Positions 1 through 64,000 of a stretch of 64,000 nucleotides of DNA are shown here, one piece after another. The number at the start of each line of letters is the position of its first letter. Within the stretch, counting starts at the first letter, position 1. Source of the stretch: Heptranchias perlo (taxonomy: Eukaryota); assembly GCF_035084215.1 (NCBI RefSeq), contig NC_090327.1, positions 31,496,001 through 31,560,000 on the forward strand. Reading direction: 5' to 3'. The translations under genes and the position numbers were made by a program. Under the pieces are notes generated by a model, which had not been told where the DNA came from, made no database searches, and saw only the letters and a list, made by a program, of their open reading frames with translations.

Positions 1-1160
1 AGTGGAATCTTTTAGCCCTGGATTCCATTCCAGTGGTCTGTGAAAATGTGGTTTAAAACTGTCAGATGTTTACTCTAGTTATATATTAATAATAACTACC
101 TAAATAAATAAATAAATGCCTTCTTTGGATGAGCTAGAGAACTATTTATGAATCCAAGCAGCTCTGGTTTTATTTAGGCACTTTCAATCTGCAATCAGCT
201 TTGGTTTCAGACAACGTTTCTGACTGTTGCAGGTAAAACATGAACAGATGCCGTAGGTAAAAGCCTTTGAGAAATATGAATCCAGCTCTCCCACCAGCTT
301 GGCAAATGTAGCTAATGAGAAGCTGAGCTATACATCTCAGATTTGATTCCTCTAGTTGTCCTGAGTTAGTTGATCTCAGTGGTCGAATACACTACTGACA
401 TTAACTATCTAGGCTCACAGTGAAGAATAGGCACTAGGATGTGATACCAAGTGGGCAACCAGTACCCATGGAACCATACTTCAACTAGAGTTCAGAAGAG
501 GAGGGAAATCTGAATCAGTACTGCAGACTCAATCAGAAAAAAAGGAATTCCAAATCCTACTGGGCACCACCATTTGAGAGTTGCAATCTTTCCAAGTTTG
601 TGTTAATTTAAAAAAATGCATCTTCTGTCATCCAACAAAATATATCATCTATTGAAATCAAATGTATTGCTGTTAGAAATTGGACAACTGGAGATCACTG
701 TTTTGCAGGAGCAATTAATGGCTTCAAGTCATTTACTGTCTAAAACACTGATTCAGAGTAAACCTCAGTATCTCTCTGTCTTCATAGGAGAAATGCATTG
801 ATAAATATGTTTAGCAGTGATCATATTGTATATGGTATCTTTACCACTCACACACATATATAGGACTGGGTATGAAATCTATCCCATATCTCCCTGGGTA
901 TAGTTTCTGTTGAAGTGAGATGGTTCAGTCGGGGGTCCAATGTTATTAACCATGGCATCCCATCGCCACACAAAAAAAAGCAATTACACCGAGAAACTAA
1001 GTAATGTAAAGTTTGTATCTATCCCACCCTGGAGCACATTCTTAGCTAAGACATCTATCTGGCTTTGATGGTTCCATCTCAGATGGTTGGTACCTTCAGA
1101 CTGTCTGTTACCCAACATCCTATAAAAATTCCAAGTGTGTATTTTTATTTTTTTACTTAC

Positions 1161-1380
1161 TTTCCCCTTCGATCTTTTCACACGTCCTGCACCAGGTGAT
1201 CTGCCTGGTTTCTAGTTTAACCTGAAAAGTTTTTCTCTCCGGTCGCTGGGACTTTTTCTGATAATATAATGTCATGACAGTTCCCAGCTCCAAGTTTCGG
1301 ATGATCCTGCTAACTTCTGCCTCCATTCTCCCATCTTCCAGCAAAAATCCATTTGGAAAACCGACTCTGGACGCTGACAT
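1161..1380 (-). CDS. PLCG1: First coding exon of a phospholipase C-gamma-1-like gene (N-terminal PH domain start); the rest of the gene lies beyond the left edge of the window
   Basis: AAG-ATG at 1380 gives MSASRVGFPNGFLLEDGRMEAEVSRIIRNLELGTVMTLYYQKKSQRPERKTFQVKLETRQITWCRTCEKIEGE, matching the PLCG1 motif LEVGTVMTLFYSKKSQRPERKTFQVKLETRQITW. It ends at a phase-1 A|GTAAGT donor (1160-1155). Orthology (PLCG1 versus a paralogue) is uncertain. Confidence 0.9.
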
Positions 1381-2200
1381 CTTCAGAGCATCATTCAAGA
1401 AATTATTTTTATTTTAAGAAAAGTAAATAAAACCCGATTTAATTGAACAACAACAAAAAAAAAACGCACCACGTTTTTAATTAGAATTTTAAATTGCCTC
1501 TTTCCCCTGCTTTTATTTTTTGCTGCAATAGGCTTCAAAGTGAAATCGGGAAGCAATCCTGTTGACCAGGACAAGTAAGCGAATAGTAGGGTTTCTTCCT
1601 CTAATATATATTTTATATAATTAAACGTGGAAAAAAATGCCAATAAAATTGCTCCAATGTTGCGGTGTTGGATCTTTGCCTGCTTCCTGGATGTCTGGAC
1701 GTTCTTCCCCTTTCTGTCAAATCCTTGTACTGGCAGACACACTGAAGATGGCTGAGTACTGCTGGAAATAAATATATCTACACACACACACATATATATA
1801 TATATTTCTCCTTGCCCCCCACCCCCCGCCTTTTTTTGTCAGTTTTAGTCCAAGTGAAATCGACACGGTCGAAAGGCAGAGCCGAGCCCAGAGGAAACAG
1901 TACATACATACATAGCCGGAAAGAGATCAGAGACAGGAATCTGAAATATTACAGGATTGGGGGAGGAAGGGGGAGAGTGAGGGAAAAAAAAGAGTTGGAA
2001 ACATGAAAAACAGCGACATCTAGAGAGAAGGGGAGAATAAAAATTAGAATGAGAGAGGATTGAAAAGGTGTGAAAGAGAGAAATATGAGGCAAAAACGAA
2101 TGCTAAGTCGGACAACTAGTACGCAAATGGCAAGGGCTAGAGTGGAGGAGGCAGTCAGTGAGGGATAATCATTATATAATATTTATATCGTGCCTCATGA
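1381..2200 (-). promoter_or_regulatory. Probable 5' UTR/promoter region of the PLCG1-like gene
   Basis: Unique, repeat-free sequence just upstream of the ATG, with more CpGs than its surroundings, a (CA)n(TA)n tract at about 1780-1805 and a C-rich GC-box-like tract at about 1815-1830. The TSS cannot be placed. Confidence 0.4.
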
Positions 2201-2900
2201 CAAACAAATGTCTCAAGAGGCTTTGCACAACGAATTGCTTTCGGAGTGCAGTGACTTGTTATGGGGGATAGGAGACAATTTGAAATTAGACAGATGCTGT
2301 GGGAAGAGAGTCAATTTATAAAATACCACCAGGGAAGAGGTGACAGCAGAAACAGGAATTTGGAGAAAAGGGAAAGATAAAATGAGAGAAAGATGTGGCA
2401 AAGAGAAAAACAAAGCCATTTCAAAAATAAACGTTTTGTGATGCTCTGCTAGATGGTATGAGTCGCTGATAGGCCACTTAACACTATAAGGCCATATATG
2501 TGACCACTTTGGAGACTACTTCACTGCCTCACAATATTTGCCACACAACATATGGATTTCTATATCTACAAACATCGTAAACCCGTTTGTGACAAGTCCC
2601 AATATTGAGTATTTCTAGTGAAATCAGAAACATCCTCTTTAAATCGAAAGAAATCTTCAATTAACTATGTTGCTAGACATAATAATCAGATTAATTCTTA
2701 GCCTCCCTCATGATGAAAAGGGAAACATTACTCTGAAAATAATAAGATGCAGAGCAACAAAGCCTTTCATAAGATAGTAAGGAAAGAAAAATTGACAAAC
2801 GAGGAAGAAATTGCAAAATAAAAAGAGGTGAGAGTGTTACCACTGAGCCAAGGCAGATACCTATGCGTAGGCGTAGGCTTCGAGGAGTTCCTGACATTTA

Positions 2901-2985
2901 CCTGAGGAAGGAGGAAGCCTCCGAAAGCTTGTAAATTTCAAATAAAATCGTTGGACTATAACTTGGTGTTGTAAAATTGTTTACA
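2901..2985 (+). mobile_element. Short Penelope-like terminal remnant with a minimal hammerhead-like core
   Basis: CTGAGGA-A-GGAGG-AAG-CCTCC-GAAA-GCTT followed by an AATAAA-containing tail; a near-identical inverted copy lies at 63751-63833. Confidence 0.6.
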
Positions 2986-2998
2986 CCTATTATAAGAA

Positions 2999-3096
2999 AT
3001 AAAAACAGAAAATGCTGGAAAACCCTCAGCAGGTCAGGCATCATCTGTGAAGAGAGAAACAGATTTAAGGTTTCAGGTCGATGACCTTTCATTAGA
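2999..3096 (-). mobile_element. Short Penelope-like remnant of a second family, with a 14-bp target-site duplication
   Basis: Flanked by ACCTATTATAAGAA at 2985-2998 and 3097-3110; related decayed copies at about 14910-15010, 19975-20190 and 41880-42020. Confidence 0.6.
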
Positions 3097-3519
3097 ACCT
3101 ATTATAAGAAGGCTGCACTGGAGCTATTATTATATAATATATACTGACTTTTATTTAAACCATATGCTGTTTATTGTATGTGCAGAATATGTTCACAATC
3201 TTATGTGGGTTTTTTTGTGTTGTTGTTTTTATCTCTCTGTGTCTCTTCTGTTTTTCTCTTTCTCTTCTCTCCCTAACATTTCTTTTTGCTTCTCTCTTTG
3301 TCCTCCTTTGCTTTTTCCTCTGTCTTTTTCTTTTTTCTTTCCTTTTGGGTGGGTGACAAGGTATGGCAGAGAAAGGAGCCATGAACAGCTGTAGGCAGCA
3401 TTTAAGATGGAGGGTATGGGGAAAATGTATCCCTCAGCAGATCACTTTCCATCCTCACAATCACTTGTGCTTCTTCCCACTATTGCTTCAACTGTGTCCT
3501 TACCCCTTCACCTTCCAAC

Positions 3520-6500
3520 TATAGGTATATAAATAGTAAACGGGTAGTAAGAGGAGAGGTGGGGTCAATTGGGGATCAAAATGGAGACTTACTCATGGAG
3601 GCAGAGGGCACGGCTGAGGTATTAAATAAGTACTTTGCATCTGTCTTTACTTTGCATCTATCCAGCTTAATCCCACTTTCCAGCACTTGGTCTGTAGCCC
3701 TGTAGATTACGGCACTTCAAGTGCACATCCAAGTACTTTTTAAATGAGTTGAGGGTTTCTGCCTCTATCACCCTTTCAGGCAGTGAGTTCCAGACCCCCA
3801 CCACCCTCTGGGTGAAAAAACTTCTCCTCAGCTCCCCTCTAATTCTTCTACCAATTACTTTAAATTTATGCCCCCTGGTCACTGACCCCTCTGCTAAGGG
3901 AAATAGGTCCTCCCTATCCAATCTATCTAGGCCCCTCAAAATTTTATACACCTCAATTAAATCTCCCCTCAGCCTCCTTTGTTCCAAAGAAAACAACCCC
4001 TGCCTATCCAATATTTTCTCATAGCTAAAATTCTCCAGCCCTGACAACATCCTCGTAAATCTCCTCTGTACCCTCTCTAGTGCAATCACATCTTTTCTGT
4101 AATGTGGCGACCAGAACTGTACGCAGTACTTAAGCTGTGGCCTAACAAGTGTTTTATACAGTTCTAGCATAACCTTCCTGCTCTTATATTCTATGCCTTG
4201 GCTAATAAAGGAAAGTATCCCATATGCCTTCTTAACCATCTTATTTACCTGTCCTGCTACCTTCAGGAATCTGTGGACATGCACTCCAAGGTCCCTCACT
4301 TCCTCTACACCTCTCAGTATCCTCCCATTTATTGTGTATTCCCTTGCCTTGTTTGCCCTCCCCAAATGCATCACCTCATACTTCTCCGGATTGAATTTCA
4401 TTTGCCATTTTGCTGTCCACCTGACCAATCCATTGATAGCTTCCTGCAGTCTACAGCTTTCCTCCTCACTATCAACCATACGGCCAATTTTTGTATTATC
4501 TGCAAACTTATTAATCATGCCCCCACGACATTCAAGTCCATATCATTATCATATACCACAAAAAGCAAGTGACCTAGTGCTGAGCCCTGCGGAACCCCAC
4601 TGGAAACAGCCTTCTAGCCACAAAAACACCTGTCGACCATTACCCTTTCCTTCCTGCCACTGAGCCAATTTTGGATCCAACTTTCCAATCTCCCTTGGAT
4701 CCCATAGGCGTTTACTTTTTTGACCAGTCTGCCATGAGGGACCTAGTCAAAAGCCTTGCAAAAATCCATGAACACTACATCAAACGCATTACCTTCATCT
4801 ACCCTCCTTGTTACCTCCTCAAAAAATTCAATCAAGTTAGTCAGCCATGACCTTCCCTTCACAAATCTGTGCTGACTGTCCTTGATTAACCCATGCCTTT
4901 CTAAATGACAATTTATGCTGTCCCTCAGAATTGATACCGATAATTTGCCCACCACCGTGGTTAGACTGACTGGCTTATAATTACTCGGTCTATCCTTTTC
5001 TCCCTTTTTCAACGTTAGCAGTCCTCCAATCCTCCGGCACCATGCCTGTAGCCAGGGAGGATTAGAAAATAATGGTCAGAGCCTCTGTTATTTCCTCTCT
5101 TGCTTCTCTTAACAGCCTGAGATACATTTCATCTGGGCCTGGCAATTTATCTACTTTCAAAGGTGCTAACCCGTTTAATACTCCTCTCTCACTATGTTTA
5201 TCCCATCCAATATTTCACACTTCTCCTCCTTAACTATAATCTCTGCATCGTCCCCCTCTTTTGTGAAGTCAGACACAAAGTATTCATTAGGAACCGTACC
5301 CACCTCTTCCGCCTCCACACATAGGTTACCTTTTTGGTTTCTAATAGGCCATACTTTTTCCTTAGTTATTCTCTTGTTCTTTATGTGTTTATGAAATATC
5401 TTTGGGTTTTCTTTGATTTTACTTGCCAATATTTTTTCATGCCCTCTCTTTGCTTTCCTAATTAATTTCATCCCTGCGTTTTCTATACTCCTGTAGGCTT
5501 TCTGCAGTATTGAACTCTCGGTACCTGTCATAAGCTTCCCTTTTTTGCCGTATCTTACCCTGTATGCTACTTGTCATCCGGGGGCTCTTGATTTGGCAGT
5601 CTCACCCTTTTTCTTTGTTGAGATACTGGATGGGCTAAACATTGATAAAGAGGAGGTACTAGAAAGGCTGGCTGTACTTAAAGTAGATAGGTCACTAGGT
5701 CCGGATGGGATGCATTCTAGGTTGCTGCGGGATTAAGGGTGGAAATTGCGGAGGTACTGGCCATAATCTTCCAATCATCCTTAGATACAAGGATGGTGCC
5801 AGAGGACTGGAGAATTGCAAATGTTAGACCCTTGTTCAAAAAAGGGTGTAAGGATAAACCCAGCAACTACAGGCCAGTCAGTTTAACCTCAGTGGTGGGG
5901 GAGATTTTAGAAACAGTAATCTGGGACAAAATTAACAGTCAATTGGACAAGTGTGGATTAATTAAGGAAAGCGAGCATGGATTTGTTAGAGGCAAATCGT
6001 GTTTAACTAACCTGAGTGGGTTGATGTGGTGTATATGGATTTCCAAAAGGCGTTTGATAAAGTGCCACGTAATAGTCTTGTCATCAAAGTTGAAACCCAT
6101 GAAATAAAAGGGTCAGCGACAGCATGGATATGAAATTGACTAAGTGACAGGAAACAGAGAGTAGTGGTGAACGGTTGTTTTTTGGACTGGAGGAAGGTAT
6201 ACAGTGGTGTTCCCCAGGGGTTTGTACCAGGACCACTGCTTTTCTTGATATATATTAATGACTTGGACTTGAGAGTACAGGGCACAATTTCCAAATTTGC
6301 AGATGACACAAAACTTGGAAGTGTAGTGAACAGTGAGGAGGATAGTAATAGGCTTCAAGAGGACATAGATAGACTGGTGGTGGAATGGGCCGACATGTGG
6401 CAGGTGAAATTTAATGCAGAAAAGTGCGAAGTGATACATTTTGGTAGGAAGAATGAGGACAGGCAGTATAAATTAAATGGAACAATGCTAAAGGGGGTGC

Positions 6501-7215
6501 AGGAACAGAAAGACCTGGAGGAAAGGTGCACAGGTCGTTGAAGGTGGCGGGGCAGGTTGAGAAAGCGGTTAAAAAAGCATATGGGTTCCTGGGCTTTATA
6601 AATAGAGGCATAGAGTACAAAAGCAAGGAAGTTATGATGAACCTTTATAAAACACTGGTTTGGCCACAATTGGAGTATTGTGTCCAATTCTGGACACTGC
6701 ATTTTTGGAAGGATGTGAAGGCCTTGGAGATGGTGCAGAAAAGATTTACTAGAATGGTTCCAGGGATGAGGGACTTCAGTTATGTGGATAGACTGGAGAA
6801 GCTGGGGTTGTCCTCCTTAGAGCAGAGAAGGTTGAGAGGAGATTTGATAGAGGTATTCAAAATCATGAGGGATCTAGATAGAATAGATAGAGAGAAACTG
6901 TTCCCATTGGTGGAAGGGTCGAGAACCAGAGGACACAGATGTAAGGTGATTGGCAAAAGAACCAAAGGCGACATGAGGAAAAACTTTTTTATGCAGCGAG
7001 TGGTTATGATCTGGAATGCACTGCCTGAGGGGGTGATGGAGGCAGATTCAATCATGGCTTTCAAAAGAGAATTGGATAAGTACTTGAAAGAAAAAAATTT
7101 CCGGGGAAAGGGCGGGGGAGTGGGACTAGCTGGATTGCTCTTGCAGAGAGCCAGCACGGACTCAACGGGCCAAATGGCCTCCTTCTGAGCTGTAACCATT
7201 CTACGATTCTATGGT
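3520..7215 (+). mobile_element. CR1-type LINE (ORF2 remnants at about 3520-3655 and 5617-7215), interrupted by an antisense CR1
   Basis: RT motifs [25 protein letters not shown] and [11 protein letters not shown]; frameshifted; ATTCT-type tail at about 7200. Confidence 0.9.
3660..5616 (-). mobile_element. CR1-type LINE ORF2 remnant nested in the plus-strand CR1
   Basis: ORFs 3667-4518, 4743-5012 and 5175-5531 with KFADNTK, YMDF-like and [12 protein letters not shown] motifs. Confidence 0.92.
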
Positions 7216-8124
7216 ACCTTCTCCCCTTCCTACAATGCTTCACTCCCCTCAATAGTCCACAACTCTTCCCCTTTTAAATATCCACTCAGCCCCTATATCC
7301 TCCCTGCACTGCCTCATTTACATAATTTGGCAAGCTACTCTATAGGTAGTTCGCTAATCTGAGGGCAGGAAATCTGACAGGGCACCCAGTTTTGAAAGGC
7401 CTGTAGCAGCACCCACAGGCAGCTGGAAGCATTTTGAGTGCAAATTGTTGTTGCTGTTGAAATAAAGCACCAGTCTTGAGGAGGAATCAATAATTTTGTA
7501 GCACCTACAGCAGAAAGGACATTAATTGTGGAAGCCTTTAAGTCTCAAAACCTACAAGAGACTGCAAAAAAATGTTTGCTAATCCTGCTTCCAGTTTACT
7601 CTGACTACAGCTGAGGATATCAATTCACCATTACTTCTCGACTTTTATATTTTATACCTCTTTCTATAAACCCCAACATTCCATTAACTTTCTTTAGGGC
7701 CTTATCCATTTGAGGTGCTGCTTGTAATGCCTTGTGGAAGGATTTGGGATTCATGTGCACATCACCCAACCTTTCTCCATTCAAAGTATTTTGTTATTCG
7801 CCAATTAGGACAGAGGCAAACAGAAGAAAATTGATGAACATGAAAGACTAATCTTTTGATCAGACTATTATATAACCTATATACTGACTTATTATTGTAT
7901 AATGTACATAGACTGATATCCATTATGTTATATATACCATTTGAACCCCTTGATTAAATTCCAACCAGTAACTCATTCCGTGGTGTCCTTTATAGGCCAA
8001 CCAAACTTTTCAATTGACTTCCAGCACACAACTCACTTCTGGGTATCTCTTATTCTGTATATAAACTATCTCAACCCTTTGATTAGTTTCTAGCCTGTAA
8101 ATCAGTCCTAGGGATCCATTATTA

Positions 8125-10085
8125 TTATAGAATCAAAGACTGATACAACACAGGAGGCCATTCAGCCCATTGTGCCTATGCTGGCTCTATGAAAGAGCTA
8201 TCCAATTAGTCCCACTCCCCTACCCTTTCTCCATAGCCCCGCAAATTTTTCCCTTTCAAGTATTTACCCAATTTTCTTTTGAAAGTTATTATTGAATCTG
8301 CTTCCACCATCCTTTCAGGCAGTGAATTCCAGATCATAACAACTCACTGTGTTAAAAAAATTCTCCTCATCTTGCCTCTGGTTCTTTTCCAATTTCCTTA
8401 AATCTGTGTCCCCTGGTTACTGACCCTTCTGCCACTGGAAAGTTTCTCCTTATTTACTCTATCAAAACTCTTCATGATTTTGAATACCTCTATTAAATCT
8501 CCCCTCAACTTTCTCTGCTTTAAGCAGAACAACCCCAGCTTCTCTAATCTCTCTATGTACCTGAAGTCACTTATCCCTGGTACTATTCTAGTAAATCTCC
8601 TCTGCACCCTCTCTAAGGCCTTAACATCCTTCCTAAAGTGTGGTGTCCAGAATTGGATGCAATACTTCAGCTGAGAGCTAACCAGTGATTTATAAAGGTT
8701 TAGCATAACTTCCTTGCTTTTGTACTCTAAAGCCAAGGATCCCGTATGCTTTTTTAGCAGTCTTCTCAACTTGTCCTGCCACCTACAAAGATTTGTGTAC
8801 GTACACCCGCAGGTCTCTCTGTTCCTGCACCCCTTTAAAATTGTACCATTTAGTTTATATTGCCTCTCCTCGTTCTCCCTACCAAAATGCATCACTCCAT
8901 ACTTTTAGTATCATAGTAGGTGCAGCACAGCAGGAGGCTATTCGGCCCATGTGCCTGTGCTAGCCTTTTGAAAGCTATCCAATTAGTCCCATTCCCATGC
9001 TCTTCCCCATTGCCCTGTAAATTTTTTCCCTTCAAATATTTATCTAATTCCCTTTTAAAAGTTACTATTGAATCTGCTTCCACCACCCTTTCAGGCAGTG
9101 CATTCCAGATCATTACAACTTGCTGCGTAAAAAAATGTTTCCTCATGTCGCCTCTGGCTCTTTTGACGATCACCTTAAATCTGTGTCCTCTGGTTACCAA
9201 CCCTTCTGCCACTGGATCGGTTTCTCCTTATTTAGTCTACCAAAACCGTTCATGATTTTGAACACCTCTATCAAATCTCCTCTTAACCTTCCCTGTTCAA
9301 AGAAGAACAACCCCAGCTTCTCCACATAACTGAAATCCCTCATCCCCGGTACCATTCTAGTAAATCTCTTCTGCATTCTCTCTAAGGCCTTGACATCTTT
9401 GCTAAAGTGTGGTGCCCAGAATTGAACACAATACTCCAGCTACAGCCTAACCAGTATTTTATAAAGGTTTAGCATAACTTCCTTGCTTTTGGACTCTACG
9501 CCTCTACTAATAAATCCCAGGATCCCATATGCTTTTTTAACAGCCTTCTCAACTTGTCCTGCCACCTTCAAAGATTCGTGTACATTCTCTCTGTTCCTGC
9601 ACTCCCTTTAAAATTGTAGCTTTTAGTTTATATTGCCTCTCCTCCTTCTTCCTTCTAAAATGTATCACTTCACACTTCTGTGTTAAATTTCATCTGCCAT
9701 CTGTCTGCCCATCTCACCAGTTCGTCCATGTCTTCTTGAAGTCCGTTACTATCCTCCACATTGTTTACTACATTTCCAAGTTTCATGTCATCTGTAAACT
9801 TTGAAATTATACCCTCTATACCCAAGTGAAGGTCATTAATACATATCAAAAAGAGCAATGGTCCTAATATTGGCCCCTGGGGAACACCACAGTATACTTC
9901 CCTCCCATCTGAAAAACCATTCACCACTACTCTCTGCTTTCTGTCTTTTAATCAATTTTGTATCCACGCTGCCACTGCCCCTTTAATCCCAAGGGCTTCA
10001 ATTTGGCTAACATCTATTATGTGGTACTTTATCAAACACCTTTTGAAAGTCCATATACACATCAACCACATATCCTTCATCAAAC
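8125..10085 (-). mobile_element. Two abutting 5'-truncated CR1 LINEs (about 8125-8895 and 8905-10085)
   Basis: The ORF2 C-terminal motifs and 3' UTR each appear twice. Confidence 0.88.
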
Positions 10086-10889
10086 CTAATTTATATTCCC
10101 TATAAAAAAACAACTGAATCCCTCAGTTAGGTTCCAGTCTCTAACTCATTGTTGGTATCCATGATTCTGTACATAAACCACTTTAGTCCCTCCATTAGAT
10201 TGCAGTGTATAACTTACTGCCAGGTATCTATTAGATATCAACACTCTGGCATGTTTATCCTTATTGCATATTAGGAGCAGGAATCCTGGTGGCTTTCTCT
10301 TTCTGCTGAACACGTGTATGCTGAGGACAATTGTAGCTCTCCTACTTAATTTCCCTCATCTACCCTCCTGCTCTTTTCAACCTCAGTGGTGTCCTTCTCT
10401 ATGGACCGCAGTCTTTGCCAAAATTTTCCAATTAAAAAAAAAGAAAATCGAGCATTTTTGCCACCCATCCGATTTAATTCTTTTAATCTAAATGTGAAAA
10501 CTCAAGTTGTTTTCCATAGATAATATTTCCATGGCCCCAGAGTACATTTAAAAGAAGCATTTCCTGTCTCTAAACTGGTTTTGAGTTGTTCTGTTTACAG
10601 CTGGACTGCACCTTTATTTATATTTTGTTCATCTGTTGTTAGGTGTGTGTATGTGCTTGGTTAATTACTATATACTTTAAATGGTAGAATGTCTAATAGT
10701 GCATTACCACCAACAACTTAAGTTGTTGCAGCTAATAAGTATTTATGTTTCTCCCTTTATGCCAAATAAGTGCTCTCCTCCTGGAATATTGGTAAGAATT
10801 ATTGTGATTAGTTAAATCGCTAACCTATGTCATAATGTGAAATGTTTTTTTTGTTAAATTGCTGGAGACCAAGTGGTGGAGGAAGTGGC

Positions 10890-11505
10890 ATAAGAACACA
10901 AGAAATATGAACAGGAGCAGGCCATACGGTCCCTTGAGCCTGCTCCACCATTCAAAAAGATCATAGCTGATTTTCGACTTCAACTCCACTTTCCCACATA
11001 TCCCCATAGCCCTTGGTGTTCAAAAATCCATTGATCTCAGCCTTGAATATACTCAACGACTGAGCCCTCTAGGGTAGAGAATTCCAAAGATTCACAACCC
11101 TCTGAGTGAAGAAATTTCTCCTCATCTCAGTTCTAAATGGCCAACCCCTTATTCTGAGACTATGTCCTCTAGTTCTAGATTCTCCAGCCAGGGGAAACAG
11201 CCACTCAGCATCCACCCTGTCATGCCCTCTCAGAATCTTATGTTTAAATGAGATCACCTCTCATTCTTCTAAACTCCAGAGAGTATAGGCCCATTCTATT
11301 CAATTTCTCCTCATAGGCTAACCCTCTCATTCCAGGAATCAATCTAGTGAACCTTTGTTGCACCATGTCTACGGCAAGTCTATCCTTCCTTAGATAAGGA
11401 GATCAAAACTGTACACAGTACTGCAGGTGTGGTCTCACCAAAGCCCTGTACAATTGCAGCAAGACTTTTTTTTACTCTGGTACTCCAACCCCCTTACAAT
11501 AAAGT
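10890..11505 (-). mobile_element. CR1 LINE 3' fragment
   Basis: [27 protein letters not shown]. Confidence 0.85.
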
Positions 11506-11869
11506 TCAAGGCATTCAGATCATTTGGGGATCACCCATGGTAGAGGCTGGGTTCCCAATATTAGGACCAAAGGGGCATTCATTACAGGGATGGAATGGTG
11601 CATTACTGTGCTTGGGGCAGCAGGAAATAAAGAGGGTGAGTTGAAAAAGTAATTGAAAAGCAAAGGCAGGAATTGTGAAACAAGGTGAAAGAGTGCAATT
11701 AAGTGGTGGGGACAGGGAGAATGACATAAAGACATGCATTTACATAAGTGCCTTTCACAACCTCAGGACATTCCAAAGCACTTTACAGCCAATGAAGTAC
11801 TTTTTGAAGTGTAGTCCCTGTTGTAATGTAGGAAACATTACATGGAGGGGCGAGGTTCGGGCAGTGAAT

Positions 11870-12800
11870 GTCCCCTAGACCTTTAATAGATTTAAAGGAA
11901 CTTGCCTAGGACCACTACAGATTTTAATTCTCATAACAATGACTTGGATTCAGAACTCAACACAAAGTGATCAAATTTGCAGGTGGTATCAAACTGGTAG
12001 GGCCAGTGGATTCAGAGGAGGCAGCTCAGAAATTACAGAATAAGTTGAATAAAATATATTTAAGTGGGCAGAAAAATGGCAGATGAAATTTAATGCAGAC
12101 AAATATAAAGTATTGCACATACCAAAAAAAATGACTGACTTATTCCATGTATGTTAGAGTAGGCAAGTACAAAACCAAGAGAGATCTAGGAGTCTTAGCA
12201 GTTAGTCTTAGATTAGGGTTGCTTAACAAACCAATGCAGAGCAGTAATTAACAAAACCAATAGGATGTTGAACTATAAAGCCAAAACAGTAGAATACAAG
12301 TCAGAGGAGATAGTGATCAAACTTTATAGTACTCTGGTCAGACTGCACCTTGAATATAGCATCCAGTCCTACTCACCAAGACACAACAGATAGATGCAGT
12401 GCACAGAAGAGCCACAAGGCTGTGTCCTAGTGTCAAAAGGCTGAACTATGAGGAAAGACTGGAGGGACTTGGGCTTTTCAGCCTGGAAAGCAGGCATCTG
12501 AGAGGTGATCTCATTTGAGGTATGGAAAATAGTAATTCAAATAGGAAAGGTAAACCTGGGATATTACTTTAATCTGAGAGCAGGATAAGGAGACAGATTC
12601 AAGTTAGTCAAAAATCAATTTAGTCAGGAAATTCTTCATACAAACTATGATCAAAATGAGAGATTTGAGAGTAGTGGAGGCAAAAAACCTTTGAATCAGT
12701 GAATGTTGCATTGGGGGAGGAGCATATGGCTGTTCTGAATGGATGAATTAAGAAGGGTCAAATGGCCTTCCTCCTCTGTAATTATCTTGTGATCTTGTAA
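11870..12800 (+). mobile_element. Old, decayed CR1 LINE 3' fragment
   Basis: Degenerate KFA, WQMKFN, RLHLEY and LRGDL motifs recognisable at DNA level. Confidence 0.7.
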
Positions 12801-14530
12801 CTGGACTATGTTGAGTGTACTAGTGAAGGAAAGGTCAATGCATCTTGTTGAAACAGATTAAGATATTTTGAATTTATCTTTTGCCTGGCTTGCCCTGTGG
12901 CTGAATTGAGAAGAGTCAGCTGATTCCCTATTGATATGGTTCCTGGGAGGAGGAAGACAAGGGGTTTGGTTGATGTGGCTGGGTAAACAGGAAATGACAT
13001 TTCGTCATCCACAGCCATTTGTCTATAATAGGATGAGGGCTAGAAACCTAGCTTTGCCCTCCTTGGATAAACCTGCCTCATTTCTGGTACTCTGGATTGA
13101 TAGTTACCTGTGGTGCTCACTCCCTCCTCAAGTGGTCATTCAACACAACTCCACAGGTTAACAACTATCCTCTTTGTAAGTTGTTTCTTAGATGCACAAT
13201 AAAGCAAAGCCTCCATCATTTTGTTAATTCTAAGCTGATGCATTTTGCTTGGAAATCAAGGCACATATCAGACTTGTATGTGACATTATACTTTAGCAAA
13301 ACTCAATTCAAATAAGTGACATGCAAATTTGCAATTGAGAACAGACTTATGTTTAAAGCCTTCGTCAGCAAACGCAACATTCTCTTTGTTTACGTGGTGT
13401 TCTGTCCGTGGAGGTGTGAGTGGGTGGCTGAAAGGTGGGATCAAGATTTGGCGTTCTGTTGCTTGGTTTCTTCTTTGTGTGGGCCTGCTCTTTTTCAGCT
13501 TTATTTAATCTTTGGATAGTGCTAGGGAGGGAGAATATACTTAGCAGAAAATCTTTTCTTGTATTCCAGTTGCCAGTTATGAGGGGAGGATTTTAGAGCA
13601 TTGGCTTTTGCATGGTGAGTTTAGTTGTGGCTGCCTTTCCGGTTGTTCCTGAACTAAACTTTTCATTTCTTCAGGTCCAGCATATGGAAAGATAGAGTAC
13701 TTTTTAAGAAAAAAAACTTTCTCCCCCCAGGATAATTTCAACAGTTGTTTTTTTTGCTTTAGGTGGCCCTGACACAATGTTATGTCATATAACATTAAAC
13801 TCTGTGCCACCTACAGGTACAGTATTTAATATTTTGACTGTGCACTGTTTTTAATATATAATTAATAGATATTTTCCCCCCTTTGCTTTCTTGGGCCTGG
13901 GACATGGGGATTACCTGAGCCTGAACCCAGATTAGCATCAACCTACAACAACAATGGCTAGATGCATTAATTTTCCAACTCTGTTTTAGTACTTGGTTTC
14001 CATTCAACTGTTTTGTAATGCATGTAATACTTATTTGTTTTTGCTCTATGCTATTGTCGATGGCTTATGAGCTACACTGAGATACTGCGTTCCTATTTGT
14101 TGTGTGTGATTTCACCTACAATTGCAGTGGTTAACATCTCAAGTGCTTAGAGATGATTGAGAGATGTATTAAGGTGCTATATAAATGCAATTTTTTTTTT
14201 CTTTAGCAGCACCTCATTGTTTCCCAACGTGTGCTTACGGACACATGTTGCAAGCCAAAACTTTTACTTTCATTAAGCTTTACATATTTTAATAACTTGG
14301 ATCTCAATTCTTTCCAATGAACATTTCCTACCAACTGTGCAACAAAGCAAATTTATCCAGAAGAGATTTATATTGCATATACTATAAATTTGTAAACAAT
14401 ACAAACCTATTGAAAGAAACACAGATTCAGTGAACAGTGTTCAAGTGCAAATCTTTATAATGTAACATTTTTTGGACTCCCTGAGGTATTGTGTAATTGC
14501 TTCTTGAGGTGAACATTTGAGTTTTTTTTC

Positions 14531-14633
14531 TCAGAATTCAAAATCTTTATCGGTCATATCGATGGCCCAAGCAAATTTCTCTCTCTGCGTCTTATTGTAG
14601 ATCTTCTCAATAGGAACACCCCACTTCTTGCAC
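14531..14633 (-). CDS. TOP1MT: Topoisomerase I last coding exon ([33 protein letters not shown])
   Basis: AG acceptor at 14635-14634, 103 nt to TGA at 14533-14531; canonical Top1 C-terminus. Confidence 0.95.
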
Positions 14634-17600
14634 CTTCAACAAAGATAGGAGATAAATGGGTAAACATAGGTCATATTTTACACTGCCAGTAACCTCTAAA
14701 TGTAATTTCATAAATATACAATAAATAATATGCAAAAAGTTAATACAGTGACAAGGGTTGACATCTTTTACGAAATCCCAAACCAGGCAAGATGAAAAAC
14801 AGTCAAGCGGTAGGATCAGGGCCTGAGTTCTGATGTTTGGGGGATGGGGAAGAAAGAGAGCGATCTCAAAGACTTTTGTTAGAGATATAAAAAATAATGA
14901 ATGCTAATTTGAAACAAAAAACAGAAATTGCTGGAAATATATAGGTCAGTCAGTATCTGAAAAAGAGGAGAGACAGGTTAATGTTTTGAGGGGAGAAACT
15001 TTGTCAGAACAGAATCAGATTCTGGTCTCTAGTTTGTGCTTTGGAAGAGTTCCAGACACTCCACTCAAAAACTGAATTGGTGGGGGGGGGGGGGGGGGGC
15101 GGGCAGTGGAGTAGGGGAGAGGAGTGCAACAATGTTAAAACATCCAATCACTGCTCCCACCACCAATTTGTCGGTAAATGATTGCTATGCCCGACCAACA
15201 TTGTTTTTCAAGGTTTAGATTATTCAGGTCATCAAATTATATTAATCCCACAGCCTCAATGCAGCAGTTGACGTAGCATTGTACACTCAGAATTTTGCAT
15301 AGTTCTTACTGACCAGGCCACGGTGATCCTAGGATCAAGGTAGTTGAGTTTGGAAGTGCCCAAAGCAATCTGCTTGTTTTCCTCTCTGTCTGTTGCTTGA
15401 ACCTCCAGTTTCATCAGTTGTTCTTCTAACCTCTGTAGCAGCTTCTTCTTCTTCTCCACCACCCTGCATAAAGAAGCTTCATGTCAGTCCCTTTAGAATA
15501 GGGTCATTGAAGCAACAGTGTCTCTTTTATTTCCAGCCTCCTTGCCCCAACAGGGAAAGCAGATCATTTCACTTTTCTTTGGTAGGTGATAATTCAAGAC
15601 GACTCACTTGTTGGTCAAGATTTCACCTCAGCTCTTTTCACCTGTCTACCCCCAATCACAAACGATTTACTTTGTTGACATGCTGGGATACAATTTCACA
15701 GCTCCTCTGGCTGCTCCCCAGTACTCTGCCCATCAACAATATGTGGTCCTTGACTGAATACTGACAGAGCCTTTGACCAAAGGATACAATCACAGCTTAT
15801 CTGGTTCTCACTAGACATCTTTCAAGAGTTGATAGGGTTGGTAAGGAAAAACTATTTCCTCAGGTACAGGAATCCAGAACCTCAAAATTAGAGCTAGGCC
15901 ATTCAGGAGTGATGTAAGGAAGCTCTTTTTCACACAAAGGGTAGTGGAAATCTGGAACTCCCCCAAAAGCTGTTGAGGCTAGGTCAATTGAAAATTTCCA
16001 AACAGATTGATAGATTTTTGTTAGGCAAGGGTATTAAGGATTACAGAACCAAGGCAGGTAGATGGAGTAAAGGTACAGATCAGCCATGATCTAACTGAAA
16101 GGTGTAACAGGCTCAAGGAGCTGAACAGCCTATTCCTGTACCTAACCTGGGCTCAGCTCTGTACAGCACCATTTTACCAACTGAGCAAACCAGGAAGAGT
16201 AATACTTCTTTTTAAAACAGAGAATGTGAATATTGTTAAAGTAGACAATTATTTCCTGCCAGTTAAACTGCAAAATTTGAGATTAAAAAACACATCTTAT
16301 TCCTTCCTATTGAAAGCCCTTGCTTGAACAGGATGCTGTTTAATGAACCTGCATGGTCCTGCTCAGGAAATACTTACTGTTTTGATCTTTCATCTTTTTT
16401 CACTTTGTGATCCACCTTGGCATTTTTCAGATCTTTCTTGGCCACAGCAAGTTGTTCCTTTTTTGCTTCAATCTGCCAATAGAAAAATTTGAATACTAAA
16501 TCGCAGCCCGTTAAACAGTGCAATTACCAGTCAGAAAGGAGCATCATAGGTAATCTTCCTAGTCTCTTCCTGGACATGGCTGGCCTTTCAGTGACACACC
16601 CAACTGGACATTTCTTAAGTGTGGTGCTAGACAAAGTACATCAACCACCTACTTGATCATGGGGGAAATCAGTCAAATCCTCACCAGATTTCCACAAATG
16701 CAGGGTTCACTGGGTAGCAGTAGGAACCGGGATCCTGGCTGATTAAATTGATCACTCTAACCATGTGGCACTGAGGTAGACAATGGCATCCCACTGCTAT
16801 GCCAGCACTGGAGATCAAAGCTGAAACTGCATTATTGCAGTTCCACATCAGAGCCATTAGGTGGAGCTGAACATCCTCTAGCTTTAAAAAGATAACTTCT
16901 GTATCAAATCTCATTTAGCATTATAATACAGTATTTGAAAATATTCACTTAAGAAATGTAGACAGGTAAAGCACCCGTTTCAACTGATTTCCTGTGCCTT
17001 TAGTACTAGTTGGGCTCATTTTTAAATTCCTTTCATAGCTATTTGAACAGTCAACTTTTAATTTCCCAATTGTATTTTATGTCAATAACCAGAGAATACA
17101 GATTTAAGGTAATTGGCAAAAGCAGCAGAGGGGAGACTAGGAAAATTGTAATTTTTTTAAAAAAACAGAACGAGTTGTTATAATCTGGATTGCACTGCCT
17201 GAAAGAATGGGAGGAAGCAGATTAAATAGTAGCTTTCAAAATTAGATATATACTTGAAAAGGAAAAATATGCAGGGCTATGGGTAAAGAGCAGGGGAGTG
17301 GGACTAATTCAACAGCTCTTTCAAAGAGCCAGCACAGGCACGGGATGGGCCAAATCGTCTCCTTCTGTGCTGCAAGTGTCTATGATTGTTGTTTTTTTAA
17401 AAAAAAATAACCCATTCCCTCTTACTGCTGACATTGTTGAGCACCATGGAAATAATGGTTCTCAAGTGTAGCCTGTAAGTTGTCACTGGTGCTGCAGCCC
17501 CCTAGAAGGTTAGCAATGAGGAGAGAATTTTAGCTATGAGGAAAGATTGGATAGGCTGGGGTTGTTCTCTTTGGAACAGAGGAGGCCGAGGGGAGATTTA

Positions 17601-20600
17601 ATTGAGGTGTACAAAATTATGAGGGGCCGAGAGAGAGTGGATAGGAAGGACCTATTTCCCTTAGCAGAGAGGTCAATAACCAGGGGGCATAGATTTCAAG
17701 TGATTGGTAGAAGGATTAGAGGGGAGCTGAGGAAAAATTCTCTCACCCAGAGGGTGGTGGGGGTCTGGAACTCACTGCCTGAAAGGGTGGTAGAGGCAGA
17801 AACCCTCAACTCATTTAAAAAGTAACTGGACGTGCACCTGAAGTGCCGTGACCTACAAGGCTATGGACCAAGTGCTGGAAAGTGGGATTAGGCTGGGTGG
17901 CTCATTTTTGGCCGGCACGGACACGGTAGGCCAAATGGCCTCCTATGCCGTAAATTTTCTATGATTCTAGGCTGCAATCCTGAGTTGGGACACATTAGAA
18001 GGTTACTCTCACACCTGCCACAAGAAACATGCAGGCACTCAATTTTTCTTTTAAAATGCACTCTTCACAAATTTTTCAACACATCTCTCTCTCTCTCACT
18101 CCAGTCGGTAACCTCTGAAATCATGCCCACAAACAATTGGAGCAACAGGACTGCTGAGAACAACAGGTGATGGGAGGTAGGTCACAAGTGGCTCCAAGCT
18201 ATAGCATCAGTACCTCAGAAAGTGATTCAAAAGCACCATCATGCTCGATTTGAGAAGTGACCTAACTGAAGTTTTCAAAGTTATGAAGGGAATTGGCAAA
18301 AGTCATCCAGGCAAATTGTTCACTATGAAGACTTTGAATACAAGTTAAAAAAAGTTATGAACATGTTGGGAGGTCCCGTGGAATGTTTCTAGCCGAAGTG
18401 TAATGGCATCGTGGGACAAGTTATCAAGGAAGGCCTTTAAGGCAGACAGTATAAATAGGTTTGCAGTACAATTTGATGTGTTTCTAGAGGAGGGAATGAG
18501 AGATACGGTGATAAGTTTGATAGAAAGGATTGAGAATCCATCAAAAAAGAATGGGTTTGTTTGCGCTGAATGACTTGTTCCCAACATTATTAGAATATGT
18601 AAGAAATATATTTGCTTTGTGCTAGTCCAATCCACGGTGCTGAAATTATTTTTCTGCTCTGGTTGTCCAGACATTCTACCTTGGTCTGAATATTTTTCAT
18701 GGATTTCTCAAAGGTTTTTGGGGGCGCCCTCTGGTGGTTGCAGAGAATGGCCACTGCTCTGTTGGCTCGGTTGTAGGCCAGGATCTTTTCTGCGATACTT
18801 TCTTCCGCTGTAAGGAAAAAAAAAAGTAAGCAAACCATGTTGTTTATCAAATAACTGAATTATGTAACAGAGCCTAATCTAATTGTTTCAGGTGCGCAAA
18901 GTTTTAAAAGAGGCAGGAATCCTGTAGCACTCGCCTTTTATCAAGGGCTACAAATCTTAGGAACAGGAGGCCATTCATTCACTTGAGCCTGCTCTGCCAT
19001 TCAATTAAATCATGGCTGATCTGTACCTCAACTCTATTTTCCCCCCTTTGGTCCATATCCCTAGATACTCTTAACCAATAAAAATCTATCGATCTCAGTC
19101 TTGAAAGCTCCAGTTGTCCTAACATCCATAGCCTTTTGGGGGAGAATGTTCTAGATTTCCACCACCCTTTGTGTGAAAAAGTGCTTCCTGATTTCACTCC
19201 TAAATGGCCTAGCTCTAAGATTATGCCCTTGTTCTGGATTCCCCCACCAGAGGGAATAGTTTTTCTGTATCTGCACTATTGAATCCCTTTAACATTTTAA
19301 ATACCGCAATCAGATCACCCCAAAATCCCAACATGGCGTTGCTCAAGAGCCGCTCTCTTGGGAATGAAATAAGATACTGCCCTACAGAACAATGGGAAGT
19401 GGACCAGTACTAGCACTTTCCCACATAGTGGTGTGATCGAAATGTGAGTGTTCTATGAACAGTAGGCAAAGTGGATGGAAGGCAAAGAAAAAAAGCACTG
19501 GGCCTAATGGTTTGATACTAGGTCCTACAGCTATTTGAACTGTCAACTTTTAATTTCACACTTGTATTTTATGTCGATAAAGAGTTTTAAGAGAGCTATT
19601 TTTATTCACTCTGTGGATAGCCGTGCTTCCCAATAGCATTTATTTGCTTTTAGAATCATGTCTCCAGTCTAACGGGATACAATGTTAACTATTTTGGATG
19701 CCAAGAGAGAAACAACTCTGAATCCTAACTTAGTAACACTGAGCCCATTCTACACAAGATGTTGATAGCCAAGCTGCCCCCTTCAGTTTTAAACATAAAA
19801 TAAGCTGGAACAAAGGGAATGGAGGCACTAGTATAACTACATGGGATCTTTGTAATAGTTAGAGGATTATGTGACAATTCAGAGAAACACACTTCTTGCT
19901 TAACCCAAGTGGATTCAAACTTGCCCAATGTAAGGGACAGCCGCAGATGCTGGAAATCAAATTTAAAAATTAAACATAGTGCTAGAAATACACTGCAGAA
20001 AGAGAGGTTGACGTTTTCAGTGGCAGTTAAAGCCTGAAACAAGGTGATATTCTGTTGCTAAAGCAAAATTTAAAGTTAGTTTTTTTGTACTTCATCCCAT
20101 TTCTGATGAAGGGTTGTACCTGAAACATTAACCTGTCTTATTTAGATGCAGAGCGACCTAATATGTATTGCCAGCACTTTCTGTTCTTATTCAGATTCAG
20201 TTTTATGCTAACGAAAGGGTTCAATGACAGGATAATCACTTACGGTCAGTTAATTCTTCCAACTGTTCTTGCAGTGTGATGGAGGCATTGTACGTTCGGA
20301 ACACTTTGGCTGTGAGCCCCTCCATCAACTCCTGAAGATGCTTGTTCAGATCTGAGGTCTAAAAAGAGAAAATAAAACACACATTAGTCCTCTTGCTTAG
20401 CTCTAGAAAGAAGTCTAGTTCAGTCTATGGTTGGCGGGAGTAAGCTGATCTCAACAGATTCCTCTCAGCATTACTTTCATACAGTTATGAAGAAGAGTAT
20501 AAAAAATTGGACATTAGATAAATTAGTGAGATTCACAAAAAACAAAACATACGTTCAATCTGTCAAACAGGTCATCTGCAGGATCCTTATTCTCCATGAA

Positions 20601-23600
20601 TAATTTTAGATTCTTGAACACCTGGGAGAAAGTAACAGTAACACATTCACTAAGGATCTATACGTTGCACGAATATATAAATACAGGCATATGAAAGAAA
20701 CAAAGGAAGAAAGATCGTGCATTTATATAGCACCTTTCATGACCTCAGAACGTCCAAAAGTGCTTTACAGACACTTATGAACAAAGGAACAAAAGTAGGC
20801 CATTTAGCCCCTCGAGCCTGTTTCAGTCATTCAATGAGATCGTGGCTGATCTGTGACCCAACTCTATACACCCGTCTTAGCTCCATATCCCTTAATACCT
20901 CTGGTTAACAAAAATCTATCAATATCACATTTAAAATTAATTGAGCTAGCATCAACTGCCGTTTGCGGAAGAGTTTTCCAAACTTCTACCACTCTTTGCG
21001 TATAGAAGAGTTGCCTAACTTCACTCCTGAAAGTCCTAGCTCTAATTTTTAGGCTACGAAATGTAGTCACTGTTGTAATGTAGGAAATGCAGTAGTCAAT
21101 TTGCACACAGCAAGGTCCTGCAAACAGCAACGAGATATATGATCAGATAATCTTTTTTATTGATGTTGGTTGAGGGATAAATATTGGCCAGGACACCGGG
21201 TAGAACTCCCCTGCTCCTCTTTGGGATCTTTTACATCTACGGGAGGGCAGATGCAGCCTCAGTTTAATGTCTCAACCGAAAGACGACACCTCCTCAGTAC
21301 TGCACTGAAGTGTCAGCCTGGATTATGTGACGTCTCTGGAGTGGGGCTTGAAACCACAACCTTCTGACTCAGAGTTGAGAACGCTACTAACTGAGCCACA
21401 GCATGAGGCATACTCATACAATGAGGAAAGACCATGTGACCATCCAGAGTGTTTCATTATAATCCAAGACCAGAAGCACAAGATTCATTTTTAATCTCAT
21501 TGTTCCACTCTGATGAAAATACCAATCACGCCCTAGAGTCATCACTAGGATTTTAGTAAAGTTCAATAATAAGCAAATGAAATACTCCTACTGTACCCAC
21601 TAGAACTGTAAAAAAAGTACTCAGATCCAATTATAGATGTTGGTCTTCCAAATTTCGGTTCTGTTAGGACAGAATTTCAAAGTGTTTAACACTCATTGAG
21701 GTACTGGTAGAACTAGCCTAGGGAGGCAGCCTGTGATGGAACTAATCTGAGGTGATGAATTAACAGCACCTCTCCCAATGCCTTAGAGGATTTAGCCAGA
21801 GTAGCTAAGTCACACAGACCAGGAAGGTTCCAGGTTACCAGGTATGACCCACCCAATCTGCAAAGGTTAGCAAACAGAGGTGGGGAGCGGCAGGAAATAT
21901 TCAGGAATCCCACTCCTGACTTATACAGCAAACCCTGCTGGAAGTGGATGTCTGGTGAGGACAGAATTGGGGTCAGCTATAATGTTTCATGCCATCTAGT
22001 GACCACATCCCACCAACTGTTCCAAAAATTTAAAATCCCAATCATTGTATTAACCAAAGGCTTACACTAAAATCAACTGACAAAAGTAGTTATGATCTAG
22101 AATGCGCTGCCTGAAAGGGTGGTGGAAGCAGATTCAATTGTAGCTTTCAAAAAGGAATTGGATAAATACTTGAAAGGAAAAAACCTGCAGGGCTACGGGA
22201 AAAGAGCGGGGGAATGGGACTAACTGGATTGCTGTTACAAAAAGCCGGCACAGGCTTGATGAGCCGAATGGCCTCCTTCTGTGCTGTAACCATTCCATGA
22301 TTCTGTGATAAGTTAGCACACACTTCTCACTGTGCTAGGTCCAAAGTATTCAATTTGATAATATACTGATGGATGATACAGTTGTGACAGTAGAGAGAGA
22401 TGCTGGAACACAAATCGCTGAGCTGTTGGGAAAAAGAGAACACCATGCAACTAGTCAAGGATGACTAATGTAGGATGCAAGGCTAGATTATCTAGAGTTT
22501 TGCTCAATTTGTCTTAGGGGCAGGGGGAAAATCTTGCAGAACTCTACCTCAGGAGATTAAATTTTCTGGATCGAGTCCATGATGGGCTAGATTGTAAAAG
22601 GAATTAGCAACTGATGGGATGAATGGTCTTCTCTCAATCTGACCTTGTATGCTTAGAGAATGGGTAAATTAGACACATTCACTTATCATAGAACTAGGAG
22701 GAACAATTCCCTTGTTACTAATCCGATCAGTGAAAATCGGAGAACTAGGATCGATAGTCATAGCACTGGCTGTTTTGAGTATTAGCACAGAGCATACATG
22801 TATTAGTGCACCAAACCATGGAGTGGCATGATGTAGGCTGTGCTTTTGATTCCTGTCACAGTAGGCTCACAATCTCAGCTGTGACGTTTGGCAGGGGCTC
22901 GGTGATTCAGCAGGTAATTGGTCATACACATCAGAAAGGTCCTGGGTTTGAACTGTGGTGCCAACTTAGACAATTGTAGATGCAACAGGGGCAAGGGATT
23001 AACAATTGGCTTTAGTATCCTCAGGTTTGGAGAAGCAATTGGTCTGTACCTGTTTTTCCACTGGAACCTCATTGTAGTATCTAATAGAATCCTTTCCCAG
23101 GAAGTCAAATTCTACCACGCACTTCAGTCCATCCTGGCTATCGTGCAATTTAATATGTTCGACACGGAGTGAGCAGCAACCAACTGTATCGGCAGTCTCT
23201 CCTTCCTCCTTCTCATTCCCAGCTCTCAATGCTAACTGCAGAAGCACAGAAAAATAAGCTATTTAATTAAAGTGCAGTTAAAAAGTAAGCACAGTGAATG
23301 AAATAAAACTATCCAATCATTACCCATGCATTGCAGTTTGAAGGAACTTATCCAATCTTCCTCCATTATTGGGATAACAATGATGGATGTACCTGTGAGC
23401 AATTCCACAGACACCATCAGCTGCTGTCTTCTCTCTTCTCCCCACCCCCCCACAAATTGACCAACATTACCCTTTTTCTTAATGACCTGGCCAACACCTG
23501 CACTCTAGGTTCTAAATCAGTGGTGTCCAACCTGTGGCCCCTCCAAAGCCTGGCAATTTGCTCCACAGAGCCCAAGCTTACTTTGTGCTTACTTCTCATT

Positions 23601-26600
23601 TGCTGGTTTACATAGATAGAATTACATGAAATGTACAGCACAGAAACAGGCCATTCGGCCCAACTGGTCTGTGCCGGAGTTTATGCTCCACGCGAGCATC
23701 CTCCCACCCCGACATCATCTAACCGTATCAGCATATCCTTCTTTTGCTTTCTCCCTCGTACTTATCTAGCTTTCCCTTAAATGCATCTGCGCTATTTTCC
23801 TCAACCGCTCCTTCTGGTAGCAAGTTCCACATTCTCACCATTCTCTGGGTAAAGAAGTTTCTCGTGAATTCCCTATTGGATTTATTAGTGACTATTCTAT
23901 ATTTATGGCCCCGTAATTTTAGTCTCCCCCCCCCCCCCCCCACAAGTGGGAACATTTTCTCAGTTTGATGTATTTGAATTTATGGGCCTGGAGTTAGTAA
24001 AGGAATGTTTTATTGGTGGATAAATCCAAAATCAGAACACTAAGAGCAGTTGGTGTCAGAAAAGTGATACACAGTAAACTGGGCAAATCTGTTAATGGGT
24101 AAAACGATCAGTGGGAAGTGTTTAAAGAAACATTTAACGTGATACAGAACTGGTTTATACCAGAGGGGCAAGAATTCTAATTGCCAAAAAAAAAACAGCC
24201 ATGGACAACTAAAGAGGTAAGGGACAGTGTAAGACATAAGGAAAGGGCATACAAAAAGGCAAAAAATGGCACAGATCCTGGCGAATGGGAAAGATACAAA
24301 GATCAACAAAGGGTCACAAAACAGATAGTAAGAGCTACAAAAAGAGTGTATGAAAAGAAACTCGCAAGGGATATCAAAACCAATACGAAGAACTTTTATA
24401 GTTATATTAGGAAAAAGAGGGTGGGGTCAGGAGCAGTATTGGCCCCTTAAAAACTGAAAGTGGGGATATTGTCATTGACAATGGGGAAATGGTGGACATG
24501 TTGAACAATTACTTTGCGTCAGTATTTACAGTAGAAAAAGAGGATAGCATACCGGAAATCCCAAGAAAACTTATATTGAATCGGGGACAGGGACTCAATA
24601 AAATTAACATAAGTAAAGCAACAGTAATGAAGAAAATAATAACACTAAAGAGTGACAAATCCCCAGGACCAGATGGTTTCCATCCCAGGGATTTAAAGAA
24701 AGTAGGTGAGCACATTGCAGATGCCCTAACTATAATCTTTCAAAGTTCTCTAGATTCAGGAACTATCCCTCTTGATTGGAAAATTGCACATGCCACTCCG
24801 TTTTTTTAAGAAAGGAGAGGGAAATCAGGGAATTATAGACCAGTTAGCCTGACATCTGTTGTGGGGAAAATGCTGGAGTCTATAATTAAGGATAGGGTGA
24901 CTGAACACCGAGAATTTTCAGTTAATCAGAGAGCCAGCATGGATTTGTGAAACGTAGGTCGTGCCTGACAAACCTGATTGAATTTTTTGAAGAGGTGACT
25001 AAAGTAGTGGACAGGGGAATGTCAATGGATGTTATTTATATGGACTTCCAGAAGGCATTTGATAAGGTCCCACATAAGAGACTATTAGCTAAGATAGAAG
25101 CCCATGGAATCGAGGGAAAAGTACGGACTTGGTTAGGAAGTTGACTGAGTGAAAGACGACAGAGGGTAGGGATAATGGGTAGGTACTCACATTGGCAGGA
25201 TGTGACTAATGGAGTCCCGCAGGGATCTGTCTTGGGGCCTCAATTATTCACAATATTTATTAACAACTTAAATGAAGGCATAGAAAGTCTCATATCTAAG
25301 TTTGCCGATGACACAAAGATTGGTGGCATTGTAAGCAGTGTAGATGAAAACATAAAATTACAAAGCGATATTGATAGATTAAGTGAATGGGCAAAACTGT
25401 GGCAAATGGAATTCAATGTAGGCAAATGTGAGGTCATCCACTTTGGATCAAAAAAGGATAGAACAGGGTATTTCTAAATGGTAAAAAGTTAAAAACAGTG
25501 GATGTCCAAAGGGACTTAGGGGTTCAGGTACAAAGATCATTGAAGTGTCATGAACAGGTGCAGAAAATAATCAATAAGGCTAATGGAATGCTGGCCTTTA
25601 TATCTAGAGGACTAGAGTACAAGGGGGCAGAAGTTATGCTGCAGCTATACAAAACCCCGGTTAGACCACACCTGGAGTACTGTGAGCAGTTCTGGGCACC
25701 GCACCTTCGGAAGGACATATTGGCCTTGGAGGGAGTGCAGCGTAGGTTTATTAGAATGATACCTGGACTTCAAGGGTTAAGTTATGAGGAAAGATTACAC
25801 AAATTGGGGTTGTATTCTCTGGAGTTTTGAAGGTTAAGGGGTGATCTGATCGAAGTTTATAAGATATTAAGGGGAACAGATAGGATGGATAGAGAGAAAC
25901 TATTTCCGCTGGTTGGGGATTCTAGGAGTAGGGGACAGTCTAAAAATTAGAGCCAGACCTTTCAGGAGTGAGATTAGAAAACATTTCTACACACAAAGGG
26001 TGGCAGAAGTTTGGAACTCTCTTCCGCAAACGACAAGTGATACTAGCTCAATTGCTAAATTTAAATCTGAGATAGATAGCTTTTTGGCAACCAAAGGTAT
26101 TAAGGGATATGGGCCAAAGGCAGGTCTATGGTGTTAGATCACAGATCAGCCATGATCTTATCAAATGGCGCAGCAGGCATGAGGGGCTGAATAGCCTACT
26201 CCTGTTCCAATGTTCCTATATACAAACTAATGGGACTGTGGTTAAGACCACCAATCCTCACAAAAAGAAAAGCACACATTTAAAACTGTTTCCAACTCCT
26301 GCTTCCAAAACTTCAGCTTAGTGAGTAACTGGTGGTACTGAGTCATATAGAGCAAGAATGACCCAGTTCCTGGTCTTTGCCCAAGTCAGCTGTTCACAGC
26401 TATGCAACAGCGAGGTTGTCATGAAGCAATGGGAAGGAAAAGAAAATATGATAGAAGTGTTTAAAATTATGAAAGGATGCAAGAGGGTAGATTAAAAAGT
26501 CTCGTTTGTTGAGATGTCAAGAGCAAAGGGCCATAGATGCAAGATTAAGTATAAGATTTAGAACAGGGAGCAAGAGAAGCTGCTTTACACAGAATTGTGA

Positions 26601-29600
26601 AGCTGTATTCACTTCCAGGGTTAGCAGTTGAGGCAGAGACTTGGTCAACATTCAAGGTTAGATTGGATAAGTGATTAAGGAAAAGGAAAAGGATATGGGA
26701 ACTGAGTGGGTAAATGTGATTCAGACTAATTGTGAGGATGCAGCAAAGAGGCTCCAATGTGATTTAGACAAGTTGGATGAGTGGGCAAGAACATGGCAGA
26801 TGCACTATAACGTGGATAAACGTGAGGTTATCCACTCAGGTTGTAAAAACAGAAAGACCGATATCTGAATGGTGATAGATTGGGAAAAGGGGAGGTGCAA
26901 CGAGACGTGAGTGTCCTTGTACACCAGTCGCGGAAAGCGAGCATTCAGGTGCAGCAAGCAGTTTAGGAAGGCGAATGGTATGTTGGCGTTCATTGCAAGA
27001 GGACTTGAGTAGAGGAACAGGGATGTCTTACTGCAGTTGTACAGGGCCTTGGTGAGACCACATCTGGAGTATTGTGCGCAGTTTTGGTCGTCTTATCTGA
27101 GGAAGGATGTCGTTGCCATGGAGGGAGTGCAACGAAGGTTTACCAGACTGATTCCTGGGATGGCAGGACTGACGTACGAGGAGACATTGGGTTGACTAGG
27201 CCTATATTCACTAGAGTTTAGAAGAATGAGAGGTGATCTCATCGAAACATATAAAATTCTAACAGGACTAGACAGACTAGATGCAAGGAGGATGTTCCCG
27301 ATGGATGGGGAATCCATAACCAGGGGTCACAGTCTCAAGATACAGGGTATGCCATTTAGAACCAAGATGAGGAGAAATTTCTTCACTCAGAGGGTGGTGA
27401 ACCTGTGGAATTATCTACCACAGAAGGCAGTGGAGGCCAAGTCATTAAATATATTCAAGAAGGAGATAGATATATTTCTTAATGCTAAAGGGATCAAGGG
27501 ATATGGGGAAAAAGTGGGAACAAGGTGCTGAGTTAGACGATCAGCCATGATCATTTTGAATGGCTGAGCAGGCCCGAAGGGCCAAATGGCCTACTTTTGC
27601 TCCTATTTTCTATGATTCTATGATTCTCACATGGACCATTGACATGGACTGTTTAGGCCATGTTGTAACTTCTATGTATTTCAACGACAGGGTAAATTGT
27701 TTATGGTCTGTGGAAGGAAGGGTCAAATGGCCTTTTCTTGTACCATGTTTTCTTATCAAAAATTCTCATGCATTGATCTCCTTCACCTTGAACAGTGCAA
27801 AACAGAAACACAGTATAAACACTAAAAACATTGTACTTTGTCAATGAAATACAGTGCCACTGCTCGTTGTCGTGTTTTCATTTCCCTTGATTTCCAGTCT
27901 ACACGATATTGCGTTCGGATTGCATTGATCCTGTCCTTCAGGCGCCGGGCTATTTCATACTTCTGCCAGTCCTTCTCACCCTAAAAGTATTAACAGAAAA
28001 CAATACAAAGTCAGTCCTGTATCAGTTACTCAGTGGAGATATTATTTCACTTTACTGTAGAGTTAAAGAAAATGGATCCAGAGCACTTCCCCCGTAGCAC
28101 CTCAATGGCTGGTGTGGAACTGAGCCATATAGATGCAGAAATTCCCAGGTTCAATCTCAGGTCTGTGTGGAGTTAGCTAATTTCAACCAGGACAGTAATA
28201 GAGATGCTACAATCAGCATCAGTGCACCTGGACTATAGAGGTGAGGGGAAGCAGCTAGAATTTCCCCCTCTGCATGGTGATCCAGAGATTCTTGCTTGAA
28301 AGTGTGCATGTGTGTACATTGGATAACGAAGCATCAGGCTTGGATTTGATGTCCCCTATACGGTCCAAAAGCCTTAGACACTGTCAAGATTCACATACAA
28401 ACACTGCTGCTTATAGAAATGGACCCCACCTCCTAAGCGTGGGTCAGTGTCTTCAGAAGAGACAATGGATGGCGACTGCTGCCTCTAAATTATTTCCCCA
28501 TCCCTTCCAGACACGTCATTGCATTAAGGAGAGAAGATTTGAAAATTTGAGGAGGGGCAAGAAGGGGAAGGGTTTGGGGGGGGGGGGGGGGGCGGTGAGC
28601 TTGATTTCTCAAAACAAGGATTTGATTAAGGGATGAGAGATGCATCCCACTTATAACCAGATCTGTACCCGCACACAACCATATCTGTAATCTTTGTGCT
28701 CCGAATTCTTTTCCCCACATTACGGTAACCGTCAGCAGTGCATTGTGCTCTACATAAAAGCTAACACTTGTGAATGTGCAACACAAGTGTTATTCATACA
28801 GGAGCCAGGCAACATCTGATACATGATATTCACACATCACATGACAAATGAATGCCGATGACTCTCAGAAACACAGGTCATTTCAAGGTTAACTCCTGGA
28901 GCACAGCTAACAAATTCACCGTCAAAGGATTATACCTGAAGCATTAACTTTTTTTCCTTTCTCCACAGATTCTGCCTTTCATGCTGAGTGTTTCCAGTCA
29001 ATGAATTCCTCACATATGGTGGCTGAAGAAGGTTGGGGAGTGCAGTGAAAGATGATCTAAGGAAACAGTTAGTAGAGGGGTTTGAAGTTGTTCCCGCTAT
29101 TCCGGCTGACCTTAAGAGTAGTGCAAGTCTTGGCCATAAAAAGTTGCTAAGTGCTTAGTGATGTCTTCCTGAAAATAAAAGCTGTTCAAACAGAGGACCC
29201 GTGGAACTCGGCAGGTGGGGGGCATTTACACTTCTGTGCCTTGAGTGACCTTCTGCTCTATGTACTGCTGGGTCTCCAAGCACCATCTGCTCAGTTGTGG
29301 AATACTGAATAACCTAGGATTAAGTGCTGTCCTCTGTGCTTGCACTGCCGTTAAAGGCAGCAAGAGAATGCAATTTGGGACGGGGATATCCCCACTTCCA
29401 TATATGAACCAAAAGGGCCCCATTAAAATTAGAACTTAAAACCACTGGTTCCTTAATTCATTTCCTCCTTTCTCTTCCCATGAGGGGGTGCATGCCCTCT
29501 AAATTCTCACAGCTGCATGATTGAAGTCAGGACCTGTGTGTGGAGAATCACAGATGCAGATCTGCATTCCAACACTATGACAAAGTTTGTTAGGGCATTC

Positions 29601-32600
29601 CAAAAACTAAGTGAGCAACACTGGTCTAGAACATTTGTAAGCTATGCTCAATGGAGTAACCTTATTGGATCTGTTTACACAAGATAGTTGCAAAATGAGG
29701 ATTGACCATTAACTAATTTATTTCATTATAACAAAGTGTTTAAAGGTGGCTGCAGAACTCTGGAATGGTGTTCTTAAACAAAAAAAAGGAGGTTTTGAAG
29801 CAGCAGTCTTCTAGTACCTTGGCCAAGTAATCACAGCCTAAGCAGTGAATGCAAATGTGTTATTTGACAACGGATGTCATCACAGTCAATCTTGACCATC
29901 TTCAGCCATGGCAATCAGGAGCAGAAATCCTGTCTCATTCTAATCCTATTAATCCAGGGCCCACTGCCACACCAACTGATATTGGCATTTTTAAAAAAAA
30001 AGTTTGTTTATTTTAAATTAATGCTCAGGATCTTGGCGATACTGCCAACACCGAATTTACTGTCCATCCAAAGTTGCCCCAAGAAGGTGGTGGTGAGCCT
30101 TCTCCATTGAATTTTGCAGTCCTTGGGTGATGGTACTCCCAAAATGGTATTAGGTAGAGAAATCCAGGGCCTTTAATTCAGCAATGAAAGAATGGCAGTT
30201 TATTTCAGAGGAAAACGTCACAGCTGAATTCTGATCTTGTCCTCACAATGTTCACACATGCACTTCCAGCAGGGATAAAACTCAGCACAGAGTAGGGATT
30301 AAACCGCACAGGGTTAGGGTTATCTGTGTGGCTCAGCTACTCAGGATTAACTCATCCATTTTTAAAAAAAAACGTAGGGCCAAGGTTCATAATTCAGGTT
30401 ACTACCAGAGTTGAATAGGAAAAATGACAAATCAGAATTTTACCCCACTGGAGGCTGCCAGCTCTGAGCTATCTGCTTAATCCCATTCCCCATACCCTTT
30501 TACAAATATTTATTCCCTTCCTTTTGAAAACATTATGTTTCCAGCACTGTTCTGACTTAGGGCCTTGCCATATCCTAACCACACTCAGAGTAAAAAAAAC
30601 CTCTCCTAAACTGGATTTATTTGTGCCCTCTAGTTACCAACTAATCAGTCAGTGGAAATAGTATCTCCCCCCCTCCACCACCCCACTTACCATATCAAAA
30701 ATTCTCAATTTGGAATAATTCTATTAAATCTCTTAACCTTCTCATGAAAAGGGCCCCAATCTAGACTAGGTTAAGTAAAATGGCAGCGGTTAGATGTCAC
30801 TGAACTTGTTTTTAAAAGCCTATAGGTTGTATCAGGAAGGCAAGGTGGAGGCACGGAGTTTTATAAATTTGCGGTCTTGGAAAAGAACGAGTTAGAATAA
30901 GAGTGGTGTGATAAATCTTGTGCTTATTTAACCAAGAAGAAAATGGTAGCCATCCTATGTCAGAACACACATACCTTAAGTTTGGAACTCGGGTTGAGCA
31001 TGATGTATTTAATGAGTCCCTGGACATTTTCTGTCCATGATGCCAGCCAGGTTACTTTATTATCGAAACGCACCTCCTTCCACTCGTGATCTTCTGGAGG
31101 AATTGGGATCTGGGAATCCCTGAATAAAATAAGCTTAATTTAGAAAAACAAACAAACAAACAAAGTCATAAACAGACAATCTGAACAGATTAGACTAGCT
31201 CAAATTATATTTGAACTAGACCACTCAGTGACAACAGAAGGTGACAGGGCAGCCTCTTGTAGTGTATTCAGGACTAAAAATATCACTGGACCCAGGATAT
31301 CTTTAAGAGCCTTTACTATAAAGATTTTTTTGATACAGACTGTAACTGATTATCTAATAAGGAACAGATCTGCACTGACTAAATGAACAGCCCAACAGCC
31401 ATTGGCTCCGAAAACGTGCATGCCACTAATCCTGGCATTTACACTGGGATCTTGTCCACCAATGCCTTCACTGCTGACCTTGCTAAACTGCAGGTTCAGG
31501 AGGAGGGCACCTAAATTACATGGGGCTAGTGGGCATCTGCCTGCCTCAAGCTGCCATGAAATCCAGCCTCAAGCTGTCAAACCACCTCTCACCACCAGAA
31601 ACTTAACAATTTGACTCAGTGTCTCCCTTTATAGGGGTATTACACTAAAGTACCAACTTAATAGCTCTACCAGATCAGTCTATTTCTGAGTGACGCCCCC
31701 TACTGGAAGCATGAAGTCAGTGAAATTACCCTTATATAAGTGCAGGTCTTTGTGTCTCTACTTCTTTCCCTTTGGGTGTCCAGGCCACTTCCCTTTCCTG
31801 GACACCCAAGGTGGGCCCCACTTCCACCAGGCTACATTATGCTTCATATAAAACAGCAAAGTACACTAGAATGCTGAGCACCAGATAGACTTTGGCTGAG
31901 CAAACTGCTGGCAAAGAAGGAAGGAAAAAGAAGATAAATGAGACCGGGAAAACCATCATCGCATAAATTTGGGCTAAAATTAAACCAGTCTGAGTTGGAA
32001 GGCCAGTGTAATACTCAGTCCTAGTTTATTTTTGCATCACAAAGGCAGGCAGTTAGGGTTACTTTTTGCTTCATATAAAGCAGCAAGGTAGAACAGATGG
32101 TTCTCCACACAAATGGAAATGACTGTCACAAGAAACAGGTGAGACTCAACCACAAACATAACGGGTAAATTCTTAAACAGTGGGGTCAGTTCACATGTTC
32201 AAAAAGGAAATGGGGTGGATTCTTGATTAAAACAGGGATGAAAGGAACAAGATAAAAAGAGAGGACCTAAACAACATGGCAGGTGGATTCTCTGTATTGC
32301 TATTTCTTGCATTCATCATGTAAACTGCTTACTTGCTGCAGTTGATAATGACGTCTTCAGGCATGATCCTTTTCTTTAGTTTTCCCATCTTTGGATGGTT
32401 GCCACGCCCACGAAACAGCCCCGGTGGCTCTATTTTGAAGTTGGCAATTCTCTCCCGATGCCCATCCATTGCACAGTAGCCATACTCTTCAGTGATCGCG
32501 TCTTGCTCTAACTTTAGTGCCTGTAGGGAAAGGATGGAATTTCACTGGAGAGTTCTAAGTTTATTTCCACCCATTTTCTTCCCTTCTCGTGCTGGGCTAA

Positions 32601-35600
32601 AGGTGCGTAGACACCCTTCTGCTTCCAATAGCTCACCTGAGTTTCCATTCTGTATGTGGGAGTCTAGACAGCAAGTATCGTAAGAGTATTCAATTGTGGA
32701 CATGCATCACAGTCAAACCTGCCCTGACTCACCCGACATCCACTTGCCAGCACGACAATATTCACAGCAAGAACCCTGGCTATTTTTCACTTCTGTAGCT
32801 CTGGGGTGCCAAGATTAACGATTGTACCCCTACTTTGGCTAACAGCCACAATTGGGGTCTTGGAGCAGTTTCACTTATTTTTCATTTTCTAATGCCTTTT
32901 CGCATCTGGATAGATTCCTTTATCTCTGCTCCCTCTCTTCCTCCCATTAGGCCTATAATGGGTTTGGTCTGTTTTCCTTTATCAGATCTAATAAAAGGAA
33001 CTCAATCTGAAATGCCAACTTGCTGTTTCTCATTTCAGATGCTGATGGACATATTTGATATTTTCTGCAAATTTTCAGTATTCATTGTTTGGCTCTGATT
33101 TTAAGAGGGCCAGGCACCCAAAGAGTCCGAGCACGTGGAGGTCCTGCTGTTAACATTGGCAAGGCTTCATTTAAATAAAAGTTCCCCGAGTCCCGCCCGA
33201 CGCCTCGCTAGATTCACTATCTGGCCAATGGGCAGCAGTGGGAATTTGGCAGCAGGAAACCGCAGCCAGCAATTCATAAGAGTCGTCCCTGGCAGTCAGT
33301 TGGGGGGGGGGGGGGGGGGAAAGGGGTCTGGAGGCGATCGGGGCTACGCTGGGGCTGGGGAGGCCCAGGGACTCCTTGCGGGGGCACATTCCTGCTTCTC
33401 CTGGACAGAGGAGCCAACGACGTACTGGATGTGGATCCTTGAGTTTGGAAAAACGTTCCACTTCCAAAATGTCAGCTCCTCTGTTCTCTACATAAGAATG
33501 GAGTAGGCCATTCAGCCCTTCGAACCTGTTCGCTTTGGAGCCCGAGAGTATTTGGAACCAAGGCTGGTAAATGGAGTTAAGAGACAGATCAGCTATGATC
33601 TAATTGAATGGTGGAACAGGCTCGAGGAGCTGAATGGCCTACTCTTGTTCCTATGTTCCTCCATTCACTTAGACCATGGCTGATCTGTAACAACTCCATT
33701 TACCTGCCTGGATTACATATCCCTTAATATCCTTACCTAACAAAGATCTATTAATCTCAGTTTTGAAATTTCTAATTGAACTAGCCTCAACAGATTTTCG
33801 GGGAACAGTTCCAGATTTCCACTACCTTTTGTATGAAGAAGTGCTTTCTGACATTGCCCCTGAACTGCCTAGCTCTAATTTTAAGGTTAAACCCCCTTGT
33901 TCTGGACTCCCCTACCAGAGGAAATATTTTTTCTCTATCTACCCTATTAAATCCTTTATTCATCTTAAACACCTCAATTAGATCACCCCTTAATCTTCTA
34001 TATTCAAAACATTACAAGCCTAGTCTATGCAACCTGTTCTTATAATTTAACCCTTTTAGCCCCAGTATCATTCTGGTGAATCTGCGCCGCACCCTGTCCG
34101 AGGTCAATATACCCTTCCTGAGGTGTGGTGCCCAGAACAGAAAGCAATGGTCCAGATGCGGTCTAACCAGAGCTTTATACAACTGTAGCATTAACGTCCA
34201 CTCCTTTGTATTCCAGCCCCCTTGAGATAAAGGCTAACATTCAATTAGCCTTTTTAATTATCTTTTATACCTGTCCACTAGTTTTAGTGATTTCTGCATA
34301 TTGCTCCTCCACAGCAGTTCCTAGCTTCTCACTATTTAGAAAATAATCTGATCTATCTTAGGTCTAAAGTGGAAGACCTCACACTTCCCCACATTGAACT
34401 CCATCTGCCACAGTTTTGCCCACTAACTTAATTTATCAATTCCCTTTTGCAACTTTCTGCTCCCATCTACACTACTGTGCCACTTAACTTAGTGTCGAGA
34501 GCAAACTTAGATAAACAGCTCTCTATTCCTTCATCTAAGTCATTGATTAAATATAGTGAAAAGCTGAGGCCCCAGTACACATTCCTGGGGACACCACTAG
34601 TTACATCCTGCCAATTGGAGTACATACCCATTATACCTACACTCTCCTACCCCCCCCTAACAAATTCCCTATCCACATCAATAGGCTGTCTCCAATTCCA
34701 TGCACTTTCATTTTTGTTAACATTGCTTGTGTGGAACCTCATCAAATGCCTTCTGAAAGTCCATATAAATAATACCCAAAGACATTCCCTTGTCTACCAT
34801 GTTAGTAACCTCAACTAGGTTAGTTAGACATGACTTAACCATTACAAATCCATGCTGGCTCTCTCTGATCAGTTCATAGTTATCCAACTGCTTAGTCACA
34901 GTCCATAACAGATTCTCGTAACTTCCCCACAACAGACATTAGACTAATAGATCTATAATTTCCTGGTTTCTCTCTCCCACCCTTCTTAAATAATGGAGTG
35001 TCATTGGCAATTTTCTAATCCAAGGGGACAGTTCCTGAATCAAGAGAGTTTCCGAAGATCATGACTAAAGTGCCTGCATTTTCCACCATAGCATCTACAA
35101 TTTCCAGGATGCTGCCTGGCCTGCTAGAAGTTTCCAGCATTTTCCTTTTTGAGAGATCTTATGATGTCTTTATACACACGAGACCAGTACACATTTGCAA
35201 TGATACGAGGCCAACTGACTCAAATTGCAGTGCCAATTCTGGGTCACTCTCTGGCCAGGGAAAACAAATCCATGTGCATTGTGCTGTTGGGGGTGGTTTA
35301 CAGGCATCCAAACAATGGTTACATTTTAATGTTAGCAAAGAACAGATGGGACTGTTTTCTGCTAATATTAAAACTAGAAGTACTTAATACTTTTCAGCCT
35401 TGAAAAGGAGGTAACTTCAGACATTTGCAACATAGTAAATGGTACAGAAAATTTAAATCCAGAACACTATTTCAAACCAAATCATTACAGGACAAGGGGC
35501 ACAAGTTCAAGTTAGCAAAAAAACAAATTTACTACTTCTTCAAACAAAGTGATTTAATACATGACCTACTCGCCGTTTCTATCTTGTGACTTTGTAAATA

Positions 35601-38600
35601 GATCAAAAATTAAGTTAAAAGAAATTCAGAATTTGCCTTTGTAGTAGACTTGGTTACAATCCAACTGGCATGAAGGTGAAGTGCCATGAGGTAGCCTCAT
35701 TCTCTTGCCTAGATTGAATTTGGGCAACTGCAAAGTTAATATCAGTGCCTAGCCAAAAGCTCTGCCATGACAAGCTATGTTGTATACTTTCCCGAAGAAG
35801 CTGGTATCTTCTCAACAAGGGGGGGCAAATAAATAAGCACTTGTAGCTGCTCTGCCATGTCATTTTGTTTGTGAGGTCATGCCTATGGCATTTATGACAT
35901 CAGCACCATTGAGTAAAACATTTTAACAGGTTTCAGTGCATTCATGTGATAAGACTAGTGAGGCAATCTTGCATGTAGCAGTTTATGCTTTGTACATTTT
36001 TATGATACATCAAACATTCTGAAAAGACTCAAAAGGCTACAAAATATATTGAAAATGAATCTGAAATAAACACTGCTGGTAATAAGCACAGTGGGTTAAC
36101 CAATATTCATCAGGAAAAGGTTAAATATTTTGGGTAGGTTTCACCAAAACTCAACTAACTTGTTAGAAATGGATTGCAAATAGGATAGCAAGAAGCATGC
36201 TTGTGACACAGCTGCACCAATAGCAATACAGGGTGTACAAACACCACAGCCAATCACTTCTGGATTTCGTCCCCAAGTTTTGCCTTTGAATTCCAGCCTC
36301 AGACATATTGAAAATGTGCTGGATCACATCACCTGACCTAATCAGTCTCAATCTACAGTCAGAATAGTAAGTATCTGAATTTATTTTTTAACATACATAA
36401 AAAATTTGTTGTCTGTGCTATTTGTGTTTACTAATATTCTGCCCTTCTCTTCTGAAGACACTAAGGTATAGGCCCATGGACAGCAGTAACCTGTTGGCAC
36501 CTTAGCCAAGTAGTCATTCCTTATATGTGAATATTGACAGGGAGATGTGTCAGCCTATTCACCCATGGGAGCATCGCAGTCGAGCCAGATCTTGTATTCG
36601 CTATTTTCACCTGCACTTTCCAGCAGAAGTCACCTGATAGTGATCAGGTGTGAGATTGCTGAATAGTTTTGCCTTGCCTCGACTTGGAGTGATGAGAACA
36701 ATTATACCATCCCAACAACTGTCTGTGGTACTGATCACCTCACTGAACACCAACTAGGAATTGAACCTGGGACCTTCCAGGTCTGCATGGCTTAATTCCA
36801 CACACTTTTATAAATGGAGCCATCGGCTTCTATTTGTTCTGTAAATAAAATGTGCATCACGGCAGCTGGTTTACAAAAAATAAGTTATATTTCAGACAAG
36901 GCGCCAATTTCATGAATCCTCCATTTCCTTGCTCACCAGAAGGTGCCTTTTGTTCTGGGTAAGGGGTAAATTTTTGTATTAAATTGAATAATGTTAGCAG
37001 TGAGAAATTCAATCTTTTTTCCAATTGTTACCATCGTCACTGTCAGGTCAGGTATAGCCCAGGTTAAATGCAGAGCAAAGATTTCTCTAATCTGTATCTC
37101 AAATCATCCCCCTACAGTACCAGTGAGACATTTTTGAATTTCTCATGCCAATCATCCCCTGGCCTCTGTGGGACTGGCTAATGCTAATTAATACTAAGGC
37201 AGCAGTTTGTGATGTTAGTACAAAATTGGGCTCAGGCTGCCCAAGGTCATTTCAAGTCTTACACCCAAAGATACTTAAACCCACCACCATGCTAAATAAT
37301 TTCCAAAGCAAGCTTTAGAGGTAGGGTTTTCATTTTCCAGACAGAGTGCATACTCCATTTCACCAGTCTCGCACCCCCGCTTACCTAAGTCCAAAGAGCT
37401 TATTGCACAGATTGGCAACAGCAAAGCCTTATATGCAAGGGTATGGCTGGTATTTAACCAGCTAAAACCATATAGGATAGAGCATGAGTAAGCTTTCCCT
37501 CACTTGTCTAACATGGAACATTTACCCATTAAGGTGTTGGCTTGTTCAATTATGCGTACTCAAAGGGATTCCAGTCTCCAGGGGCATGTTAACACTTCAA
37601 GTCCCATTAATGTACCAGGCTGCCTGATCAATAATCAGCAGTCCTTTGGAGCACTATGGAAGTGGAGAAGCCAATAGTAGAGATTATAGAGATGGAGAGA
37701 TTTTACCTAAGAAGGCAACCATTTGACCCAATGGGAATTATTTTAGCATGGAAAAACAGGTGGGCTGGGGGGCATTAAAAATTGCAACAATTTTAAACCC
37801 ACCCATTTCTGTTTTTCATGGGGGCGGGACGAGGGGTGGGTAACCAACCCACTCTCCGGAGGAGGGTTGGTCACTAAAACATTTCAAAGAGGCTGCGGGC
37901 TTCCATTTTTTCAGGTTTTGTGATTTTAGCCTCTGGGGGCCGGGATTTCTGGGCCTTCTCCTTCACATCACGTGAGAGGAGGCAAGGCGGCCTGAAACTG
38001 CAGGTAAGTGCCTTTGTAGCACTGCTTGTGGGCCCAGAGGAGCAAGGGTGCTTCCCTCAGGCCCAACAAGCCTACCTGCAGCGACCCCCACCCTGGTGAC
38101 TTACTCCCGATTCTCCCCCAATCCAATCTAAGATTACCTGAACACTTACCTCTTCCTTGCTCTTCTCCCGTCCGACTGAGACCAGTCTGTCAATCAGGCC
38201 GGCCTATCGGGCGGGAAAGTGTCAAAAAAAAAGATGTCCTTATATCAAAATCGTAAGGACATCTGGAAAACCCGTACTTCTGGGTTTCCTGTCAGCAATT
38301 CAACCCCCCTGCCCCCTTCCCAGCTCCAGGCTAAAATTATGCCCTTTGTGTTGGTGCTGCTCTTTCATTGAGCAAATCAAACAAATCCCACTGCCACATG
38401 CTCTCCCCTATAACACTGTCTGAAGACTTTTCCCACAATTGAAGTTACACTAACCTGTCTATAGTTACCCATTCTATCTTTCTCTCCCTTCTTGAGCAAA
38501 GGTGTTATATTGGTTACTCTCCAATCCCATGGCACAATTTGCATATTTAAAGAGTGGACAGGCTTGGACTTGACTGTGATGTGTCTCCCTGCTTGAATAG

Positions 38601-41600
38601 TTTGCTGGCATTTACCATCTAGGTTCACCTATGAAGAATGGTCATTCGGGTGAGCTGCCAAAACCTGTTGGATTGCACCCCAACATGAATCAGGTGCCTT
38701 AAGGACAGGAGGAAGTTTGCAACAAATTTTGCTACTTGACAATATATTCTCACCTGTTTCTCCTCCTTGGGTAACGCTTTCTTGGCCTCTGCTTTTTCAG
38801 TGAAGTATTGATGCATGCTCCTGAAATCGCATTGATTTAGGTTGGTGATTATCGTCTTCTCACAGTCGTTCATTTCCTGTACCCCAGAGGAAATCCATTA
38901 ACAGTTGTGTTAGCACACATCATTTATCACTGAGATCAGCTCACAAACTGATACAACTTTCATTTTTATTGCCTTCAGGATTATTATGCAAAACTGTAGT
39001 ACTTGGGCACCAAATCATGCTACAAGTGGTAGAAAATCGTGGAAGCTATCATGAAGAACTTTAATTTACATAGTACTTTAGAACCAATGAATTACTTTTG
39101 AAGCGCAGTGACTTGTTAGTCACTGCACTTCAAACGCAGATGAACTGCACACAGCAAAATGTCACAAACAACGTGGCGAGTGATTGTTGTGGGATGCATG
39201 AACATATGAAAATGACGGGCAGGAAAAGACCATATGGTCCATCAAGCCTATCCCAATCCTGATTTATGACGCATCGTGATTAGACATCCCTACCCATCAG
39301 TAACCATGTAATCTCCTGGGAGAGGCAAAAAAAATAAAAAACAATGGTTAATTAGGGGGAAAAAAATCTGGAAAATTACTCTCCTACCCTGTTAGGCGAA
39401 TAAAATTAGTCCAGGAGACCACATTGACCATGCTTATATTACCTGGTATTTCACCTACCTTTTATAAGATGTGATCTCTGCATACTTTCAAGACAGCTGA
39501 ACCAGTTCCTGGCTGGAGCAGAGGGTCAGCACCCACTGCACGAGCTGGCAACTTATTCAATAGATCCACTATCCTCCGGGCAAAAAACCTAACATTTAAT
39601 CTAGCCCTACCTTTGAGTAATTTATATGCATGACCCCTGGTCTTCCACAATCCCTCAGTAGGAACAGACATTGTGCCGCTACAATCACGATGCACATATA
39701 GTCCATAACAATGATGCAGTCAGTTATCAGACTGTATAGTGGGGTGCAATTCATCTTAATAGCACGGACTCAAATTAACACTAACCCAAACAAGCTACTT
39801 TCATGATTTAACCTCAAAAAGCTAACAGCGCAGTGCAATGATTTTTTTTTTAAAACTTCAAACCTATGGCTCTTAGCATTGCCATTATACCTGCACGGCC
39901 TCGAGAAAGGTTCACCACCAGGCTGGGTACAAAATTCAATGAATCACCTCGGCAGAATCTACAGCAGATACATTTGGAATGCTTACAAAGGTCCAAGCTT
40001 CCACAATGCATGAAGATCAAACTGAGTCAGTACCCATAACAGTGTAATGATATAATAGGTAGCGTGTTATTTTCTAATTTCCACACAAAGAAACAATGTG
40101 ATATATACATAATGCAGCACCCCATGCATCAGTGGCTCAATCTTGCCTGTACAGTTTGTCACTAAATGAAAGGCTACTTCTCTACAGGAGACAAGGGGGA
40201 ATTAAATAGAAGGAAAAATCACTTCCCCCCAATATGTCAATTGTTGAAAGAATGAGCACCTCTCCCCCGATCTTCAACGGCACCATCACTGAGTCCCCCA
40301 CCACCAACATCCTGGAGGGAATTCACCAATGACCAGAAGCTTGACTGGACCAGCCATCTCAACAAGGTAGCTACAAGAGCAAAGCAGAGCCTGGCTACTC
40401 TATAAATGGATCCCCTCCTGACCGTTCAAGGCCTCTCCATCACACTACGGACTTGAGTCTTTTAGATGTTGAATACTCACCTCTCGTCTGGATGGGTGCA
40501 GCTGCCAACACTCAAGAAGCTGGACACCATCCAGGGCGAAGCGGTTCATTTGATTGGTGCCCTTGCCACGACTCAACATTCAACCCCCTCTATTGCCAGT
40601 GCGCTGTGGCTGCAGTATGTACTATCTACAGGATGCACTGCAGCAATTCATCAAGCTTACTTTGACAGCACCTCTCAGGCCCTTGATCTCCAACACCAAA
40701 AAGGGCAAAAACTGTAAAATCATGTACGTTCCCTTCAAGTCACATACCATTCTGACCTGGACATATACAACTGTTCCTTCATCACTGGGTCAAAATCGTG
40801 GAATGCATTACCTATCATTATTGTGGGATCTGCAGTGATTCAAGGCAGCCCACTATCATTACCTACTCAAGTGAACTAGGGATGGGCAATAAAAGTGACT
40901 TTGCCAGCTCAGATTCAGTTCAGAGAATGCTAAAAATACACAGAAGGTCCATTAATACCTACAATAGTAAAGACAGATGTAGACTGAACTCTACACTCAG
41001 TTTTGATGACATTTTGTTGACAGTTTTGATGACATCTAGTCCATGCAGAGGAGCTGAAAGAATCCACTCATTATCTGCTACAAGGATAGCAAGTGAGTTT
41101 AGGGTTATTTTCAACCCGGCCTGAATTGGTAAATCTTACTCAGTTCAGACACAAGGCTGGCTGGTGTGGGGAATGGAAATATCATACTACTGCAGTACGT
41201 GATCTTTCAAAGTTTGTTTGGAGATGCATTCTTTTTTAAAATGATGTGAGCTTGGTTCAGTTGGTAGCACTCTCAACCCAAAATGGTAATTTGTCTTTTC
41301 TCTTTACAGATACTGACAGACCTTCTAGCATTTCCAGTTTTAATTTCACATTTGTTGTTTTTCTATTTATCTTGGATTCCATGCATCCTGATATTTAAAA
41401 AGGAAACTGTTTGTGACATCAAATCAAAAACTGTGGAAACTATCTCTTATTCTTCCTCAGGACCTCAAAACTGTGGAACTCCTTGCCTCCCTCAATCTTC
41501 CAATCTACAGGCTTTTGAAGTCCAAGCTTGGCATCACCAAATCAATATTTCTTGGACAATCATCTTCTATCCAACTCTTTTCGACTTTGCTGTTATCCTA

Positions 41601-43472
41601 CATCAAAGGGCTTGACCCTTCACCTAGGTTTCTCAATTAAAACAAAAGTAACACACCTTCCGCCAGTCGTTAAAGAAGTTCTGTCTGAAGACATCCTTTG
41701 TAGTGTACTCATGATCCAGCATCTTGGCGAAGAAGGTGGCCACTTCTTCCGCTGCGGGACTTAACTTCATTCGATTGCCTACATGCAGAAACAAACCTGA
41801 TTTACAAAACAAGCCATCAAATGTGGAGAGAGGCAAAGAAAACCTACTACAAACTAACTGTAGAGATCAAAAAAATTCAAATTAAAATAAAACCAGGAAA
41901 ATGTTGGGCTTGCTGCGTATTTCCATCAGCATCTGAAAAAAGGTTAATATGGAGTTCTTTGTCAGAACCAGAAACTGGTCGAAAAGTTATTTCTCTTTTC
42001 AGATACTGTCTTATTTCCATGCACAATGTCCAAATTCCTAATAACAATTAGTTCAAAAGATTAGGGACTAGCAGTAAGAACACTACCCTTCCACCTGGTG
42101 GAATCTGGTCCATGCAGATGAGCTGAAAGAATCCACTCATTATCTGCTACAAGGATAGCAAGTGAGTTTAGGGTTATTTTCAACCCGGCCTGAATTGGTA
42201 AATCTTACTCAGTTCAGACACAAGGCTGGCTGGTGTGGGGAATGGAAATATCATACTACTGCAGTACGTGATCTTTCAAAGTTTGTTTGGAGATGCATTC
42301 TTTTTTAAAATGATGAGAGCTTGGTTCAGTTGGTAGCACTCTCTCAAGTGACTCAGGAGGTTGTGAGCTCAAGCTCCACTATGGATTTGAGCACAAAATG
42401 TCGACCAACACTTTAGTGCATTACTGCAATGCTGCATTGTCGAAGTGCCATCTTTTGGACGAGAATTTAAACGAGGCACCATCCATCTGCTCAGGTCGAA
42501 AGATCCCTTGGCAGCATTTGAAAAAGAGCAGGGAGTTCTTCTAGTGTCCTGACCAATGCTGATCCCTCAATCAAAAAATAGATTACCTGGTCGTTCATTC
42601 ATTTTCTGTACGCAAATTAATAGGTGTGTTTTTTTTGCCGACGTAACAGTGACTACACTTCTAAAATAATCCATTAGTTGTAAAGCACTCGGGACATGCT
42701 GAGGGCACGAATGTGCTATATAATTGCAAATTCTTTAATAGCAGAGTATATATGGCTTTACTGTGCCTTAGGATATTCCTGATCAGGCATTTAAACATTG
42801 GAAGGGGGCCAAGACCTGCCACTAAGAGGCTGACTCAGTGGCAGGTTTTGGTCACTCCTTCCAGGGCTTTTCCCCTTTCTTTCCTGAAAGCATAGACCTG
42901 TGTAAGAGTATGATTCCATTGGCATTTCCAACCTCCAAGTCTTGCTCTAAGTGGCCATTCTTTATGCGTGAGGCTAAACTGCTAGTGTTGGCAAGCTATT
43001 CAATTGGGAAAGGAAAGAGGGGGGCATCACAGTGAGTTTGTGGACCCAATGTCCACACAAATTGCACATAGCACCTGCCCGCAGGGGTCACTGGATAGTG
43101 ATCAGTAGTGAGAATTCCTGATAAGGAGTGGAAATTCTTGGTTGATATTCTCCCCTCTCCCTAGCCAAAGGTGCTGGGAACAATTGTAGCAAACAAATTG
43201 CCTTCCCAAGAGATCAGTTAACTCAGCACAGGCCAGGGATGAAACCAGGGGCTTTCCTGGTTTGTATGGTTCAGTTCCCCATCAAGCAATACACTTAACC
43301 ACCGATTTACTGGTGTGAGGCTGAACAGTTTAAAGCGTAACATTTAGGACAATAGAGAATCAACACATACCTGTAAATGAACAGCTATATTTGTAACATT
43401 TAGGAATAAAATAAATTTGATAGAATACCATTCCCTTTTATATCTTGCAGGAGAGGAAGGTTCACTTTCTTC

Positions 43473-43513
<41 letters not shown>

Positions 43514-46500
43514 TGTAAAATAAATATATGCAATACAAACAGGTGAGTAATGGAATAGAACATATAAATTATATATGATATTGTAATAATGTATTTTTTT
43601 AACCATGAGCAAAGCAACAAGAGATCAGGTAGTTTATTCTATATCCCATGATTGGGCCATTTCATTGCATACAAAACAACTATTAAGTTGCTCAAAATTA
43701 TGTGATGTATAACCCCTTGTAATCTGAAGTTAACCTTTACTGTGTATCTTACCAACTCCTTTTTAAAAAAAAAATGAACATTTGCAAAGTTTGAGGGGGT
43801 ATAATTCATTACAGGGCTCCATAAAACTGGAGGAAAGCATCCCCTACTAGGTCACCAACATTTTGATCTGCCACACTAAACATCCTTGTTGCCTCGCTGA
43901 GTAATGTTTGATACAAGAGATAAATTTTGTTGATAATTTATCCAGACCATTGGTGCATTAAAATAAGGCTTCCCAACACTTTTACTCACCATTGTAATAG
44001 AAATCAACACCAAAAGGAAGCGGCTCGTATTCGGGTGCGAACAATGGACCTTTGTGTTCCAGAAACATCCATTTTACGCCATCTTCGTAGTGCTCCTCTT
44101 CCCACCTGATGACAGAACCAATACATTCCACAGGGAAGAAAAGCTAGTTATAGAAGAAACCAATACTAAATATTTTGCAATGACTGATATTCAAGCAACA
44201 GAAAAGACTACCTACCTGCTAGGGTCGTCTTCATTCTTTGAATCAAAGTCATCCTCCACATACTATTGGAGCAATAATTTTTGCCTGGAAAGGTCACAAG
44301 GGACAATGCCCTTATGCATGCAAAGCTATGATGTGATGATATGAGGAACACTGCTTACTTGATCCTTATAAAGTTGAACCACATTTACACCCCTTCCCCC
44401 AGCCACACTGAAGCTTCACTTTATTTTGACCCAAAAATCTCCAGAAGTGTAAAAGGATAAGACCCGATGAAATTATTCCCTGTAAAGATCTGAGGGCGAA
44501 TGTGTGTAGGCCCAAGCACATCTCAATTAAATGCCCTGCGAACACTTGGAGCAGGTCCCGGAACCATAACCGTGCAAAGTCGAATACTTTCAGGAGACAA
44601 AGGGAAAAAATCTGGCAGGGGAGAGGAGTCTAGTCCTTGAAAGCCATCCTCGGCAAAGGTATTTGTAAATCACTAAACATGGGAGATAGGGTTGGTCAAA
44701 GATAAGTGCCTTGATCGGACTCAGCCTGAAGAACAAGCAAAACAATTTTTCAAGAGTAGACTTTTCGATCACATTAGCCAACAGGATCAAAGGGAGAACA
44801 ATTTAATAAAGAACCTGAATGGAAATGAAGATTTCTAGATCCTTTAAATTAATTGAAAAAGCAAAAGATGTCTCAAAAAGAAATACGGAAGACTGATAGC
44901 TACCTCGGATAGAGAGCTTCACCCACAGGTGTCAGAACCTTAATGTTGACCTTACAGGAACGAGGGTTATACCACCAGGAGGACCAATGAACACATTTCT
45001 TTCACTTCTCTGAAGCCAACAAAGTGTGCACTACTGGAGATGAAAAACCTTTGCTTCCTCAATGTCTGTTTATCTCTATTGGGGCAATGGAGATCTGCTG
45101 TTCAGCAAACCACTGGCATAAAGTAGGATCAGCTCTGAGTGAATTCTTCCATGTTGGCGGGGCCATATTTCTGGTCTCCATTATACAGGAACACAACTTT
45201 AGTGTTCTACAATCCAGTCCTTGTCATTCAGATAATTGGATTTCAAGCTGGTCAAGAGGTTTAAAAAAAAAAGCCTTGCTCAGAACACTTCTATAATAGC
45301 TCAAGATAAGACTTGTAGTTGCCAACCTCCTAGAATGTGGTGAAGATTTGGATATTTGTCCAGGATATCCCTTGATGGGCAGCTCTTATGAGTTGTCTAT
45401 AAACGGATAAATGTGCAAGCACTGCAGCCTTAGGGAACATCCAGGGGTTAAATAAAGTATACTTATGACTGCTACTATGGAAACGAAACAGCACAAGTTC
45501 TTATAAAGGCTGGATGACAATGTTAAAGCAGGCATGTTTATTTTTTCTGGACACAGCCTAAATGATTTGAGGTAGTATCACCATCTTCTTTGACAAACTT
45601 GTTCAGTAATTAGTGATTGGGTGAAAGAGGTCCATTTTTTTGGGGAACAACAAACCACCATGACTAAAATCTGCTTCTTTTTTGGGAAAGAAATTGCTTA
45701 ATTGCAAGAGATGACAAAAGACTATCTATCTTGGTTGCCACCAGCTTGGGAATGCCTCAAGAGGCTGCAGAAATGTGATAGATCTCAGAATGTATGGTTT
45801 ACTCTCTGCCGATTGTCTTCTGACTCTATCTTTGAAATTAATCTGCACTCTATTTGCTGAGAATCAAAGCTGGTAGTTTCATACTTACACAAGACAGATG
45901 ACTGCTGATTTAAAAAAAAAATAACTCTAGCTGATTTTCTGCTGGCTACCTCAGAATGGATCTGGATCAGAGCTGTTTGCTGCACGTACTGTGTGGGCTA
46001 AGTCCTGACTTAGATCGTCATGGGCTCTAGGATCTTGGCTAAAAATACATAAAGGCTGCTGTTTCTGCCTCGTCCTTAGACTGGTGATTCTGCTCATGGT
46101 AGGAAATTTTATCCCAAAGGATCATTTCTGGGATGGCTTAGAGATCCTGCTAATAATACTTGCAACCTTCAAACATTTCCATCAGTTTCTCAATGAAGAA
46201 ATCCTCCCATTGAAAGGCATCTGCAGCAGCTTTGCCTGCACCTCCTGGAGATGCATGGCCATACAAGTCATTCAGCAAGATTTTCTGTGTTAAGCTGCTA
46301 CATCTACCACGCTGCAGTTGTGAGATAGTCTGGAGGAGGTCCTTCAGCAGCAACAGGAAGGCTCCCTAGCAGGGCTTTGGATGTCAATTATTACAGCCTG
46401 AAGCAGAGCTACTTGCTGCTAAAAGATGGCCAGTGGCTTTAAAACCATGCTATTTTGAGTAGGGCAGACTCATTAGTGAAGGACTTTTGACTCAAATTAT

Positions 46501-49500
46501 GTCCCAGCTGAAGATCTAGTCAAAGAAATATGACACTTTCTCTTAAGTTGGCAGCAGGAATTATGTATATACAGGCTAATTAATACTCAATTTCAGAGTA
46601 TGTGCTGCTTCCACAAATCTACCCAGACTCCCTTGTGTGCAGATGAAATAAAACCTGTAAAGGTCAAGGAAGTTGACCATTAAGAGATCTGCAGCAATGA
46701 CTCCAATCCCAGGGTAAGAATGGGCTGCCTGATTCAGGTCCTCAAGTATTTGAGGAATCACCATGCCTCTTGGCATTCTGTTGCTTAAGTCACTGACTGG
46801 TGCCAGGATAGAACTCTTCCTTGCACAGGATCTCAGGACTGTCTTGATGCCAAGGTGAACTCCATCACTGCTGACTGATGTGGTAGATGGAATGAGAAAA
46901 TGGAATTGCCATAGCCAATCATTAGTACGGATCAGATCAAATTGAGCGTACAAAACTTTTGTTGCAGCTGGTATCAAGGCTTTTTAGGCAATGGGCCCTG
47001 TGGCATCACTGAATTAGAAGGATGCCCAGCACCTACCCCATGCCGATTTTACTTCAGTGTTTAACATGCTTTTCACAGACGTGTTGCAAGCAGTCCTAGC
47101 AAAAAATACAGAGGCTCACTTTATAAGCAGCCATATCATGTTCACCACAGAAGCAGTGAAGGCAGAATCATGAGAGTCTGCAACCATGAAAGCTCAAGTG
47201 TAAAGTCAATGTTTGATGCCTCCATGCATAAAAAGGAAGAATTCTACCTTATCTCACAGCAACAGAATCAGTCCATACCAATAATCAAAACGTGGCTGGG
47301 GATGAACTGAGGTCAAAATGATTTAAAGCAACAGGGCATGGTTAATTCCTCCCCCCAAAAAAGGTATGGGAAAGATCATGTGCATAATGTTCAATGTCAT
47401 GACATCACAACAAAGCGGAAGGAAAGGTCTGCCCAGGGGGAGGGACAATTACTTTTTAGTCAAAGTATTGAAGAAGGTAGTAAGATTGATTGAGTTTCAA
47501 TTTTAATCCAGAGTACGGAAGCCCTCAGGTAGGCCCTCCCTCAGTTAGGCCTAGTGTCACCAATACAGAGAGAACACAACTTTACCAGCCTGAAGGCCAC
47601 CATAGAGACACCCAATCCCCCAGGAGACAATGCCAATAGAAAACCAACATCTCTAGCTGTAGTCTGGTTTTCTGAAGTTTGGTGGCTTCAGGTCATTTTA
47701 ATTTGCACCCAATGCTGTTTGTAAAGGAGACAAGCTGATACAATGACCATCACTAGAGCTGTCTAACAGATGTAGACTGTACTCAAGGGTATCCATGTCA
47801 GTTTCACAAGAAAATTGGCATTTTAAAAAAAATTACAATGAGTATTACTTTATACTTACATTTGTACCTTAAATAAAAAGTATCTCCTCTCACCTTTCCA
47901 TTTAACAAAACAGTACCTTGCGACTTTTCTTTGGCAGGACAGTAGAGAGGCATTGCTTCTGCCTTCCCCAGAAGTACTTGGAAGATTCCAAGAATGAAGA
48001 ATTAAAATCATAAACTGCTTGAATTTACCATAATGGTTTGAATTGAAAATCTAGGATTAGACCACAAACTCACTATCGTAGACATTATTTATCAATTGGA
48101 AAGGAGGCGTTGGAAAGCTATATAGGCAATACATTAGGGTGTTGAAAAGACTTGCTCTCAAGGTAGTCCACTACATCTCTGGGAGAAACTCCACAGCTAC
48201 CAAGAGGTACAGTACAAAATTAACATGCATCAACAGCACAAAGCTATTCGTAACAGACATTGTACTTTAAATTTAATTGCCTGTGAAATACTTTGAGGTG
48301 TTCCTTGAAGATGCGATAAGACACTGTATAAATACAAGTTTTCTTTTAAAGCCATTGCCCTTTTCCAGATGTCTGCCCATTTAAAAGCACTGCGCAGGGG
48401 TAAGGCATTATTTTTTTTTCTCACTTACTCAGACAGCTGCTTATATGAAGCTACATGTCGTCATTAAATTGGAGGGAAACTTTCCTAATGGCATATGAAT
48501 GCCTGGTGGTTTACTGTTGCCATTATCTGGCCTTTAAACCATTTTCTGATGTGGACTCACACAAGCAATCCCTCCCTACACCCTCAAAAGCTCAAACCTA
48601 AAGTGCCGTTGTGGATCATATACAATCTTCAGTGAATAGTGAGCCAGCAGTTTGCAGGATGCATTGATGTCATCGTCACTCAAGTTGCCATTCGTCTTCT
48701 CATTACCCCCTAATGTGGCTACACTCAAAGTGGCAGACCTGGTGACGCAAGGAAAGGAAGGCTCCATGATTCAGCTTTTTAAATCTTTTGGCAAAAAACA
48801 AATCTACCAATTGCTGTAATTTAAAAAGGAACATAAAGCTCCACTTTATCAATCAGTCATAATATAAAAGAACAGATCAGATGATTAAAAGGATTAATGA
48901 TGCTGCTCTGCAATTTAACAATAAGCATAAATTTAATGCCGTAGAACATAGTGTTGCAGTTTGATTCCATATTGTAAGAAATGAGTCGTACGAGTGGTTT
49001 TAATATTTGTTTTTGAGGCAAGGAATATTGGTAGATTGCGGTCAGAGTCAATCACTTCCAGGTCAGCTTTGGCAGGAGTTCAACCTGTTCCTCTAATGTA
49101 TCACAGTGAATTTTCTACACTGCAAACTAGCCTGACTTAGTGTTTTGGAGTAAGAATGTCAATTAGGGAAAAATGAGGGTAGGTTTGTTCTAGGTCCCTT
49201 TTCTGATTAAGACCAGAGTTGAAACTGCTCCAATTCATTTAAATCGGGACCCCTACAGCTAGCGGTCTCTGGTATCATTAGTCTGTGGAGGATATATTGA
49301 TGGGGTTAGATGAAGGGTGGGAGGAGCATAAACACTGGCATGGACCTGTTAGACCGAATGTACAGCACAGAAACAAACCATTCTATGTAATTCAAACTCA
49401 AGTCCCAGAGGTGAAAGGACAGTGTGCTAACTCACTACACCACCCAGGCTTTTAGATTGGTGATGTTAAGTCAAACCCGTCACCCACAGTGCACACTACC

Positions 49501-52500
49501 CAAAAGCAGACACCAACAGGTGCTGCACATTCACAATATGTTGGGAGTTTCAACCTGCTGCGCCACAAGACTTGGGTTTAATATCCTCTGGTTAACACCT
49601 TTATATAAAATTCCTTTTTGTGCTATTTTACTGCAATTGTTAGCATGTTCACATTTTAACAGATCAACAACAACTACATTTGAATAAGTAAAAAGGAATT
49701 GCAAACACATTAAACTAGGCCACTACAGGAAATTAAAGCTCTCTGGAAGCAGTAGCTGCTGCACCTGTTACAGCAAGAAACTTAAGGGTAAGTTTTCAAC
49801 CCAGCCTTTAAAACAGACAGTAGGAACCAAGAGCAGCAGCAGTTCATCTCATCTCGTCACTGATCAAATATTATAATATGGAATCATATGGCACAATAGG
49901 AGGCCATTCGGCCCATCGTGCCTGTGCTTTGTAAGGGCTATCCAATTAGTCCCATTCTCTTGCTGTTTCCCCATAACCCTGCAAATTTTTTCTTTTCAAG
50001 TATATATCCGATACCCTTCGTCAGGTTATTATTGTATCTATTTCCTTTCAGGCAGTGCATTCCAGATCATAACAACTAACTGCGTAAAAAAATTCTCATC
50101 TCCCCCTAGGTTCTTCTGCTAATTATCTAAAATTTGTATCCTCTGGTTACCGACCCTTCTGCCAGCGGAAACAATTCTTCCCTATGTACTCCATCAAAAT
50201 CCCTCATAATTTAGAGCTTAATTAAATCTCCTCGTAACTTTCTCTGCTCTAAGGAGAACAATCCCAGCTTCTCTAATGTCTCCATATAATTTAATTTATT
50301 TAATTAAATATCTCTATTTACAAACCTGGAAGCATACCCTTTATCAAGAAGTCCTATACTACTACCGAAAAATTGCTCAATGTTCCAGAGAATCAAACTT
50401 GATAGCGGTCAAATTACTGGTCTAGTGGAAGCTGGGACCTTTCTGTTCCAGTGGCACTGTATAGCACCACTGAAGGGTTGCAATGGTCGTCACCATTTTC
50501 AGAAGCTTTCTTTTAAAAAAAACTGATGAACTTTTTCATAAGACCTCACTTTCAATATGGGCAGGTTGAACACGGTGCAATCTAACATTCCAACACCACC
50601 CATCATCTCTCCAGTTCCCAGTCAATTCATCTCATACCAGTGAGCCTAATACATCACCTCAAAGAATCAGGAGAGAAAGGACTGATGGTTTTAGGGGTTA
50701 ACCAGTATAAAATAAATTAAAAATGCTAAAGACAGTGAGTATCACTAGTTAATCTATTTATTTCTTGAAAACAATCCTCATCCCTTTCTATTAATTCCCA
50801 CTTTACCCCACTCTATAGAATTGAAAGTTGTAACTTACCTCTTTTCTGCAAACTGTGCTCTCTGAAGAACAGAAACCGTGCATCTTAAATTCCTCACAGA
50901 TAAATAGGTGCACATAATGTTGAAGTTAGCAAAGGCTATCTGTGTCACCGCAGTCACACATCTGAACATAACAAAATAACACTGCTGGTGCAAGCGATCC
51001 CCAAGGCTAGCTTACTTCAAAACACACTGCACTGAAAAAGAAAACCTCCATGCATGATACACTCGCCTGACTCATTACTGCTACATTTTGAACTTTCAAC
51101 CTGGAAACACTTCCTGTGGTCCTGCTAATTTCTTTTCCCACAGACAACAAATTTCTGCACATGGTAACAGAACTTGCAGACCAGTACAAGCCTCACTTTC
51201 AGTTCTCAATTTTTATTTGTGTATGTATGAACAAGGTGAAAAGAGAAAACAGGATGAAGAGGAGAAAGGAATAAACAGCCTCACTTATTGTTGATCATGA
51301 TGTGGATCATTATTGTTGACAGTTTCAAAGTAAAACCAAACACTTTTCATTTTAGAATTTTTGTTCCTTTACAAACTCTCATCGGCAGTCTCTCGACCCT
51401 GCCAAAGATGCAGTGTCAACTTTCTGTAGAACTTACACATATTCATAATATTATAGTAGGTACAGCACAGGAGGAGGCCATTCAGCTCATCGTGTCTGTG
51501 CTGGCTCTTTAAAAGAGCTATCCAATTAGTCCCATTCCTCTGTTCTTTCCCCATAGCCATGTAAATGTTTTCCCTTCAAGTATTTATCTAATTCCCTTTT
51601 GAAAGTTACTATTGAATCTGCTTCCACCAACCTTCAGACAGTGCATTCCAGATCATTACAACTCGCTGCGTAAAACAATGTTTCCTCATATCTTATAAGA
51701 TATTAAAGGGGAATTATAAGATATTAAGGGGAACAGATAGGGTGGATGGAGAGAAACTATTTCTGCTGGTTGGGGATTCTAGGAGTAGGGGGTACAGTCT
51801 AAAAATTAGAGCCAGACCTTTCAGGAGTGAGATTAGAAAACATTTCGACACACAAAGGGTGGTAGAAGTTTGGAACTCTCTTCCGCAAACGGCAAGTGAA
51901 ACTAGCTCAATTGCTAAATTTAAATGTGAGATAGATAGCTTTTTGGCAACCAAAGATATTAAGGGATATGGGCCAAAGGCGGGTATATGCAGTTAGATCA
52001 CAGATCAGCCATGATCTTATCAAATGGCGGAAGCAGGCACGAGGGGCGAAAGGCCTACTCCTGTTCCTATGTCGCCTCTGGCTCTTTCGCCAATCGCCTT
52101 AAATCTGTGTCCTCTGGTTACTGACCCTTCTTCCACTGGAAACAGTTTCTCTTCATTTATTCTGTCAAAACCATTCATGATTTTGAACACCTCTATCAAA
52201 TCTTCTCTTAACCTTCCTTGTTCAGAGGAGAACAACCCCAACTTCTCCAGTCTCTCCACGTAACTGAAGTCCCTCATACCTGGTATCATTCTAGTAAATC
52301 TCTTCTGCACCCTCTCTATGGCCTTGATATTATTCCTAAAGTGTGGTGCCCAGAATTGAACACAATACTCCAGCTGAAGCCTAACCAGTGTTTTATAAAG
52401 GTTTTGCATAACTTCCTTGCTTCTCTACTCTGTGTCTCTATTAATAAAACCCATGATCCCATAGCTTTTTAAAAAAAAAATAAAAACAGCCTTCTCAACT

Positions 52501-55500
52501 TGTCCTGCCACCTGCAAAGATTTATGTATGTGCACCCCCAGGTCTCTGTTCTTGCATCCCCTTTAAAATTGTATCATTTAGTTTATATTGCCTCTCCTCA
52601 TTCTTCCGACCAAAATGTATCATTTCACATTTCTCTGCATTAAATTTCATCTGCCATGTGTCTGCCCATTTCACCAGTCTGTCTATATTCTCCTGAAGTC
52701 TGATACTATCCTCCACATCGTTTACTACAGTGGCTTGCTAGGCCATTTGAGTAGACTAAGCCTGTATTCTCAAGTTTAGAAGAATGAGAGGTGATCTCAT
52801 TGAAACACAAAATTCTTACAGGGCTCGACAGGGTAGATGCAAGGAAGAGGTTTCCCTGGGCTGGGGAGTCTAGAACCGGGGTCACAGCCTCATGTCGTCC
52901 GCAAACTTTGAAATTATATCCACTATACCCAAGTCCAGGTCATTAATATATAATCAAAAAGAGCAATGGTCCTGGCGAACTTAAGAAAATAAGAAATAGG
53001 AGCAAGAGTAGGCCCCTCAAGCGTGCTCCGCCATTCAAGATCATGACTGATCTTCTACCCCAACGCCATTTTCCTGCTCCACCCCATATCCCTTGATGCC
53101 TTTAATATCTAGAAATCTATCGGTCTCTGTTTTGAATGGGCTCAATGACTGAGCCTCCACAGCCCTCTGGTGTAGAGAATTCCAAAGATTCACCACCCTC
53201 AGTGAAGAAATTTCTCCTCTTCAGTCCTAAATGTTCTACCCCTATTCTAAGGCTGTGACCCCTGGTTCTAGACTCCCCAGCCCAGGGAAACATCTTCCTT
53301 GCATCTACCCTGTCGAGCCCTGTAAGAATTTTGTGTGTTTCAATGAGATCACCTCTCATTCTTCTAAACTCGAGAATACAGGCTTAGTCTACTCAAATGG
53401 CCTAGCAAGCCACTCAGTTGTATAATCTCGCTAAAAAGAGTCATAATAAGAATAAAACCGGACGGACCACCCGGCATCGGACCACGAGGCATCGGACACG
53501 ACAAAGGCAAACCAAGCCCAGTTGACCCTGCAAAGTCCTCCTCACTAACATCTGGGGACTTGTGCAAAAATTGGGAGAGCTGTCCCACAGACTAGTCAAG
53601 CAACACCCTGACATAGCCATACGCACAGAATCATACCTTTCAGCCATGTCCCAGACTCTTCCATCACCATCCCTGGGTATGTCCTGTCCCACCGGCAGGA
53701 CAGACCGACCAGAGGGAGCGATACAGCGATATACAGTCAGGAGGGAGTGGCCCTGGGAGTCCTCAACATTGACTCTGGACCCCATGAAATCTCATGGCAT
53801 CAGGTCAAACATGGACAAGGAAACCTCCTGCTGATTACTACCTACCGTCGTCCCTCAGCTGATGAATCAGGCCTCCTCCATGTTGAACACCACTTGGAGG
53901 AAGCACTGAGGGTAGCAAGGGCACAGAATGTACTCTGGGTGGGGGACTTCAATGTCCATCACCAAGAGTGGCTCGGTAGCACCACTACTAACCAAGCTGG
54001 CCGAGTCCTGAAGGACACAGCTGCCAGACTGGGCCTGTGGCAGGTGGTGAGCGAACCAACATGAGGGAAAAACTTGCTTGACCTCGTCCTCACCAATCGA
54101 CTTGTCGCAAATGCATCTGTCCATGACAGTATTGGTAGGAGTGACCACCGCACAGTCCTCGTGGAGACGAAGTCCCGTCTTCGCACTGAGGACACCATCC
54201 AATGTGTTGTGTGGCAATACCACCGTGCTGAATGGGATAGATTCAGAACAGATCTAGCAGCTCAAAACTGGGCATCCATGAGGCGTTGTGGGCCAGCAGC
54301 AGAATTGTATTCCAGCACAATCTAACCTCATGGCCCGGCATATTCCTCACTCTACCATTACCAACAAGTCAGGGGATCAACCCTGGTCCAATGAGGAGTG
54401 TAGAAGAGCATACCAGGAGCAACAACAGGCGCACCTAAAAATGAGGTGCCAACCTGGTGAAGCTACAACTCAGGATTACATGCATGCTAAACAGCAGAAG
54501 CAACATGCTATAGACAGAGCTAAGCGATTCCACAACCAACGGATCAGATCAAAGCTCTGCATCCTGCCACATTCAGTCATGAATGGTGGTGGACAATTAA
54601 ACAACTAATGGGAGGAGGAGGTTCTGTAAACATTCCCGCCCTCAATGATGGTGGAGTCCAGCACGTGAGTGCAAAAGACAAGGCTGAAGCGTTTGCAACC
54701 ATCTTCAGCCAGAAGTGCCGAGTGGACGATCCATCTCGGCCTCCTCCCAATATCCCCACCATCACAGAAGCCAGTCTTCAGCCAATTCGATTCACTCCAC
54801 GTGATAGCAAGAAACAGCTGAGTGCACTGGATATAGAAAAGGCTATGGGCCTCGACAACATCCCGGCTGTAGTGCTGAAGACTTGTGTTCTAGAACTAGC
54901 CTCGCCTCTAGCCAAGCTGTTCCAGTACAGCTGCAACACTGGCATCTACCAGACAATGTGGAAAATTGCCCAGGTATGTCCTGTCCACAAAAAGCAGGAC
55001 AAATCCAATCCGGCCAATTACCGCCCCATTAGCCTACTCTCAATCATCAGCAAAGTGACGGAAGGTGTCGTCGACAGTGCTATCAAGCGGCACTTACTCA
55101 CCGATGCTCAGTTTGGGTTCCGCCAGGACCACTCGGCTCCAGACCACATTACAACCTTGGTCCAAACATGGACAAAAGAGCTGAATTCCAGAGGCGAGGT
55201 GAGAGTGACCGCCTTTGACATCAAGGTAGCATTTGACAGAGTGTGGCACCAAGGAGCCCTAGTAAAATTGAAGTCAATGGGAATCAGGGGGAAAACTCTC
55301 CAGTGGCTGGAGTCATACCTAGCACAAAGGAAGATGGTAGGGTTGTTGGAGGCCAATCATCTCAGCCCTAGGACATTGCTGCAGGAGTTCCTCAGGGCAA
55401 TGTCCTAGGCCCAACCATCTTCAGCTGCTTCATCAATGACCTTCCCTCCATCATAAGGTCAGAAATGGGGATGTTCGCTGATGATTGCACATTGTTCAGT

Positions 55501-58500
55501 TCCATTTGCAACCCCTCAAATAATGAAGCAGTCCGTGCTCACATGCAGCATGACCTGGACAACATCCAGGCTTGGGCTGATAAGTGGCAAGTAACATTCG
55601 TGCCAGACAATGACCATCTCCAACAAGAGAGAGTCTAACCACCTCCCCTTGACATTCAATGGCATTACTATCGCCAAATCTCCCACCATCAACATCCTGG
55701 GGGTCACCATTGACCAGAAACTTAACTGGACCAGCCATATAAATACTGTGGCTACAAAAGCAGGTCAGAGGCCGGGTATTCTGCGGTGAGTGACCCACCT
55801 CCTGACTCCCCAAAGCCTTTCCACCATCTACAAGGCACAAGTCAGGAGTGTGATGGAATACTCTCCACTTGCCTGGATGAGTGCAGCTCCAACAACACGC
55901 AGGAAGCTTGACACCATCTACCACCCTAAACATTCACTCCCTTCATCACTGGCGCACAGTAGCTGCAGTGTGTACCATCCATAGGATGCACTGCAGCAAC
56001 TCGCCAAGGTTTCTTCAACAGCACCTCCCAAACCCACGACCTCTACCAACTAGAAGGACATGGGAACACCACCTGCACGTTCCCCTCCAAGTCATACACC
56101 ATCCCGACTTGGAAATATATCGCCGTTCCTTCATCGTCGCTGGGTCAAAATCCTGGAACTCCCTTCCTAACAGCACTGTGGGAGAACCTTCACCACACGG
56201 ACTGCATTGGTTCAAGAAGGTGGCTCACCCCCACCTTCTCCAGGGCAATTAGGGATGGGCAATAAATGCCGGCGTCGCCAGCGACGCCCACATCCCATGA
56301 ATGAATAAAAAAATCTCTCCTCATACCACAATCCCGCCATCCCAGGAATCAATCTGGTGAACCTTTGTTGCACTCCCTCTATGACAAGTATATCCTTAGG
56401 TGAAGAGACCAAAATTGTACTCAACACTCCACGTGCAGTCTCACCAAGGCCCTATATAATTGCAGTAAGACATCTTTACTCCTATACTCAAATCCTCTTG
56501 TAATAAAGGCCAACATATCATTTGCCTTCCTAATTGCTTGCTGCACTTGCATGTTAGCTTTCAGTGACTTATGTGCAAGGACACCCAGGTCCCTTTGAAC
56601 ATCAACATTTCCCAATCTCTCACCATTTAAAAAATACTCTGCATTTCTTCAACAGCACCTCCAAACCCACGACCTCTACCACCTAGAAGGACATGGGAAC
56701 ACCACCACCTGCATGTTCCCCTCCAAGTCATACACCATCCCGACTTAGAAATATATCACCGTTCCTTCATCGTCGCTGGGTCAAAATCCTGTTTTTCCTA
56801 CCAAAGTGGATAACTTCACATTTTTCCACATTATATTCCATATGCCATGTTCTCACCCATTCACTTAGCCTGTCTATATCCCCTTGAAGCCTCATTGCAT
56901 CCTCCTCACAACTTACATTTCCACCCAGTTTTGTGTCATCAGCAAACTTGGAAATAGTACATTTGGTCCCCTCATCCAAATCATTGCTATAGATTGTGAA
57001 TAGCTGGGGCCCAAGCACCGATCCCTGCGGTACCCCACTAATCACAGTCTGCCAACCTGAAAAAGACCCATTTATTCCTGCTCTGTTTTCTGTCTGTTAA
57101 CCAATTCTCAATCCGTGCCTATATATTACCTCCAATTCCATATGCTCTAACTTTGTTCACCAACCTCCTCTGTAGGACCTTATCGAAAGCCTTCTGAAAA
57201 TCCAAATACACCACATCCACTGGTTCCCCCTTATTTATTCTACTAGTTACATCCTCAAAGAACTCCAATAGGTTTGTCAAACATGATTCCCCTTTCATAA
57301 ATCCATGTTGACTGCCAAATTCTATTATTTTCTAAGTATCCTGTTATCACATCCTTTATAATAGATTCCAGCATTTTCCCTACTACTGATGTCAGGCTAA
57401 CAGGTCTGTAGTTCCCTGTTTTCTCTCTCCCTCCTTTCTTAAATAGTGGGGTTATATTTGCCACCCTCCAATCTGCAGGAACCATTCTAGAATCCATGGA
57501 ATTTTGGAAGATGACAAGCAATGCATCCACTATCTCTACAGCCACCTTTTTTAAAACCCTGGGATGTAGATTATCAGGTCCTTGGGATTTATCGACTTCC
57601 AGTCCCATTAATTTCTCTAGTACTTTTTTTTTTACTATACTAATTTCTTTCAGTTCCTCCTTCTCGCCAGACTCTTGGTTCTCTAGTATTTCTGGGAGGT
57701 TTTTTGTGTCTTCTTCCATGAAGACAGACACAAAGTATGTTTAATTTCTCTGCCCTTTCCTTATTCCTCATCATAAATTCTCCCGTCTGTCTATAAGGGA
57801 CACATTTGCCTTTGCCAGTCTTTTCCTTTTTACATAACTCTAGAAGCTTTTACAGTCCATTTTTATATTTCTCGCTAGTTTACTTTCATTCTATTTCCCT
57901 TTATCAATTTCTTGGTCCTCCTTTGCTGAATTCTAAAATGCTCCCAATCCTCAGGCTAACTGCTTTTTCTGGCAACTTTATATGCCTCTTCCTTTTATTT
58001 AATACTATCTTTAATTTCTCTTGTTAGCCACGGTTGGACCACTTTTCTTGTTGGGTTTTTGTGCCTTAAAAGGAACATCACTGCATACTTCCCTCCAGTC
58101 TCAAAAATAACCGTTCACCACCACACTCTGCCACTGTCCCTTTAATCCCATGGGCTTTAATTTTGCTCAAGTCTATTATGTGGTACTTATCAAATGCCTT
58201 TTGAAAGTCCATATACACATTAACCACACTACCCTCATCAACCCTCTCTGTTACATCAAAGAACTCAAGCAAGTTAGTCAAACAAGATTTTCCTTTAACA
58301 AATCAGTGATGATTTTCATTTATTAGCCCATACTTTTCCAAATGCCAATTAATTTTGTCCCGAACTACTGTCTCAAAGTTTTCCCACCATTAGGCTGACT
58401 GGGCTGTAATTGCCAGGTTTATCCCTCCACTTTTTTTTTGAACAGGAGTGTAACATTTGCAGTCCTCCAGTCCTCTGGCACCATCCCCATATCTAAGGAG

Positions 58501-59554
58501 GATTGGAAGATTGAAAGAGTCCAATTAATCTATCAAAAAATAAAGTGGGATAGGGTCTCAAGTGTCAGCCTTGGCTTAATGATGCACTCTCACCTCTGAT
58601 TCGGATGGTTGTGGGTTCAAGCTCCACTACAGAGACTTGAGCATATAATCTAGGATAGCACTTCTGTGCAGTTCTGATGGAGTGCTGCACTATCTGAGGT
58701 GTTGTCTTTCAGATGAAACATTAAAGCGAGGCCCCACTGGCCTTCTCAGGTGGACGTAAAAGATACCCGGCACTATTCAAAGAGCAGGGAAGTTCTCCCA
58801 GTATCCTGGACAATATTTATCCCTCAGCCAACACAACAGATAATTTGGTCATTTATTTCATTGCTATTTGTGGGACCTTGCTGTGCACAAATTGGCTGCC
58901 CCGTTTCCTACATCAGAACAGTGACTACACTTCATTGGCTGTAAAGTACTGTGGAACATCCTGACGCTATGTAAATACAAGTCCTTCTTTCTTACATGCA
59001 GGACCCTCTTTTAATGTAAAGAATCCACAAATTAACAGGGAAGGAGAGTCTAGTGGCCAGTTTGGGTTTGGGGGGGGGGGGGGGGGGGGAAGAGAGAGGC
59101 TGGAGTTTTCATATTGTTACACACTCTCTCCTCCTCTTTTCCACCCCTCGTATTTTAGATTGGGAAAACAGGCTTATCAAAATTGTAATCAATATATTAA
59201 AATACCCCTCAATGCACACCAAAGTGGGCATATCTCTGCTCCCCATCCCAATAATTTTTTTTAGCACTGCACATAAAGAGGTTGTACAAAAAGAGAAACA
59301 TCAAAAGTAACATGACTTTTTTTAAAACTAAAGATGATACTATTACACAATAACTCTTCCCCATCCCAAACCCATTAATCTCACCATTTCCATTTATCTG
59401 CATCTTTTTTCTTCTCTTCCTCCCCTTTCAAATGGGTCTTGTTGCTTTTTTCCTCCTTCAATTTCTGCTTTTTCTCCTCCTTCTCTTTGACCTCGATCAC
59501 GTTCTTCTTTACATTCCCTGATTTCCTTCTCGGCACCTTGCATGCAGATGATGT
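14531..59554 (-). CDS. TOP1MT: DNA topoisomerase I (type IB), TOP1MT-type paralogue; spliced gene with 13 core exons plus alternative 5' exons
   Basis: Core exons of 116,122,123,188,145,144,186,69,115,128,95,150,103 nt join into one open frame with GT-AG introns. All five catalytic motifs are present: LALRAG (R), LGKDS (K), KVFRTY (R), LCNHQR (H), KLNYLD (Y). Confidence 0.93.
15314..15463 (-). CDS. TOP1MT: Topoisomerase I exon carrying the catalytic tyrosine ([50 protein letters not shown])
   Basis: 150 nt with AG/GT ends; SKLNYLDPR active-site motif. Confidence 0.96.
15820..16145 (+). mobile_element. CR1 LINE 3' end
   Basis: [22 protein letters not shown]-type sequence and a CCTATTCCTGT tail. 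Confidence 0.75.
16378..16472 (-). CDS. TOP1MT: Topoisomerase I linker exon ([32 protein letters not shown])
   Basis: 95 nt, CAG acceptor, GTAAGT donor, in frame with both neighbours. Confidence 0.93.
17085..17970 (+). mobile_element. Two CR1 3' ends (about 17085-17390 and 17520-17970)
   Basis: ORF 17547-17825 is near-identical to the C-terminus of ORF 3667-4518; TTCTATGATTCT tail. Confidence 0.85.
18680..18807 (-). CDS. TOP1MT: Topoisomerase I exon ([43 protein letters not shown])
   Basis: 128 nt with AG/GT ends; catalytic His motif LCNHQR. Confidence 0.95.
18955..19320 (-). mobile_element. CR1 LINE 3' end
   Basis: Same family as the copies at 15820 and 33480. Confidence 0.8.
20244..20358 (-). 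CDS. TOP1MT: Topoisomerase I exon ([38 protein letters not shown])
   Basis: 115 nt, TAG acceptor, GTAAGT donor; KVFRTYNAS motif. Confidence 0.95.
20553..20621 (-). CDS. TOP1MT: Topoisomerase I exon ([23 protein letters not shown])
   Basis: 69 nt, CAG acceptor, GTATGT donor. Confidence 0.94.
20715..21400 (-). mobile_element. DeuSINE-type tRNA-headed SINE interrupted by a CR1 3' end (about 20780-21055)
   Basis: Reverse-strand similarity to the SINE at 58565-58992: GCATTTATATAGCACCTTTCA tail at about 20720 and tRNA-like head at about 21340-21400. Confidence 0.7.
22085..22305 (+). mobile_element. CR1 LINE 3' end
   Basis: Near-identical to the 3' UTR at 7000-7210. Confidence 0.8.
23050..23235 (-). 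CDS. TOP1MT: Topoisomerase I exon ([62 protein letters not shown])
   Basis: 186 nt with AG/GT ends; catalytic Arg and Lys motifs. Confidence 0.96.
23615..23960 (-). mobile_element. CR1 LINE 3' end
   Basis: [23 protein letters not shown]. Confidence 0.8.
24000..26220 (+). mobile_element. Relatively young CR1 LINE, about 2.2 kb of ORF2 plus 3' UTR
   Basis: Collinear ORF fragments with [44 protein letters not shown] and KFADDTK; few disruptions. Confidence 0.92.
26730..27625 (+). mobile_element. CR1 LINE 3' fragment
   Basis: [23 protein letters not shown]; TTCTATGATTCTATGATTCT tail. Confidence 0.88.
27837..27980 (-). CDS. TOP1MT: Topoisomerase I exon ([48 protein letters not shown])
   Basis: 144 nt, TAG acceptor, GT donor; translated by hand. 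Confidence 0.94.
28095..28500 (+). mobile_element. Old tRNA-headed SINE-like repeat; decayed relatives at about 16600-16780, 21800-21990, 30230-30350, 32620-32850, 36470-36825 and 43000-43310
   Basis: Recurrent ACTGAGCCATAYAGA..CCCAGGTTCAAT..GGTCTGTG..GAGTTAGCT head with a B-box-like GGTTCAAT, and a GCTGGAAAGTG-like core. Confidence 0.55.
30975..31119 (-). CDS. TOP1MT: Topoisomerase I exon ([48 protein letters not shown])
   Basis: 145 nt, CAG acceptor, GTATGT donor. Confidence 0.94.
32333..32520 (-). CDS. TOP1MT: Topoisomerase I exon ([63 protein letters not shown])
   Basis: 188 nt, CAG acceptor, GTAAGC donor; [10 protein letters not shown] motif. Confidence 0.95.
33480..35085 (-). mobile_element. 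CR1 LINE ORF2/3' UTR remnant
   Basis: [22 protein letters not shown] and RTRG.NLKIRAR motifs. Confidence 0.88.
37733..38344. mobile_element. Non-autonomous DNA transposon (MITE-like, possibly PIF/Harbinger)
   Basis: Imperfect terminal inverted repeats GGGAATTATTTTAGCATGG ... CCAGGCTAAAATTATGCCC around a GC-rich interior; no clear TSD. Confidence 0.55.
38754..38876 (-). CDS. TOP1MT: Topoisomerase I exon ([41 protein letters not shown])
   Basis: 123 nt, CAG acceptor, GTGAG donor. Confidence 0.94.
39200..39660 (-). mobile_element. Old CR1-like 3' end
   Basis: [23 protein letters not shown] in ORF 39462-39695. Confidence 0.65.
40250..40910 (+). mobile_element. Decayed 3' portion of the LINE family seen at 53396-56312
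   Basis: [11 protein letters not shown] and [11 protein letters not shown] motifs, and a GGGATGGGCAATAAA tail. Confidence 0.8.
41034..42343 (+). repeat. 241-bp near-perfect direct repeat (41034-41274 and 42103-42343) flanking a topoisomerase exon
   Basis: Direct reading: constant offset of 1069 with about 3 mismatches. Confidence 0.95.
41657..41778 (-). CDS. TOP1MT: Topoisomerase I exon ([41 protein letters not shown])
   Basis: 122 nt with AG/GT ends; [19 protein letters not shown] motif. Confidence 0.95.
42318..42737 (+). mobile_element. DeuSINE-type tRNA-headed SINE
   Basis: TTGGTTCAGTTGGTAGCACTCTC head, same body as 58565-58992, and a GTGCTATATAATTGCAA tail. Confidence 0.7.
43475..43510. 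repeat. (TA)n microsatellite
   Basis: About 18 perfect AT units. Confidence 0.95.
43990..44105 (-). CDS. TOP1MT: Topoisomerase I first core exon ([39 protein letters not shown])
   Basis: 116 nt, phase-2 CAG acceptor, GTGAGT donor; equivalent to TOP1 exon 9 / TOP1MT exon 2. Confidence 0.94.
49875..50290 (-). mobile_element. CR1 LINE 3' end
   Basis: Same family as 8125-8560. Confidence 0.8.
50839..50969 (-). CDS. TOP1MT: Candidate alternative first coding exon encoding a mitochondrial-targeting-like peptide ([44 protein letters not shown])
   Basis: ATG at 50969 with G at -3 and an in-frame TAA 15 codons upstream; 43 open codons plus 2 nt; perfect AG|GTAAGT phase-2 donor joining the 44105 acceptor in frame. 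The peptide is Arg/Thr/Ser/hydrophobic with one acidic residue, and the sequence is non-repetitive. Confidence 0.75.
51450..52980 (-). mobile_element. CR1 LINE with a plus-strand CR1 3' end (about 51692-52070) nested inside
   Basis: ORFs 52020-52409 and 52522-52716 on the minus strand; the insert is near-identical to 25855-26220. Confidence 0.88.
52980..58075 (-). mobile_element. CR1 LINE (about 52980-53395 plus 56313-58075) split by insertion of another LINE
   Basis: Host sequence continues across the insert (..GTCTACTCAA | TCTCTCCTCATA..); ORFs 56767-57045 and 57255-57731. Confidence 0.88.
53396..56312 (+). mobile_element. Near-complete 2.9-kb single-ORF non-LTR retrotransposon (APE endonuclease plus RT), distinct from the local CR1s; frameshifted
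   Basis: Endonuclease motifs [27 protein letters not shown] and SDH; RT motifs [32 protein letters not shown] and FADD; tail ..CCCATGAATGAATAAAAAAA. Confidence 0.9.
58078..58512 (-). mobile_element. CR1 RT fragment
   Basis: [17 protein letters not shown]. Confidence 0.8.
58565..58992 (+). mobile_element. DeuSINE-type tRNA-headed SINE
   Basis: tRNA-like head (GGTTGTGGGTTCAAGCTCCAC), Deu-domain-like body (GGAGTGCTGCACT..GTCTTTCAGATGA..CTCAGGTGGACGTAAAAGAT) and GCTATGTAAATACAAGTCCTTCTTT tail. Confidence 0.75.
59385..59554 (-). CDS. TOP1MT: Lys/Glu-rich N-terminal-domain exon homologous to nuclear TOP1 exon 8 ([57 protein letters not shown])
   Basis: 170 nt open; T-rich acceptor ending CAG; phase-2 TG|GTGAGA donor that rebuilds KWKW-WEEE with the 44105 exon. 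Confidence 0.85.
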
Positions 59555-59899
59555 CTGTTTGGAAATTAAAAATAAAAACCTTTTCTTTTTAAAAAAAAAT
59601 ATTGAGCATGGTATGCAAGAGCACAGTAAGAGAGGGTAAAACAAGGAGGATAATGCTGCCCATTTTAGTAAAGTTTATTTTTCCTCTTTCAGAAAGAAGT
59701 ACGGAGAACAAATACTGCTTATATTTCCTGATTACAATAAGTAAATTTGTTTGTTTCTTAGCAAAGACTGTGGCAGACTGACCTAATTCAGCCAAGCTAC
59801 CCAGCACTTTAACATCCTATCCCCATTGCCACTGAACTCCAATTCATTCAATCCTTTCTCATTTCTGTCGCATTTACTTATTTATTCAGTTTTGAAATA

Positions 59900-60340
59900 A
59901 TATTCTGGTGAACTTTATCTCAGGCGGGATGACAGCAAGAATATTAAAAAGATTACACTACATTTGGTGCCCAGAATTCACAACCATTCCCAAGTACAGA
60001 ACAGCCAGTTGCAAAAAGTAATTTGGCACTAAAGCCTCAAATTTGTCATTGAGTGCAATATTGCAATTTTGAGGGAAAGCTTCAGGTGTCTCATCAATCT
60101 GGGGATGCTCTAATAGCACCTGGCTAAGATTCCAGCATCACGATGGTGTGCTGCATGCTGCATAATTGTCTTAAAAAAAACCTTGAGACCTTGGAGAAGG
60201 AATACAACCAAGCGTATTGGGGGATTAGCCAGAGAAGCAGTAGCCGAGAGGATGGGACGTTCTGGCTGCAAGATATTCATGCTGATCTGATATCTGGTTC
60301 TTCTCTTGATTATTGCATCTGTCCGCCGCATGAGTAACTG
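59900..60340 (+). mobile_element. Decayed PIF/Harbinger (HARBI1-like) transposase fragment
   Basis: FRCL..SGDAL..MVCCMLHN resembles the C-terminal motif of DDE_Tnp_4 transposases; heavily degenerate. Confidence 0.45.
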
Positions 60341-60699
60341 GCCAAACTCCCCCTTCCCACCATAATTATTGCATAAAGATACAGACTCTTCTCTGCATGC
60401 ATCAAGTCACTCGGATCCCATCCATGCTACCTCATCAAAATCACTTCTAAATATTGACAAACAATGTCTGCACACACACATCAGCTTTAATGAAACCAAA
60501 ATTTTAATCAAGTGGCAGGAGTGGGTGAGGTCTTATATGTCATTTGTCAGCTAAGTCCTGAGATCGACCTACTGCAGGCTACATCTCTTGTATGCTGCAA
60601 GGGCAGCCGGTTCCTGCCTCCTTTCTGCCACATGTGTAGGCATCAGAGGGGTATGATGGGAAGGCATTCATCAGTTGCTACCCTGAGAGATGAAAATAC

Positions 60700-61030
60700 A
60701 GGTACGGTAGCTCAGTGGTTATGTTACTGGACTAGTAATCCAGAGGCCCAGACTAATAATTCGGACACGAGTTCAAATCTTGTCACGGCAGCTGGGGAAT
60801 TTAAATTCAGTTAATTAAATAAAATCTGGACTAAAAAGCTAGCATCAGTAACGGTCACCATGAAACTACCGGATTGTCGTAAAAACCCTTCTGGTTCACT
60901 AATGTCCTCAGCATATATTCCTGCAAGCACCCTCCACATGTCCAACACTACCTTCTCCAGGACAATTAGGGATGGACAATAAATACTGGCCTGCCAATGC
61001 AACCACATCCCATGAATGAATAAAAAAAAT
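60700..61030 (+). mobile_element. tRNA-headed SINE sharing its 3' tail with the 53396-56312 LINE
   Basis: A-box-like TAGCTCAGTGG and B-box-like GAGTTCAAATC; tail 60945-61030 matches 56228-56312. Confidence 0.75.
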
Positions 61031-61687
61031 ATTCCTGCCACACCACTAGTACTATGCACTGGGTCTGTACGGCCAGTAGTGATTGGTACCATTAGGTCTC
61101 CTTTCCCAATCAGATCAGTGAAGTCCTGAGAAGGGGGTCGAGAATAACCAAATAATAATCAAAACCAAAGGAGGCAGCCCTCTTCAATCTAGCACCCAAA
61201 GCCTCAATATGTGTGACCCTAAACAATGCATGTTGGTAGGTTATTAGACTGAAAGGGTCATTACAGCTGAACCCAATCCTGTTCTCACCCAAAACTAAGT
61301 ACACTTTCAAGCAGGGGTCACTGATGGCTGACATGCTCCCAAGCGCCTCAAAAGCCAGCTGATAGAGGTGGATGAGCACAAACCTGGCTGATTCTCCCTC
61401 AGATTTCTCCTCCCTCCCCTTCATTTAGTATTCCTTCACCGCCTCCACTTAATTCTTCTCCACAGAGCCACTGAGATTGAAAATTCAGCCTGTGGAAGAT
61501 TGTGGATGACTTATGTCTCACACCTTGCAGCGCTGTGTCAACCCAGTGTGTCACGGTCAGCCACTTCCTATCTCTCCTGAATATTTACAGATGGAAGCAT
61601 CACTGGAGAATGCAATCAACAATAGAGATAACAATGATCCAGGGACACAACATGCTCAATTTTGATGGCATTCCATCAGAGCGGTAC

Positions 61688-61724
61688 CTGAAACTCCAAC
61701 ATTAATTCGGACATGGTGTTCCAA
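61688..61724 (-). CDS. Possible 37-nt upstream mini-exon of the long topoisomerase isoform (ACC-ATG at 61714: MSELMLEFQ)
   Basis: Long polypyrimidine acceptor ending TCAG and a phase-0 CAG|GTACCG donor compatible with the 59554 exon; no recognisable homology. Confidence 0.35.
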
Positions 61725-62633
61725 CTGACAGGAACAGAAAAAGAAAAATTAAAGAATAATCTTGCAGATCTTCTATTTCCCACACTAAAATGCACATTAC
61801 AATTTTAACATCCTCGTTCAATCTACTCCAATCTCAGTGTTCAGATTCAGTGTCCTTCTCCGACTGCTTGCTGTGCCATTTTAGAAAACAGGCCCTCAGT
61901 TCTCATTTGAGAATAAAAAAATTGAACACAGAAAAAAAGATTGTAAAGGGTATGGTTAAAAAAAAAATCAGTGGAAAGTTTAAAAAAAAAGTTGTACATA
62001 TACCCATGCTGATATGACTACATCACAATAAAATAGCAACATCACAAAGTGCCTAAAACTTGTTAATTTTAGCTCATTCATCTACACAGGTACCGATTTT
62101 ATTCATTTTATTTTTTTACAAAATCTGCGAATGTTTTTAAACAGACTAAGATTATGATAGTCACTCAACAGTGGCCTAATAGCTCCACTCAAGGGGTGAC
62201 CTTAAATCACTTGTGACTGATCAGCCAGCTGCAATTGTGGCACTCTTTACTGCGTCATGGCCCTTCGTCCTGTAATATTCAGTGTAACAGGAACGATTTC
62301 AGGATACCCACTGCACTTTGGAATCATCAGTTAGAGCACTGCACTCTTTCACTTCTAGGAGCTGCCCAGAATAATGCAACCAAACATCTCTTCTATCTCG
62401 CACGACAGTTTAGGGCAGCCTCAGACCAGGTTTTTTTTAGGTTTACGTGCCCAAATACACACAACTGCCCTACAATTCAGCAACTCATTTAAAATATCCC
62501 ATAACAGTGAAAACGGTGGAAATGGGAAGGTCACCATAAAGGGCATTTGGAATCATAGAATAATACAGCACAGAAGGAGGCCATTTGTGCCTGTGCCAGT
62601 TTGGAAGAGCTATCCAATTAGTTCCATTCCCCT

Positions 62634-64000
62634 GGGTGGTAATTTTAACCCCCAGTGGGTGGGAGGTTAAAGTAGAAGCTTTTTGGAGCGGGAGCGCATC
62701 CTGGCTCCAATGCGCCCACTTCCATGGTTAACCCAGGCGCATTAGGATGTACGCGCACAACAGAAACACAGAAGTCCTGTCCCCAGTTAAAGCTTGCAGG
62801 CTGATATTTAAAGGCCCAATTCAGGTAGATGAAGCACTTTTGGTACTTAACTTTTTGTGGATTCTGCAACAGAAATGATTTAACTTCACCTGAATGTGTT
62901 TCCCATGGCTTCTGCAACATGCCATTGAAATGGAGGCGAGTTGCAGCCAAAGCTTATTTGGTCCTTTAAACCAGTGATTTGCACATCTCAATAAAAGGTG
63001 AGGTATTGGAGCTGGGCACTCAGTTCTCAGACAAACATTTGGCTCGGAGTTCTGTGTTTAGATTGAGATTTCTTTGCTGCCTGTAATGCCAAGGATGCCC
63101 TCATATCTAACAGGTTCTCATAAGATGTGCAAATTGAAGACTCTGAAATACTCTGGCCGCCTGGAACAACCACTGCCAACCCAACACCAACCCCCCCATT
63201 CCTTTGCACAAAACAATCCTTCAACCACGCATACACCCAGTGCATACACACCCAGTGGGTGGCATCATGTCTTGGCATTCATGATGAAGCACATGAAAGG
63301 GAGAATTCACAAAGGGACTCAATAATGGCCAAGACGTGGCAGTGGCGGCGATAATGATTAAACGTAACGTGCCATAACAGAAAAAACATAAATTAACACA
63401 ACGGCTCAAACACCCTTTTGCATATCCTTGGTGAATTACAATTGCTTAGCCTTTCTCTTTCTACTGCTTCTGCGTGGTACATCCCCTGTAGCTTCAGCAG
63501 AGAAATCGGCAGATTGCTCAGATCCCGGCTCACGACCTACGACCTCTGGGTTTTGGAGCCGTGAGGGCCCCGCTAAAGACTGCTCCACCTGCACTTGTCC
63601 AGGGGCAGACTTTGCCATCAGGAGAGGAGGCAGCATTGCAGGTACTGGTTGAGGAGGGGGCAATGGGTGAGAACTTTGAATGGAATCCCCACTTCCATGT
63701 CCCCTTTCATCATGATGTGGAGATGCCGGTGATGGACTGGGGTTGACAATTGTAAACAATTTTACAACACCAAGTTATAGTCCAGCAATTTTATTTTAAA
63801 TTCACAAGCTTTCGGAGGCTTCCTCCTTCGTCATCATTCCTCTCCTGAGCCAACAAAACGTAACTTCTGCCACTCTGGTGACCAGCAAGTTGGTGAGCAG
63901 ATGTGCCACGTTGGAAGGCCACGGCTAACATATCTGACGGCCTGTTTAAGGCGGCAGACACATTGGCATCCAGAGTCCACACGGCTGTTGTCATGGCCTG
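62634..64000. mobile_element. Probable decayed DNA transposon (Harbinger-like) running off the window edge
   Basis: Begins GGGTGGTAATTTTAACC, similar to the 37733 terminus; GC-richer interior with low-complexity ORF remnants. Confidence 0.35.
63751..63833 (-). mobile_element. Second copy of the Penelope-like hammerhead remnant
   Basis: The reverse complement reads TGACGAAGGAGGAAGCCTCCGAAAGCTTGTGAATTTAAAATAAAATTGCTGGACTATAACTTGGTGTTGTAAAATTGTTTACA, matching 2903-2985. Confidence 0.7.

Follow-up and report, generated by a model that had tools for sequence, protein, structure and literature searches.

The window, i.e. the whole stretch of 64,000 nt analysed here, corresponds to G000:C3:31496001-31560000 of Heptranchias perlo (RefSeq label) and harbours the gene for TOP1MT on its minus strand. 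The protein of this locus (C3 in the following, after its contig) matched the Pfam families PF02919, PF01028 and PF14370, and its core aligned over the full length and without gaps to the human TOP1 structure 1NH3, the surroundings of the catalytic motifs being identical in a by-eye reading. CAP, CAT, linker and C-terminal domains are present together with the catalytic Arg, Lys, Arg, His and Tyr, assigning the protein to type IB (TOP1 family). The gene shares 13 core exons with TOP1 and possesses one putative targeting first exon, which is the arrangement of TOP1MT. An Rfam search returned no match. Features of the locus are compiled in Table 1.

Table 1 Features of the TOP1MT locus of H. perlo (window positions, or contig positions where prefixed with G000:C3)
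Feature	Position	Strand	Remarks
Other 12 core exons, type IB topoisomerase	14531..41778	-	Edges approximate; aa 394-914 mapped; intact through stop codon
Shared acceptor exon	43990..44105	-	First of 13 core exons; reads WEEEHYEDG...
Long-isoform intron, 15,279 nt	44106..59384	-	Contains exon B and its putative promoter
Optional cassette exon, two donors	47859..47980	-	RefSeq models X5 and X6
Optional cassette exon	48597..48738	-	RefSeq model X4 (651 aa) only
Exon B, alternative first exon	50839..51085	-	~116 nt 5' UTR, then presequence-like peptide from ATG 50969
Exon A, 170 nt	59385..59554	-	Final one of 12 N-terminal coding exons in the long isoform; corresponds to TOP1 exon 8
11 earlier long-form exons	G000:C3:31616043 to 31563351	-	Beyond the window; mapping of P0009
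Long-form exon 6, aa 123-158	G000:C3:31582133-31582025		Near-invariant in sharks and rays within a fast-evolving region

The acceptor ..gtcatcag|G at 44105, which opens WEEEHYEDG, fits in phase the donors of both exon A and exon B. An initial sequence-only reading had proposed that two phase-2 donors (59385 and 50839) feed this one acceptor and that exon B is located inside an intron of about 15 kb; splice sites, reading frames and RefSeq models agree with the former, and the intron measures 15,279 nt. The RefSeq cluster of the locus comprises nine models, three of which are long (914, 880 and 864 aa) and four of which start with exon B (651, 643, 624 and 604 aa), while the remaining two (563 and 548 aa) begin with neither an exon A-type nor an exon B N-terminus. 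Both junctions are used, by P0009 (914 aa, long) and P0012 (604 aa, short), respectively, and both N-termini had therefore already been predicted automatically.

Exon A is bordered by the acceptor ..aaacag and the donor ATG|gtgaga, is entered in phase 0 and left in phase 2, and encodes a Lys/Glu-rich stretch of 56 codons ending with ...DADKWK and a split W. An exon of the TOP1 gene on contig C22 (10988176-10988085) agrees with it in both phases and in the ATG|gtgag donor. Sequence, phases and donor thus bear out the proposed homology of this Lys/Glu-rich, KWKW-ending stretch to the N-terminus of TOP1. The accompanying view of the nuclear-type N-terminus as a single exon had to be abandoned, since it is encoded by 12 exons reaching 60 kb past exon A outside the window. 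All 12 have ag/gt borders, form one open frame of 354 aa and agree with P0009; together with the 13 core exons they constitute the 25 exons of the 914-aa long model. The sole CpG-rich patch within the 124 kb examined is found at long-form exons 1-2, and a TATA-like word and a GC box were read by eye ahead of exon 1. NLS-like basic clusters were identified in the long N-terminus by simple regular expressions in K-rich sequence, and nuclear import is predicted. The conserved block of long-form exon 6 could possibly represent a binding site; a loosely similar SFEEEL stretch occurs in Xenopus. A search of the ESM Atlas with aa 60-180 gave no usable match, and a protein search with exon A alone gave a single one, namely the locus's own RefSeq model, labelled Heptranchias perlo.

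Exon B contributes 43 codons from the ATG at 50969 plus a split R (44 aa) and is left in phase 2 via the donor GAG|gtaagt at 50839, such that the short form consists of 14 exons and 604 aa. The region around its start is CpG-poor. The 5' UTR contains three short out-of-frame upstream ORFs (window 51075-51006), all of which end ahead of the main ATG. A crude scan of the long-isoform intron revealed six open candidates running from an ATG to a phase-2 donor, so that an open frame alone would not count as evidence for exon B. Its interpretation as an intronic, ATG-started, presequence-like exon is instead upheld by its use in RefSeq models and by its conservation in 13 sharks and rays: the short N-terminus contains 5-10 K/R and 0-1 D/E in 13/13 chondrichthyan models, with 30-70 % identity to the Heptranchias peptide. 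The hydrophobic moment exceeded that of shuffled sequences in none of the 13 (P 0.07-0.63).

The C22 gene is a second full type IB gene and codes for a TOP1 of 767 aa with 8 N-terminal exons. In a core tree of 32 rows (8 of the 40 chosen rows were lost to pattern mismatch), C3 groups with TOP1MT (support 96/93) and C22 with TOP1 (98/97). A tree of 35 rows including ray-finned fish yielded 89/82 (not starred) and 98/100, respectively. C3 is located outside the TOP1 clade, its place there being taken by C22, and the trees confirm the original naming of the gene as TOP1MT. Amphibians apparently possess a third type IB paralog, represented by P0238/P0240 of Pleurodeles and top1.2.S of Xenopus and positioned outside the TOP1 and TOP1MT clades; the top1.2 protein increases about eightfold from oocyte to egg in the Xenopus proteomic data, and PMC10081982 speaks of two paralogs only. 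The existence of this paralog and the 89/82 support in the wider tree would be compatible with C3 being a gene of the top1.2 type with an independently acquired targeting exon. This is highly improbable in view of the higher support in the 32-row tree, the position of the Pleurodeles third paralog outside the clade with C3, and the listing of shark and Xenopus sequences of the C3 group as MT in PMC10081982.

A large-Maf gene is located upstream of both shark genes, at a distance of 0.74 Mb (same strand) from C3 and 0.44 Mb from C22, and a BRO1 gene follows 0.36 Mb beyond the large-Maf gene of C3 (paralog names by eye). In human, TOP1MT presumably neighbours MAFA and RHPN1, in an order that we take to differ from that of the shark. 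The presence of large-Maf genes beside both loci is in line with the origin of TOP1 and TOP1MT by whole-genome duplication that is proposed in PMC10081982. Additionally, contig C18 carries two broken type IB exons (G000:C18:50541192-50541386 and ~50552568-50552741; L016 and L029), which are 11 kb apart, retain the gene order and contain stops in the first exon. A third large-Maf gene and a BRO1 gene are located on the same contig, at 56.33 and 64.56 Mb, respectively. The best identity of the first broken exon is 57 % to the Pleurodeles third paralog, with scores that do not separate the paralogs. The two exons are probably remains of a decayed third ohnolog.

The intron phases of the long form are 0,1,2,0,2,0,2,2,2,2,0,2, compared to 0,1,2,0,2,2,0,2 in TOP1 on C22; the first five and last three are equal, with four exons added between them in C3. 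A prefix-plus-suffix match of this kind arose by chance in 0.27 %, 0.21 % and 0.85 % of 400,000 draws under three nulls, the statistic having been picked after the pattern had been seen. Both genes also start alike: the first two exons are tiny, intron 1 is short and intron 2 is long. The shared phase pattern and the shared small-exon start lead us to infer that the long N-terminus goes back to the gene as it was before the duplication. Gain of the targeting exon after the duplication, as initially suggested, is one of two possible orders of events, the other being that TOP1 lost an older targeting exon. In the latter case, the single pre-duplication gene would already have contained the targeting exon, with TOP1 later losing it and human TOP1MT losing the nuclear exons. 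We regard this second order as the less probable one and hold it only as a tentative alternative; it concerns history alone and is compatible with the explanation preferred below. The single yeast Top1 is believed to serve both organelles (PMC2770673) and targeting exons evolve too fast for tracing, both of which speak for it. The matching TOP1 intron on C22 (7,061 nt) holds no ATG-to-phase-2-donor candidate of >=20 codons, which argues against it, although loss would look identical.

Conservation in other sharks and rays extends to the peptides of both exon A and exon B. In 9/9 other species aligned, identity to the Heptranchias protein amounts to 47-75 % for the long N-terminus, 75-97 % for exon 6, 35-54 % for exon A and 80-93 % for the core. 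Both isoform classes were observed in Heptranchias, Heterodontus, Pristis, Chiloscyllium punctatum, Leucoraja, Rhinoraja, Xenopus tropicalis, Tamandua and Equus przewalskii. No long model was present in the listed clusters of Mobula, Hypanus, Hemitrygon, Amblyraja, Hemiscyllium and Stegostoma, and no TOP1MT of Callorhinchus or Latimeria was among the entries listed. Models of Scyliorhinus and Rhincodon in which exon A continues into part of exon B were treated as prediction artefacts. A search for proteins of >830 aa had 2,276 matches, 120 of which were listed; these represent length-selected clusters of predicted proteins and indicate presence, not frequency. Of the 120 listed, 67 have a TOP1MT reference as their closest relative, and a W[KR]W|W[EQ]E junction is displayed by 65 of these 67. 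Long TOP1MT-like forms span gar, sturgeon, teleosts, frogs, salamanders, caecilian, turtles, birds, alligator and lizards, and among mammals monotremes, marsupials, horse, rhinoceros, pig, colugo and anteater. Long forms of primates or rodents were not found among the listed matches, which does not prove their absence. A curated 607-aa horse model was rejected as a presequence form, as it represents a piece of the long N-terminus. A hagfish protein of 911 aa is likewise long and ends with KWKW; since it changed place between the 32-row and 35-row trees, no claim is made for cyclostomes.

The motif SKEKPLQENVISSS (P0131 86-107 and relatives), with the core KPLQENxISS, was detected in 40 of 58 long TOP1MT of bony vertebrates, from teleosts to marsupials. 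Compared to shuffled sequences, Heptranchias exon 2 (2/300) and Heterodontus (8/300) scored above expectation. The seven other chondrichthyans did no better than shuffles, and homology of the motif to shark exon 2 is not claimed.

The dual layout is likely ancestral for gnathostome TOP1MT, and the human arrangement derived. The earlier suggestion that the shark locus resembles the ancestral state holds insofar as the layout is old; it is not a rare survival, as long forms are annotated in most groups of jawed vertebrates including placental mammals.

Transcript evidence derives from 8 runs of 2 studies, all tagged 'RNA?' (probable RNA), contigs from 4 of which were placed at 86 % likeness. Evidence for the junctions consists of contig-end coordinates and counts of unplaced letters rather than junction letters, and repeats dominated the joint table. 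Exon B is covered in 4/4 runs, from 50837 to 51067-51085. The 5' ends of its contigs (51085, 51081, 51067 and 51070) have zero unplaced letters, as expected of a transcript start or first exon. On the acceptor side, 26 letters are unplaced in the exon B records of X2 and X3 and 27 in that of X5 (organism B); the X5 record over exon A has 65 such letters upstream and 26 downstream. The overhangs predicted from a graph of 31-letter words are 26 for exon B in the presence of an intron path, 27 for exon B with exon A as sole rival, and 26 for exon A. All four overhangs (26, 26, 27 and 26) are equal to the predictions for both spliced junctions at the assumed k=31, and the intron path begins in the graph at 44078, as it does in the contigs. 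Expression of the junction between exon B and 44105 is thus indicated in organisms A and B, and that between exon A and 44105 by overhang in organism B only; an exon A contig was seen in organism B and is absent from the listed rows of organism A. Near-continuous intronic contigs (window 44078-48625, depth 5-18) in the runs of organism A are consistent with unspliced RNA or DNA carry-over.

In X5 of the related organism B, depth is 14.6 over exon A versus 99.5 over exon B. This ratio of about one seventh, the modest identity of exon A among sharks and rays and the six chondrichthyan genera with long models unseen in the clusters listed would be in accord with the upstream exons being a decaying, weakly transcribed and functionless remnant of the duplicated TOP1. 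The frames and splice sites are intact, however, exon 6 is conserved at nearly core level and long open forms extend from gar to horse, rendering such a remnant very unlikely.

The locus is probably best explained as a shark TOP1MT ohnolog with two promoters that supplies a nuclear long form and a mitochondrial short form on one core. Located 76 kb from the core, the CpG-rich promoter upstream would drive the 25-exon transcript for the 914-aa enzyme. This enzyme would be directed to the nucleus by the basic import signals of its charged N-terminus, a part derived from the pre-duplication TOP1 gene. The intronic promoter would drive the 14-exon transcript for the 604-aa enzyme, which its presequence would guide to mitochondria as in the case of human TOP1MT. 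We infer both promoters and both import routes from the features described above, and the charged N-terminus suggests that the long form most likely enters the nucleus.

The short form has the same plan as human TOP1MT (601 aa, 14 exons), with one presequence exon and 13 core exons, and belongs to the same clade (PMC10081982). According to PMC10081982 and PMC8455175, the human enzyme is exclusively mitochondrial and its N-terminus short, whereas the shark locus adds 12 upstream coding exons. With its intact charged N-terminus of 354 aa, C3 departs from the description of an exclusively mitochondrial enzyme devoid of an NLS-bearing N-terminus. This exclusivity is a feature derived from the human gene and limits the likeness to human TOP1MT behaviour, not the orthology. 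Vertebrate TOP1 (765-767 aa, 21 exons; C22 in the shark) resembles the long form in its KWKW-ending charged N-terminus and the terminal phases; the long form differs in four extra exons, 354 versus 207 N-terminal residues and the other core clade. Predicted proteins of the same class include XP_067834805.1 (Heptranchias), XP_031759708.1 (Xenopus), XP_048697764 (turtle) and XP_070337875.1 (donkey); such RefSeq and Ensembl models are automated, carry no functional comment and are usually labelled 'mitochondrial'. TOP3A is another enzyme that reaches nucleus and mitochondria from one gene by alternative N-termini (PMC2770673), as is proposed for the shark locus. It does so with alternative start codons on one mRNA, whereas the shark locus has two first exons and coexists with a separate paralog for the nucleus.

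PMC10081982, a chordate-wide evolutionary study, PMC2770673, PMC8455175, PMC3159436, PMC12718117 and PMC2119547 treat TOP1MT as mitochondrial with a short N-terminus, and PMC10081982 took two long Xenopus accessions as TOP1MT with no remark on the N-terminus in the passages covered. The literature searched, most subscription journals being outside it, yielded no description of a TOP1MT isoform that is long or nuclear, and a prior mention is possible. The question whether the arrangement is undescribed has accordingly a divided answer: RefSeq already contains automated models of both isoform classes, and no published account was found in that literature. The arrangement is real, conserved and database-predicted, yet apparently not recognised.

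Dual localisation receives indirect support from frog proteomics, by analogy. The X. laevis protein 'top1mt-like.L', the identity of which rests on its name while PMC9537182 maps it to human TOP1 with peptides unresolved by isoform or paralog, has a nuclear fraction of 0.71 in the oocyte and 0.75-1.0 at 13-16 h. Oocyte nuclear fractions are 0.008 for POLRMT, 0.003/0.005 for TFAM, 0.005 for TWNK and 0.003 for POLG, and 0.079 for top1.1, 0.108 for top1.2 and 0.35 for dual-targeted TOP3A (PMC9537182). The relative level of top1mt-like is 2.38 in the oocyte, 0.65 in the egg, 0.43 at 3 h and 1.38 at 13 h, i.e. a 3.6-fold drop from oocyte to egg, and the oocyte starting levels of top1.1 and top1.2 are 0.46 and 0.085 (PMC9537182). 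The word 'topoisomerase' does not occur in the main text of PMC9537182.

This mostly nuclear frog protein also bears on the view that the long isoform, though produced and conserved, does not provide a working nuclear enzyme in sharks, serving instead as a cytoplasmic store or with upstream exons acting mostly as a leader for a shorter product. The RefSeq forms of 548 and 563 aa with neither N-terminus would suit such a function, as would the adaptation of the human TOP1MT core away from chromatin binding: when directed to the nucleus, human TOP1MT binds mitotic chromosomes poorly (PMC2770673). A 354-codon frame kept open over 12 exons and a block conserved at 75-97 % argue in the opposite direction, as does the frog protein, and we deem a non-nuclear long form unlikely.

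A second Xenopus oocyte dataset (PMC4764573) features a 132-kDa TOP1MT contig as leading protein ID, with human TOP1MT and F7CC85 as best matches; the contig is flagged mitochondrial and has no nuclear ratio there. Canonical TOP1 is given as ~36 nM in the cytosol and 0 in the nucleus, based on one spectrum and a deduced column order (PMC4764573). Neither this study nor PMC9537182 comments on the location of the TOP1MT-like protein in the passages covered. F7CC85 is a long form in the cluster listing. The long TOP1MT of X. laevis has a mass of 128-130 kDa by sequence and is very charged.

A 165-kDa topoisomerase I was reportedly found in Xenopus oocytes by Richard and Bogenhagen in 1989 and 1991 and by Pandit et al. 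in 1996. It is said to be oocyte-specific, larger than and antigenically distinct from somatic TOP1, and lost on maturation. To our knowledge, its gene was never cloned. Size class, compartment and timing fit the hypothesis that this enzyme is the long TOP1MT, although 130 versus 165 kDa would need slow migration in gels and top1mt-like rises again in later embryos. More speculatively, the long form may mainly be a nuclear enzyme of oocytes and early embryos. A joint reading, which we consider about evenly poised between right and wrong, would be that TOP1MT is a dual gene across most jawed vertebrates, that its long isoform is the 165-kDa Xenopus enzyme and supplies the nucleus of oocytes and early embryos with topoisomerase IB while canonical TOP1 is largely kept out of the oocyte nucleus, and that the mitochondria-only state of human reflects a late loss, as long models persist in colugo, horse, pig and anteater.

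Were the long isoform nuclear, the organelle-specific split of the paralogs would be incomplete in most vertebrates, and knockout, knockdown and camptothecin studies on TOP1MT in frogs, fish, birds and livestock would also strike a nuclear enzyme. Long TOP1MT provides a named, testable candidate for the Xenopus oocyte-specific topoisomerase I, and the locus offers natural material for testing the claimed inability of TOP1 and TOP1MT cores to exchange compartments. Predicted long forms from frogs to horses suggest a nuclear job, perhaps in eggs, that was overlooked by the human-based picture.

Between exons A and B, a broken LINE-type element (window 53612-55933) with endonuclease and reverse transcriptase fragments on the plus strand was detected. 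An inverted repeat (window 52729-53414) has arms of ~150 nt with 97-98 % complementarity and a spacer of 378 nt.

Follow-up and report, generated by a model that had tools for sequence, protein, structure and literature searches.

Results

A topoisomerase gene with two alternative N-termini

The minus strand of the window, a 64,000-nt stretch of Heptranchias perlo DNA, carries what is, as read from its sequence, one gene with two mutually exclusive N-termini on one core. We regard it as fairly probable that this gene belongs to the TOP1MT lineage of chondrichthyans and gives rise to a short mitochondrial and a long, most likely nuclear form, made by placing either N-terminus on a core of 13 exons. 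What makes the locus interesting is its dual architecture. This is visible in database models, but no description of dual N-termini of TOP1MT was found in the literature searched, which comprised titles and the openings of abstracts, with most subscription journals and bioRxiv supplements lying outside the search. The word "isoform" does not occur in the main text of PMC10081982 as far as it is accessible, and a long TOP1MT form is not mentioned in the accessible portions of PMC2770673, PMC2790464 and PMC8455175.

All exons of the gene are encoded on the minus strand. Core exon 1, the WEEE exon (43990–44105, PF02919), begins with the phase-2 acceptor that is common to both N-termini and is followed by core exons 2 (41657–41778), 3 (38754–38876), 4 (32333–32520), 5 (30975–31119), 6 (27837–27980, PF01028), 7 (23050–23235), 8 (20553–20621), 9 (20244–20358), 10 (18680–18807), 11 (the linker exon, 16378–16472), 12 (15314–15463, PF14370), which encodes the catalytic Tyr562, and 13 (14531–14633), which ends in a TGA stop. 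The 12 internal introns of the core are all of the GT-AG type and the frames of 12 of the 13 exons match PF02919, PF01028 or PF14370; only the linker exon matches none of them. R327, K371, R429, H471 and Y562 correspond, with an offset of +3, to the catalytic positions of TOP1MT given in Table 3 of the accessible text of PMC10081982. The predicted gene product is a eukaryotic type IB topoisomerase with intact catalytic residues.

The in-frame 150-nt Tyr562 exon (15463–15314, minus strand) is absent from three database models, P0005 (Heptranchias, X3), P0013 (Narcine, X5) and P0019 (Callorhinchus, X4); such a recurring skip, if true, would give a catalytically dead enzyme. Around core exon 2, two intronic frames on the minus strand (42378–42259 and 41303–41190), separated by about 1070 nt, share a terminal translated stretch of about 28 residues and represent a short local duplication.

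Fragments of LINE-type reverse transcriptase and endonuclease are located at 3670–4542, 53612–55405 and 57258–57740, and many more broken LINE-like frames were seen in the introns. Two inverted copies of about 150 nt (52729–52881 and 53260–53414, 97–98% identical, 378 nt apart) lie 1.8 kb upstream of the short first exon, within a LINE-like stretch. Rfam gave no match across the 64-kb window.

The short first coding exon

The original prediction was an exon of 131 nt encoding a mitochondrial-presequence-like peptide. This alternative first coding exon (50839–50969, minus strand) comprises 43 codons and a split Arg codon, ends with a phase-2 donor and would provide the presequence-like N-terminus of a 604-aa isoform. 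The predicted details were reproduced: the TAA at 51014–51012 shares its frame with the ATG at 50969, the donor after 50839 reads AG/gtaagt, the peptide contains five Arg (junction codon counted), one Lys and a single acidic residue (Glu), amounting to a net charge of +5, and the stop-to-stop frame of 58 aa is below the 60-aa limit of the list of open reading frames. Joined to the 13 core exons (1684 nt), the exon gives a model of 14 exons and 1815 nt, encoding 604 aa with a single terminal stop. The size given for human TOP1MT in the original prediction, about 601 aa and 14 exons, agrees with the accessible text of PMC10081982, which gives 601 aa and 14 exons, 13 of them shared terminal exons. 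The exon is not "hidden", as had been stated, for homologous N-termini are already present in named database isoforms of relatives. That it is the first exon of a TOP1MT-type protein holds in so far as it is the coding first exon of the 604-aa form with 14 exons; it is not the sole first exon, since it sits inside an intron of a longer form, a location that had been overlooked. Upstream of the ATG, 50970–51031 (minus strand) is probably 5' untranslated; besides the in-frame TAA it contains possible acceptors at 51031 and 51026, and the alignment of an N-terminal extension from Rhinoraja reaches back to 50984.

With a matrix made from the gene's own 13 donors, which score from 2.1 to 6.7, the candidate donor scores 3.7 and is below the median of 4.8. 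In the 15,279-nt intron, two frames open with an ATG and lead to a phase-2 donor whose score is at least that of the candidate donor, and one of them, the candidate, has a net charge of at least +5 and at most one acid. The plus strand of the 64-kb window, taken as control, has three comparable frames, one with presequence-like composition; because the control also gives one such frame, composition and donor are weak evidence when taken alone. The split Arg codon before WE is weak evidence for the exon as well, since any sequence ending in AG yields it, and read-through of the intron in the window does so too. At the level of sequence, the exon is confirmed as real and coding because its N-terminus is conserved in chondrichthyans. 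Taken by itself it is ordinary: a first exon of this kind is to be expected in a TOP1MT-type isoform, and in relatives it has already been annotated.

By tblastn, the N-termini of Heterodontus (70% identity), Chiloscyllium (55%), Mobula (41%) and Rhinoraja (39%) were aligned to 50969–50838, and a homologue of the exon peptide opens named isoforms of 603–615 aa in these four. Local alignment with four chondrichthyan N-termini gave scores of 134, 123, 85 and 70, each of which was attained by none of 2000 shuffles. The ATG and the frame, on whose conservation in other chondrichthyans the original prediction had let the exon depend, are therefore kept at the protein level. In an alignment of five short N-termini, 10 of 44 columns are invariant, including Met1, Arg3 and Arg29, and the five sequences together have 2 acidic and 36 basic residues in 219. 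The exon would be older than the split between sharks and rays.

A search with the neighbouring core exon gave 22 matches among 23 candidates. Named chondrichthyan proteins accounted for 17 of these: five with the short N-terminus homologous to the exon (P0003, P0007, P0017, P0008 and P0004), 11 with a long N-terminus and one model fusing both. Searched directly, the 43-aa peptide gave three candidates in a protein search, none of which scored, no match among 1.84 billion representatives, nothing above 0.75 in the ESM Atlas and no Pfam family; since homologues surfaced through the neighbouring exon, we take these blanks as failures of sensitivity. The named isoforms P0003–P0019 are predicted models from automatic annotation, and a functional description of the chondrichthyan isoforms was looked for but not found. 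The fused model, P0009 of Scyliorhinus, which includes part of the short exon, was rejected as a prediction artefact; the acceptor matching it, at 50892, has a score of -1.3, lower than that of any of the 14 real acceptors.

The long charged N-terminus

The last exon of the long N-terminus is located at 59385–59554 (minus strand, 170 nt) and the earlier exons lie beyond position 64000. It is rich in K and E, ends with KWKW through a split TG/G codon and has a phase-2 donor that joins in frame to the acceptor at 44105, the same phase-2 acceptor that serves the short exon; both joins, short and long, are phase 2 and open. The exon is 98% identical, over 58 aligned residues, to residues 297–354 of P0005, an 864-aa protein of Heptranchias perlo with a charged N-terminus of 354 residues and a core that matches the exons of the window, and residues 1–296 of P0005 had no match within the 64 kb. 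Chiloscyllium punctatum has both forms, the short one as a fragment beside a long isoform, and the core exon is found verbatim in both.

The long N-terminus occurs in 11 named records from nine species including Callorhinchus (P0005, P0006, P0010–P0016, P0018 and P0019). It comprises 310–360 residues, 46% of them charged, with a near-neutral net charge and six matches to K[KR]x[KR]. In four sharks and rays it is 47–78% identical over about 250 residues, and it is kept as far as Callorhinchus with E values of 7e-22 to 9e-22. A block at about residues 110–176 of P0005, which is encoded outside the window, is 67% identical over 67 residues from sharks to Callorhinchus and carries no Pfam annotation; it is possibly an interaction motif. 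The conserved part (P0005 residues 95–200) had no usable match in the Atlas, and BLAST found no similarity of the long N-terminus to the N-termini of TOP1 or to the long N-termini of tetrapod TOP1MT.

Such long tetrapod N-termini were seen in three of 13 rows of the tetrapod TOP1MT clade, from two frogs and one lizard; they are charged and end in KWKW, whereas nine rows have short basic N-termini and one is apparently mis-modelled. TOP1MT is expected to lack a long, NLS-bearing N-terminus, but the shark gene encodes a long charged one. Because three of the 13 tetrapod records carry one as well, this lack may be a feature of some lineages only.

Affiliation of the gene

Orthology of the shark gene to tetrapod TOP1MT is likely from the phylogenetic placement of its core. 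The trees contained 53, 28 and 27 of 129 collected proteins plus the core from the window, picked by name, with TOP1MT of teleosts, gar, coelacanth and lamprey outside the sample, and the Trichinella outgroup was removed from the careful tree because it had fallen among vertebrate rows in an earlier one. The TOP1 clade (91/92) excludes the gene of the window, which is found in a chondrichthyan clade of its own (100/100), while a separate Heptranchias TOP1, P0032 (767 aa), falls in the TOP1 clade; shark TOP1 has about 770 aa. A quick tree of 54 rows gave the chondrichthyan clade a support of 99 and left the wider join open. In the careful tree of 28 rows, the shark gene joins tetrapod TOP1MT at 86/81, but the two other arrangements, given below, were not rejected.

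Downstream, 13 kb from the stop of the topoisomerase gene and on the same strand, a first coding exon was seen at 1381–1160 (minus strand) that belongs to a phospholipase C gamma gene, with 74.9 bits to PLCG1 and 46.9 bits to PLCG2. Since human TOP1 adjoins PLCG1, a PLCG1-like neighbour is compatible with a duplicated pair that was retained as well as with a third paralogue. If the locus is the TOP1MT paralogon, the PLCG1-like gene may be a duplicate of PLCG1 that is missing in humans.

A third TOP1 paralogue of cartilaginous fishes, located beside a PLCG1-like gene and with an independently gained presequence exon, would not be an orthologue of tetrapod TOP1MT; we consider this improbable. 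It would agree with the neighbour and with the tests of alternative topologies, as neither a grouping of the shark gene with TOP1 (p-AU 0.34) nor one of tetrapod TOP1MT with TOP1 (p-AU 0.13) was rejected against the best tree. Besides, the core is about equally distant from both paralogues (77.1% vs 77.5% identity), 18 diagnostic columns are divided into eight of the TOP1MT type, eight of the TOP1 type and two of neither, and none of the nine tetrapod TOP1MT presequences is similar to the shark exon peptide. Presequences, however, diverge fast, with 34.8% identity across chordates according to the accessible text of PMC10081982, the exon is at the same intron position as exon 1 of TOP1MT, and the best tree places the gene with TOP1MT. 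Further, only two chondrichthyan classes were present among the best 120 of 7931 matches, below which a faster third class could rank. The gene is also located on a longer sequence than TOP1 in Heptranchias (143 v 55 Mb), Pristis (102 v 46 Mb), Heterodontus (209 v 104 Mb), Mustelus (142 v 83 Mb) and Leucoraja (110 v 38 Mb), as is TOP1MT compared to TOP1 in Dendropsophus (220 v 79 Mb); this placement on a large chromosome, like that of tetrapod TOP1MT, is soft evidence.

Names in the databases were set aside as evidence because P0109 of Mustelus (771 aa), named "DNA topoisomerase I, mitochondrial", groups with nuclear TOP1. Several short isoforms of the presequence type are named "topoisomerase 1-like" and the long ones "mitochondrial-like". 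In the accessible text of PMC10081982, proteins of Chiloscyllium and Carcharodon, not tied by accession to the present records, were treated as TOP1MT.

Proposed use of the two N-termini

In the reading that we favour, an orthologue of TOP1MT with two N-termini, transcripts whose coding region starts at 50969–50839 would give the 604-aa precursor, its basic 44-residue N-terminus would act as matrix presequence for import, perhaps cleaved near the invariant Arg29, and the imported short form would relax mtDNA. These transcripts may start at an internal promoter or with a non-coding leader spliced to 51026 or 51031. From a promoter beyond the window, other transcripts would skip the short exon and join 59385 to 44105; the resulting long form, with about 350 charged residues, basic clusters and a KWKW end, would most likely be nuclear. 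Joined to the 59385 donor, all five acceptors near the short exon that score above 1 lead to a premature stop. Mutual exclusion of the two N-termini would therefore be enforced, and a minor use as poison exon is possible. A CpG island was not found upstream of the exon (o/e 0.21–0.23), and an ETS-like 9-mer at 51108–51116 was rejected as promoter element, being at chance level (0.79 expected, present in 55 of 100 shuffles).

There is a small chance that the short mitochondrial isoform is the sole one of importance, the long N-terminus being an annotation product, minor or vestigial, that plays no part in the nucleus. This would agree with the accessible texts of PMC10081982 and PMC8455175, in which TOP1MT is exclusively mitochondrial, and of PMC2770673, in which human Top1mt directed to the nucleus interacted weakly with chromosomes and bound them poorly. 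A vestige should have decayed, yet the 11 records from nine species have kept the long N-terminus open and conserved, with the identity over about 250 residues in sharks and rays and the block kept in Callorhinchus described above, which argues against this.

A strong cryptic acceptor is located at 50961 (minus strand), 8 nt past the ATG. It is very improbable that the long transcript uses the segment as a poison cassette exon, with 59385 joined to this acceptor and the resulting TG/A stop leading to decay. With a score of 6.6, the acceptor exceeds the median of the gene's 14 acceptors (range 1.4–10.0), and each of the five acceptors above 1 in the scanned stretch gives a premature stop, but no frame would be needed after that stop, whereas 44 codons, Met1 and the scarcity of acids are kept in five taxa. 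As a side use of the segment, a poison-exon function could exist.

Probable targeting of the short form

Matrix presequences are N-terminal, net positive, almost devoid of acids and 20–60 residues long. The shark peptide has 44 residues, a net charge of +5 and one acid, and it is likely, judged by these features, to be the mitochondrial presequence of shark TOP1MT. Its residues 4–25 are uncharged, and the invariant Arg29 is followed by Cys or Ser, which we take to resemble an R-2 cleavage site. The N-termini of tetrapod TOP1MT are of similar length and charge (33–54 residues, +5 to +9). The best hydrophobic moment over 18 residues was 0.46 (p 0.375 against shuffles). This amphipathicity, no better than that of shuffles, and the blank searches of the ESM Atlas above 0.75 and of the 1.84 billion representatives would suit a genuine short isoform that lacks a presequence and is found, for instance, in the cytosol or the nucleus, but all nine N-termini of tetrapod TOP1MT likewise do not exceed shuffles in the moment test (p > 0.1) and resemble the shark peptide in length and charge, which leaves this the least credible of the alternatives.

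Discussion

With 13 terminal exons, one short first exon and about 600 aa, the shark gene has the exon organisation of TOP1MT. It resembles vertebrate TOP1MT in the short basic first exon placed on 13 core exons (604 aa in the shark, 601 aa in human), in the five catalytic residues being in register and in their grouping in the best tree, but its presequence cannot be aligned to those of tetrapods, and it retains a long charged N-terminus whereas descriptions of TOP1MT confine it to mitochondria. Nuclear TOP1, a gene of 21 exons with a charged, NLS-bearing N-terminal domain, is similar to the shark long form in the high content of charged residues (about 46% in the shark N-terminus), in the passage from KWKW to the WEEE exon and in the PLCG1-like gene downstream on the same strand; unlike it, the shark long N-terminus is near-neutral over its 310–360 residues and not alignable to those of TOP1, and sharks own a separate TOP1 (P0032). 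The named chondrichthyan isoforms (P0003, P0007, P0008 and P0017 short, the 11 records given above long) represent the same gene with the same two N-termini.

UNG1 and UNG2 are dually targeted by alternative first exons. For TOP3A, dual targeting by alternative start codons is given in the accessible texts of PMC2770673 and PMC12585908. In both cases a single catalytic core has two N-terminal addresses, as proposed for the shark gene, in which the choice by an alternative first coding exon is UNG-like and not TOP3A-like. It differs from both in that a dedicated nuclear paralogue already exists.

TOP1MT is held to be neolocalised and confined to mitochondria, and its core to be unsuited to chromosomes (accessible texts of PMC2790464, PMC2770673 and PMC10081982). 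[quoted passage not shown] If this is true, TOP1MT arose without swapping a nuclear N-terminus for a presequence, and there would be a second active nuclear topoisomerase I with a conserved N-terminal block of its own. A gene with both N-termini is a candidate for a living intermediate that would show the gain of a presequence exon, and it would allow testing whether a single core can serve both genomes. Many non-mammalian proteins that bear the name "mitochondrial" would then also be long forms, probably located in the nucleus.
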